The position numbers were made by a program, and so were the translations under genes. A model generated the notes under the pieces. It was not told the origin of the DNA and did no database searches. It saw only the letters and a list, made by a program, of their open reading frames with translations. A stretch of DNA of 64,000 nucleotides from Haplodiscus bocki (Eukaryota), in NCBI GenBank assembly GCA_965655095.1, contig CBFHFQ010000299.1, forward strand, positions 1 to 64,000, in the 5' to 3' direction. The number at the start of each line of letters is the position of its first letter. Within the stretch, counting starts at the first letter, position 1. Positions 1 through 64,000 of this stretch are shown here, in pieces.

Positions 1-329
1 GGTAAAGAAAGACGAAGGAAAGAATTGACGAACGGTCTTAACGAATGCTCGGTTTTTTGGACTCAACTAATTGGTCAGCAACTTCAAAAAACCATTTTTG
101 GGAAATCAATTTCTCAACTTGCAACTAATGTTGTGAAATACTTACCTATACTTAGCTCTCATATCAACAAAACTCGAAGGAAACCACCCTGTGGGATGGG
201 GGTCCGCTCTCGTTTAGACTTCTCAAACTTTTAGTGTCTACATACCTTAACTTGTCACCCGAGTTTCAACTTGGAAACATTTTTCTTGTGAAACGACATT
301 TTCTACGATCGATTCAGTGAAATGACCAA

Positions 330-3300
330 GAAACGAAATCTGTCGGAAATTTCAGTTAGGAAGGTCGCAAAGCTAACTTGGACTCTCTTGAGAAGCCTGC
401 AACACCTGACACTATTTTAAAAGTGTCGGAATCAACAATGGAGCCCACGATGTCATAAGAAGGGGTCAATGCATTGCGCTGGCTCTGTCCAGATTGTGAT
501 GAAAAAAAAACCATCGGTCTCTTAGTGTTCTTTCCACAACATGCTGAAAAGCGGTATGCAATCAGTTAGGAATTGGTGCAGAAGAAATAAAAGTTGTCAA
601 ATCTCGTCACAAAGTTTAGAGAGTTGGGCATAAAGAAGAAAGTGAATTAATTTGATGGAGTTAACAAATGCTTGCGACCAAAAAATCAATACTTGCAAGA
701 AACAGTTTTCAGGATATCACCCAAAGATGTTCGGGCAAAAATCGAAAAAAAAAACAATTACTCTAATTTTTTTCCAGAAAAAATTTCAGGCGATAATGAT
801 CCTTTGAACACGTAATATTCAACTGTCAGAATACGAGCCAGAATTTTTGTTCGAATTTCAAAAAAAATATCCTAAAGACTTGTCTCAGGAAAATGTTTGG
901 TCCAAATTGTTGCTCAAGATTGGTAAAAATCAGTTTCGAAGACACCAACCATAAGTTTTACCCCCAAATCTAAAATCTTCAAAAAAAAATCCGATAAAAA
1001 AATCACCCAAGTACAAGGTGTTCCTCAGTACAAATGGAAACAAATTTTGAGAGCACCAGACAAATTTTCTCGTTCAGAATTAGAGCTTTAGGTCTTTAGC
1101 TCTAATTTTTTGACAAAGTAATCGCCCAAGTTGATTTGAAACGAGGCGATTAGAAGAGACGTTTGTTTTTTTTTGCTTTGACTCCAGCCATGGGACAGGA
1201 AAACTTTGCTATCCCTTCGTCACTGATTCATGATTATTTCATTACTGATTTATAATTTTGAGTTGGAGTTGATTTTGAGTAGTTGGAGGCACGCTAGCTT
1301 CAACGTCAAAAAACCATTGAGAACATCGATGAAACGTTGAAGTAACATCAAATTCATGAATGTTTACGTTATTCGTTGTAGAACTGATGCATCATTGATG
1401 ATATTGACAATAATATTAAGGAAGCATCGTTGTTACCAATGTGTTTTGGACCGACGTTGCAACGGAGCCAAAAAAATCTCAAATGGACTTATCGATGATA
1501 TCTGGATAACTGCGAAAATTAGAAAAACACTTAATATGGTGGGCATCTTTGTGAGAAGTCTAACTGTGATGACGAAAAGAAGGGTCTGATACACAGTATC
1601 AAGGGAGTTTTTGCTCACACGAGAGACCACGGATGCAAGCATTTGTTGATAATGGGCGACCTGAACAGCAGACATCGGATGAAGTGAGATCTTTCTGAAA
1701 AAACATATGGAACCAAAATACGAGAAGTTATTTTCGAACAGAAGCTTTTTGTATATTTAATTCCACTGCAATGGATTCCAGGTCGAAAAGTCTAGCCAAA
1801 AAAAGGACCGAAACCTGAATTCGAGTACAACTTCGAACTTTATCCGAGGGTACTAAGTCGACGCCATTACCCGTTAATTGTGCATTTCCCCTACTAATGA
1901 ACAGAAGTTACAGAAAAGTATTCGAGGCTGACGAAAAATAGTTTGGAGCCAGACACTAGATGCTAACATGAACAGAGATTTTGAGGAATCAAAACAAAAT
2001 GGTCTAGAGATATGGGAGAAAGTAAAGAACGCTTTTCACACTACCAACGAAATCATGGTACCTACAAAAACAATAAACAAAAACTCTACAACATCCTGGA
2101 CTCAAGTGTCGCCTGAAGTATCAGAAGAACAAAGCCAAATTTGGACGTCCTATGGTGGCGGTCCTGCGCAAAAAATGACAACAAATTGAAAACATATAAG
2201 GGATTTGTGAAAAAGAGCCGGAAGCGGCATGGGGAAAATGATTTGAATTTCAAACAGTATCATTAAACCGCTAAAACTCCAAACTCCAAAATGTTCAGGA
2301 AAAAAAACAGAAAAGTTGTTGTGTCAACAGATCAAGCAACACTCAGTGCAATTGATGGTTATGGTACAAAAGTGATGGAAGACGGTGAAAAACCAGATTT
2401 CTTGGGTTTTTCAGGAAAACATCGACAAGAAAAACATTTTGATGAACATTTCCTGAAACGAATCATAACGAAAGAGAGTGATTTTCTGAAATATGAGAAA
2501 AAAAGCAGCAAGGATGAAGAAGAAATCGAAGAATTTGACTTTGAAGGCGCAGTTTTAGAGATATTTATAGATCAAAAATCAAAGGACCCCAAAAGTATCC
2601 ACCCTCTATGTCGGAAAAAGATGGGAAAGAAAATGAAAGAGGCGCTCCTCAAGGTGTTCACGAAAACGGTTTTTGAGGAAATTTGACCTTTGGAGAGGAA
2701 CGTAGTTGCATTTTTCCCAAAAGCTGACTAGGAATGTTCTTTGAGCACCAAGAGCTTCGTCCAACCAAAGTAATTTTATGTTGGAGAGCTGTTTTATTGT
2801 GTTCTAGAGAAAGGAATTTTGAAAACTTTTTAGGAAAATGACATGGAACAAAAAAGACAAGAGGGTTTCAGGAAAAACGAATCAGCCGCAAGGTACTTGA
2901 CACAAATTTTGGCAGATGTTCAAGACTCTTTACTTTCACGTTCAGGAAAGTCACTGATAGGATTGATGGTCAAAATGGTGACAGCATAGGAAAGTGTGTG
3001 GTAATATGTTCACCAGATGAAACTATTAGAGAAGAAAATCAGAGGTCCATTTCGAAAAGTAATTAGTGACTTCTTATTGAAGCGGAATTTTTTTGAGCTA
3101 TAATCGGAAGCGGTGGCGCAAGAAGTTTTGATTGAACGGAATTCTTCATTCTTTGGTAGAGCAGGTTGTTTTGAAGCAAGATAACTTACAGCAGGCAGCG
3201 TGGTTTTGAAGATGTTGTATTGCGGGAAGGCTGCGATGAGAGAACATTTAGCAAGTAACGCTTTCTCGCTGAAGTGAAGTGCAAAAACATGAACTTCAAA

Positions 3301-3960
3301 ATAGAGCGTTGTAGGATGGATGCCAAATCAAGGCATATTGCCAATGCATAATGAAGAGAACTGATCATTCAGGGTTTCAAAATTGGGAATTCAAGAGTGA
3401 AATAGTAAAAAATCCTGAAAAATGAATCACGTATGATTAATATTATAAATGTCACAAAGTAGGACATATTGCAAATCAATATCAAAACACGAAGAGATGC
3501 AATAAACGTCCAAAAGGGGAGGCATGGAAAATGAATTGCAATCTGACAAACAATAGTGATTTCAAAAGCGCAATTTGTAAAAAAAATCATCTTGCCCTCT
3601 CAAATCAATGTTCAGTCCTGCAGAAAAACAGGTAGAATTCACGAAAACAACAGCAAATTCGATATGATCAGAAATATAAGTCGAAAAGAAGCAGCAGAAA
3701 GAACGAATATTAAACTCAACGGTCCTGTCCTACTGCGGCAGATGGTGTCTCTTCTAACAGAGCAGTCTCTCTAGCCGCTTTCCAATTTGTGGTCTTGAAA
3801 ATCTTGTTCACGAAGTTTTTTTGCTGGAATGGAGAGTGAATGACTGAACACTTCATAATGAGGTGCTTCTTTTACCGTAATCTCCGAAACGAAATCAGAC
3901 CCAACACCTTGAATCACTTGAAAACTGCAAACTACAGAGACTTTTCGAAAAACACGATAG
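330..3960 (+). mobile_element. Highly decayed LINE (ORF1 PHD finger, APE endonuclease and RT remnants)
   Basis: Fragments read ACNT*HYFKSVGI...LRWLCPDCD (~395-500, PHD-like), IMGDLNSRH (~1649, APE GDxN motif) and QEGFRKNES (~2858, RT QxGFR motif). Many stops and frameshifts; ends approximate. Confidence 0.6.
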
Positions 3961-4399
3961 ATCATCTGAACGAAAAAAATAGATCGGGTTTTGAATAGCA
4001 GCTGAAAACAGACCGCAACCCTTATTTGAACTCCCTGTTGTGGTATTGCTGTGAAACGTCTTGCTAGTTATTCTGGCGTCTTCAGTTATTGTGGCATCAT
4101 TGTCAGAAAACGGTGGCCTTTCATTTAGAGTTTGATTTGATTACTGTCCATTTCTTTCTAAACAATGAACTTTAGAACTGTTCATCTGGTATTAAATGTG
4201 AAGAAAATTCAATTACCCAACTTTACAGACACTTCTGACTCCTCAAGGGACCTTCTTGCCTAGTCATTTTTTGACGAAACCGTGTAATTTGATTGTTCGC
4301 TCTTACGAGTAGTTTTACACGTTTCGCTGTCAAAACAACAAATGACCAAGATCCCGATTTGAGGACTTTACAACGTCCGGAGAGTGGAGACTTCTGTGC

Positions 4400-5310
4400 T
4401 TTCACAAATGTCTAAGAAAACTTCTGTGTAAATCAGCAGTCAGCCTGAACAGATTAAGTTGGGAAAAAAGAAAGAATGAGGTAATGGAAGGCTCCCTGGA
4501 AGGAGCAGGAAAGCATTGGATAGACAAAACATGCATCAAAAATTTCCCAAGTTCCCAAGTATTTAATACCTGATAATTTTGACAGTCTCACGAAAAATGA
4601 GCTTAAAGCTAATATAAAACGTATGTCACCTTTACATCGTCGACAATAAAGATCTATTTGAAATGTTCAACTAAATAAGGCTCTTTAAGAGCGTCCTCTA
4701 AGACAGTCACTGGTTTCCCTATGTCTCTGAATTTTGGTTCTTAAGGTCACAATTCAACAAACTGAACAGCTTTTTTGTGTACCTTTTTGGATGTCTTGAA
4801 AATACAATTCAATGTATTGTTTTTTATCAAGGCATTCAAATAAATAAACTTCCTCTTCAACCTTGGCTCACGGGATTTCGATCTCCATTTACCACTTTCA
4901 GCAGAACGTGTACTTTATTGCACATTTCTATCAGAACTGTGCGATAAATTGCAGCTATTGAAAAAAAGTTCCAAAAAGATCTTAACCCGAAAACAGAAAG
5001 CAGTTGAAGGACTTGAAAACGAGCTTACCCTAGTACGATAAAGAATGCAAAAGGCATGCATGCATGCAGCCAAACTTTTTATAGAACATGGAAAATCCAG
5101 ACATCTTGGTTGGAAAAATCCTGCAAAATTTGTCTGCACTTTGTAAAATTTTTGAAAAATCCTTCATTGTTTTAGTATTCATTTTGATGTTTTCGGGTCC
5201 AGAACACCGTTTCCTTCCTTTAAACGTAGACTGCAATCTTAAAAAAATTTCTGAGGGAAAATGTCAACAAAAAAAACTCATACTAAAATTTAAAGAAATA
5301 ATAATTTTTT
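4400..5310 (+). pseudogene. Possible hAT-type transposase remnant interrupted by Polinton 1 (may resume at ~24216-24500)
   Basis: FLSELCDKLQLLKKS (~4925) resembles the hAT FLxD(I/L)xxxLNxLNxSLQ block; KILVTAGSGSAEGG (~24335) loosely resembles the dimerisation-domain SAER motif. Weak. Confidence 0.25.
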
Positions 5311-5313
5311 ACA

Positions 5314-5875
5314 AGTAGTGTACAAAAAGGCATATGACACCAGACGCGGCGGCCGCACATCTTAACACAAAATAAAACAACAAAAAATTAATAGCAGAGT
5401 CCCTACACAGGGGTATATTTATAAAATAAAAAATAAAATAAAAAAGTAATTACTTATCAATGGGGTAGCACAAATTATGATAAAAATGAAGTGAAAGTAT
5501 ATAATTATGGGAAATTGAACAAATATGTTCAATTATACATTTATTTTATTTAATTTAAATTGTAGAAATTCCACTATATGTATGAATAATTTAAAAAATA
5601 AAACAAAAGATACAAACACTCTGTGTAGGATAACTCTGCTATGAATATTTTGTTGTTTTATTTTTTGTTAAAAAGTGCGATCCTTGCGACTGATGTCATA
5701 TGGCTTTTTGTACAGTACTAAGTCGTGACAGTATAAGATTTCTTTTTATTAGATAGAATTCTATTATGTTATCTTACATTTTTTTCTCCTCGTAATATAT
5801 ACTTTTCACATTTGTCATTATTTTTAACGTGTCTAGCCTTTTCAAATTTTTCTTTTACTTTTACAACCATTTAAT
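5314..5875 (+). repeat. Left TIR of Polinton 1 (~550 bp)
   Basis: Reverse complement aligns with ~23672-24209 (e.g. gtgtctagccttttcaaatttt vs aaaattttgaaaagactagacac); inner limit approximate. Confidence 0.9.
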
Positions 5876-6264
5876 AGTGTTGTTTTTTTCTGTTTTCTGA
5901 AGATGCATTTCAAATAAATCATTTCTTTAAATATTAGTTACATTGAGTTCACAAGTGATGAGAAAGTAGTTGCACAACTCATAGACGATAAATCAAATTG
6001 AAAAATACAGATTGAAATAGCCTCGAAATCATCACCCAAAACTCCTGTAAAATAAATTTAATCTTTTTAAATAACCAACGCAACTATCTTCTTCCCTAAT
6101 CACTTTCTCTCAGTAAAATATTCAGTAAAATACTCTCAAAAACATTTTCAATATCATTATCATAAATTTTTCAAAATTTTAGTATTCTTCTAATGGGTAT
6201 TGTTAATTATACATTTACGCGGCTGATTTAATTCATAAATAACATAAAAATTATAAAATTTTTA

Positions 6265-6480
6265 TTATGTTCTGCAAATAACACATCTTAATATATCAAT
6301 ATTACCTTTATTCTGATAGCATTGCTCACAAATACATTGATGACCACAATGTTTAAATACATAATCACTATCTCGCTCAAAGCATATAACACACTTCTAA
6401 TGTTCATATCTTCATCCATGGACACTGTTCAATAGACGGCCAACAACTATCGATCCTATTACAATCCATCATTTTTTTGA
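6265..6480 (-). pseudogene. RING-HC (C3HC4) finger protein, putative E3 ligase; missed by the ORF track
   Basis: 6396->6265 reads KCVICFERDSDYVFKHCGHQCICEQCYQNKGNIDILRCVICRT*, with all eight ligands; upstream frame has stops; 5' end approximate. Confidence 0.85.
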
Positions 6481-6600
6481 AACAATTCCAACTAGATTTT
6501 TTAAGGTTGATAATAAAACGGATCTAAATTACCATCTATTGAATTTAACAATGTACCTTGATTGACTTCATTATTTTCAATAAATTTTTAGTGATTTGAT

Positions 6601-7228
6601 ATGAAATATGTATATTCTTCTCCGAACGCAATAGTACAAGGCCATCGAGTCTTCACCAAGATTTATATCAAATATTAATTAAATGTTTTAGTAATTATAT
6701 ACCTGTTCACAAAATCCCAAATATTTTAAATGAAGAGGATACAGATGAAAAATTTACCGAAAATAAAGACTTTGAAAAACCAAAAACTGGAATAGAAACA
6801 TATGAATCGATAAAGGAATTAATAATTCTCCAGGAAGTTGAAAAAAAATATCATAATTATCTTAGATGGTTTGAAAGAAAAAGAAATCAACAACGATAAA
6901 ATACAAGCGATGTTTAAACGAGGACGTCATAATATATTATCTATATTTCTAATAAGTCAAGATTACTATGAATTACCAAAGAGAACGATTAGACCTAATG
7001 GCATTACCTATCACATTTTGAAACCAAACGTTTTCTTAGACGTTTGTAATCTTTATCAAGACAAAGCTTCCATGGATATGACATTAGATGAATTTAAATA
7101 CCTAACTAGTACTTGTTGGAATTACAAATATATTCCTCTAACTTTTGATATGACAACAGATAATTATACAGCTTGTTAGAGATTGGGATTAAATTCAATA
7201 TTTGTTCCAGATAGCAATCTTTTTTAAA
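6601..7228 (+). pseudogene. A32/FtsK-like DNA packaging ATPase (Walker A not intact)
   Basis: IIILDG (degenerate Walker B), MFKRGRH arginine-finger motif, ISQDYYELPKRTIR. Confidence 0.85.
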
Positions 7229-7375
7229 TATCATATACCTGTACGTGTACCCTTGTTTAAATACTCTTATAATTATACTTACGACCTAATTTTTATGAAT
7301 GTATAAATACTCAGATAATTGTAATTATGCTATTGTATAACTACTCAGATAAAGGTATGTATTTGAGTCTTATAA

Positions 7376-8074
7376 ATGAGTATTTATTCTAAGGTTACAG
7401 AACAAAATCAAGAGATAGTTCCTGTTGAAATTGATTCAGATAATTCAGAGGGTGATAATATAAGAGCTCTTCCAAACAGTTCCATTTTCAGTGATCCAAT
7501 GACAAAAACATTAGGGAGACTAATGTCTAGTTCCAATTCTCTAAAAATTAAAGCTTCTCCTTCTGGCGCAACAATTCTCTGAGTTCCTATATATACTCTA
7601 GGTGGTGATAAAATGAGAATACGTCATAATGATTATGAATTAACTCCTCAAGTTTGTAAAACGTTATGTTATACAGGATATACTGGTAAAAATATGAAAA
7701 AGAAAAATGATATTTTAATGATGATTAATATTATAAGAGATCAAGATTACACTGGTATTGGTGATAGACCATCAAATAGAAAAAATTTGTTCACAATAAC
7801 ACTCCCAAAAACAGTTGAAGAAATTCAAAACAAAACTTTTGATGAAATTACAGACGACTCTGATGATTTACAAGGAGAAGGAGTAAATATTATTTTACCC
7901 TGTAACATAATTGATATCTACACAAGACTTGAAATCTTACTCCGATTAAAACTGAGTGCCCATACTGATACCTCAACAGAAGCTGGTAACTTGATAGATG
8001 AATTATACAAGAGAGGTGAAATACTAAATGAACAACAAAATCGAAATGCTATCAAAAATTATTCTACCCTCTGA
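7376..8074 (+). pseudogene. Conserved Polinton protein of unknown function, likely core protein
   Basis: C-terminal IILPCNIIDIYTRLEILLRLKLSAHTD..EAGNLIDELYKRG matches the Polinton-type DPNEL..RL.LL....AGN block also seen at 51476-51742; one in-frame stop at 7580. Confidence 0.65.
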
Positions 8075-8860
8075 ACGGAACTACCTAGTAAACTATTAGA
8101 ACAAATAGCATTTAATACAAGACCTAAGATAGAAGAGCATATGCTAATTGTTTTTGGATAAGAGTACTCATGAAGAGCCTTTATCTCAACCATTTGAAAC
8201 TAATAAAAAACTTTTTAAAATTGCATTCACTTTCCTAACCGGTTATAATGGTACTTTCAAAATCACATATTCAAATAAAAAGTTTTATTGCAAGAAAACA
8301 ATTACTGGCGGAGTTGATTTTATTCAAAATAGTATAAAACCAGGTGTGTACGAAATCGAATCATTAAGTAACGAAATCAAGAGGATTATTATTGATAAAG
8401 GTCATTATAGTGAAAATGAAGATCCGTTCAGGATAAAACCAATTTTTTCAACACTCGGATCTAATATAGAAATATCACCACAAAGATCGATAATCAATTT
8501 TGTGTTTAACGATAGTATTACGAATGTTCTAAGATTTGATGAGGTTATATTATACAAAGAATATAATCTTTCACCTAATCCTGTTGATGTTTTATCATTT
8601 GATGAAATTTTTCTCGAATGTGATATTGCCAAAGGATAATTTTCAAAAGTAACAGAAGTGGTATCATTCATAATTGGACAATGACAGTTGATCCTGGTTA
8701 TAAAAACATCGAAATGTTTCGCGGTGGCGTGCAATGGTTTTTGCCGGAGACTAAAGATTTTATTTCAAGTATTAGTTTCAAATTAAAAAATGGAAACAAT
8801 GAATTCGTATCATTCAACGGCCAAACAATCACCTTCAGAATATCTATCAATGAAATATAA
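8075..8860 (+). pseudogene. Minor capsid (penton-like, single jelly-roll) protein
   Basis: PGVYEIESL, SPNPVDVLSFDEIFLECDIAKG, VDPGYK, ISSISFKLKNGNNEFVSFNGQTITFRISI are typical of Polinton mCP; one frameshift near 8640. Confidence 0.8.
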
Positions 8861-8879
8861 GTTAAATTAAATCTTATAA

Positions 8880-9040
8880 ATGCTGAAGTTTTTTTAAAAA
8901 ACCAAGATATAACCCTAAATTTAAAATTAAATCAAAGACGGAAAAAATTAAATGTTGACTCATCAACCAATTTACCATCTATTCTACAAAACTTTAAACA
9001 AAAATTATTATCCGGAGAAGGATTTATTATATACAGGTAG
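8880..9040 (+). pseudogene. Small lysine-rich putative core protein
   Basis: TAAATG start, K-rich, ends LLSGEGFIIYR*; frameshifted. Confidence 0.4.
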
Positions 9041-9060
9041 ACGTTTTTTATATCTAGTAA

Positions 9061-10359
9061 ATGAGTGCTATAGATTTTCAACTAAAAGATGATGAGAAAA
9101 TTGACGATTCCATTTTAAAGCGAGATTTCATAAAAATTGACCATCAATCCGCAGCTGATGGTAATAACGGAAATTGAAATATTAAATTCTATTTCGGTGA
9201 AAATCATGATTTTATTCAAATTGGTAATGGGTAAATAGAATTTTATATAACAATTAGAAAAGATGAAAATGATAATTTAACCATCACTTCTCCCGGGCAT
9301 GATGTTATTAGATTAGTTAATAAGGCTTTCGCTTATACAATTCCCATGCACGAATATCTTTTTCTTCAGGAGTCGAAATCGAACAAAATAAATATGTCGG
9401 GCCTATTTGTACTTTAATGACATTAGTTACACAAAAAAATGGTGATTTATCTACATATTTTGATAGAATTGATGAGAGTGAGGCTGGAAGAGAAAATTCT
9501 TCATTAAAAAAATACTCATCAACAATCATACTGCAGATAATTGAGTTGTTATTAAAGGTCATCTTCCCTTAGAATATATTTTTGGTTCTGCAAAATCATT
9601 TGAAAAAATACCTAAAGGATTAGGATTTGAATTAGATCTACCAACATCAAATAGAAAACGGGACATCTTATATACAACCTTGGGAGATGATGATGTTAAT
9701 GTTACCATCAATTGCATTAGTCTGTTTTTCCCCAGTTAATACCATCCCCTGGAACTCAAGTAAATTCTAATGAAGCTATTTCAAAAACCTTTACATTATC
9801 CTGTGAGCCTTGGACGACTGAAAGAAAACCAATCGATACAGCTAGAGAATTTCAAACAGATATCAGTTCAGCATCAAATATCAATTCTCCTCCATACCTA
9901 AATGCTGCCCATCAGAGAACACAGAGGTCCGATCCTGCTGATCATACTATTAATCTTCCAAACAACAGATTCAACGGTGCTATTTTCGATCATAGTAAAG
10001 TAAGAAAATATTATTCGGAAATAGAGGGCGTTCGTTATCCAAAGAATCCAATCACGATTAATTATGATGATAACAATTATCTGGCTCATTATAGAGATTT
10101 AAAATTGTTTCATAAAGAGTACGCCGGTGAATCGCTTCTATCTCTTATTATAACATATGGTAACATGAAGACTTATTATCCTACACAAATGTTGGATCTT
10201 CGATTTCAAGTAGATCATATAGCACCAAAGAAAATAAGACATTTTGAAGAATATGATAAAAATCCAGGTAATACTACTTTATATGTAATCTTGATAAAAC
10301 CTAGAGAAATTAAAATGATTTCTGATGGTATTAAAATTATCAGTGTTGAAATTGTATAA
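9061..10359 (+). pseudogene. Major capsid protein (double jelly-roll)
   Basis: ~430 codons across frameshifts: DDSILKRDFIK, GVEIEQNKYVG, LPLEYIFG, GLGFEL, IEGVRYP, LDLRFQ, LYVILI; lies between mCP and protease. Confidence 0.85.
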
Positions 10360-10541
10360 ATATATTTATACTTGTATTGATTTGTACAGTTATAATAATA
10401 TTTATATTTCTATTCACATTGGAACAGGTGTAATTATACTGTATTGATTAATTACATTCAAAAAATATGTTAATTTATTCATACAAGAGTAGTAAATACA
10501 TTTGACTGAGTGAAATTGTAACATTATCTATCAACTACTAA

Positions 10542-10938
10542 ATGACAATACTTAGTTTGAAAGATTTTATGAAAGAATATAATTTGAAAAATGATACTAT
10601 GAATGAATCAGATTTATAAAGAGTTTATAATTGTAAAATTTATCCTGGAGATAGTAAAATAACAACATCTAAAGGATTCGTAAATATAGACATTGGATCT
10701 CAAGGAGGATCTCATTGGACATGTTTTATAATAAAAAATAACAAGTCACATTACTTTAACAGTTTCGGTGGTCAGCCAGATAATTTTCCTCTCAATGAAT
10801 TACCTAAACCCATGATATATCATAATTATAAAAATCAAGATTTATATTCCAAATTATGTGGCTCATACTGCTTATACTTTTTCTTTTTAATTGAAAGAAA
10901 GAATTCTTATGATACTATTTTAGAAATGTTTTTTTGAT
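10542..10938 (+). pseudogene. Adenain-like cysteine maturation protease; missed by the ORF track
   Basis: NIDIGSQGGSHWTC, YFNSFGG, NQDLYSKLCGSYCLYF give the His/Asp(Asn)/Gln/Cys arrangement; one in-frame stop. Confidence 0.9.
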
Positions 10939-11040
10939 AAAGTATTGTAAACGAATAATTCCAGTATGATATTTTCAGTACAAAAACCCTATTGAAAGTA
11001 ATGTTAACTTAAATCAATTTCGTAAACTTAAACTGCAAGA

Positions 11041-12674
11041 AATGTATTTGGTAACAGTTGTTCCTCATATGATAATGGTAATGAAATTGAAAGATCATTA
11101 TTTGTACAAAAACCTTTTTTGAGATCTATTTTTATAGAAAGTAATATAGAAGAAGACATTGACTTAATAAATCAAACTAGAATTAAAAATTTACCAGATC
11201 TTATGTCCATACGAGAAGCAGCTTCAAAAATTTATGTTGATAATTTTTTTTAATGATCCTAGTATAATAATAAACAACAATCTGCATATAGACATAGACC
11301 TGAAAGATAAAATATTGTCAACGTAGGTTTTATAGAAGTAATTCGTTTGCCAAAATTTGGTGATCAATTAACATCAAAACTATATGTTGATAAAAATATT
11401 AGAATCAATGTAGTGGAATCAACTTTATTGAGATTAGATCCCGATGAAAATTGGAATCTACATGAACAAGATTCAATAATTCTTAATTCTACTTCAACAT
11501 CACTGAAAACGATAATAGAAATAATTACTAAAAATTATGTTCATAATAAATTTAATGATCCTAGTATAATGAAAAACACCGCACACATAGATCGTAAAGA
11601 TAGAAATATTACCAACGCTAGATTTATACAGGTGAATCAATGGCCCCAGATCGATTCTCATTTAACACCAAAGCTATTTGTTGATGATGCTATAGTCGAA
11701 TTGTCATTAGTGAGAATTAATCAAGACAACAATTTTAACAATCACAACTTAACTATTATAAACATTATTATTTTGAATTTACAAGCAGAAAATGATATTC
11801 AAGTCATTACTAAGGCCTATGTAGATCAATTTTGCCAAGAAAATGAACGATCTAGACGAGATTTAGGTACAAAATTTTATGATGAATAAAGTGATTCAGT
11901 AAAAAACATTCAAGATATTGAGTTCAACGATAGTAAATTAATAAATTCTGATAGTGTTTCAGTTAATAGATATCTTAGTTCAGATAATGAACAAGAAAAC
12001 AAAAAATTTTTTGATGAATCTTTAGGCAGTGGTAAAAATTTAAGTTTTAATCAAACAGTACAAATATATCTCAAGGTTTCTGGTGGAAATGATACATAAA
12101 CTCCTACTAAAAATGATAAAATACAAGTAACTGATACTACAATAATAAAATATCCAATTACAGGTAATTATCTTCTACAGAATTGGGTTATAAAATGTAT
12201 TGTTAAAATTAATAATTGTTAAAAAACCAAAATTTATAAAATCAACAAAAACAAACAACCCAACAGGTTAATATGGGGCAGAGTCGTTATTTCCTATCGG
12301 TAATAGTTTTATGTATGTAGAGACATCATCTAATAATCATGGTAACAACGTATTTGTCAGCTTCGAACGAACTGATATTTTTCAGATTAGTAATATTACT
12401 TTCTATTATGATAGATTTTCAATTTTAACTAATGATTCATTGAAATCAATGGGTCGTGTTAGAATTCAATTGTTATTATAAGATAATACTTGGAGTACTC
12501 TATATAACATACCTAAAAATGATCGATGTAGTGATACATCAACCCAATGGACGAAAATAACTTTAATTTTTTTTTGCAGAAAATTAGGGGACTAAATTAA
12601 TTTATGATGAGATAGACAGTGCCCATGCTGATATGTGCTTCAGTAGTTTTAAAATAACAAGTTCTGTATTTTAA
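11041..12674 (+). pseudogene. Fibre/spike-like protein with repeated KxYVD units
   Basis: Repeats ASKIYVD, TSKLYVD, TKNYVH, TPKLFVD, TKAYVD and two FNDPSI..N..HID blocks, then a beta-rich C-terminus; includes ORF 11347-11889. Confidence 0.55.
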
Positions 12675-12918
12675 ATGAAATATGAAAACTATTTTGCAGA
12701 TATGTTTGAATCTATTCCTGATTACGGAAAAATAGTATTAATAATATTATTAATTCAAAATGGTGGTGATTTATTCAAGGAAAATGGTTTTTTGAAGAGT
12801 GATATTAATCGTTTAAATAAAGGGTTCAAATATATTTCACTTGAACAAAATGAAGAATACTTAGATTATATAAAAAACGAAGAAGAATCATAAATTGAAA
12901 AGGTCTTAAACAAGTAAA
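12675..12918 (+). pseudogene. Small hypothetical Polinton protein
   Basis: ORF 12675-12893 with TAAATG start abutting the fibre-gene stop; frame continues a few codons past a stop. Confidence 0.45.
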
Positions 12919-13159
12919 TAGAAGCTTGTTTTGCTGTAAAGTTTGAGGATATTAGACATGAAAGATCGTTTATATTATAACTGTCATTGACGGATCCTGA
13001 TACATTAAAACAAATCAAATTCCCAGATCTTGAAATAAATATTATAAAAAACGTAGCTTCAGAAAAATTACACATACAGCGAATATTAAAAAAGGAAGTA
13101 GCTATTGCTTTATTGCTTTACTCGAAGCAGAATTAGAATAGTTTTTTTTTGTTTAAAAA

Positions 13160-13775
13160 ATGAGTATATATCCTATTTTGAATAAAGATCCAGTATTGTT
13201 GAGCAGAAATACTAAAGATGATGAAATCAAAGACTTAAAATATGAAACTGAGAAACACGATCATGAAAATATATTAAAATCACTTAAAATTGATAATGAA
13301 AGTTATAAGATGAACTAAAAAATTTTAAATAAAAAGAAAGTGTTATTAAGCATCCCTGAAACTTTAAATGGATCTGCTTCAGTTTTTAGTTCTTCAACAT
13401 TGGGTTTGATCAATCCTGGTGCGGGTAATATTAATTCAAGTTGCACAGCTCCGTTAACTGGTATCGCTACCATAATCACTAATGAATACATCTCAAAATT
13501 GAAGATACGATATACTAAGCTTAGGGGGTGGAAATATTTTATATACTTTGTTATATGAGAATACTTTAAAAACTTCCAAGGTTGAATAAAAAAATGATCA
13601 AAAAGAAGCTGAGGAATTGAAAAAGATTAATAATCATTATCTTCGTAAAAGAAAAGAGATCATGGAAAATACTAGTTTCAGGGTTGAAGATGTTTTCGGT
13701 GATGTTCTAAGTAAAGATAATTTTAGTCAAGAACAAGAAACTAAACCTAATAAATTTTTAGCCAAAATAATGTGA
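13160..13775 (+). pseudogene. Putative membrane-active protein (coiled coil, hydrophobic hairpin, coiled coil)
   Basis: MSIYPILNKD start; small-residue hydrophobic core GSASVFSSSTLGLINPGAG..TAPLTGIATII; same architecture as 53204-53740. Confidence 0.55.
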
Positions 13776-13881
13776 ATATAAATATAAATAACAAATTTGT
13801 TTTTTTTTCAAATAGAAAGAAAAAAAATATTGATTATCAACCGATTGCTCCTCCCTAGTATGAATAACTTTTCTTTGTCAA

Positions 13882-14040
13882 ATGACAAAGACATGGTGTG
13901 TTGGTGGAAAGCATTATAGTGATACAAATAATATAATTGAATACGAGGAAGTGAACCCTAAAACCAAAAAACTACTTAAAATTATAAAAGGTAATTGTAG
14001 CATTTGTAGACGAAACAAATCACAAATTTTTACTAAGTAA
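13882..14040 (+). CDS. Small zinc-ribbon protein (DUF5679-like), 52 aa
   Basis: MTKTWCVGGKH...IIKGNCSICRRNKSQIFTK*; open frame below the ORF-track cutoff. Confidence 0.55.
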   Translation: MTKTWCVGGKHYSDTNNIIEYEEVNPKTKKLLKIIKGNCSICRRNKSQIFTK

Positions 14041-14469
14041 TTGACTAAAGGAGACAATTTTATTAAAAAAGGTAAATGCAAGAATAATCATTGTTCATCT
14101 ATGGCAAATTCAGCGTGGTGTGACGTAAATAGTAAAAGTGATATATTAAAACTACATGATAAATGTCCTAATCCTATATGTAAATCTCAAAAGATAATTA
14201 CCTTCACACCACGTCAATATATGCTCGAGGGTGGATCAATAAAAACTAAATTAAAATCAATTTTCAGAGGAACAAAAAAAGCTTAAGATAGGTTTATCGA
14301 ACCAGGTTTAAAAATGGTAACACCACTCAAATCGGCCCCTGTTACCGCAAAAACAAAGAATCCTCAATCTCCTCAAATAACGAATAAATTTTTAAAATCA
14401 TTTACAGGTGGTAAACTTTTATCAATAACCGATATACATGGGAACGGATTACAATTAAAAGTAATGTGA
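14041..14469 (+). pseudogene. Basic Cys-containing core protein with adenain-type cleavage sites
   Basis: K-rich; MLEGGS, FTGGK and IHGNG in one frame; one internal stop at 14284. Confidence 0.55.
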
Positions 14470-14499
14470 ACTCCTTTCAAATAAATGTCAGCTAAATAA

Positions 14500-15110
14500 A
14501 TGAATAACCAAATTGTAGAAAATAAGATGATGAAATTGTGTTCTAAATGTGCAATTATTTGAAAAAAGAGTAGTTTTTTGCTCATAATTTAACAAAAGAT
14601 AAATTATATCCTAGTTGTAAGTTTTGTGTGATTCAAGAACAAAAAGATTTTTAATCAAAAAATCGAGATCGAATAAATAATAATCACAAAATAAATAGTT
14701 AACAAAACAGAGCTAACTTAAACTCAAGTGAGAGAAGGAGAAGACTCTCAGATTTTAATTATCGTTTGGTTAAGAACACGAGATGTAGAATTCATCATGT
14801 TCTTAATAGTAATTGAAAATCATCTTGTACAATAGTTATTTTAGGTATTGACATAGAAACCTATCGAAAATGGATCAAATACCAGATGACTCCTGAGATG
14901 AACTGGTAAAATATTGAATATGATCATCTGAAGCCCATTTGTATGTTTGATGTATCCAAAGAAAAAGAGTTGAAAGAAGCATTCTGCTGGAAAAATACTC
15001 AGCCCATATCAAAACACAATCATAAGCAAAAAGGGATTAAGTTTAAGTTTTTAGATTATCAACTGCAATTTTTCAAAGCGTATCAATTTTTCAAATTAAA
15101 TGAAGAAGAG
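14500..15110 (+). pseudogene. HNH-like endonuclease of the type common in large dsDNA viruses; missed by the ORF track
   Basis: N-terminal CxxC..CxxC, then RCRIHHVL, ILGIDIETYRKWIKYQMTPEMNW, EYDHLKPICMFD, FCWKNTQPI..HNHKQKG. Confidence 0.75.
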
Positions 15111-15957
15111 AGACCTAACTAAAATCTTTATTGATGAAATATACAGTAAACCTCCTAAGAGAAATTATGAAACTATAAAAATATTATACAATCACATTGA
15201 TGGAATATGGAGCATTGACTTAGCGGACATGATTGATTACAAAACATCAAATAATAAAAGATATAGATACACATTCTCTGTAATTGATAATATCTCGACG
15301 TTTGTTTTGGCCCACTTCTTGAAAAAAGGTATAGTAAAACAATAACAGAGGAATTTTCAAATATTCTAACCACTTCAAAACGATCTCCTGTTAAATTAGA
15401 AAGCGGTAGAGGAGCAGAATTTTATAATAGTATCTTTCAAATTTTTTGAAAAGTAGAAATATATGAGAATCTTCACAATTCACAGAGAAAGGCCCATCGA
15501 TAGCAGAACAAGTCATTATAACTATACGTAATTTATTAAGAAACCAATGTTTTTAGCTGGTAAAGCGTAAAGCTTCGTGGATAAATGAATTACCATCTGC
15601 TTTCAAGAAGTATAATAATACCATACATTATTCAACAAAAGTAACTCCCATTTAAACTAGTAAAAAATCAAATGAAAAAGTAGTTTATAACAATCTTAGA
15701 GACGATAGAGAAAAACAAAAACCAAAGTTTCATCTTTCTCAATTAGATAGAACAGCTGATATTAAAAAAGTTTTCAATAAGGATGATTTAACAAATTAGA
15801 GTTATAAATTACACTCACAGAAGTTATACACGACACTATACTGTCATATCGAATCAACTATTTACACGAAAGATACAGTGAACACTTTTTAAGACCAACA
15901 AAATAAACCTTGGAAGAAAATAATCAAGTTATGAAAGAACTAAAATTATTTCAATAG
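15100..15957 (+). pseudogene. Retroviral-like (rve) DDE integrase
   Basis: IWSIDLADM, YRYTFSVIDN, LESGRGAEFYN, YNNTIH; frameshifted. Confidence 0.9.
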
Positions 15958-15969
15958 TATAATAAATAA

Positions 15970-17291
15970 TAAAGGGAACTAACAGAAGTTGAAATTAATA
16001 AAAGATATGCTAAACAATGTGGTCAGTGCAATCGAAATACTCTTCTACCATACGAATATGAATGGACTTGTATTTTTCGTGGATACAACGTAATCAAACG
16101 GAAGCACGAACTTAGTGAAATTCAACGAAGGAAAGTAAACAACATAATTCGATTAAAATTTGCTGAACACCCAATTTTTTGCATTTGTATAGATGTGTAT
16201 AAAATACATGAAGTATTAACCAAATTAAAAAATAAAAAACTAAAAATAAACAATAGCCTAATTGGGAAATATGAAGAAAGGTTAGAAAATTATAATTTTG
16301 AACCAGACTACTATTCAAGAACAGCAATAGGTGTTTATAAAATGGCACATGATTCTCTTAGATTAATGAAATGGTTAGCTTATTATGATAGGTCTTATCA
16401 TGAGAAGATAAGTAATTATGATTTGATGGGTTCTTTTTCAAAAGATTTATATGAAATTTTTTAATGGTGAAAATTTTGTTGAAGTGAACGGCCATTAATT
16501 TAAAATTCATCCAACAGAAAAATTAATTTTAGGACTCCGCGGAGAACCAAAATGTATTAGAATTCAATATCATGTTCAAAATGAAACTCGGATAAGGAAA
16601 AATCAAAAAGATATTGGAAGTAAAAATAATGAATTAGAATTTAAGAATTCTCCTAAAAATAAACAACCATTTTTTCAACAACAACCAAAATTCAAACCAC
16701 CAAATTGTCCTAGTTGCAAACAAAATAATTGGTTAAAACTTGATAAAAGTTAATATTGTCAGAATTGTGAATATAATATTAATAAACAAAAACATCAAAT
16801 TGATAAAAAAAGTTCCTAGACAATATCATTATTTTTCAACTAGATTGCCATATGCTAAAAAGGAAAAACAAACTCTGATGAATATAGTTGAAACTACTTA
16901 TATTACAACAGAAGATATGATTATTAGGTTACAAAGTTTGAAATGTAAAACAAAGTTGAAATTTCATAAAAATTCAAGTAATTATTATGATGAAATGAAT
17001 ATTAGGAATTTTCAGTTTGAAGAAGATATTTTTTCTAGAAATGCTCAAAGTATCAGTAAAGTTTATCATGAAGTATTATTTTTATTGAAATTTTCACAGA
17101 CTAAACCTCAAGTGAAAAATATCAATAATAATTATTAAGATTTATATTATACAGTAATTAAAAACAGAGATGATGAAGAAATTGTGAATGACAAATATGA
17201 AGATAACGAAACTGATCATTTTAATTATGACGACTTCATAACACATATTCATTCTATTGGACGAAAGAACGATATTGAAATATTAAAGTAG
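15970..17291 (+). pseudogene. Cluster of hypothetical Polinton genes (small Cys-rich protein; 16195-16464; CxxC protein ~16463-17291)
   Basis: KQCGQCNR..WTC; PPNCPSCKQNNW..CQNCEY; ORFs 16195-16464 and 16740-17138. No recognised family. Confidence 0.45.
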
Positions 17292-17297
17292 AGGAAA

Positions 17298-19330
17298 ATG
17301 AGATCGCAGATAAATCATTTCAAATATTTCTTACTATTTAAATAGAGACGCAAATATTGAACAGCCGCAAATGTGAAATTTGTTTTATTGATGTTCATAG
17401 AGCATCTTATATCAAACAATTGAAAAGTATAAAACACTTAGAAAAAAAACAAAATGAAATGATTTTTCCAGAATGGTTATTTAGAGAATTTCTTGAAAAT
17501 CAAAATAAAAAAATAAATAATCGTAAATCATTAAAACGAACAGCCAGGGAAATTAATCTGCTGAAGGATACGCAATTGAATAAAGAATTACCTAAAAAGA
17601 TGAATATTCCATATTTTTTTACTGATGAAAATTTGAAAAAGGGATTCAAAATTAATCCAGATATTCAACACATTAATCATACTAGTTCTAAACTAACTAC
17701 TACACCAATTTATCCTGAATTTGGAGTTGAAGTTCGTTATGTTAATGAAATCATAAAAGAAGTATCTGTCATTTCTGCTAGACTAATAAATCAATATAAA
17801 CTCAGGAACGAAGCAGTTTTTTCAGCAACATTTGATAAACAAGATGAAGATAGTCAAGTATTAGATGAAACAGAATTATTCATTAATTTGAATTTCAATC
17901 AAAAATTAACAGAAAGTGATCTTGATAACATTGACATTAAATCTCCAATGGAATATCAGATACAACAACAGGAAATGAAAGATTCTGGACGGCGATTTCA
18001 TAAAATTAATTCGATGACTTTATATTTCTATCAAACAGGTATAATGAATAATGAATGGTTCAAAATATATTGAAAATCCTTTGAGATCAAAGGCTATCTT
18101 GATTTTTGAAAAAATGGTAAATATTGTTTTATTTGGTCTATATTAGATAGTCTTCCTCCTTGTAGTAATAATCATCCGAATAGTGTTTCGAATTATAAAC
18201 ATTCTTTTGATGAAATAAACATTCAATGTTTCGCTTTTACTAATGGATTCAAATGTAGTGATGTTCACGATTTTAATGAAATAAAAAATTTGTCCATAAA
18301 CATCTTTGAATTAAACTTTTGTCAACATCAGAATAAATGCAAACATAAATAATCCCTATTGAAGTTAGTAAAACTGAATCAAATAGAATTGTTGACTTGA
18401 AAACTTACAAAAATATTTATGTTCTAATTAAAAAATTAAATGTATTTTTAGGAGATCTTCACAAAACTTTCAATTGTAGGCAGTGTTTGAATTCATATGC
18501 AAGTGAAAATATGTTAATGTTACATAAACAAAATTGTGGTGAGGATATTATAACTACTACTAGAATATCATCTGATTCTCATATTTATTGGAAAAATCAT
18601 TTTCATAAAAATCCAATATAATTTATGATTTATGCAGATTTCGAGGCTCATATTGAAATTTTTAAATCTAGCATACGTGATAGGACAACTAATATTTATA
18701 AGCAAAACCCAGTACTTAATGGTTTTCACATATTATCTGGTATAGAACATGTTTTAAAAAGTGGTTATTATAAATCTCCTCTAGGTTACAATAAAATGAA
18801 TTGGTTTGTAAACTAAGTTATGAAATTAGAATAAAAGATGGTTTTCTATTTTAAAAACACTGAGAAAGACATCATTATGACTGAAGAAGATGAAGAAGAT
18901 TTTCGAAATTTTAATACTTGTCCTTTTTAAATAAAAATATTGAATCTGATAAAGTAACAGGTCATTGTCAATAAACAGGTAAGTACAGAGGCCCAGCTCA
19001 TAGCAAATGTAATATTAATGTTACTCAAGATAAAAGCAGTTTTATACCATTTATAATTCACAATTTTAGTAACTATGATTGTCATATGTTTTTCAAGGGA
19101 TTGGTTGATAAGAAAATGATAGAGTAAAGGTTGATAATACTCCCAAAACAAATGAAGAGTTTCTGTCAGTAACATATGGTTGTATTAGGTATATAATTAG
19201 CTATCGATTTCTATCAAGTAGCTCAGATTCATTATTTAAAACATTACTTGATAATAGTCATAAAACAATGAAAGATTTGAGAGAAGAAATTGTTGATAAT
19301 GAAGTAATCTTAAATATTGTTAATGAATTT
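17298..19330 (+). pseudogene. Protein-primed DNA polymerase B, N-terminal half only (copy A)
   Basis: Zn finger CEIC..H, CFIWSIL, ExoI YADFE, EndoVII-like HC..TGKYRGPAHSKCN, ExoII HNFSNYD; stops before the polymerase motifs. Confidence 0.9.
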
Positions 19331-19344
19331 TAAAAAAAACATTA

Positions 19345-19820
19345 CATTGATAAAGAAGTTCGTAGGCAAGATCATCTTTTTTCAACTAGATTACCATATG
19401 CTGATAAAAGGATAAGAGAAAAGTGGATGAATACGGTTAATACTACATGTAATTCAACAGAAGATATGATTAATAAGTTACAAGAATTGAATGGAAAAAC
19501 AGAATTAAAGATTTTATAAAAATATAAGTAATTATTACGATAATATGAATATTAAGATGGATGAAGATCCTTTTGCTAAAAATGGTCAAGGTTTTAGCAA
19601 AAATTATCATGAAGTATTGTTGTTAATGAAATTTCTACTGACTAAGCCTCAAGTTAAGAATATGAATCTTAATTAAAAAGATATATATTATACTGTTATT
19701 AAAAATAGAGGTGAAAGAGAAATTGTTGATAATAAAAATGAAAATGATTATAATAATTTTAATGATATTATGCCTAATCATTACATTGGAATTAAAAGTA
19801 ATAATGAAGAATTAAAGTAG
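19345..19820 (+). pseudogene. Diverged duplicate of the 3' part of the 16463-17291 gene
   Basis: FSTRLPYA, TEDMI.KLQ, YHEVL.L.KF..TKPQVKN are shared with 16800-17291. Confidence 0.8.
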
Positions 19821-19826
19821 AGAAAA

Positions 19827-22800
19827 TTGAGATCTCAGATAAATCATTTCAAACTTTTTATCCCATATAAAAAGACACGCAAAAAGAATACCCGCCAATG
19901 TGATATTTGTAATGTTGATGTTCACCGAGCATCATATGTAAAACATTTCAGAAAAAAAACTTTAGAAAATGAAAAGCAAATTGAAATGATTATACATGAA
20001 AGTTTATTTCAAGAACCTATTGAAAACAATATTTTAAAAATAAATTATCCTAAAACATTAAAACAAATAGCAATAGAAAATATTAAACTGGCTGATAAGC
20101 AATTAAATAAAGAATTAGCTAAAAATATGATTAGTTCTTATTAATTCACTGATAGAAATTTGAAAGTGGGATGCAAATTTATTTTAGATAGTCATCATAT
20201 TAATCATTCTAATTTTAAATTAACTATTACACCTAATTATCGTGAATTTGGAATTGAAGTTCGTTATATTAATAAAATCATAAAAGAATTATCTGTTATT
20301 TATGCTAGATTAATAAATCAATATAAATTCAAAAATCAAACAGTAGTTTCAGCAAGATTTGACAAACAAGAGGAAGATAATCAAGTATTAGTTGAAACAG
20401 AATTGTTCATCAATTTAAAAATCAATCAAAATTTAACAGAAGGTGATCTTGATAATATTGACATTAAATCTCCATTAGAGCATCAAATACAACAACAAGA
20501 GAAGAAAAATTCTGGATGGAGATTTGATAAAAATATTTCAGTGAAAATATATTTTTATAGAACTGGTGAATTAAATGGTTCAAATTATGTTAATGTTTCT
20601 TTGAGATCAAACGCTATCTTAAATATAGAAAATATTGAGTAATATTGTTTCTTATGAGCATTATTACCTTTTATACATCCTTGTAATGACAATCATCCGA
20701 ATAGAGTTTCAAATTATAAACAATATTTTAATGAATTGAACATTCAAGGATTTGATTTTACAAATGGGTTCAAATGTAGTGATATTCATAAATTTGAGGA
20801 ATTAAACAATTTATCGACAAACATGTTTGAATTAAACTTTGATCAAGATCACAAAAAGTGGAGAAATAAACCAAACCCTAGTGAAGTTAATAAAAACGAT
20901 TCGGGCCCAGTTACTGATTTATTAATTTACAAAAATCATTATGCTCTCTTTAAAAAATTTAATGTATTTTTAGGAGATCATCATAAAATTTCTACCTGTA
21001 GAAGGTGTTTGAATTCATATAAAAGCGAAAATATGTTAAAGTTAAATAAACAAAAATGCGGAGACGATAATATAACTACTATCAAAACTTCAAATGAGTC
21101 ACATCTTTATTGGAAATATCACTTTCATAAGACTCCATTATACTTTAGAATATATGCAGATTTCGAAGTTGAAAATGAAAAAGGTAATTCTAGTTTAGGT
21201 AATAAAGCAACAAATATTTATAAGCAAAACCGAGTACTTAATGGCTGTTACATAGAATCTGAATTGGAAGATGTCTCAAAAAGTGAATATCATAAATCTC
21301 CCATAGAATATAATAATGTTGGTTGGTTTGTGGATGAGGTTTTAGAACTAGAAAAAAAGATGGCTTTCAATTTTGAAAACACTACTAAAGATATTACTAT
21401 GACAGAGAAAGATGAGAAGTTTTTAAAATTAATAACAATCGCCGATTTTGTGAAAAAGGAATTATCGATAATAAGGTTAGAGATCATTGTCACTTAACAA
21501 GTAAATACAGAGGAGGGGCTCATAGTATTTGTAATTTTATATAACACAAAAACAAAGTATCTTCATCCCATTTAATTTTCATATTTTTTCTAATTACGAT
21601 TGTCATATGTTCCGCAAAAAATTAGTTGACGAAAAGAACGATAAAGTTAAATTTGATATACCTAAGACAAATGAAGAACATATTAGTGTTACTTATTGTT
21701 GTCTTATATATATTGATAGTTACCGTTTCTTATCAAGTTGTTTAGATTCCTTAGTGAGGACACGGTTGATAATGATGAAATATTGAATATTGTTAATGAA
21801 TTAGGAGAAGATAGGACTATTGAAGATTTGAAATAGGATTATCCGGATAAAATAGGGGACTTAGAAGAAGCTTTACTCAATTATATAGGTGAAAAAGATT
21901 CTAAAATTTTAAAAACGGAACTTCCTGATAAATGGAAGTATTTAACTAAAAAAACTAGCTTATCCATATGAATTTTTCAATTGTATTGAAGATTATCAAA
22001 AGTCTGTTGACAATTTAAAGAAAGAAGACTTTTTCAGTAAATTAAAAAAGAAATGTCCTGATGATGAAGAGTTAGAACGAACAAAAGAATTTATTAGAAG
22101 AACCAATACTAAAAATGGAGAAGAATTAACGCAAAAATATTTAAGAAGCGATGTATTTTCACTTACATGTGCGTTTGAGAAGTTTATAAAAAAATCAGTT
22201 AACGAATCTGATATCAGTCCTCTAAATTGAGTTAGTTTATCTGGTTATAATTGGCAGTGTTGTTTAAAATATACAGGAATAAATTTACAAACACTTCAAG
22301 ATAAAGATTTAGTTTTAACATCAGAAACTAATTTACGTGGTTGAATATCATCAGTAATAGGAAATAGATTTGCGAAATCAAATGAAATACAATAAAATAA
22401 TTTATGCGGATGCTAAGATGTTATATGGTCATTCTATGAGTCAACTTTTACCTTATGATGAAACTGAAATGTGGCGCGATCATTCAGATCTTTGTATGAA
22501 TAAGTTAGAAGAAATTTTGAATACTCCTGATGATAGTGATCATGGGTACTTCCTTGAAGTTGATTCAAAATATCGCGATAATATAAACGAAAAAACGAAA
22601 ACTTTTCCATTTTGTGCTGAAACTAAAGTTAATCATAAAGATAAATATAATGATTATATGAGAAAAATAAAACCTAAAAACTATATAAAAGCTATGAGTC
22701 TAATATGTGTTTGGATTGATGAAAAGAATTGTTTAAGTCAATATAGGTTGTTAGAATTAGATGCTACACATGGTATGGTAGTTGATAAAAATCATGAAAA

Positions 22801-23670
22801 AATTTCGTTTAAACAGAGTAAGTGGTTGGAGAAAAATAAAAATTTTAAAACACAAAAGTGAAACAAGGCTAAAAAATATTTTCACAAAGAATTCTATAAA
22901 TTACTCAACAACGCATTTTATGGAAAAACAATGGAAAATATTCGTAATTGTTTGAAATTAAAATCTTTTTAAACAGATTTTACAAAAAATATTATTAAAC
23001 AACAATCTAAATTGACTTTCAATGGAATTCTCAAATCAAATGGAAATTTTGGTAGCTATACATTCATCCAAAACGAAATTTTTATGGCTAAGGCCTAGTT
23101 ACTTAGGATTTCCTGCAATGAAATTGAGTAAATTACACATGTATGAGATATATTTTGATAAATTACAACCATATTTTGGACAGGAAATCTTACATTTACT
23201 TTATATCGATACTGACAGCTTTATATTAAGTATAAATACAAAAAATTTTATCAAAGATTTAAAAAAATTCAGAAGATATAATTCATTTCGTTCACTTAGA
23301 TGAAAATCATGAACTATTCAGTAAAAAAAATAAAAAAGTAATTGATAAATTCAAAATTGAAACACCTGAAAATATTTGGATAGATGAATTTGTTTGTCTA
23401 AGAGGTAAAATGTATGGATTTAAAAGTTGGGATCAGAGTAAAAATTTAAAAAAAGGAGTTTCTAAAACATATTGAAAAGGAATTAAATTTGAAGAATATA
23501 AGAAAAGTTTAGATGGAGAGGAACATGAAAAAAATGTGAAAATTAATTTATTCGATCACTTAACCATGAAATATGAAATGAAGCTCCAACGAGTAAAAAA
23601 ATCTATGCTATCTCAATTTGATGATAAACGATGATATACAAATGAAACTGAAATTCTACCTTGAAATTAG
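19827..23670 (+). pseudogene. Protein-primed DNA polymerase B, full length but decayed (copy B)
   Basis: YADFE; VRDHCHLT; motif A YADAKMLYGHSM; motif B KLLNNAFYGKTMEN; motif C YIDTDSF; terminal FDDKR. Confidence 0.95.
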
Positions 23671-23671
23671 T

Positions 23672-24209
23672 ATGATTAAAAGTTTTTAAAAATAGAAAAA
23701 AATTTTGAAAAGACTAGACACGGTAAAAATATTGATAAATCTAAAAAGTATTTTTAGGAGGAGAAAGAAATGTACGAGGTCATGATAGAGCTCTATATAA
23801 AAAAAAGAAATCTTATACTTTCACGACTTAGTAGTGTACAAAAAGTCATATGACATTAGTCGCAAGGATCGCACATTTTAACAAAAAATAAAACAACAAA
23901 AAATTCATAGCAGATTTATCCTACGCAGGGTTGTTGTCTATTTTATTTCGTTTTTTATATAATTCATACATATAATTGAATTTCTATAAATTAACATAAT
24001 TATATAATTGAACATATTTGTTCCATTTCACATAAATATATAAATTCACTTAATTTTTATTATAACTTGGGCTACCCCATTGATAAGTAAATATTTTTTT
24101 TATAATTATACCCCTGTGTAAGGACTCTGCTATGAATTTGTTGTTGTTTTAAAATTTTTAAAATGTGCGGCCGCCGCGTCTGGTGTCTTGTGCCTTTTTG
24201 TACACTACT
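23672..24209 (-). repeat. Right TIR of Polinton 1
   Basis: Inverted copy of 5314-5875, ending ...tgtacactact. Confidence 0.9.
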
Positions 24210-25095
24210 CGTACAAATGTATTTGAAAATTGAATAAAACACATCAATTTTAAGAAAAACACTCCGAGAAAGTTGCGAAAATAATCTCAATTTGACCGCT
24301 TTTAAGGACTGGCGTCCAACGGGGGGAGGTGGTAAAATTCTCGTTACTGCTGGTAGTGGAAGTGCGGAAGGCGGAGTCAACAGAAAAGATCCCTATGAAA
24401 AAATGTGCATTTCTCGACCAGCGAGCGAAATGATTTTGAATATTAAGCGCAAATTTTACAGTGCCGTGGATCGGAAACCTAAAAACAATAACTGATAATA
24501 TTGTACTTAGATTTTCTGCTGTATTGTGTTATGTATTTTTGGCCGTGTGAAATGAGTTTCTGAAATTTGGCTTCCAAAAACTATTTTTCAGTTTCGTCTC
24601 TGAGACCGGTTATTCAATTTTGTCCCTATGAGTAGTCACCTCGCACCCACATCATTTTATTTTAGATCTCATTCAATTTGACCTTATTCCAATTTTCTGT
24701 CGCTTCGGAAATCGCGAATTAAACTTTGCTTCTCAACCAACCAGTCAACATCAAGCACTTTTCTTGCGCGCGCACCTTCGAACCAGCTATCGTAACTTAG
24801 TGAGACAAGAATTTCAAAAAACTGTTACAAAGGCACAGTAACAAGTCTCGAGCGTAGTGGGAGCACGCATACCGCCAACTGAACTTGTCAAAATTTCAGA
24901 TCTTCTCTCATTAGATCTTAATATTTAGATCTTTTTCCACCCTCCAATTGTCGAGCCTACTTGAAAAGAAATAAGATCTAAAACATCATTGTACCTGAAA
25001 TACAAATAAATAAACAATACATAATAAAAATACATAATATCAATATATAAAAACGTAATTTATTCACTCTTCACTGAAAACTTTGTGTAGAGAAT

Positions 25096-25115
25096 GAGAG
25101 AGAGAGAGAGAGAGA
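25096..25115. repeat. (GA)n microsatellite in the LINE 3' UTR
   Basis: About 10 GA units. Confidence 0.9.
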
Positions 25116-25245
25116 AACAGTAAATTACGTCTTCATGACAGACTGAAACAATGAGTAGTTTACGTGATGAAACAGAAACTGGCTTGAAGGAAATCAACAC
25201 AACCTAAAGTAAATAACTATAATCATCACAACCAAAAATAAATAT

Positions 25246-27605
25246 CTATATCGTCGAGATTGGATTGTGCGAGTTGAACCAGTGTGTTTTAATTCTTTCT
25301 ACTGCGGGGGTGTTTGTGGGAAAAACTGTACATGTGGTGGAGTGAAGCGGTGATAAGTTGCCACCACATAGTTTGCATGTGCAGGTAGTGGGGTTAGGTG
25401 TTCTTTCTGTGGGTTTGGGCTGACGAAAGCATTTGGTGGTACAGCATAACTTGTTATGAAGAGCGTCTGAGTATAGTAGGCCAATTAATTTTCTTGTACC
25501 GGTTGGGGCATTTTTAATACTCAGCGGGTCAGAATTTTCAATTAGGTCCGTCAAATGATGGTTGCTCGAATAAATAGGGAGGCTTGCCCACTATTTGTAG
25601 AAAGTACCGCGGGTTTTATAGGACTGATCCGATAGTACATCATCAGATATGTCGTTCAGGCAGTCAAGTCCATGAAAACCGATCGGGTGAAAAACGGATT
25701 TAAGCAGGCGAGAGGCAGATTCAAAGTCAAATTTTCTTATCGGCGTTGTTTCGTTTAAAGCCCCAATATTCTCCCTTACTTTTATCATGTTTCGCTCTAT
25801 TTGGGAATGCGGGCTGAGTTTGGTGTGAAGCGCGAGACCAAGGTAGACGAAACATTTTCTAAAGGTTAGGGGAACATTTCTGTAGAAGAAGTTTATCTGC
25901 CTGTTGCGCCCAGCATTTCGGAATACTTGTACCACAGTCTTCTCAATTTTCACAGAAAAGTCATTATAATCACAATTTACTGATAGTTTGTTTATTGCGT
26001 TTTGGAGCTTTTGGGGGTCATTTGAGCCTAGTGTGAGGTCATCGGCATAGGAAATCGCTGTGCAGTGTGCATTTTCAAGGTAATTGGATAAGTCTGCAAG
26101 AAAAATAGAGAAGAGTAGGGGTGATAATTGATCACCTTGAGGGACTCCACTTGTTTGTTTGATTTTCCTCCCTTTTGAGTGGCCAAGACGTACTTGAATT
26201 TGCGCATCCTTGAAATATCACTGAGGACTGCTAAAATCTGGCTGGTACAACCGAGTTTGGAGAGTTTCAGCATCAGTTTTTTCCGACTGATACAATCGAA
26301 AGTTTTCTCGAAATCTTTGAAACATACGTAAAATGGGGTTTTACTGGAAGTGCAAAAATTTATATCGTATGGTAGATCTTGTATTTCTGTTTTTGTTGGT
26401 TTTGTGGGCGGGAGCCATGTTGAGAGTCTGGGAGTATAGCGAATTCGTCGCACCACACGTAAAGCCTTAGATAAATAATATTTTTATACATTTTGTATAG
26501 GTTGGTCAACAAGGCAATACCTCTGTATTTGTTCGGGTCCGTGATACTACTTTTGTTTCTGTATAGGGGTATGATTTGGCAATGCCTCTATTCATGTGGA
26601 ATTTGTGTGTGCTCTCGAAAAACAGACAGTAAACAGGAGAAACAGGTATCTAATCAGCGTAAAGGAGGGGGCTCGCAAGACTTCGTTTGTAATACCGTCG
26701 ATTCCAGATGCCTTTTTGAGTTTTTCGGCTGGAATTGCGTCGCAGATTTCGTTCTCATTTATGGGCCAAGTGTATGAAGTGTTCGGGTTTGCTTGAAATG
26801 CCAAGTAGTCATGGTTTCTATGCGGTTCAGTTATCAAAATGTTGTCGTCACCTGGTTTGGCCTGATATAATTTCTTAAAATGTTATTCCCATGCACCTGC
26901 GGTCACTTTTGGAAGTGGTTCCCGGCCCATGTTGGATTTGACGAATTTCCACAAGAAATTCCGGTCTTTGATTACATTGTCCAGGAACACTTTCTGTTGT
27001 TTCCTGTGCCATCGGGATAAAGCTGCTGTACAAATTTGTTTGTATTTTCGTTTTAAAAATGCCATTTTTTGTAGGTCATTCCAGTATTTGAATCGGTCAA
27101 AAGCTTTTTTCGCTGTGTAACATTCTTTTTTAAACCAAGGTTTAGATTTTCTTCTGGGAGTTCTGATAGAGGAGCAATATATTCCATTTTTTAAATGTCC
27201 GAGAATACAATTGGGTGACCGAGGTAATTTGGCAGGGGGAGTAGTTCATCAAGTTTTTGACAGTCAATTTTCCTAATGGGTGTTTTTGCGGTTTACAGAA
27301 GGTTATTGGTTGTACTTGTGAATTCAAAGAGGAGCATGGCTTGTTTGGTGAAATCATTCCTTTCCATCAGTAATTATCCGAGTAAGTGAGGTTTGTTAGA
27401 GAAGAGGAGGTCGATCGTGCTACGGCCATTTCGTGCAAAGTAGGTGTAGTTATGAGATTCGTTCAACATGTGAGGTTGAAGCCTTCACTTAACTCTATGA
27501 GTTCACGTCCTCGTTAGTTGCCTGAGTCTATGTGGCAATTAAAATCACCAGACATAATTATTGTATCGTTTCGTGGGATATTGACTAGACAATTTGAAAT
27601 ATTGT
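25246..27605 (-). pseudogene. LINE ORF2: APE C-terminal part, reverse transcriptase and Cys-rich tail
   Basis: GDFN, STIDL, KASGIDGI, QGDQLSP, YADD, FVYLG, CKLC; frameshifted. Confidence 0.9.
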
Positions 27606-29213
27606 CGTGGCCGTCTTCAGGGCCAGATTTTTGTGTCATCTGGTTGTTGAAGAGGCCCGCTTTAGGATGAGGGTCACTCTGGGAGTCATCCTCAGTCGTT
27701 CCCTGGTTTATACTAAATGCGTTCCGGGCATCTCCAGAGTGGTTCCGGAATGGCCCTGAATGAGTGGGTTCATGAGAAAGTCGTCTTTTACATGGGTAAA
27801 ATGAGTAGGGAACGTGTCGCTGTACAGGAATTATCCTCAAAATATAAGAAATATCCGTATGTATTCCGTATTGTATCCGGAATCAAATTTTTGTTGGGTT
27901 TTCCGGAATGGTTCCGGAATGGTTCCGGAAAGGCTCCATAATGCGTTCCTGAGATGTTCCTCAAAGTTTTTCCTTATTTATTGCTGCTAACTTTCTTTTG
28001 TTTCGGGTTGCCATTTTCTAGGGAAAATACCGATCAGCTGTTAATATTCATTTATCTTTTTGCTGAAGGAAAATCAATTTTAGGTTTTAACAGTTTCCAA
28101 TATTACAACGAAGTGAATTGACAATACTGGATAATATCATCAGTACTCCAAATTAATAACAACACTTCTGTTTTTGTACTTTCATTTTTCCTGTTTATAC
28201 TTTTTCTTTGGCGGGAAATATAATTATTTACACGCCAAGTCAAGGTACAAATAGGGAAAAGTAATTGCATTATTAAAATATCAAAGTCTGAATGCCAACT
28301 CTGGCGGGAAATAAACACCTTTTCCATCCATTGCTTCGCTCATAGGACGCGTCCCTTCAATCTTTCGACAGAAAATGGACGGTCCTAATCCGTTGGAGAT
28401 GGATATCAAAGTGTTTATTCCCGCGCCGACATATTGCTTTTAAACAAAATAATATTCATTTCATAATTGGAACAATTGAATATTTCGTTAATTGGGATAA
28501 AATAAGATATATAAAATTAAAGTAGCAAGTAGGAAAAACTAAAAATGATGGTAAATTTAAAGTATTCATTGTATTTCATGCACATATCATCAATATTCAC
28601 TCAGTAGTTCATAAGTCTCTACTCTTTAGAGATGAGGAAAAACTAGTATCACTACTAGTTTATACCTCATTCATACGAGTAGCGACTAGTGGTTTCCGGA
28701 TAATTCCGTATTCACTAGAAGTATTTGTCTTCAGAAATGAAGAAAAACTAGTAGAAATACTAGTTTACTCCTCGTTTAGACGAGTAGCTACGAGTGGTTT
28801 CTGGAAACGTTCCGTAGCCACTACTAATTGAGGCAGGCTAAGATCAAATGAGGAAAGATTCCGGAATCACTCCGTATTCACTACAGCACTGCAGCACAGT
28901 ATAGCTATACGAATGACTGTGACGTCACCAGACTAGTAGCGAGGGAAGGCGTACGGAACAAATGTTCACTCCGCTGCTAGGTAGAGTAGCTGCTAGGTAG
29001 GTACGTGTCCGTTCTGTAGCAGTTCCGTCCCATTCTGGATTAGTACACGGGAGTGCTACGTATAAAATACGTAGAATTTACATGAAAATTAGGAGAAATT
29101 TGAAATATGAAGTTTTTTGTGTTTTATTTACAGTCCATCACTTCCCTTGAGGGTCCGGGAATGTTCTTTTCTTCTGCAGCTATTCTCCGCAGGCTTCGCA
29201 AGTATACTGCGAC
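27606..29213. mobile_element. 1.6 kb non-autonomous insertion in the LINE APE domain
   Basis: Flanked by direct repeat aaatattgt (27597-27605 and 29214-29222); removal restores LINE frame ...NLDNIQYNISNCLVNIP...GDFN; ttccgg-rich subterminal repeats; no convincing ORF. Confidence 0.8.
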
Positions 29214-29282
29214 AAATATTGTATTGAATATTGTCGAGATTAGTATTTGGAGGAGAGTTTATGCAACAAAGAGATGTGTGTA

Positions 29283-29524
29283 TGTTATTTGATCTCACGA
29301 GACAACGGTGTTGAGAGATACAAAAACTAAATTGGGAAAAAAGGACGTGAACAACTCAACTTGCTTCGATAAAATTCAACACCACCAATGAAAAAGGTTG
29401 TGAACAAATTTGCCAGCTCCAACAATTCCGACAAACATGAATTGCTTGGTTTTGCTGAAGTGACAATGAATGTGACTCAATTTAACATGGAATAAATGAA
29501 CGAACATTTCAGAAATCATAAACA
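29283..29524 (-). repeat. 3' LTR of BEL element
   Basis: TG...CA ends; about 11 mismatches to 35833-36074 by manual alignment. Confidence 0.93.
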
Positions 29525-29577
29525 TACTCCGCTCCTTGGACTATATGAGTTCAATAATAAAGTAATTCAGATATACA

Positions 29578-30384
29578 ATGTCTAAACGGACGACGCTCTC
29601 GAAGGCCACCATGAGGGATCCCAAGGAGCACATGAATGAGCTGTATGAGGAGCAATCGAAAGGAGAATGGTGCACGTCTGCACTTCGGTGTTTTGATTCC
29701 TTCGGGGAGACAGACTTGTCGAGGCCCTGTAGGATCAAGATCGGGGTGCACTCGATTGACTCCTCGGTGCCGGGGATCGCCTCTGTTGGCAAAGCCAAAG
29801 TCACGCTGCACTATGACGAGAGAAGAGGTCGCACTGTCCAGGACCGCACCTTTGACGGAACCCAGTGGATTGAGTTCGAGTCTCCCTTTGACGAAGCCCT
29901 GGGTTTCCGGAAGAAAAACGACGTGCACAAGCTGGGCAATGAGCTGCTTGTCGGGTTGACTGGCTACAGTTTCCGCGTCTTTCATCAAGATATCAAGCCA
30001 CCACAGTCCGCGGTGTGCACTGTGTTTGGAGGCCGGAAGCTGTGGTTGTTCAGAGCGCCCGGGAGCAGAGACGCAGAATGGGTTGGTCGAGTAGCGTCTT
30101 CCTTGACCTTGTCAGACGTGCAGCAGTTGATGAAGGACAGGAGGAAGGGACCGCGGTTACTGTCGGCCATTCAAGAAGATGGAGAGTCAAAATATCAGCC
30201 GTATGGTTGGTCACACTGTGTACTGACTGTTCCATCTGCACCAACTTGTTGACTGACACTATCAGAGCTGCTGGTGGACGACAAGGAGCTCCAGCGCCGC
30301 TACAATGAGCTGAGTCATCACTCCTCGGTAAGGGTGAAGGGAGAAGATGTGGCGGGCCCGAGAACCGCAAAGGGGTCAAGGTGA
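29578..30384 (+). pseudogene. Extra antisense gene inside the BEL element (224 aa open; 268 codons if TGA 30250-30252 is a secondary stop); product unknown
   Basis: Strong G/C third-position bias in this frame, which continues past the TGA as LTLSELLVDDKELQRRYNEL...GSR* to 30384. Confidence 0.7.
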
Positions 30385-30539
30385 CAATTAATGTAAGTTC
30401 CTTTCTGTTTGAATCAAAGATAGAGCTTCAGGTCTCAATAACTGAATATAGCGCTGATTGAGAACTGATAAGGTAACGTGATTAACAGAAGTTCATTATT
30501 GAATGATAGCTGGGCATTTATGTAACCATAAGTGGCAAT

Positions 30540-33500
30540 ACTCGTAATTTAGAGATTGGTCGATTAATAAAGCCATTTTGGGTTTTAACTCTAGCAACTC
30601 GAACAAGATCATCATTACCTGTGTATACTGCAACAACTCGTCCTAGAGGCCAACGTAAAGGTCGGTGACGAAAACTAGGTCATTGTTTGCAAGATTTGTC
30701 TTCTTGTGCTGCCATTTTCTTCGAATTTGGTTAGTGAGTAAATTTTCCCTTGTCCATCTCTCCCACAATCTGTGCAACAAGAATTGTATCAGTCGCCAAC
30801 GTTGTAAACCAGGTACCTCAGTATCATCCTCATTGCTGCTTGGGAGTGCTGTGGGCGGAGAGCTTACGAGGAAGTGACCCGGTGTGAGAACTTGAACGTC
30901 ATTCGGATCGGTCGATAATGGCGTAACAGGTTTTTAATTTAGTATTTGCCAGATCTGTGCTAGTATAGTCGCTAATTCCTCAAAATTTAGTACTATTCTG
31001 CCCATTGGTCTTATTAGGAGACGCTTCATTCTTTTTACACCTGCCTCCCACAATCCACCGAAGTGGCGAGCACTGGTTGGTAGTGTGACCCGCGAAATTC
31101 CTTTGTTAGCACAATAGTCTTCTAAGTTATCTTGTCTAACTTGTAAGCGCTGTATTTCCATCAATTCATTACGTGAGCTGATGAAATTAGTCCCGTTGAC
31201 GCTATATATGATCTTTGGGAGTCCTTTACGACTTGTAAATTGTCGAATTGCAGACAAACATGCTTCCTGGGAAAGGTTGAGACTAATTCTAAATGTATTG
31301 CCTTCGTTGCAAAGCAGACGAACAGTGCCACGTATGCTTTCCGGACATCTTCTGGACCATGTCGAATTGTTGACGCCCTGCGAAGTCCAATCCAGTATGA
31401 GTAAATGGTCTTGAAGGAGTTATTCGTTCCTCAGGAAGATCACCTATCTGTTGAACTGTTGCTTTCACGGAAAATCTCTGGAATCTCACACACTGTCTCA
31501 CGTATTGCTTGACTTTACTGCGGCCTGCAGGTAACCAATACTGGTGTTGAATGGCGCATAAAGTTTTATGTGTTCCAGAATGGAAGTTTTCTTCATGAGA
31601 TTGCCTGATGATCAACCAAGTGAAATAATGACATTTTGGAAAAAGTATCGTAAATTTTTTGTCTTCTGGATTTTCTGACTGTGATAACCTCCCCCCAACA
31701 CGATGAAGGCCTTTATCATCCACGAAGGGTGTGAGGTTTCACAATGGGCTTGATTTATGAACTTGACCGTTCGAAACAATGTCTCGAATTTCTTGGTCGA
31801 AACTTTCTTCCTGTACGTCTCTCAGAATTTCGAAGTGTGCTCCTTGAATTTCTGGAACTGTCAGGGGACCGCATTGTGCCCTTTTTAAACGTTTCATAAG
31901 TTGAAGTGCTCGATTTAGGAAAACCCAAGTTCTGATCAACCATTTTGCACTTGAAAGTCTTTGGAATTTTATAGGGCAATTTAGTGCTTGCATTGCGCTT
32001 ACACTTGCTGTCTTCTTTAGCTCAAGGTTGAATCGCATGATTGAAACATTCTTGTGCGGCCAAAATGCTACTGGTTTGGCAAGCCATTCAGGGCCGGACC
32101 ACCATAAACTTGATTCCATTAAGCTTAGGACAGATGTAACTCTTGATGCTATATCTGCCGGGTTGAACTCGGTAGGAACATGTTATCAATCGCTCGGTGA
32201 GATCACATCTATAATGTCTGAAACACGGTTTGATACAAATGTGTTCCAACGTCGAAGTTCGCCAGATATCCATGCTAAGGTTATCGTTGAGTCGGACCAT
32301 GCATGTATAGAAGCTAATTTGAATCGAGTTTTGGAAATCGCTTGTAAGCATGATTTCATGAGTCTGGCAGCTAAATGTGCTGCGTACAGTTCTAACTTCG
32401 GAATACTGATTGACTTCAGAGGAGCAACCTTCGTTTTGCATGCTTAGAGCTTTTTGGTAACTGATCCATCTAGTTTTTCTACTCTAGCGTAGAGAACAGC
32501 TGCATAGGCCTTTTCTGATATGCCTGCGAGTATATGCAATTCTATGTTTTTCTTGCTTTCTGAGCAAATAAATCTGAGAAATTGTAAAACATGTAGTTAG
32601 TTCAACTGCTCATGAGCTGCTTGCCTTGTTTTTTCTAGGTCGGCGGGTAATGTATCGTCCCATTGTATGCCTTTTATCCAAGTTGCTTGCATCAACCTTT
32701 TGAGGGTAATTGTGATCGGAGCTATCCATCGCAAAGGATGGAAGATTTTCGATATCTCTGAGAGTAGTTTTCGCTTTGCGCTGCCTGTATCAAATCTTCC
32801 GTTATGTCTAATAGAGAAAACATCTCTTGAGGGATACCACACTACTCCCAAAACTTTGATCGACTTATCTTCTTTGTTCAACTCTAGAACGTCTTTGGTC
32901 GCAAGGAGATGTGGTGGAAGATCTTTGAGGACTTCAACATTTGATGACGACCACTTCGGCAAGGAAAATCCCCCACCAAGAAGTTTTTTCCTGCAACTCA
33001 TTTCGCAACTTTTTCGCTTCGTCAATTGTTTCTGTTCCTGTGAGAAAATCGTATACGTAACTGTCCGAAAGAATAACTTCATCCACCAGAGAATCTCTAT
33101 CTGCAACACTTCGAAAAGACCTGATTGAGTGGTAGGATGACGAGCGAATTTCATTTGTTACATGAGTCATCCGTAAGTGTTGCAACTCTTCGTTCGGGTC
33201 AGGTCTCCAAACTAATCGATGAAAGTCCTTGGCTTCTTTGCTCAACGCTATTTGCCGGTACATTTTTTCAATGTCCGCTGACTGCATGTAACTGAAAACG
33301 TAGAAGGATTCCGGAGATGTCGTCTTGTTGCTTGGCACCCACCATGAGATTTCCATTGAGGGAATTTCCGTTGGTAGTTAACGCTGATCCATCGAAAACA
33401 ACTCTCAATTTCGTCGTTGTTGACAACTCTTCCATTACAGCATGATGCGGTAAGTAGAAAGATTTCGAAGGTACAACTGGCACCTCCTCTTCTGGTATGA

Positions 33501-35726
33501 CCTCCATATGTTGCATAGCCAAGAACTCTTGATTGAATCCGGTATACCTTTGCTTCAAGTTGCCATCTTGCTGGAACTTCCTTTTCAACGAACTGAATCT
33601 GTTGAGAGCCTTTGGTAAACGATGTCCCAACGATTTGCTATCTGGTTTGAATGGAAGGGATACTACATACCTGCCATCCTCTCGACGTGTAGTAGTCTCA
33701 ATGAAGTGCCTTTCACACTCTTTTTCTTCCTCTGTAAGTACGGAAGCACAAGGAACATCTTCGATTTCCCAGAAATTTTTGAGCTGATCGTTGACATCTG
33801 GCTATAGAACTTGAGGATGCATCGCTACTGCTTCAACCGGATGAGCGGATGAACTGACGTATTTCCTTGTGACGACCCGTGCAAATACTGATTCGCGATA
33901 GAACAATTCTTTGGTCTCTTCAATTTTTCCAGCCATCGTGAGTCTTTCATACACGTCGTTCCCAATGAGAATGTCTACTGGACCGGGCTGACAAAATTTT
34001 GGGTCTGCAAGTTTCAGACGTTTTGAATGCTTGAGTGCTTTAGGATCCAATGGTGGGGAAGGTAGTTCCCTTGTGACCTTGTCTAGTACAAATGCTTCGA
34101 CTAGTATGACATGATCATCACCAAGAAGATTGAAACTGACCTTGTACTTTGAGAGTGTGCTCCCCGACGCACCTATGCCGAATATTTGCATCGAAGACCT
34201 CTCTTTCGCCAGTCCCAAGGTTTGTACGCAATATTGTGTAATGCAGCTCAACTGCGCTCCAGGGTCTAAGAATGCACTACACTTGATTTGTTCGTGGGAT
34301 CCAGTTTTATTTATTGATACCAGCGCTGTGGCAAAAATAAATTAAGAATTTCCGTTGATTCCCAGCTTGGATTGCGCAATTTGATTTGATACTGTTGCTG
34401 ACTGGTTGCTATTGTCAACTTCGGAGGATTGAGCCATTGCAACATGAGCTTTTTCATTACTCAGCGTTTCTCGGTGAATCAAGGAATGACGCTTTCCAAG
34501 AGAAGTTCGGCAGACTGACTTGCTTGGGCATTGATTGATCATGTGAGACGATCGTAGACAATTGAAACACAGCTTCTTTTGCTTCACCAAGTCAACTCGA
34601 GCAGCAACATCGAGAGATGTAAATTCCTGACGATTCTGCACCTTGTGATTTCCTTGGCAATTTTGGCAAATATCGGTCTCTGTGACACTTGCACCGTAGG
34701 CTTGACCGCGTTCTGGTCCGGATTGAGTATGTCCATACCCTCTTCTAGCATTTTAGCCTTTATTTGCGCTATTGACAATTTTCGTTTCTGCGGGGAGCAT
34801 GCTTTTGAGTTTTGCAGAACAAGATTCTAGCGCACGACAACGCTCTGACAAGAAATCTGTCATCTGTTGAATTGTTTGAAGATCGTCGCCTGCATGAGCT
34901 AGTCCCCAAGCCTTCTTTGATTCTGAGTCGAGCTTCTCACCGTTGTGGTAGACTAGGATTGCATCCCCTTGATGTACAGGCACACCAAATATCTCTAATG
35001 CTTGCATTTGTTCTCAAAATGTTTCAAGAAGATTTCGCATTTCTTGAGCTGTTTCACCCTTCATGACTGGAACTTCCAGCATACCTCTGATTTGGTTTCT
35101 AACAATCAATCTAAGGTTGGCATACCTTGTTTGAAGTGTTTTCTGGCTCCCGCATAATTTGCATCTGTAATTGTCAAAGGGCTGATAATTTTGGCTGCAT
35201 CTCCTTTCAACGATGCCTTAAGATATTGCCATCTCTGAGCATCCGTTAAGGTTTCGTTGGTGTGCACCGAGGCATTGAATAAATCCCAAAAGGAGTTCTA
35301 TGATAGATACTCTCCGGAAAATACTGGAATTTTCATTTTTGGTAATTGGAATTCTTGACATGTTTGTCGTCTCTCTTTTTGCATTGCCTGCGGAGCCTGA
35401 TTGACGATAGCCATTGGCTGATCTGCTTTTGTGAGCAGTCTCGTGAGCAGAAGGATCATTTGCGTAATGGCATCGATGTTCTTTGATGATTCTGTCACCT
35501 CTGCTTCCGATGCATCGTCGTCTTCAATCCTTATTTCAATCTCTTTGACTAAATCTGCTATTAGGCTTCTCTTCGACTCAAGTGCTGTTTTCAAGCCAAA
35601 CAATTCATTTCGCTGTGCTGTCGGAACTGCTGAAAATTGCGCTGCTTTGTTTGTGTAACGTGTTGCTACACCTTTGTGCGAGGCACGTGAGCGTACTAAT
35701 TTCCTTTTCCTTTCGTGGTCTTCCAT
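30540..35726 (-). pseudogene. BEL gag-pol polyprotein
   Basis: LPKMKIPVFSG gag, CFNCLRSSH knuckle, FLDPGAQ protease, KLRVVFDGS and ADIEKMYRQI RT, RNase H, GLDFAG / SVNGTNF / HFGGLWEAGVK integrase, WPLGRV tail; many frameshifts. Confidence 0.95.
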
Positions 35727-35832
35727 TTCTGTGTAGAACTAATTTCCAACAGGCAAATTGGAAGTAAGAAAGATTGGCTGAAGCTTGACTAAATAAGCAC
35801 TGAGTGTCCGAGGTAACGGCGGACCACAGACA

Positions 35833-36074
35833 TTTTAGTTGATCTAACGAGAAAACTGTGTTAAGAGATACAAAAACCAAATTGGGAAAAAAGGACGTGA
35901 ACAACTCAACTTGCTTCGATGAAATTCAACACCACCAATGAAAAAGGTTGTGAACAAATTTGCCAGCTCCAACAATTCCGACAAACATGAATTGCTTGGT
36001 TTTGCTCAAGTGACAATGAATGTGACTCAATTTAACATGGAATAATTGAACGAACTTTTCAGAAATCATAAACA
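35833..36074 (-). repeat. 5' LTR of BEL element
   Basis: Direct repeat of 29283-29524; PBS-like sequence adjacent on the minus strand. Confidence 0.93.
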
Positions 36075-36374
36075 GTGTTTGTTGTATGTCAGGTAAGGAG
36101 ATCACGAGGGAGTCAGTGGAGGAGTGCCTGGTAATAAATTTAGAGCACAGGTGTGTTTTGATACAGATTGCCAGACCTCTCCTTGGACGACCATGTTGTT
36201 GTTTCACTGCTGGAACGTCAAACGCTAGGAAGTTCGGGATTACTGGTTTCTGAATCATGAGTGTTTCACAGAGTAGGAGTATGTCGTACTCATCGAGGTA
36301 ATTTGATCCATTTAGTTCCAGGGTTGAGTTTAGTTCTTCTACATTCCAGCTCAGTATTTTCAGTGGGATTTTTG

Positions 36375-37127
36375 TCAGTTCAGTGTTTGAGGGGTTTCGA
36401 CAATGCGTCCTGATTTTATCCAGAATTGTTTAAGAGGGTTTGATTGTCGTAGCTCAATCGGTTTATTTCGTGTTTCAAATTGCAAATTCCGCTGTTCTGG
36501 AGTTAAGTCGGGATTGATATAAATACCATCGAATCCAGTGTCATCTCGTAGCTTTTTAGCTTTCCGGATAAGTTCCCACTTTACTTTTGGGTTTGGCATT
36601 TTCACTAGTAGGAGCTGAATATTTTGTTTGTTCGTTGTTCCGATAAGATCGATCTTCACCGGGTCTGTATCTGGTTCGAGAAATGAGAAAACATCATTTA
36701 TTTTTTCTTCTGCTTCGTGTTTCGGCAAATTTTTGAGACCACGAAATTTAACATTACATTCTTTCTCTTTTTGTTTTCTCGTTTCAGTTTCAACATTTGA
36801 GAAAAGTGTTGCGCTGTTTGCTTCGGACATGGTGTGGTCTTTCTCTTCCAAAGGTTTTATTTTCGAACCCAGATTTGAGTTTTGTGGTAGATCCTCTGTG
36901 ATAGCTCTTACGTCCAGTTGTAAGTGCTGGAGATTGTTCATGATTTGATCGAGAGATTTAATTTTGGTGAAGTTGCAGTATTCACAAAGGAAGCCTTTCA
37001 ATTCAAATACTTCAACCTTGCCATCTGGTATCCATACTGAAGACCAACTTCCGTAAATATTAAAGCATTCCACATTCTGTTGGGTACCTTTTTTGTCCAT
37101 TTTTGGTGGCATATCTTTGTTTTTCAC
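36375..37127 (-). CDS. LINE ORF1 protein (degenerate PHD-like N-terminus, coiled coil, RRM-like domain)
   Basis: Open 250 aa frame with FLCEYC, KECNVKFRGL and IYINPDLTPEQR directly upstream of the APE domain. Confidence 0.8.
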   Translation of the reverse strand: MKNKDMPPKMDKKGTQQNVECFNIYGSWSSVWIPDGKVEVFELKGFLCEYCNFTKIKSLDQIMNNLQHLQLDVRAITEDLPQNSNLGSKIKPLEEKDHTMSEANSATLFSNVETETRKQKEKECNVKFRGLKNLPKHEAEEKINDVFSFLEPDTDPVKIDLIGTTNKQNIQLLLVKMPNPKVKWELIRKAKKLRDDTGFDGIYINPDLTPEQRNLQFETRNKPIELRQSNPLKQFWIKSGRIVETPQTLN

Positions 37128-37145
37128 TATCGTTTGGATCTAGTG

Positions 37146-39399
37146 GGGACCAGGAATAATATCTAAAGGAATAATATCTAAAGTCTCAAGCACGGGAATA
37201 ATAACTAAAAAACCGGGAATAGTATCTGAAAACGGGAATAAGATCTAAAGTCGAGAATAAGGTCTAAACTTGGAAAACGTCAGAATCGACCAAAATCAAC
37301 CCAAATTACGAGAATAAGATCTAAAACGTCAGAAATGACCAAAATACGTCCAGATTTTGAGAATAAGATCTAAAAAGTCAGAATTGACTAAAAAACGTTC
37401 AGATTTCGAGAATAAGATCTGAAGCGCTAAACCGATCAAAATATGTCTAAACTCACAGGCAAAACGGAAGATACTCGAAAAATCAATTGAGCGCAAAACA
37501 GAATTATTATGACTCAGAGCTCAAAAACTTTTGCAATTTTTAAGTCAATTTTTGTGTGGCCTTTCAGACATTCATCTTCTTCAATGCAGATTGTGCTCAT
37601 CAAATGCCCACATGGATTCGCACAAAAATTAATTTTTTCCAATTCACACGCGCAACATTTTGTACAGTCTGTCTCATCTTCATCGCATTCGATTTCAACG
37701 CATTCGAGGGGATCGTCGGAGGTCATAAGGGGCACGTCATTTTCAATATTTTCCTGCCTTTTTTCCTCATCTGCCATTTTTTCGAAAGATTTCTCTGATA
37801 CGTGGGAGACGATTTGTAGAAATTCTTGCGCTGTGTAACGTCCCGTTGCCAATTTTCCCTCAGCTTCGCTAATGAATTTATCAGAAGCTTTAGATATTTT
37901 TCTCCTGTACCTTATTGTTAATATGCCCTCTCTCAACTGATTTGCCTCCAATTGATAAGCCTTTCCAACACTTTTCGGCTTAAGAAAAAACCAGACATTA
38001 GGCCGTTTCCAACCAATTCGTTTGCCGAAAGAGCTATGGAAGCCCTCGACTTCGGAATTAGTCCTGCGGAATTTACCATGAACAGAGAGCGTTTTTGGAT
38101 CCCTTGCTTGAATCCATTGCTTTTCAACATATGAATAGAACGTTGCCATAGCATCAAGAACATTGATTTCCAGTACGGATGGGCTCAACTCATAGAGAAC
38201 AGAATCGGTTAAATTCGTTGGAAGTAAAGGCAGGGCCATCAGTTGTTTGACCCAGCTAACAACTTCTTTCACTTTCACACATGAAAGCCCAAGCTGCCGC
38301 CATTTTCGATAAAAACTTTGGCGGTGATGGAACAAACATCTTTGCAAATTGGAACCAAATACAAATTTGATGGATGAAAATAGGGCAATCTCAAAATCAG
38401 AAAAAGATGTTTCTGGATTGAATTGTGGGGCCAATGATCTGATTTTAGGAAACACAGCATCATATTAAAGACGTGTCTTACAAGACATGAGGACATAAAA
38501 CACCGGTGTTGTTGTGGCCAAAGCAAGACAATGAATAATCAGTCGGGTAGAAATCGACGGGAACTGTTTTAAAAGTTGCATCAACATGAATACTGTGGAT
38601 TCTTTTCAAAAACGATAAATCAATATCGGCCAGAAATATTAGCGCGAATTCATCGTTGGCGGAAGCGAATGTTCTGTAAAAGATATTGCCATCATTTGTC
38701 CCGAAATCAGGGTTTTTCAACAAATTATCAAATTCCTCAACTTTGCAGGGAATAAGTGGGAAATTAATTGTTTGCTCTTCTTTTTCTCATGATTGACAAT
38801 ATTTTTGTAAAAATACTTATGTCAACATTTTCGGGGTTGATGTTTTTGTTATAAATATCCCTCGGCGCGAGAGTTGATGTTTCAGACTCGTTCTTTATTT
38901 TTGCTTCAATTTTTTGTTTTTTCGATCTCCGCAAAACTTTTTGGGTGATTCTGTTTTTGATTATTAAAAAACTTCCCGAATTCAATATAGGCTGTACCGG
39001 AACAGTCTTTTTTGTAGAGACCACACCACAAGTTGGTTTTATTTTTGTATTCATTGTTTTTTTGAATACATATACCCATCACAACAAAAAATGTTGGAGC
39101 CTTTTCGACGACCTTCAATTTTTTCATAGTTCATGATGCCCTGAAAAACTCAAGAAAATTATAGAAACAGGTATCGGATAACATTATTAATATCCAATAT
39201 TCCCGAAAAAAAGTACCCAGAAACAGGAAAGAGATCTAAAATTTAAAATATCGTCCTCAAAAACAGGTATCGAAAAACAGGAATAATATCTAAATCTTTA
39301 GATAAAATTCCCGAAAAATGATTCCAGCCATGTTAGTTTTAGATATTATTCCCGAATTTCGTTTATATATTATTCCTTTAGATACTACTCCGTTCTCCC
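37146..39399 (-). mobile_element. Mutator-like (MULE) DNA transposon, ~2.25 kb
   Basis: TIRs ggg(g)accaggaataatatctaaagg / cctttagatactactccgttctcc(c)c; approx. 9 bp TSD gatctagtg/cgtctagtg; subterminal gaataagatctaaa arrays. Confidence 0.88.
37514..39127 (-). pseudogene. FLYWCH-MULE transposase with C-terminal RING-like finger
   Basis: FLYWCH-like LWC..KKDCSGTA..NH; DATFK; SDFEIAL; CLFH; RTNSEVEGFH; tail CCAC..PCGH..STIC..CLKG; several frameshifts. Confidence 0.88.
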
Positions 39400-40439
39400 C
39401 GTCTAGTGAATCGGAAAAAGTGAATCATGACTTACGCAAATTTTTCGGTTGTTCGAATTTTTGATAAATTAGAGAGATCGAAAAATTCAAAAATTTAGGG
39501 GAAATTGTTGTTTTTTTTTGCAAAAATTTTGTTAGGTTTTTGTCTTTAAGGCTAGAAATAGTCCCAATTTTTTCAAAAAATTCCTAACTATTGAGTTTCA
39601 GAGAAAATTTTTTGATCCCAGAAATCGATCAATCATAAGGCTCCATTTGGCAGTTTCAGCAAAAAAAGTAGTCCCAAAAGAACAATCATCTACGTTATCT
39701 TTTCTAGAAAAATAAAGAAAAGGAAGAATACTTTTCGATCATATTTTTCGAGTACTTTTCGAATACTTTTTTTGCACTGGTGCCTGAGCTATTGTTGTTT
39801 CCGAAAATTTTTCTGCATTCAAAAATTTTCTCATTCTGACGAATTTGTTTCGAATTTTGCACTGCATCGGAGATTGACAACTGAGTCAATGAATACATTT
39901 AGTAGCCCCGGAAAGTTGGGAAATTTCGCAGACAAAACTAAATAAATTTTGCAAAGAACAATCAAAACCACCGCGAAATTGTGCAAATCTCATGAAAAAA
40001 ACCTAATAAATATCAAGGCCACAGATAAATTTTCGTCCCTGAACAATTTTGTATTAATTTTCTAAAATCATGCAAATAGTTTAAGGTATTTTGTAAAATC
40101 ATGTAAAATTTCAAAGGCAATAAGACTAGGGTAGGTTGTGTCTGGAAACTGCGGACATCTCTGCGGAGATTGGATGCAGATTAAATTTAAGCATTTAAGC
40201 CATTTGACTGGAAGCCGTCTTTTTGGAAGGAGTGGAAAATATTTTCTGTCAGTTAATGTTTTCATAACTGGGATTTCTTGTAAAAAGATTACAAAGTTGT
40301 TGCCGATCACAAAAAAAAACGAAAAAATTTGCTCCATTCCCAATCTCTGCGGCCATCTCATAATAGCATGCACTCGTCAGGGGTTACTGCAAGGAACTGG
40401 TTCACACCCAACTGCAAAATAAAAAAGCAACAATTGAAA

Positions 40440-41560
40440 AAAAGGAGATGGTAAATTAATCACTGTTCTGGGACTTTACAAAGCAATCGGAGAGGTAAGG
40501 ACTTCAACTAAATCACAAGACCCTGAAGAAATTTTTCCGATGATAGTCATTAACGTGGGAATACTAGTGAAGAAACTAGTTCTTATTTTTAAAGTCTTGG
40601 GGGAAGCGGCTTGGCATTTTACTCAATATCAAGTCTTCTTATCCAAACAAGAAAATTAATCCTATCTGAAAGTGGTTTAAATTAAACCGCCTACATTGTC
40701 TTCGTATTTTGAAAAGTTGCAGGAACGAGTTTTCAAAGAAAGCTTTTGCCGTCATTTGGAAAGCGGAGTTTTGTACGACCCAAAGCAAGAAGGTTTTAAA
40801 AGGAGCAAATTAAAAGAGCGCAATCTTCCCAATGTCACTAATCAGCTTGGGTCTTTTTTGAGGGGAAGACAAACCCCTGCAGTCATGATAAATTTGGTGG
40901 ACACAATCGATTCTGCGTAGAAAGAACGCTTGTTATAAGAAATGAGGAATCTGGGTTGTGCAGGGAAAACGTGGCTTTTTCTGAGAAATTTCCTCGAGAT
41001 AAGTTAGGTTAAACTCAGACTCCAAGCTTAAACAATTTGAGAATTCGCATTATTTGTTGGATTATTTCAAGGATCTGTGGTCTCTCCAATTTTTTTTCCA
41101 TTTACTTAAGTGACCTATGCCATCAATGTTTGGACAGAAACGTCAATTTTGCTGAAAGACTGACACACCTCACTGTTGAAAGCATGCTTTGTGAGAAAAA
41201 TGAGAAAAAGCAGTACGATTTGGACATTGTAACACACTAGTTACGTAACCAGGAACTAAAAACGTCTCCTGGTAATACTGGGGCCATAAAACGTAACAAA
41301 TTTTTTAACGCAAGGGAAGATATACCGATGTCAGGAGCAACTACGTTACCCAAGTCAATCGAGGTGGTAGGTGTGTGGGTGGATTCTCAATTAAAAGTTT
41401 GACGAGCATATGCAGGCAGCAACTGAACAGAAAAGTAGAAAGAAAATTACATGATTGTATAAATATCAAAATTCACGTTTTAATCACCTTAATAAAAACG
41501 GTGGTTTTACCTTCCTGGACCTATTTGGTTTTTCCATAGACAGATGAAACAAAACTTTGT
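40440..41560 (+). mobile_element. Decayed LINE RT remnant
   Basis: KQEGFKRS, FFSIYLSDL and GVWVDSQLK fragments. Confidence 0.55.
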
Positions 41561-41969
41561 AAACCTCCCTTTCGATTGACTTCCTGAAAAAAACTGGTAC
41601 CGATTTAAACCCGAAGAAAGAGCGTTTGGAAATAATAGTCATTGTGACGTTTTTTGAGATCGGGCTGTCATGTCATGCAGCTACGTCTATAATGACAGTG
41701 GACGAGGACTCGACAATTGACATGATACAAGTTACAAGGTTTTTTTGACCAAATCTATGCACTAAAGGTCGAAAACTGGAAGACAATGGCTGTTTTCTGG
41801 CTCAAAAATGACTCTGTCGAAAAGTCGTGGAATACCAGAGGTGTTTTTCTGCCGAGAAATAATAATAAACGATAATCGCGACAGTTTGTGTCTCTTCCGA
41901 GAGAGCAGTCGCTCCTCGGGGCTTCCCTAGTTGCAAGAGAGAAGAGTCCCTGGGTCAAAATTTTTTGAG

Positions 41970-42115
41970 AAAACGCCGCTCTTTTTCCGGTATAGTGGCG
42001 TAAACGCCGCTAACGCCGCTAACTTACAAGCAAAACGCCGTTAACGCCTTTATACCGAAAAGGAACGCCGTTAACGCCTTTAGCGTTCCGGTTGAACGCT
42101 GTTAACGTTGTTATA
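41970..42115. repeat. Short AACGCC(G) repeat cluster
   Basis: About 8 copies of aacgcc/aacgct; possibly a transposon subterminal array. Confidence 0.7.
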
Positions 42116-42279
42116 CCAGAAAAAACATGTTTCTACAAAAAATCTGAATTTCTCACTCCATGAAGACAGAGAAACTCATGGTCAATCATTTTTTTGACAA
42201 AGGATTAGGAGGCTTTAAGAGCATATTTCCTCGAAAGTGTAGGAGAACTGTCGGGACTGGAGTCCGGGCCTGAACGTGG

Positions 42280-43480
42280 CGGCATTGGTAGTGTCATTGA
42301 ACTTGCCACGGCCAAACAAGTGTACAAAAAAGTTGATAATTTTACTAATTGACTAGTTGGGGTCTTGCAGAAGTTTTCACAGTTTTAACCTAAAGGCCTG
42401 TCTCAAAATAATTTTGGTTTATTTCATCCTGGTTACAAGGTCCATCTTCAGCTGTTGCCTTTGGAGTTTTGGGGTTCCTATGTTTTGTTCTCTAATGCCA
42501 AACGTGCAAGTTTTGAGTTTTTGGTCTGAATTAGTCTACCGGTTAATAGGTGAAACTCATGTTTTCGGAAGGACCTTCATTTTTTGTATTTTTCTTTGTA
42601 ATCGTGGATCTTTGAATTTGCTCCGACACCTGGTATACCTGTCAATGGCATTGACCATGTCAACACCAGCCGAGACACCGTAAAAGTTGAGCATGTCAAG
42701 ACTTCACGTTTTAATTCTGGTGTTGCAAAGTTCCAACGGTTTTGATCTGAATGCTTTCTTCAATTTTTCTGCAGTTTATTTCTTGCTAGTTACAAGGTCC
42801 GTCGTTGAATGCTGCCTTTGGGAGGCGTTTGTTTCATGGGGTTGTTTGGGTGAGGCTAGAAGTGTATTTTATTTTTTTTTTCGTCTGAAATCCGCAAACT
42901 TTTTCCCCTTAGAACCCATGTTTTCGGGAGTTCCTTCCTTTCTTTGTACTTTTTGCTTTTATTGATGGGGCTTTGAAATTGCACCTGAACGTTTCAGCCC
43001 TGCCAGCATCAGTGACTTTGTCATCACCAGCCAAGACTACATAAAAGTTGAACATGTCAGGACTTGACTTCTTAATTCTAGTCTGCAAAGTTCCAACAGT
43101 TTTATCCTGAATGCTTTTTTCAAGTTTTCTGCAGTTTATTTCTTGCTGGTTCCAAGGTCCGTCGTCTTTTTATGCAATTAGGGGCCACGTGTTTCACGGG
43201 GTTGTTTGGTTGAGGCTAGAAATGTGTTTTTTTGAATTTCCAAATTGTTTACCGTTAAAACCCATGTTTTCGAAAGGTACTTCATTTTTTGTACATTTTG
43301 TTTGTAATGATGGGGTTTTGAATTTTCACCTACACGTCATAGCTCTGCCAGTGTCAGTGACCATGTCATGGCCAGCCAAGACTGCAAAAGTTTTGAACAT
43401 GTTAGGACTTGGATTCTTAGTTCTCGTTTTGCAAAGTTCCAAAAGATCCGATCTGAATGTTTTTCTTTTCAAGTTTTGAT
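42280..43480. repeat. Diverged tandem repeat, ~350-360 bp unit, ~3.3 copies
   Basis: ccagccaagac..gaacatgt..gcaaagttccaa block at ~42666, ~43027, ~43372, with a weaker copy at ~42310. Confidence 0.85.
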
Positions 43481-44334
43481 TCAACGGGCAAACCGTTTTG
43501 AGCTTCAGACCAAAAAATTGCAGAAAAAAGAGTATCAACCTTGCATAAAAAAACAGTTGAACGCAAGGACTCTGCAAAGGACAATTTAACATTTCCCCTG
43601 TAAACAGTAGAGTACTATGTAAACTGGCATTTGACGCCAAAAGACGCAGACGCAACGGAATTTGACACCCTAAGTTGCGGCGCTGTAAAAAAATTAAGTC
43701 AACAATTATAATAAAAAAAATTACCCACCCTCTTTCTCCATCATATTTCCATAAACATAGAATTGATAAATATGTTACACTGGAAATTACACTTAGAATT
43801 ACACAAAAGTTTACACTGTAGTGTCGTTTTTTGTGTAAAATACACTGGAGTGTCGTTTTTTGTGTAAAAATTTACTGGCTGGCGAATGACAAAAAAGTCA
43901 TACACATTTTTTTCCCGACCATAGGCTGGAAAAAATGCACCTGCACATTTACGAAATCAGCCAGTGGATTATTTTTTTGTCTCAAACGAAAACACGATTT
44001 CTCAGAAATAAGTGTACTAGCATGAAGACTAGCACATAGTTTTTTAAGGATATCTCCATGAATACTTGTCCGATTGACTTCAAATAAAAACTGACGTAAA
44101 TTTGAGCGAATTGAGATTTTTGTTTCGAGAAAAAATAGTATTTGTACAAGTATAAGAATAAATCTACTATTATTTGTATTTGAACAAGCGTTATTATAAA
44201 TTTTTATTTGTAAAATTTGTACAAGTATAAGAATAAATATACTATTGATCGTATTTGAATAAGTACTTCTTTTTACAAGTATAAGAGTAAATATATTTGA
44301 ATAGGTGTTAATATAAAATTATGTACAATTATTA

Positions 44335-44800
44335 GTTTACTTGATTGAGCCAATTGTGACATGTAAGGCGAAAAGGATTATTTTAATCATTGCAAAATTA
44401 ATCTACATATTGTTGAATTTGTGAGATTTTTTTGAAAAATTAACTATGCATTTTTGATATTCGATGTTTTACATAAAAACCTATGTTTATATTGCGTTGA
44501 TGTGAAAAAATTTTTATTGTTAGTTTGTTTATATGTAAAAAAATAAAACCATTTTCTCGAGCAACTTTTAATTTGTTGTTTAGATCGTACAAATCCATGT
44601 TTTTACCTCTGACTGTAAACTTAATCATGTCATTATTTGCGATAATTTTAAATTTAATGTCATAAATATATTCATTTTTAAGTTTATGAAAATAATTTTT
44701 GTGACAGTCTCTAAAAAAATTGTCTAATATAGAATCTGTTTCACCACAAAGCGGGTTATCAAATTTTTATTTTTTAACAAGACATAAATCGCTTTCATTT
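44335..44800 (-). pseudogene. Hypothetical Polinton 2 protein
   Basis: One frame of ~150 codons with few stops (DSILDNFFRDCHKNYFHK...LKVARENGFIF), containing ORF 44440-44628. Confidence 0.45.
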
Positions 44801-44863
44801 AATTATCAGAAACAAAATATTTTTTCTACAATAGACTACAAGGTATTCAAATTTTACCAATGA

Positions 44864-44870
<7 letters not shown>

Positions 44871-44894
<24 letters not shown>
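44871..44894. repeat. (TA)n microsatellite
   Basis: 12 TA units immediately before ATG 44898. Confidence 0.9.
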
Positions 44895-44897
44895 AAA

Positions 44898-45197
44898 ATG
44901 CCAACTATAATACAAGATTTATATGAGGAAATAACCAATGAATTAGAAAACTTGAAAACTGATAAAGATGAAGATCAAGTCATTGTTATTAATTTATTAA
45001 CAACACTTCAATGTTTAAGTTATGATGTTTACAATAATAAAATTGATATGGATTTCTCAAACAAAGTTGAAGTTAATAAACAAAATAAACAAACTGTAAT
45101 GAAAAGTGAAAATGTTAATGTTTTCAAATCTGCAATACAAAAATTTCAGAAACTAAAGATAATGACAATAGTTGCAGTATATGAAAGAAATCCATAG
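44898..45197 (+). CDS. Hypothetical 99 aa Polinton 2 protein
   Basis: Open ATG-started frame, helical-looking; no family recognised. Confidence 0.4.
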   Translation: MPTIIQDLYEEITNELENLKTDKDEDQVIVINLLTTLQCLSYDVYNNKIDMDFSNKVEVNKQNKQTVMKSENVNVFKSAIQKFQKLKIMTIVAVYERNP

Positions 45198-45254
45198 ATT
45201 TGGTACGGATGATTATATGAAAATCAAATCCAAGAAAAACTTTTATTATCTAAA

Positions 45255-48200
45255 AAATTCCTTTTATTATCGAAAAAAGATAGCTTTGGGTTTCTTTGTT
45301 ATTTCTCGAAGCTGCATTTCATGGTTAATTGAACGAAGAATATAATTATTACTTTCTCTTGGAATTTTTTTTCCATATAAACATTTTTCATATTCTTCAA
45401 ATTCATTATGTTTGGATTGAGATTTAGAAATTCTTTTTATTTTATTTTTATTTTCCATCTTATTTTTACGTTTAAACGAAAAAACCTTTGATCTTAAACA
45501 AATAAATTCATCTATCCAAATAGTTTCAGGAGTCTATAACTTAAATTTAGCAACCACTTTTTGCTTTTTATTACTATATAAATGTTGATTTTCATCTATA
45601 TTACTGATATCGAATATATCTTCTCAATTTTTCGAACCTTTAATAATATTTTCTGTTCTCATACTCAATATCAAACCATCCGTTTCTATATAGTGTAATT
45701 GTAAAATTTCCAGTTCAAAATATGGTTGTAATTTATCATAATAGGTTTCATACAGGTGTCATTCACTTAATTCCAGGATAGCAAAACCAACATAGATAGC
45801 CTTATCCATAATCACTTGGTTTTGTTTGAATGTATAACTATCATAGTTTTCATATGAGTTATGAATACCACTGAACAATAATTTCGATTGTTGTTTAATT
45901 TTTTTTTAATATCGTCTTTTGTAAATTATTTCTAAACCTAAACGGTTGCGAACGTTTTCAAAAAATTAACCAAAAGCAGCATTGACAAGTAATTTAAAGA
46001 AGTCTTTCTCAAAATCATTTCTAGCTCTGTTTCGTTTTTATGTATCAAAACTAATGTACTTTTCTGACCACTTACTCTGTTTAAATGAAATAAATTCACG
46101 AATTCTTTTAACTATGATACCATGTCTAATAAAGGACTTTAGCAATCTATATTGAATCGAATACTTCTTATCATTAGACCAATCACATAATAATTTTTTA
46201 CCTTTTGTAATTTTTCCAAGTTTGGTTTTTTCATATAATCATTATATTCATTTTTATCTATAATTTTATTTTCAGGAACAAATGGAAAAATTTTTGTTAT
46301 TCCTTTTATATCATCAGGATACTTTAAGTCAACTTCAATGGAATAACGAATATCATTATCATCTGGAGTATTTGAAATTTCTTCTAATTTAATCATATAA
46401 AGATCTGGATGATGATGCCACATTTCGATTCCATCAGATGGTAACGATTGTGGCATCGAGTGACCGTATAAACTGGAGTCATCCATATAAATTAGCTTTT
46501 TATTATCACTCGATATACCATATCTATCACCCATCACTGATGAAAAACCTGCACCTATTTTATTCTCTAATAACAAAATCAAATCTTTATCTTGTAAGGT
46601 TTGCAGTTTAATATCAGTATTTTTCAAAGCACATTGATAAGTATACCCAGGTAGAGAGATACAAAATAGAGGAATAATACTATATTCTTTGGTAGATTTT
46701 TTTTAAAAATTTTTCAAAAACATCAGCTAATAAAATAGCATCACTTTTACAATATAATTTAGTTATTTCTTCTCCATTTTTAACATCAAACAATTTAAAA
46801 ATTTCTCTTGTTCGTTCTATTTCATCATCCTCAGGACATTTGTTTTTTAAATTACTGATGACCCCTTCTTTTTTTAAATAATTAACAGGTTTTTGATAAT
46901 CAACAACACTATTGAAATATTGATATTGGTATGCTAATTTTTTATTGAAGTATTGCCAGTTGTCAGGAAACTCTTTTTTTTCAAAATCACAAAGTCATCA
47001 ATATCTAAATTTTTAACTAATTCATCAAGACTACTTGATAAAATTCTGTAAGTGTCTATGAATCTAATACAATCATAACTTACTGAAATGTATTCTTCCT
47101 TGATTTTGGGAATAATTTTATTTTTTACTTCGTTATTTTTTAAATCAGCTAGTCTCTTGAAGAACAAATGAAAATCATAATTATTAAAATTGTGAAACAT
47201 GAATGGAACAAAGTTACTTTGTTGCAGAGTAACCTTGATATTACAAGTGTTATGAGCTGGGCCTCTGTATTTACCTGTTAAGTGACAATGATCTCTTACT
47301 TTATCATATTCTTTTTTTTCTCAGAAAATCGACAGATATTATTATCTCTATAATCTTCTTCAACTTTCTCTGTCTTTTTGATATTCTCCTTAGTGTTCTT
47401 AAAGTAAAAGTTCATTTAAATTTCTAGTTTTATAGCTTCACCCACAAACCAATCTACATTATCATAAACTAGAGGGAATTCATAATAACTACTTCTTAAA
47501 ACATCTTCTAATTCAGATGTTTTGTGATAACCATTATGTACTGGGTTTTGTTTTTAAATAGTAGTTGTTTTATGACCTATACTAGGATTATCAATTTCAT
47601 TATCAGCTTCAAAATCTGCATAAAGTCCAAGAAGTAAAAGAATCTTATGAAATTGTTTATTCCATTGAATTTGTGATTCATTTGATGTTTTAATAGTACA
47701 TATATTATCATCTCCACATTTTTCTTTATGATTTGTTAAAGCATTTTCACTGGTAAATGAATCCAAACATCGTCCACAGATGAACTTGTGGTGAATTCCT
47801 ATAAACCTATTTAATGCTTTAATTAGAGCATAATGATTTTCGTAATTTATAAGGTCAACAACTCTAACTGATTCATTTCTACTAAATTCAGTAGGGATTA
47901 GTTTGTGTTTCCATTTATTTTGATCTTGATAAAAGTTTAATTCAAATATGTTTATAGATAAACTGTTCAATTTCTCAAATCTATGAACATCACTACATCT
48001 GAATCCATTTATAAAATAAAAACCCCCAATGTTTAATTCAATGAAATATTGTACTTAATTTTCTACTCTTGAAGGATGACTGCTTTCACAAGGGTGTCAA
48101 TCAGCTAAAATTGACCATAAAAAACAATACTTACCATTATTCTTTTTATTTAAGATAGCGTTTGGTCTCAAAGGAATTTTAACATAACTCCAACCATTCA

Positions 48201-48898
48201 ATTCACCTATTTTATAAAATGTTATTTTCAATGATTAAATTTTATCAAAGATCCACCCACTTTTCTTCTTTTCTTGTATTTCAATTTGATTTTCTAATTG
48301 AGATTTAACATCAATTTTATTAATATCAGATTCTGTTATATTATGATTAATATTCAAAATAATATATAATTCGAATTCATTATCTCTCTAATCTTCTTCA
48401 ATAATGTTATAAAAGCTAGCTGAAAAAATGTGTGAAATTTAAATTTATATTTATTTTTTATTCTAGCTTAATTAATAGTAATTTCTTTTAGGATTTTGTT
48501 AATATATCCTGTTTCATTTCCGACTTCTGGAAAATTAGGAATAATGTTTAGGAGAGAGTTTGTATGATTAACATGATGACTTTCTAGATTATTTTTGAAA
48601 CCAATTTTTAAATTTTCATTGATAAATTAAAATGGATTAATCATCTTTTCAGCCAATTATCTTTTCTAATTCTTTTTAATCTAATTTATTGTTTTTTCTA
48701 GCTATTCGTTTTAAGGTTTTTGGGTTTGCATACTTTTTTTATTTCTTCTTTAATAGGTGCTTGCTCTTCTTTAAATAACCATTCTGGTATATTTATTTCA
48801 TTTTGTTTTTTTTGAATGATTTTTGCTTCTCAAGTGTTTTGCATAAGGTGCTCTAAAACATTAACTTTACAAAAGTCACTTATACGGCTATTTTCCAT
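45255..48898 (-). pseudogene. Protein-primed DNA polymerase B of Polinton 2
   Basis: N-terminal Zn finger, YADFE, VRDHCHLTGKYRGPAHNTCN, FHNFNNYD, YMDDSSLYGHSM, KLLVNAAFG, YIETDG. Confidence 0.95.
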
Positions 48899-48949
48899 TT
48901 TGCGCCTCTTTTTATATAGGATTAATTTATTTAAAATAAAAACACTTCA

Positions 48950-49240
48950 ATTTAATAAATAAAGGTAAGCAAAAGTTTGCACTCAATGTAATGTAGAAAA
49001 AAATATTGAAGTTTAATACAACAAATATACAGAATGTGAAATTTGTAACAGAAATAGAAGTTTGAAACGTTACCATGAAAAGAAGAATAAGTTATCTAAT
49101 CAACGAAAGTTAATTTATGAAAAAAAATAGAGATAGACTATTACAAAAAAAAACAATAGATATTTGAATTATAAAGAATTACTCAGATCCTATGTTGAAT
49201 TAGAAAACCAGTTGAAAATGATGGAAGAAAATTTCGGAGA
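48950..49240 (+). pseudogene. Small CxxC-CxxC basic protein upstream of the integrase
   Basis: KVCTQCNVEKN..TECEICN; same position and N-terminal pattern as 14500 but no nuclease domain. Confidence 0.45.
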
Positions 49241-49242
49241 AA

Positions 49243-50089
49243 ATGACTCAGAAAACAATTAAAATCTTTATAAACGAAATTTATAGCAAACCAGCAAAAA
49301 AGAATTATGTCACAAACAAAACTGATGTTCATCATATCGATGACATTTGGAGTTTAGATATATTAGAATTGAAAGATTATGGACCTGAAAACAATAGAGG
49401 TCACAGATATCTTTTGGTTATCATAGACATTTTTCCAAAATTTGGTTGGACAGTTCCTTTAAAAAATAAAAACGCTCAAAAAAAGGCTCTTTCGGAGGTA
49501 CTTTGATAATGTCAAAAAGAAAACCAAATTTTTTCGAATCTGATCGAGGTAGAGAATTTTATGATAATATTTTTCAAGACTCCCTAAATAAAAACAATTT
49601 TAAACTCTATTCTAGAAAAACTTTCGTAGGAGCTGTTTTTGAAGAAAGATTTAATCATACTTTTGGAGATCTCCTTAAAAAACTTGTTTTAAAAAAGGAG
49701 AAAGCAATTGGAATGATGTATTACCTACAATAACAAAAATATATAATAATAAAATACATTCATCAACTAAGTTGACGCCGATTCAAGCTAGTTTAGAAAA
49801 GAATGAAGGTTATGTTCACAATAATTTGATAGACAAATGTAAGAAAGTGAAACCAAAGTTTCAAATAAACAAACTTGTTGGAACAGCAGATTTAAAGAGA
49901 GCTTTGTCAAAAAGAGATACATCAAATTGGTCGTATAATTTGTACAAAATCAAAGAACTTTTTAATGATACAATACCGAGTTATCGCATTGACAATTTAC
50001 CAGAAAAATATTTTGAAGCCTTACTAAAATTGTCAAATTTAACAATGAAAAGAAAACAAAGATGTTATGAAAAAATTAACTATCACTTA
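49243..50089 (+). pseudogene. rve integrase of Polinton 2
   Basis: IWSLDILEL, YLLVIIDIFPKFGW, ESDRGREFY, ERFNHT, YNNKIHSST. Confidence 0.92.
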
Positions 50090-62340: not shown

Positions 62341-64000
62341 AAAATTCGTATTGATTAAAAAAGAAGGACTTTTGATTGCTGAGAGATAAAACTTAAAATT
62401 ATCTCTACAAACCAGATTAATTCCAGAAAATCAACTAAAACTATCAAAAAACGTCAAAAATGAAAACGGAAACCCTAATACATCTTTACCCTTAAAAACC
62501 ATGAAAAACCACTACATGTTTTTATTTACCAGCCACTCTTACTAAAGTGTGCCTGCTGTAATTTCAACCTTCAAAATTAACTTGAAACATTGGAAAACCT
62601 CCAAATCACCTAAAAAATACGGTTGAAGTTCATTTGTTTCAAAACACCTAAACACTCCTTTTCAGCAATGTTTGTGGTCTTATACATATAAGTCTTGCTA
62701 CACAAAAATGCACAATCTTTTTGAAAGAAAAGAATTTACACACGGTCCGTAGCAAGGGAAAAACAAGAGAATTTTACAGCGCAAAAAATTTTTATACAAA
62801 GGATTCATACCAACGGTTTCTTGTCAAAATATAAATTTCAATGGACAAAAAAACTTTACCAGCCAACACTATTGAGTTTTCATGGCAGAAAAAAAACGTA
62901 ATTAAATAGAATTCTGTACAGATTTTTCAGCTAACCACCTTTTAACATCCTTATGAAATACGCCGATGAATCTGAGCTCGTGCACCTTGACTGTTTGCAT
63001 CTGAGACAAAAAGAAGGCTGACGAGGCTTTTTAGGAGACATTAACCAGTCGAAATACAAAAAAAACGCTAGACCAGTATTAAACAAATGATATAAGCTAA
63101 GAATAGTTTTTCTAACGTTTTCAACAAATTTAGTGAAAGCATAATTCCTCTAATAAATAGTAGAGATACGCCGACGAATTCAAAACTATATAAATGAAAT
63201 TTTTTGTTTTAAATCTCTGAGGGAATAAAATTTTGAAATGCATGAAATATAAATCTTCAAAAACACAATGGATGTAAATTTTTTACGTGGGAAAGAAAAT
63301 TTTCTCTCTTTCTCCAATTTAGGAGTAAATTTTGAAGTAATTTTTTTTCGCGTACTCCCGTTTCTGAACCAAACATGTGTCCTCTGAAAGTTTTCGTTGA
63401 AACCATAACAGTCATGTTTTTTTTGAAATTTTAATAGATACCTTCGAGAAGAAAATTGAAAAATCCTTTGCTATGAAAATATAAATTTTACATCGAGTAT
63501 GTAACTTGTACATTTTGTATTTTGTAAAATGAGAGACCTAATAAATTTAACCATAGACTAACCAATAAGCATATTAAGGCAAGTGGAAAAAAACTTTGTG
63601 CCAACAATATAAAAAATTCATGAATTTAGTTGGTAGAAAAGACCCTCTAGAAACTGGAGAACATGAAAACAAGAAAAATAGTGGTTTTCTGAAGCATCAA
63701 GAGAAATTTAAAATATCTCCAAATCTACTCATGTTAAATATACTGCTCATACAAAGAATAAAATTGTGACCTTACCGATAAAAATTTATGTGATTGATGA
63801 TCCATATATTTATCAATTAGACAACACAACTGATGAAGCTATTGAAGATTGCATGCAATATCTTCATAGAAATACAAAAAAGGTGAATAAAAGTTAAAAA
63901 ACGGTCAAAGAAAAAATGAAGGAGACGTGAACTGTTTTCCGGTAACGAATATTTTCATAATTAAAACAACTCAATCGATATACCGAAAAAAAAGATTTCA

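Follow-up and report, generated by a model that had tools for sequence, protein, structure and literature searches.

An inverted copy of the terminus within the end repeats of a Polinton lineage from Haplodiscus bocki

The 64,000 nt stretch of Haplodiscus bocki DNA that was analysed, here termed the window, contains a decayed Polinton in which each of the terminal inverted repeats (TIR) carries, in addition to the true AGTAGT terminus, a second, inverted copy of the terminal ~100 bases. This layout is a real structural variant of the Polinton end found throughout a lineage, and is probably not a MITE; the inverted copy likely arose once, in one Polinton lineage. Tentatively, and with a probability of about 0.42, this inner copy is read as a pairing partner in protein-primed copying, as opposed to a second end for the integrase, an interpretation that draws on predicted folds.

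The element and its genes

The identification of 5314-24209 as a decayed Polinton with (AGT)2 ends, first made in the initial annotation, holds, as a protein-primed PolB (pPolB), an rve integrase, a packaging ATPase, the size, the TIR and the end motif were all found. The element coincides with a low-GC block in the GC profile of the window, and its core genes, all of which are broken, lie on the forward strand. With a length of 18,896 bp, TIR of 562 and 535 bp and AGTAGT/ACTACT ends, it falls within the 13-25 kb size, 100-1500 bp TIR and (AGT)2 or (AG)3 ends given for Polintons (10.1101/2023.08.22.554363, PMC8097293), and (AGT)2 ends are described for vertebrate Mavericks (PMC8097293). Its features are listed below.

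5314-24209, forward strand: decayed Polinton/Maverick, recognised by GC drop, TIR and genes
5308-5313, forward strand: left copy, TTTACA, of a candidate 6 bp target duplication (right copy CGTACA, 24210-24215)
5314-5875, forward strand: whole left TIR, ~560 bp, 82.5% identical by blastn over 576 columns to 23675-24223
5314-5413, forward strand: left outer arm with the true terminus AGTAGT; GC box at nt 23-45 (5336-5358)
5414-5617, no strand: left spacer, with a CCCC/GGGG motif and a degenerate 18 bp AT-rich tandem array; not palindromic
5513-5534, no strand: 8 bp hairpin spanning two 18 bp units; imperfect in the right TIR
5618-5719, reverse strand: left inner arm, in which the terminal ~100 nt are repeated in inverted form; a derived sequence with an altered GC box
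5720-5731, forward strand: 12 nt junction between inner terminus and TIR body, 11/12 alike in both TIR
5732-5875, forward strand: left inner TIR body, 118/143 identical between left and right
6826-7179, forward strand: packaging ATPase fragment (Pfam Pox_A32, E 3.4e-5, above the cut-off)
9721-10359, forward strand: candidate double jelly-roll major capsid fragment (PF21738, E 1.4e-4, 21.6 bits, under the curated cut-off of 27)
10620-10937, forward strand: candidate adenain-like protease fragment (ESM Atlas 0.95 to a cluster in which 15-19% of members have PF00770)
15100-15948, forward strand: rve integrase, broken (tblastn; PF00665 in 120/120 relatives listed)
17357-19327, forward strand: partial tandem duplicate of pPolB (tblastn of P0008)
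19887-23667, forward strand: pPolB with an HNH/EndoVII-like domain, broken (tblastn of the relative P0008)
23675-23829, reverse strand: right TIR body and junction, beginning just past the pPolB end (~23667)
23830-23931, forward strand: right inner arm with a perfect AGTAGT start (terminal 16-mer match, arm alignment)
23932-24112, no strand: right spacer (TIR alignment)
24113-24209, reverse strand: right outer arm with the true terminus (terminal 16-mer match, arm alignment)

Relatives of the pPolB piece made up 510 of 1403 candidate proteins, the best 120 listed, which come from ENA contigs, being 64-72% identical to it, and an intact relative of 1269 aa, P0008, matched 19887-23667 end to end by tblastn. 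PF03175 was precomputed for three of the 120 relatives listed and appeared in none of the five intact relatives in our own profile scan, and a PDB search with pPolB gave no match; an EndoVII/HNH-like domain (PF02945) was found in four of these five, below the Pfam cut-off. A general Pfam scan of 14 element fragments gave no match to an HUH Rep, and the adenain-like protease fragment had no Pfam or PDB match. A tandem 2.5 kb duplication (16785-19234 and 19332-21753) covers the first ~655 pPolB residues; since its copies are 75% identical and the TIR 82%, the duplication either predates insertion or joins two sublineages.

The bases flanking the element agree at four of six positions, the chance of at least four agreements there being 5.8%, in an element that is itself about 10-17% decayed. 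The host flanks at 5300-5313 and 24210-24223 are weakly inverted relative to one another (10/14), as is expected of a palindromic integration target. On the left, 5044-5219 is a high-copy repeat in the sequencing runs of the host, so the Polinton inserted within another repeat, and an empty insertion site might exist among the copies of the latter.

Several further repeats are present in the window. A second, truncated Polinton lies at 44400-53800, with a pPolB about 71% identical and a different layout, the integrase being on the strand opposite pPolB; no recognisable arm was found in this fragment. Next to it is a 38 bp AT-rich array (44138-44265). Direct repeats of 243 bp, 95% identical, at 29282-29524 and 35832-36074 bound 6.8 kb as an LTR-like pair, and degenerate ~360 bp tandem repeats occupy 42553-43477 and 58474-62273, the latter showing 720 and 1440 bp higher-order spacing.

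The inner terminus, its relatives and its copies

When the terminal 16-mer was sought with up to three mismatches, five matches were found in the window against 1.0 expected, a number reached by none of 100 shuffles. Four of these, at 5314 (forward), 5719 (reverse, with one mismatch), 23830 (forward) and 24209 (reverse), are the AGTAGT-type termini that had been proposed from a first inspection, and the fifth is unrelated and has three mismatches. The same inspection had the first ~100 nt recurring inverted at about 5618-5719, and the arms 5314-5412 and 5621-5719 are indeed alike in 83 of 100 columns (83%; z 18, 0/300 shuffles). Folding of the unit as a single strand gave z -14.1 on the left and, on the right, which mirrors the left in its arms and termini as well, z -11.7, with 0/100 shuffles in each case.

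The extent and inner structure of the repeat differ from the original description. The TIR, put there at ~400 bp, measure ~560 bp (5314-5875 against 23675-24209, about 82% over 576 columns), and thus the inner terminus sits within the TIR, the body of which runs on for ~155 bp. The ~400 bp fold-back is likewise partial: the 100 nt arms pair, but the ~200 nt middle is not self-complementary, the spacer halves being no more alike than shuffles in either TIR (z -0.45 and -0.65).

Outer and inner arms are distinguishable by sequence. Both outer arms carry GCGGCCGC and both inner arms GCAAGGATCGC; outer-outer likeness (87/97) and inner-inner likeness (94/102) exceed outer-inner likeness (77-84 of 97-100). 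As had been argued initially, outer and inner arms thus diverged before the insertion. The arms are also closer between the two TIR (183/201) than is the body (118/143), with p 0.02 in a post hoc comparison.

A protein-based locus search of metagenomes confirmed 6 of 187 candidates, of which only one, L035, reaches a terminus. This locus, which holds the pPolB end and the whole right TIR, is the sole outgroup and a thin one. Four of the others (L031, L032, L034 and L036) had no arm match, and L033 reaches repeats without a terminus. In L033, the 3' part of pPolB and then ~105 bp direct repeats were seen (1-233, 2246-2667), and the first and last 233 bases of the contig are 95% identical, suggesting a tandem or circular form. 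The same type of search in viral contigs confirmed 0/11, 0/69 and 0/20 candidates; the exact terminal 16-mer hit 30 loci in viral contigs, none alike beyond the seed; and the arm patterns had no match in metagenome or in viral contigs. Two candidates were rejected. The sole arm-pattern match in GTDB, in a bacterial contig of 69% GC without pPolB, is a chance match, and L028, a viral contig with two 16-mer matches, proved to be a phage gene whose inverted end is chimeric. The end of that contig (1001-1469) is an inverted copy of internal sequence and looks like an assembly chimera.

The TIR of L035 is simple, having one arm match only and no fold-back (z -0.63). Of 15 diagnostic bases in nt 27-41, its tip shares 14 with the outer arms and 8-9 with the inner arms; the outer arm is therefore ancestral and the inner arm derived. 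The best-conserved stretch between L035 and the outer arm is nt 23-45, the GC box (22/23, with 16/22 and 8/25 in the adjoining parts). Over 97 columns, outer and inner arms show fixed differences in the form of seven substitutions, located at nt 27-40, and a single small indel close to nt 88, so that all seven substitutions fixed in the inner arm lie within the GC box and none in nt 41-87. Such clustering at nt 27-40 arises in 13 of 200000 trials if changes are independent, although p is 0.16 if nt 35-40 changed in one event, and the freedom of the first 26 nt from fixed changes is non-significant (p 0.07). The inner arm has thus retained AGTAGT and a predicted ability to pair while losing the conserved GC box.

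In L035, 733-1044 consists of 11.5 copies of an 18 bp AT-rich unit together with a 53 bp repeat around a CCCC motif. A period-18 signal is present in the spacers of the window as well, being reached by 9/1000 and 0/1000 shuffles, and the window spacer aligns to the L035 18 bp array in the same orientation (0/300 shuffles; non-significant on the opposite strand), indicating that the spacer is old subterminal Polinton DNA. The CCCC motif of L035 occurs once in the window spacer, and the L035 repeats are candidate host-factor sites. The central hairpin to which the initial annotation drew attention, at 5513-5534, is real on the left; as evidence it is weak, since an 8 bp stem is present in 419 of 2000 spacer shuffles (within 10 nt of the axis in 57 of 2000), and perfect stems of 8 or 7 bp are missing from the right TIR. 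It is a by-product of the 18 bp tandem array. A full 400 bp palindrome centred on it was considered and ruled out by the asymmetric halves and the shuffle frequencies.

Contigs from three sequencing runs of the host (at most two samples, from one study) were placed on 5000-6300 at 80% likeness, which gave 7979, 6605 and 7167 records. These contigs are short, abundance is expressed as contigs per run, and depth values were not taken as copy numbers. At the outer end, 5314, a total of 234, 209 and 235 contigs in the respective runs leave into dissimilar flanks (agreement 0.36), and these varied flanks indicate many insertions. At 5729, a junction position past the inner terminus, 87-99 contigs per run differ by one letter, and at 5715, where they agree with the right-hand copy, 97-103 do so; these differences lie up to 52-68 letters from the contig ends. 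Of 24 records listed, seven bridge 5719, and at least four differ in mismatch and gap counts from the right TIR of the element itself. As the inner end continues into the TIR body in ~100 contigs per run, the layout is family-wide and not a one-off.

Other contigs point to ends of a different kind. In 98-114 contigs per run the body is present from 5732 onwards, preceded by different letters that by eye are AT-rich and spacer-like, and a single X2 joint links 5509 with 5735. In a further 79-84 contigs per run, sharing of the terminus stops after its first 35 nt (to 5348); to judge by the divergence from there on, these contigs probably belong to other Polinton lineages in the same host. Taken together, and as read from short contigs, these three observations apparently reflect sister lineages without the inner arm. 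The objection foreseen at the outset, that other members might have simple TIR, is therefore half justified: it applies to L035 and, by this hint, to the sister lineages, yet ~100 contigs per run share the layout. The layout accordingly belongs to one lineage, and not to Polintons generally.

Possible origins and roles of the inner arm

The inner arm would have originated by copying or insertion of the end, together with 12 additional bases, in inverted orientation into the AT-rich array of one TIR, from which it could have spread to the other through panhandle-type end correction before the lineage expanded. In a strand displaced by pPolB, the 3' 100 nt would then meet the inner arm 200 nt away, and this local pairing would be reached long before the far TIR, 18.5 kb distant. 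Such a fold would protect the 3' tip and re-create the duplex GC box/origin for terminal-protein priming, while the altered GC box of the inner arm would confine origin or integrase binding to the true end. The idea of a local panhandle, raised in the initial annotation, is supported by the predicted geometry. The last 12 bases of the top strand are predicted to pair with the inner arm with a probability of 0.91-1.0, the 3' base lying flush with the start of the inner AGTAGT; for the bottom strand the predicted pairing is 0.5-1.0, the left inner copy having a mismatch. Pairing with the far TIR is nevertheless stronger than local pairing (-96 against -75 and -101 against -64 kcal/mol per arm; -385 for the whole TIR), so any local advantage would be kinetic only, and L035 and the apparent sister lineages, of similar abundance, spread without an inner arm, which is hence dispensable. 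These two considerations keep the probability of the preferred reading at the level given above.

It is possible, if doubtful, that the fold-back is useless, an end fragment in one TIR having been copied to the other and hitch-hiked as a tolerated accident. Its source would be a template switch or the leftover of a nested insertion, the latter being what is expected to produce the 2-3 contigs per run in which 5732 or 5749 is connected to an outer-type end lying on the opposite strand. That relatives do without the inner arm (L035 and the contigs loose before 5732) and vary freely in their TIR interiors (the 18 bp and 53 bp arrays of L035, the ~105 bp repeats of L033) fits well with such an accident, as does the frequent rearrangement of long TIR in other transposons, such as Galileo (PMC3573991). 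The inner GC box would have decayed, or been selected against merely to stop mis-cutting; yet three observations speak against an accident: there are zero fixed changes over 47 nt (41-87) that are unconserved in L035, beside seven in 14 nt, the inner AGTAGT is preserved in the right TIR and in the majority of contigs, and the arms are kept better than the body (p 0.02). Each of these counterpoints could also stem from arm-arm conversion or a young duplication.

The flush 3'-OH of the pairing that we favour would double as a primer, and a replicon that relies on protein priming would need a way to block or resolve it. That self-priming is itself the function is improbable. The folded 3'-OH of an excised or displaced single strand would be extended across the element as in parvoviruses. 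Opening of the hairpin would follow at its GC-box end, a step for which the HNH domain of pPolB or the integrase may be responsible, and the missing tip would be restored by protein priming or panhandle repair. The template available to the perfect primer-template junction of the predicted fold would be 155 nt of TIR followed by the whole element, and a folded 3' tip has been filled in, in vitro, in Streptomyces (PMC4513846). This model has been proposed for the terminal palindromes of Halocafeteria virophages and PLVs (10.64898/2026.07.28.741278), but those published palindromes go with replicases other than pPolB, whereas the present element retains pPolB and (AGT)2 jumping-back ends. The EndoVII/HNH-like domain of four of the five intact family polymerases might provide the opening activity, though HNH is also found in the pPolB2 of elements for which the available text of the source reports no fold-back (10.1101/2023.08.22.554363). 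Moreover, L035 has no fold-back, and resolution of the AAV type would flip the module, flips not being seen in the contig data.

A mixed form of end is similarly improbable, in which the inner terminus, dead in its GC box, would make the 3' tip a self-priming hairpin that can be opened solely at the GC-box end. By this reading the single strand would be made duplex without terminal protein, an HNH-bearing pPolB or the integrase acting as the opener. If this were so, the lineage would represent, in living form, a step intermediate between protein-primed replication and the hairpin-primed replication of the parvovirus type, and nt 23-45 would be marked as the recognition site of Polinton ends.

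It is very unlikely that the ~400 bp unit is a MITE-like mini-element cut by the Polinton integrase, the release of which had been suggested, or that two such units make up a composite Polinton, in the way that two IS make up Tn5 and Tn10. The unit is short and non-coding and has inverted AGTAGT ends, but it lacks a target duplication of its own, its flanks agreeing at 1/6 and 2/6 positions and containing no duplication of any length between 2 and 10 bp, and identical bases (11 of 12) follow the inner end in both TIR. Its middle is ancestral Polinton subterminal DNA, the TIR reaches 155 bp past it, and its inner GC box is lost. No loose end behind 5719 occurs in the best 18 of 1883 rows, all but one of which hold at least 69 contigs, against 209-235 contigs leaving at 5314. 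Release of a mini-element is disfavoured on these grounds. Solo 400 bp units were likewise absent from the window and from the rows shown, where detection extends down to about 60-80 contigs per run. In a separate search for a target duplication around the inner insert, only low-complexity 5/6 matches were obtained, and these were not accepted.

Flipping of the module, whether AAV-like or invertase-like, to give two end isomers is highly improbable, and the end inversion proposed in the initial annotation is correspondingly disfavoured. Joints on opposite strands, from 5314 to 5732 and from 5313 to 5749, occur in 1-3 contigs per run; the 2-3 contigs per run that they contribute join an outer-type end to the body, as a flip would, and are ambiguous, since they may represent flipped modules, inner arms nearer to the outer type or nested insertions. 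The module has the same orientation in both TIR, position-specific differences have persisted, and the rows shown include neither a clean 5314-to-5720 joint (none in the best 15 of 107) nor an inner-type arm leaving into host DNA at 5719. An assembly artefact, of which the chimeric inverted end of the unrelated viral contig L028 is an example, is refuted by the consistent differences of the four arms by position and by the independent contigs that bridge the inner end.

To our knowledge, Polinton excision, priming and re-integration have never been shown. The single-strand 'racket' model of these steps is still a model (10.64898/2026.07.28.741278). The host genome offers a natural experiment, with many copies that have, and others that apparently lack, a second internal terminus. 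Inner and outer arms differ almost only in a 14 nt part of the most conserved box, so that their comparison can locate what integrase and polymerase recognise, and counts of solo, flipped and dimer forms can discriminate between panhandle and hairpin priming. Should the arm prove to be a passenger, annotators would still be warned that such TIR resemble MITEs and blur the calling of ends.

Comparison with known systems

An adenovirus mutant with embedded ITRs, said to have been described by Haj-Ahmad and Graham in 1986, reportedly has an internal terminus that spreads to the other end during replication, a precedent for the copying between TIR proposed above. Like the element described here, it would be a protein-primed linear genome with a second, internal terminus; by contrast, it was reportedly a laboratory mutant with whole extra ITRs, and the Polinton has a fixed, diverged 100 nt arm in a natural lineage. 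In parvoviruses such as AAV, hairpin ITRs require HUH Rep and yield flip/flop isomers. The folding of the 3' end to a primer-template junction is common to both, as a prediction in the Polinton, in which isomers in similar numbers were not observed, no more than 2-3 ambiguous contigs per run being set beside about 100 of the usual type.

In its size, TIR range, (AGT)2 ends, pPolB, rve integrase and ATPase, and in its candidate capsid and protease genes, the element is like other Polintons/Mavericks (adintoviruses) (PMC8097293; 10.1101/2023.08.22.554363). No description of an internal inverted terminus in a pPolB Polinton was found in the available text of the literature covered, which includes 10.1101/2024.01.15.575659, PMC6431247, 10.1101/2025.02.07.637071, PMC11296320, PMC4061559 and PMC8502044, the founding papers of 2006-2007 and 2014, Repbase and bioRxiv supplements lying outside that scope. 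The TIR of the Galileo/Foldback elements of Drosophila are similarly long, gain tandem arrays and contain recruited sequence and short internal inverted repeats, although Galileo is a cut-and-paste element of the P superfamily, for which the available parts of the source describe no duplicated terminus (PMC3573991).

The single-stranded 3' tip of the Streptomyces telomere (Palindrome I) pairs with the internal Palindrome IV (PMC4513846). This, too, is a terminal-protein replicon with a 3' tip that folds onto an internal complement and is extendable in vitro, but the pairing is of 13 nt, the origin is internal, the ends are patched by Tap/Tpg, there is no integrase and the proteins are unrelated (PMC4513846).

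The closest idea already in print is that of terminal palindromes in protist virophages and PLVs. Endogenous virophages/PLVs of Halocafeteria seosinensis have such palindromes in their TIR, for which hairpin priming has been proposed, and they share with the present element a self-complementary end inside each TIR, by the target duplication, in a relative of Polintons (10.64898/2026.07.28.741278). The protist palindromes are 52 nt long and near-perfect, were sought with a gap of at most 10 nt and are tied to non-pPolB replicases. By contrast, the Polinton end has 100 nt arms, 17% diverged and separated by a non-symmetric loop of 200 nt, with a second (AGT)2 and with pPolB present.

Follow-up and report, generated by a model that had tools for sequence, protein, structure and literature searches.

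The transcription of animal Polintons is of interest together with a wider question, namely whether these elements live autonomously as nuclear viruses or as parasites of larger ones. Two decayed Polintons lie in the window (the whole 64-kb stretch of DNA analysed), and in both of them the hexamer TAAATG recurs at gene starts. As far as sequence can tell, this hexamer and a T or TT lying ten to eleven bases before it make up a single bipartite promoter of the poxvirus late type. The bipartite pattern precedes nearly all virion genes and part of the accessory genes, and it suggests that the two Polintons drew on the transcription machinery of a helper virus resembling poxviruses.

The features are listed in the table. 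The first element encodes, in order, a truncated A32-like ATPase, a PZ-like (DUF8207-like) protein, a penton-like protein, a small ORF and the MCP; a cysteine-protease-like protein, a fibre-like protein, four small or accessory ORFs and an HNH-like ORF; and finally an rve integrase, two Cys-rich ORFs and a protein-primed PolB with a 2.5-kb internal duplication. Pfam matches identify the ATPase (Pox_A32, PF04665) and the DJR-like MCP (PF21738), the integrase has homologs (70-77% identical) that carry rve (PF00665), and PolB was identified by its similarity to that of element 2 (45-60% identical). The penton, protease, fibre and HNH labels, for which Pfam gave no match, are our assumptions from motifs and gene order; the penton-like and protease-like ORFs lie at the expected places, with a putative His...Cys motif, and have no Pfam or PDB match. 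A 6-bp target site duplication was not evident in the flanks. Element 2 represents another virion lineage and carries PW-like, ATPase, PZ-like, MCP and PolB genes on the minus strand, an integrase on the plus strand and two small ORFs; no TIR was found in this partial copy. Its PolB matches DNA_pol_B_2 on a broken piece with E=6e-4, below the curated cut-off, and its MCP shares 22-31% identity with homologs of the element 1 MCP. A blastn comparison of the two virion blocks returned no match.

Table. Coordinates of the two Polintons and of their candidate promoter sites in the window.
Feature	Position	Strand	Remarks
Element 1, decayed Polinton/Maverick	5300..24223	+	many stops and frame breaks
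Element 1 terminal inverted repeats	5300-5795 / 23754-24223		about 500 bp, 83% identical
TT-N8-TAAATG, PZ-like gene start	7363..7378	+	148 nt past ATPase stop; homolog N-termini
TT at -13/-12, penton-like gene	8062..8077	+	PZ-like TGA stop at -3..-1; start codon decayed
TT-N8-TAAATG, small ORF	8867..8882	+	probable start, no homolog support; reading frame broken in its first codons; 19 nt past penton-like stop
T6 run, 8-nt spacer, TAAATG, MCP start	9048..9063	+	20 nt past upstream stop; homolog-validated
T-N9-TAAATG, protease-like gene	10529..10544	+	182 nt past MCP stop; first ATG of the frame
TT-N8-TAAATG	12662..12677	+	only intact case in which TAA is the in-frame stop of the upstream gene
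T9 run over -13/-12, then TAAAAAATG, PW-like gene	13147..13162	+	no TAA at -3
TT-N8-CAAATG, small Cys-containing ORF	13869..13884	+	putative start, no homolog support
TT-N8-TAA, decayed start codon	14028..14043	+	stop-start junction (14038 in the preliminary description)
Two in-frame TAAATG (14482, 14497), HNH-like ORF	14472..14502	+	
TT-N8-TAAATG, integrase start	15087..15102	+	inside 3' end of upstream ORF, other frame; homolog-validated
Element 2, partial decayed Polinton	44140..53800	-	ends approximate
TT-N8-CAAATG, PW-like gene	53738..53753	-	
TT-N8-TAAATG, probable ATPase start	53025..53040	-	176 nt past upstream stop; no homolog support
TT-N8-TGAATG, PZ-like gene	52253..52268	-	N-terminus aligns to homolog residues 3-37
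T8 run, 6-nt spacer, TAAATG, MCP	51332..51347	-	78 nt past upstream stop
TT-N8-TAAATG, 5' end of last ORF	44796..44811	-	found afterwards
PolB upstream region, other architecture	48896..48955	-	AAATTGA at -55, TATATAAAAAG box ~20 nt before ATG, CAAAATG start

A preliminary description of this DNA had claimed that most virion-module genes start at TAAATG. All nine of its coordinates are real (7373, 8877, 9058, 10539, 12672, 14497 and 15097 on the plus strand; 51337 and 53030 on the minus strand), position 14038 reads TAATTG, and the pattern is stronger than was stated there. Since the window contains 68 copies of TAAATG (36 on the plus and 32 on the minus strand), mere presence carries little weight and the true start ATGs are decisive. 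Over the 17 annotated starts with an intact ATG, positions -3 to -1 read TAA nine times, AAA four times, CAA twice, and TAT and TGA once each. TAA occupies these positions in 7/11 starts of the virion blocks, which bears the claim out for virion genes, but 14497 (HNH-like ORF) and 15097 (integrase) belong to non-virion genes; four late-block starts that lack TAA (13160, 13882, 52255, 53740) had been left out, and two sites had been missed, another in-frame TAAATG (14482) and, on the minus strand, the probable start at 44801. Counting all late-block starts with an intact ATG, a TAAAT initiator overlaps the start codon in 9/13, and TAA is lacking in the other four.

The enrichment of TAA at starts has a binomial p between 7e-9, at the measured intergenic TAA frequency (background 0.042), and 1e-5 (background 0.10). 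Comparison with internal ATGs, as once proposed, is biased, because TAA directly before an in-frame internal ATG would break the gene, and the comparison made here (20/579) shares that bias; intergenic DNA is the fair control, and against its composition the enrichment stands (p≤1e-5), so that AT richness fails as the cause of the matches. Chance in AT-rich DNA could still be combined with hand-picked starts: besides the abundance of the hexamer, TT-N8-TAAATG occurs 19 times against 11.3 expected, a number reached in 4 of 100 shuffles, for 11 of the 17 starts the basis is reading-frame structure and resemblance to related Polinton proteins, without homolog support, and three decayed starts were positioned partly by their TAA. 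Yet the starts checked against homologs, by themselves, give TAAATG in 4/6 and TT at -13/-12 in 5/6, and the -13 position played no role in the choice of starts, so that the start statistics largely refute this account and leave it next to no probability. Homolog N-termini validate the starts at 7376, 9061 and 15100 and, more distantly, 51334; the homolog-checked starts without TAA are 52255 (TGAATG) and 49243 (AAAATG).

The hexamer might instead serve translation, through stop-start coupling on a polycistronic mRNA, an insulating in-frame stop or an A-rich start context. AA at -2/-1 in 15/17 starts fits such a role, as do the packing of genes in one direction and the three junctions at which a stop abuts a start (8072, 12672, 14038). 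The preliminary description had already cautioned that 12672 and 14038 are such junctions; both are real, but only one of the nine intact TAAATG (12672) is among them, and the other eight lie about 20-182 nt from the upstream gene or inside it. The long intergenic gaps reported before 7373 and 10539 were confirmed, at 148 nt and 182 nt after the upstream stops. Given AA at -2/-1, T at -3 still exceeds its background (9/15 vs 0.26, p=0.006). What near-miss starts retain is AAATG (CAAATG twice), not a stop; no start has TAG at -3, and none of these translational models predicts a fixed T at -13; a translation signal is thus very improbable.

This T at -13 is a fixed element that had been overlooked, present in 17/18 late-block starts (13/14 in element 1, 4/4 in element 2); the sole exception is the G at -13 of 14497, whose in-frame neighbour 14482 does have T. 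TT at -13/-12 is found in 14/18 late-block starts, or 11/13 of those with an intact ATG, and is absent from 4/4 non-virion starts; the integrase of element 2 has neither TAA nor the -13 element. The TT count peaks at 14 for a spacer of 8, with 7 and 5 at the neighbouring spacers, and none of 20,000 shift permutations matches it at any offset or for any dinucleotide. The element was spotted after data inspection, which was corrected for, and later matched a published position: the vaccinia late consensus is T, nine N and TAAATG, that is, T at -13 (PMC11423596 Table 1). Tested as published, T-N9-TAAATG marks 8/9 TAAATG starts against 17/58 other TAAATG (p=0.001). On the sense strand 8/13 such sites coincide with annotated starts; of the remaining five, two (14485, 44798) mark gene 5' ends as well; the site at 44796..44811 lies outside the start list and was counted among the controls. 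T runs of ≥5 within -25..-4 precede 6/13 late-block starts (p=0.01 vs intergenic DNA).

The likeness to vaccinia late promoters (T-N9-TAAATG; P11/F17R) thus extends to TAAAT over the ATG, to the T at -13, to use before virion genes and, for the strongest genes (here both MCPs), to a T run set off by a spacer of 6-8 nt. In the P11 late promoter the T run ends 8 nt before TAAATG (PMC7117657), the spacer also seen at the MCP start of element 1, and it is the core of the poxviral polymerase itself that reads the TAAA initiator (PMC12917281). Given the upstream T at the vaccinia position and the failure of the stop-start and AT-richness explanations, TAAATG is well supported as a poxvirus-type late initiator, as had been proposed. 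It also counts for this reading that both elements carry T at -13 although their virion blocks have no DNA similarity. The base after the ATG is A or G in 7/9 TAAATG starts.

Several other candidates were discarded. Mimivirus-type hairpin terminators did not appear in nine folded intergenic stretches (best z -1.78, the other eight -0.14 to 1.08), a splice or trans-splice acceptor would place a conserved AG in the 8-nt spacers, where there is none, and overlap with a poly(A) signal (NNTAAA) fails as the main cause, the two bases before TAAA varying freely. An alignment of four intergenic stretches revealed no long block in common.

PolB has a different promoter architecture, possibly early in type. 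All three polB copies are preceded by a conserved TATATAAAAAG box, and sequence related to the upstream region of element 2 precedes both element 1 copies (about 17290-17360 and 19818-19890). AAA.?TGA occurs within 80 nt in 4/6 non-virion regions (two of them duplicates) versus 1/18 late starts, with a background of 18-26%. The vaccinia early core AAAANTGAAAA is found once in element 1, within a gene, and is absent from element 2; the full core does not precede polB. polB shows no depletion of the early terminator TTTTTNT (6 in 9,376 nt vs 10 in 9,813 nt; p=0.26 for this decayed sequence). Unlike vaccinia, the Polintons yielded no clearly matching early signals; they also differ in that the putative late promoter sits in integrating Polintons of 10-19 kb with no recognised polymerase.

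These upstream regions bear on a further alternative, that host RNA polymerase II, with a host or element factor, reads the pattern in the nucleus as a genuine late core promoter, the likeness to vaccinia being ancestral or convergent and no helper being involved. The elements integrate and hence reach the nucleus, the TATA-like TATATAAAAAG box could point to polymerase II, the pox early terminator comparison gave no signal, and the Cys-rich ORFs of element 1 (15973-16461 and 16451-16816; weak zinc-ribbon matches, E≥0.06) could be regulators. Against this, TAAAT over the start codon with T one helical turn upstream would leave no 5' leader (poxviruses make theirs by slippage), and we know of no polymerase II core promoter of such shape. 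The predicted PZ-like structure (pLDDT 63), of which only the N-terminal helix is well tested, showed no likeness to a transcription factor among solved structures, where its only matches were coiled coils, and the Atlas gave no usable match. On balance we consider transcription by the host polymerase unlikely.

We favour reading of the late genes in trans by a poxvirus-type polymerase, in a virophage-like life, with a probability of roughly 0.6. By analogy with mavirus, Gezel-14T and entomopoxvirus-associated PLVs, the elements may reasonably be supposed to depend on a large DNA virus as helper. A host cell would be infected by a poxvirus-like large DNA virus, with Polinton DNA in the cytoplasm, and the helper's polymerase and late factors would read that DNA, as the elements seem to have no RNA polymerase gene of their own; virion proteins, and the integrase of element 1, would consequently be made late and only in co-infection, as with mavirus and CroV. 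The copies in the window are dead, and the promoter would date from active ancestors. Pfam and NCBIfam scans recognised no RNA polymerase or transcription factor among the broken ORFs of the two copies, both of which have deletions, and the 64-kb window holds no helper virus sequence. Bacterial and archaeal genome scans and tblastn of phage records gave no DNA relatives.

The helper could also be another cytoplasmic large DNA virus whose undescribed late promoter merely looks alike. No poxvirus is known to us from the host; poxvirus relatives with undescribed promoters exist (an egovirus preprint contains neither 'promoter' nor 'TAAAT'), and the linear plasmids of yeast have a polymerase of their own that works with a TAAAN initiator. 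Among the late promoters compared, however, TAAAT(G) is confined to poxviruses, with TATA in ASFV, TATATA in pacmanvirus and TCTA in CroV and mavirus, which makes such a helper distinctly unlikely. The yeast plasmids pGKL1/2 (PMC6211774) likewise combine linear DNA with a protein-primed PolB, and slippage at their poxvirus-like TAAAN initiator yields 5' poly(A) leaders; they differ in having their own polymerase and capping enzyme, an early-type upstream element and no capsid or integrase.

Promoter borrowing itself is already known for protist virophages. Mavirus with CroV, Sputnik with mimivirus and Gezel-14T with PgV are small integrating double-jelly-roll viruses with the helper's promoter before their genes; their hosts are protists, their helpers belong to Imitervirales and their motifs are TCTA or AAAATTGA, whereas here the motif is of the poxvirus type and lies in a PolB-plus-rve Polinton of what is probably an animal genome. 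A further parallel is offered by the Polinton-like viruses present in entomopoxvirus occlusion bodies, AHEV_PLV1/2 and CBEV_PLV1 (Barth et al. 2024, PMC11296320), proposed poxvirus hyperparasites with A32 ATPase, protease and capsid genes. There the evidence is co-packaging and gene exchange, and the capsids are described as highly diverged; none of the words 'promoter', 'motif' and 'TAAAT' occurs in the text. The animal Polintons known as adintoviruses (Starrett et al. 2021, PMC8502044) share TIRs, PolB, rve integrase, A32 ATPase and a double-jelly-roll MCP. That paper describes no promoter (0 matches), and its passages on replication, with baculovirus in insect cells and in cavefish, leave a pox helper unmentioned. 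The supplements of these two papers (0 matches in PMC8502044; 2 in PMC11296320, inside repeat tables) offered no genomes to score.

A literature search returned no report of a poxvirus-type late promoter in Polintons. That two diverged Polinton lineages carry a promoter with precisely the late geometry of vaccinia is comparable to the evidence by which mavirus was linked to CroV. It indicates which class of helper to seek and would extend poxvirus-type transcription past its known hosts. More speculatively, and with odds somewhat short of even, a large and highly amplified branch of animal Polintons may be virophages of poxvirus-like viruses, the promoter being the footprint of an undiscovered poxvirus relative in the host lineage; two decayed elements form the sample, and each gene has hundreds to over a thousand homologs. 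If true, the occurrence of T-N9-TAAATG would tell helper-dependent Polinton lineages from autonomous ones by sequence alone.

A minor observation comes from structure prediction. The MCP model is poor (pLDDT 48), and its low-confidence fold matches to MCPs speak to fold class only. The PZ-like and MCP models match the Cotesia sesamiae Mombasa bracovirus proteins R9XLH4 (DUF8207, rank 1) and R9XLG5 (rank 3), which we take to be part of a Maverick insertion.

Two diverged, decayed Polintons occupy part of the window, both AT-rich (25-30% GC) and probably sitting in an animal genome, and the starts of their virion genes carry a bipartite sequence with the geometry of the vaccinia late promoter. 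PolB, the rve integrase, the A32 ATPase and the double-jelly-roll MCP are all supported by sequence analysis; the names penton, protease, fibre-like, HNH-like, PW-like and PZ-like (DUF8207-like) are tentative, given on the strength of motifs and of the order of the genes. Between the two elements, identity is 40-60% for polB and for the integrase gene. Their virion blocks give no blastn match to each other, and the MCP of element 2 shows just 22-31% identity to homologs of element 1's MCP; the two virion modules therefore serve as independent witnesses.

Features of the two Polintons and of the DNA around them
Feature	Position	Strand	Remarks
Element 1	5300-24223	+	bounded by inverted repeats of about 500 nt
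Element 2	about 44140-53800	-	partial copy
Inside the terminal repeats, element 1	5314-5719, 23830-24209		in each, the terminal 90-100 nt recur as an inverted inner copy
ORF remnant	about 5880-6640	-	abuts ATPase near about 6600-6650; both 5' ends apparently lost
Cys-rich ORFs	15973-16461, 16451-16816	+	between integrase and polB; CxxC pairs
Internal duplication, element 1	16800-19330, 19340-21800		2.5 kb, about 77% identical
Integrase, element 2	49243-50100	+	inverted, divergent from polB, without late motif
Conserved stretch before polB	17290-17360, 19818-19890	+	TATATAAAAAG box about 20 nt before start, AAA(T)TGA further upstream
Conserved stretch before polB	48896-48955	-	as above
TTATAYTTGTA	10366-10376	+	element 1, after MCP
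TTATAYTTGTA	51384-51394	-	element 2, after PZ-like gene
TTATAYTTGTA	44274-44284, 44220-44230, 44145-44155	-	after last ORF of element 2, three in tandem
Sequence related to TTATAYTTGTA	7262-7271	+	
BEL/Pao-type retrotransposon remnant	29282-36074		Peptidase_A17, E=8e-13
Direct repeat in this remnant	29282 and 35832		243 nt, 95% identical
Degenerate arrays	58400-62300, 42550-43480		units of about 360 bp
Open frame of 316 aa and RT-like fragments	37514-38464, 25591-26483	-	

The preliminary description had placed TAAATG at nine gene starts and a decayed TAATTG at 14038, and every position is correct. Since TAAATG occurs 68 times in the whole window, the question was whether genes really begin at these ATGs. 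For 9061, 15100 and 7376 the N-termini of homologs say that they do, as they do more distantly for 51334; they also fix two starts that lack TAA, 52255 and 49243. Altogether, 17 starts with an intact ATG were annotated from reading frames (two in-frame HNH candidates being counted once), 11 of them without homolog validation; the ATPase start of element 1 was left unscored because its 5' end is apparently lost. TAA occupies positions -3 to -1 relative to the ATG at 9/17 annotated starts, and at 7/11 within the virion blocks. This enrichment holds against intergenic composition (p = 7e-9 to 1e-5, with a background of 0.042 for intergenic TAA or a generous 0.10), and T at -3 is in excess even conditional on AA at -2/-1 (p = 0.006). 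TAA also precedes 20/579 other sense-strand ATGs, a contrast that is inflated because an in-frame internal ATG cannot follow a stop codon in an intact gene.

The sites at 12672 and 14038 had been flagged as stop-start junctions, and both are, but this reading accounts for only one of the nine intact cases, 12672 being the sole intact-ATG TAAATG start to use the stop of the upstream gene. The upstream stop lies 148 nt (7376), 19 nt (8880), 20 nt (9061), 182 nt (10542), 30 nt (14500), 176 nt (53027) or 78 nt (51334) before the ATG, and the integrase start at 15100 falls within the upstream ORF in a different frame. The decayed start codons at 8075 and 14041 are both stop-start junctions.

The vaccinia late consensus reads T, nine N, TAAATG (PMC11423596, Table 1), so that the T falls at -13. 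When this published spacing was taken as a prior test, 8/9 TAAATG starts conformed, compared with 17/58 TAAATG elsewhere (p = 0.001). Only 14500 departs from it, and there the T is found at a second candidate start in the same frame, 14485. A position matrix was built from 13 intact-ATG starts of the late blocks, which comprise virion genes and some accessory genes, and five positions with a decayed start codon, three of these placed partly by TAA, which is circular for TAA though not for -13. T stands at -13 in 17/18 and at -12 in 15/18 positions. TT at -13/-12 is found at 11/13 intact-ATG starts and 14/18 overall, against a local frequency of 0.14, and in 20,000 shift permutations no offset or dinucleotide ever gave as high a count. 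It is present at all four late-block starts without TAA and at five of the six validated starts, compared with 0/4 non-virion starts, two of which have a single T at -13. One site counted with the controls, 44801 (-), was afterwards seen to lie where the last ORF of element 2 has its 5' end. Across the window the joint motif TT-N8-TAAATG is only mildly enriched (19 versus 11.3 expected); its signal lies in its placement, as 7/11 sense-strand sites fall on the 17 annotated starts (17 of 611 ATGs). The integrase of element 1 closes the late block and has the late motif.

In poxvirus late promoters an A/T-rich stretch is separated by a 6-bp spacer from TAAAT(A/G), and in the P11 promoter a T run ends 8 nt before TAAATG (both as described in PMC7117657); the same architecture appears in PMC5294985. 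Of the two MCP genes here, that of element 1 has a T6 run and an 8-nt spacer, that of element 2 a T8 run and a 6-nt spacer. The late motifs of ASFV (TATA, PMC7163114), pacmanvirus (TATATA, PMC11788076), and CroV and mavirus (TCTA, PMC8547959) differ from TAAATG. Judged by sequence, the bipartite element is likely to be a promoter of poxvirus late type. In poxviruses it is the core of the viral polymerase that reads the TAAA initiator (PMC12917281), and slippage on initiators of this type gives 5' poly(A) leaders (PMC6211774); the latter source also remarks that transcription machinery had not been reported in Polintoviruses. No RNA polymerase or transcription factor was recognised in either element, both of which carry deletions and interrupted ORFs. 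With a probability of roughly 0.6, a poxvirus-type helper polymerase in the cytoplasm would read these late promoters in trans and produce late, monocistronic mRNAs with poly(A) leaders. The main rival, a nuclear polymerase II programme that uses a look-alike motif, seems unlikely.

That small viruses borrow promoters is established in the cases of mavirus and Gezel-14T (bioRxiv 2022.07.28.501842) and has been suggested for Halocafeteria elements (bioRxiv 2026.07.28.741278). Polinton-like viruses occur in entomopoxvirus occlusion bodies, described in the accessible text of PMC11296320 without promoter analysis. The word 'promoter' is absent from the available part of PMC8502044 and from PMC11071296, bioRxiv 2025.04.19.649669 and bioRxiv 2024.03.23.586382, and our literature search, outside which most subscription literature lay, found no paper that describes Polintons with TAAATG or with a late promoter of pox type. 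The present case would be virophage-style promoter borrowing in which a classical Polinton carries a promoter of poxvirus type; its reading by a helper is partly supported.

The poxvirus-type reading proposed at the outset stands for the late geometry, and early signals add nothing clear to it. Upstream of all three polB copies lies another conserved stretch, marked by a TATATAAAAAG box, which is a candidate early promoter. The vaccinia early core was not found in full before polB, and depletion of TTTTTNT in polB is not significant (p = 0.26). AAA.?TGA within 80 nt upstream marks 4/6 non-virion regions (two are duplicates) versus 1/18 late starts, with a background of 18-26%, and is a lead only. 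Hairpin terminators were looked for and none was found. In both elements an 11-nt sense-strand motif, TTATAYTTGTA, follows stop codons at a short distance (five matches versus 0.19 expected, for a pattern picked after seeing the data) and is a possible 3'-end or termination signal.

The two Cys-rich ORFs of element 1, with weak zinc-finger matches in Pfam and nothing stronger, are candidates for an element-encoded regulator. The internal duplication takes in the 5' part of polB together with the ORF that precedes it, and possibly reflects two recombined or nested copies. Through the inner inverted copy in each terminal repeat, the AGTAGT end recurs inside the repeat. Beyond the Polintons, no long ORF was found in the arrays of about 360-bp units. 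The 316-aa open frame resembles a transposase, with what is presumably a Cys-rich finger at its C-terminus; the companion fragments are presumably reverse-transcriptase-like.

Follow-up and report, generated by a model that had tools for sequence, protein, structure and literature searches.

An antisense JmjC-type oxygenase gene in a BEL/Pao retrotransposon family

Capture of epigenetic enzymes by mobile elements is already known, and a JmjC gene in a BEL/Pao retrotransposon adds to it. Chromodomains and PHD fingers are also reported as retrotransposon captures, a paper on fungal TET/JBP transposons is said to possibly link JmjC-type domains to fungal DNA transposons, and to our knowledge few transposon-encoded counter-silencing enzymes are known. 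DNMT capture (PMC5890265) and CopiaMBD (PMC6673714) illustrate, in the portions of these reports drawn on here, how host epigenetic machinery is taken up by retrotransposons. Extra ORFs are described in rotifer LTR elements in the corresponding part of PMC5408684, and orchid Ty3/Gypsy elements are described as encoding an AlkB (2-ODD) RNA demethylase as ORF2 in excerpts of PMC9289625. In the sections of PMC11244446 used here, giant viruses endogenised in Amoebidium carry reader-less KDM4-like JmjC genes that are proposed to counter chromatin silencing. In Grande (gene23), RIRE2, Retand and Boty, an antisense ORF occupies the interval from pol to the 3' LTR; the functions of these ORFs are described as unknown in the relevant passages of PMC7264820. 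The words JmjC and jumonji are absent from the main text of PMC5890265, PMC6673714, PMC9289625, PMC5408684, PMC6431247 and PMC11963269, and no description of a JmjC gene in an LTR retrotransposon was found in the literature searched, which lay mostly outside subscription journals, Repbase reports and supplements.

The window analyzed here, a stretch of 64,000 nucleotides from Haplodiscus bocki (contig CBFHFQ010000299.1), contains a complete but decayed element of 6.8 kb (29283-36074) with gag-pol on the minus strand. Paired LTRs, a short target duplication and the order of its domains identify it as a BEL/Pao LTR retrotransposon. The 3' LTR (29283-29524, minus strand) and the 5' LTR (35833-36074, minus strand) are each 242 nt long and 95.5% identical (11 mismatches in 242 nt, JC distance 0.047); the TG...CA ends are intact in the 3' LTR, and the 5' LTR has one mismatch at its inner end. 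The left target-site duplication (29278-29282) matches the 5-bp right copy (36075-36079) at four of five bases. A primer-binding-site-like stretch that starts with TGG lies 6 nt inside the 5' LTR (35807-35826, minus strand), and a polypurine-tract-like stretch adjoins the 3' LTR (29525-29539, minus strand); both were recognized by eye. Gag-pol (30518-35726, minus strand) is broken into more than a dozen frames. BEL/Pao-type Pfam matches are present in 6 of 14 minus-strand fragments scanned and follow the order gag, protease, RNase H, integrase: DUF1759 (E = 9e-13), aspartic protease (3e-4), Peptidase_A17 (8e-13), Integrase_H2C2 (2e-11) and DUF5641 (6e-9). The reverse transcriptase (RT) fragments gave no Pfam match, and this domain was recognized by eye.

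The surroundings are rich in decayed elements. The BEL insertion site is apparently the endonuclease region of a minus-strand LINE (motifs partly assigned by eye), which is itself decayed and split by the BEL element into two parts, 25246-29282 and 36075-37139. RVT_1 is matched at 25591-26214 (E = 5e-17), an ORF1-like frame occupies 36375-37139, and near 28000-29100 the LINE seems to be broken by some 1 kb of other sequence. A low-GC block (about 26%) at 5306-24217 has 570-bp inverted repeat ends (5306-5875 and 23675-24217; 83%), a Pox_A32 packaging-ATPase match at 6826-7176 and a double-jelly-roll (DJR) capsid match at 9721-10356; it is a decayed Polinton/Maverick-like element, about 19 kb long, in which 2.5 kb are duplicated internally. 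Another low-GC remnant of Polinton-like type at 44000-54000, in opposite orientation and 72-80% similar to the first, has weak matches to DNA_pol_B_2 (46937-47320), DJR (50344-50886) and AAA (52504-53010). Minus-strand frames at 37514-39078 with a cysteine-rich end look like a MULE-type transposase by eye and have no Pfam match. Two degenerate tandem arrays, repeating about every 360 bp, lie at 58400-62300 (about 11 copies) and 42553-43477 (2.6 copies) and hold no long frame.

A gene antisense to gag-pol occupies the interval from the pol stop (30518-30520) to the polypurine tract, on the internal side of the latter, and this position makes it part of the reverse-transcribed unit. The original prediction described an 807-nt frame opposite to gag-pol that starts close to the 3' LTR boundary. 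Such a frame is indeed present on the plus strand at 29578-30384, with an ATG at 29578 and a terminal TGA ending at 30384 (268 codons plus stop); a 53-nt spacer on the internal side of the 3' LTR separates it from the ATG, and ORF and LTR do not overlap. The GC-richness and third-position bias attributed to the frame are likewise borne out. Its GC content is 0.549, compared with 0.426 in pol and 0.32-0.35 in the LTR, spacer and 3' flank, and the limits of the GC-rich block coincide with the start and end of the ORF. GC at codon positions 1, 2 and 3 is 0.54, 0.46 and 0.64 (permutation p = 0.0005), and GC3s is 0.64 compared with 0.36-0.44 in six gag-pol fragments. The lone internal stop is also as described, a TGA at codon 225 (30250-30252); each of the other five frames contains 5-12 stops across the same interval, and one stop or none in any of the six frames is reached in 0.24% of 5000 base shuffles. 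The ORF is a real coding frame, and chance origin is ruled out.

The protein resembles solved structures only distantly. A Pfam scan of the window protein returns nothing at E 0.1, and a single-sequence PDB search yields three chance antibody matches only (E = 1.2). Its identity emerged only through language-model features, distant homologues and profiles. An ESM Atlas feature search with the window protein leads to JmjC/cupin clusters with scores of 0.90-0.93, and a search with the homologue P0015 is similar. A search of 1.84 billion representatives gives 24 matches at E <= 0.001. The Pfam JmjC model (PF02373) is matched at E <= 1 in 9 of 18 homologues scanned (P0003, E = 0.21) and passes its curated cut-off in one of the 18, P0032 (25.8 bits versus 24); several homologues also match Cupin_8. 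When a profile of 20 family members is compared with PDB sequences, the best nine are all PHF8, KDM7A, PHF2 or ceKDM7 (E = 9.7e-7 to 9e-4), followed at a distance by JMJD6 (E = 0.3) and KDM2A (0.5). A 29-member profile places the same nine sequences on top. JMJD5, FIH and TYW5 are not listed by the family profiles against PDB up to E 1 or 10.

Predicted structure leads to the same fold. An AlphaFold model of the window's own 224 residues is soluble and beta-rich (pLDDT 75.5, pTM 0.75). A fold comparison, proposed as a check with the original prediction, was run by Foldseek on this model, and the 42 matches listed are JmjC proteins only; PHF2 is best (E = 1.6e-5), and many JMJD5 and JMJD6 chains follow at E = 2e-5 to 2e-4. 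The best 10 matches in a VIA structure search are JMJD5, FIH, PHF2, ceKDM7A, JMJD6, KDM2A, TYW5, KDM2A, JMJD3 and JMJD7, with Z scores of 9.2-11.7. JMJD5 (Z 11.7, rmsd 3.8, 180 residues aligned), PHF2 (Z 11.3, rmsd 3.9, 183 aligned), FIH (Z 11.3), ceKDM7A and JMJD6 (Z 11.1) lie within one Z unit of each other; AlkB-family proteins score 6.5-7.3 and KDM4A (JMJD2A) 7.4. The model of the sister protein P0003 is poorer (pLDDT 63.2), with VIA Z scores of at most 7.6 and TYW5 and FIH first, and JmjC proteins are still within its best 12 rows. Identity to solved JmjC chains is 10-17%. Among viral structures the best match is mimivirus L613 (E = 2.3e-4), weaker than the cellular JmjC proteins.

Other assignments and sources were also considered. 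A resemblance to 30K-type viral movement proteins, noticed by eye, is unsupported by the Foldseek and VIA searches. An env-like gene is rejected, as the original prediction had it: env is a sense-strand membrane glycoprotein, whereas this ORF is antisense and its model is a soluble, beta-rich domain with a JmjC fold. NCBIfam gives no meaningful match for 25 family members scanned. No relative is found in GTDB genomes with patterns suited to close relatives (46 pattern matches, none confirmed), nor in 50,697 phage records.

The active site is recognizable by alignment with PHF8/KDM7 chains. The window copy has an H136-x-D138 metal-binding motif (29974-29991, plus strand, together with R133), K154 (30037-30039, plus strand), which aligns with a conserved Lys of PHF8/KDM7, and H213 (30214-30216, plus strand) as the distal metal ligand. 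Across 37 homologues, excluding the low-complexity match P0027, the residues are kept in most proteins that span each site: H136 in 23 of 26, D138 in 24 of 26, K154 in 24 of 26 and H213 in 18 of 19. Position 133 lies three residues ahead of H136; 23 of 27 homologues have Arg there, where PHF8/KDM7 have Thr. The conserved Lys and Thr positions of PHF8/KDM7 presumably bind 2-oxoglutarate, and the Arg in place of Thr suggests that the co-substrate pocket may be atypical. Neither a PHD finger nor any other reader domain is detected by Pfam in the ORF or in 18 homologues scanned. Fused or longer forms are absent among 5778 candidates of 547-2000 residues, which is weak evidence, with the range of 470-546 residues less covered. 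The termini of the protein are basic. The apparently intronless gene is one for a stand-alone JmjC-type Fe(II)/2-oxoglutarate oxygenase.

Presence in sister BEL copies was checked on predicted proteins compared with the window by tblastn; the 18 homologues that are at least 70% identical possibly come from a genome other than that of the window, and the contigs behind them differ in length wherever a length is given. Eleven of these 18 close relatives are linked to the BEL LTR, spacer or pol; the remaining seven begin no earlier than the ORF and are uninformative. An in-frame upstream extension through the 53-nt spacer is seen in nine of the 18, six of which reach the LTR (P0003, P0004, P0005, P0009, P0013 and P0014). 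Linkage in 11 of 18 relatives indicates that the JmjC gene travels with the BEL element, and the ORF is almost certainly a JmjC gene carried by this BEL family. The original prediction of an accessory gene stands, and sister copies carry the gene. Two amendments apply: the gene called unknown is identified by profile and fold search as a JmjC oxygenase, and decay of a CGA codon as the origin of the internal TGA is unsupported, since none of the 14 homologues spanning codon 225 has Arg there.

Some sisters lack the catalytic half. In three of the 18 close relatives (P0014, P0016 and P0021), the sequence leaps from about codon 125 to position 30510, in the antisense of the end of pol. The junction is at or adjoins a 9-nt direct repeat (29930-29938 and 30508-30516), which points to a microhomology deletion that removes the catalytic half and spares pol. 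One deletion form in three records suggests either spread without the enzyme in cis or recurrent deletion. P0021 has a second deletion, in which the equivalent of window position 30578 is joined to 31968 and the integrase region is lost, and P0038 apparently has another internal deletion across the active site. The JmjC-carrying BEL family seems to generate deleted derivatives. By comparison, the whole ORF is read through in P0003, which represents a cluster of nine sequences, and in P0004.

Evidence for selection depends on the depth of comparison. In P0010, identity to the window protein is 39/43 in the core and 58/118 in the N-terminal half (p = 1e-6), and in P0015 the values are 44/64 and 28/115 (p = 1e-8). 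In these alignments, conservation between subfamilies is focused on the catalytic core, which shows selection on the JmjC family, though not necessarily within BEL elements. The divergent homologues under selection are known as proteins without genomic context, so that selection may have acted outside BEL. In the close sister P0003, differences are evenly spread (39/43 in the core and 74/84 in the N-terminal part), and such an even spread among close sisters would be as in neutral decay after insertion. The family is deep; many of its members are fragmentary and its core is kept, and an unrooted tree of 20 members, built from family members only, contains several well-supported subfamilies. 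P0022-P0025, P0028-P0033 and P0036 form a wider set of small and divergent JmjC proteins with 27-45% identity in the core. Several of them are fragmentary, some share a basic C-terminal motif, and the set may mark other mobile elements.

The window copy itself no longer retains the full JmjC fold. Codon 225, where the premature stop cuts it short, lies where the last predicted beta-strand begins, and the part lost beyond it includes a conserved C-terminal helix and the basic tail; homologues run on beyond this codon, and in the P0003 model the last strand (E249-257) is followed by a helix. The stop truncates the fold and gag-pol is broken, so that this copy is most likely a pseudogene.

What intact members of the family do may be approached from their nearest relatives. 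Suppression of silencing is a good lead. The enzyme may be a trans-acting, reader-less histone lysine demethylase, nearest to KDM7/PHF8 by sequence, that counters silencing; we regard this as a leading proposal with a nearly even chance of being right. An antisense promoter, for which the 3' LTR itself or the sequence next to it is a candidate, would produce a short plus-strand transcript that ends near a candidate polyadenylation hexamer (30566-30571, plus strand) overlapping the last pol codons. The LTR and its vicinity contain no TATAAA on either strand, and AATAAA occurs twice ahead of the ATG (29491 and 29556); both observations count against this transcript model. The opposite orientation would give the enzyme its own transcript, and the intronless, GC3-rich ORF would have been captured from elsewhere. 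Small and with basic termini, the enzyme could enter the nucleus and remove repressive methyl marks of the H3K9me2 or H3K27me2 type from a presumed histone substrate, and the resulting weaker silencing of the BEL family would benefit the element. Action in trans would fit the copies that appear to have spread without the catalytic half. Several lines of evidence favor demethylation, including the profile preference for KDM7/PHF8 and the precedent of reader-less giant-virus JmjC genes, and KDM7A structures in the Foldseek list bear H3K9me2 and H3K27me2 peptides, according to their titles. Against it are structural scores tied with those of non-histone hydroxylases, a P0003 model that ranks TYW5 and FIH first, the Arg at 133, the lack of a chromatin-finding reader domain and only 10-17% identity to solved chains. 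The negative Pfam scan of the window protein, the single homologue above the curated JmjC cut-off, selection that may have acted outside BEL and the even differences among close sisters also weigh against it.

The tied structural scores, together with Arg at the usual co-substrate Thr position, make a non-histone hydroxylase a real rival, if one that we consider rather less than likely. The protein would then be an active JmjC enzyme like JMJD6, JMJD5, JMJD7, FIH or TYW5 that favors retrotransposition by modifying a host factor of RNA processing, translation or small RNAs, a tRNA or a protein of the element. The small, reader-less JmjC architecture fits this, the VIA scores of JMJD5 (11.7), FIH (11.3) and JMJD6 (11.1) are tied, and JMJD5 and JMJD6 supply many of the Foldseek chains in the range given above; Cupin_8 matches in several homologues and Arg at 133 agree with this reading, as does, in the excerpts of PMC9289625, the precedent of an RNA-acting 2OG oxygenase (AlkB) in orchid Gypsy elements. 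The sequence profile is at odds with it: JMJD6 ranks five to six orders of magnitude behind KDM7/PHF8, and JMJD5, FIH and TYW5 are unlisted up to E 1 or 10. The Thr-to-Arg difference and the PHF2-type chains among the top Foldseek matches would suit a protein of JmjC fold that merely binds or is a poor enzyme, and that acts by shielding methyl-lysine marks or by titrating host readers and demethylases, yet about 90% of the homologues that span these sites retain the metal triad and Lys, as expected of an enzyme. Alternatively, the antisense RNA may be the product, given that antisense transcripts may regulate elements through dsRNA according to the passages of PMC7264820 used here, but the codon bias points to function at the protein level. 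We view either form of this non-enzymatic explanation as very improbable.

The gene could also be a passenger, a cassette from another mobile element, a virus or a host retrocopy that is amplified with BEL without helping it. Its codon usage is foreign to pol (GC3 0.64 versus about 0.4), the catalytic half is missing in three sister copies, close sisters decay evenly, and Polinton-like remnants lie within the same window. An inverted repeat with 11 of 12 matching positions brackets the gene (left arm 29550-29561, right arm 30492-30503); an equal repeat is reached in 4 of 400 shuffles, for a pattern chosen after the fact, and its significance is doubtful. A separate nested element with its own target duplication, a possibility raised with the original prediction, was looked for, and the inverted repeat is all that appears: its flanks match at no more than three of four bases, and the cassette has neither its own long terminal repeats nor a transposase nor a cleanly duplicated target site. 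Given the repeat, the cassette may first have arrived as a small DNA element. The sisters that read through the whole ORF, P0003 with its cluster of nine and P0004, and a deep family with a kept core also speak against a passenger, which we consider unlikely.

Taken together, the demethylase reading extends to a broader and tentative proposal, one that we hold to be plausible but short of an even chance. A BEL lineage would encode its own histone demethylase, expressed antisense, that erases repressive methylation in trans, with deleted copies riding on the enzyme of intact ones; the divergent homologues (29-63% identical, many fragmentary) would belong to a wider, unrecognized JmjC family of mobile elements whose active site contains an Arg. 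With a JmjC oxygenase of its own, a BEL/Pao family would supply a concrete enzyme that can be purified and used to ask whether retrotransposons erase host heterochromatin marks. If the substrate is not a histone, the family is still a new and divergent JmjC family with an unusual active-site Arg.

Among known systems, the closest in sequence are KDM7, PHF8 and PHF2, which provide the best profile matches (E of about 1e-6), align at the HxD motif, the Lys and the distal His, and share the fold. The BEL gene differs from them in lacking a PHD finger, in its length of about 268 residues, in a structural identity of 10-13% and in having Arg for Thr; it is apparently intronless and resides in a retrotransposon, and the kinship is known from sequence and predicted fold. 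It may work like a KDM7 but is better not classed as one, given the missing PHD finger and a place in the KDM7 tree and an activity that are putative. The Amoebidium giant-virus genes are likewise borne by mobile elements and free of reader domains; those genes, in the sections of PMC11244446 used here, are KDM4-like, multi-exon and part of a giant DNA virus, whereas the BEL gene is nearer to KDM7 by profile, intronless and part of an LTR retrotransposon. The orchid Gypsy elements offer, in the excerpts of PMC9289625, the parallel of an LTR retrotransposon with an extra Fe(II)/2OG oxygenase ORF. Their enzyme is of the AlkB class, acts on RNA m6A and sits in a 25-kb plant Gypsy/Tat element, whereas the present one is of the JmjC class and antisense in a 6.8-kb BEL/Pao element. 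The DNMT and MBD cases, as presented in the portions of PMC5890265 and PMC6673714 drawn on here, concern DNA-methylation writers and readers in LINE, DIRS, Gypsy and Copia elements, unlike a JmjC protein. Grande gene23 and the antisense ORFs of RIRE2, Retand and Boty share the position and orientation of the BEL gene, and that of Grande has its own promoter and a nuclear product; these are plant or fungal elements whose proteins are without clear enzymatic identity in the relevant passages of PMC7264820. A JmjC oxygenase at the same place in a BEL/Pao element would give an enzymatic identity to antisense ORFs of this class.
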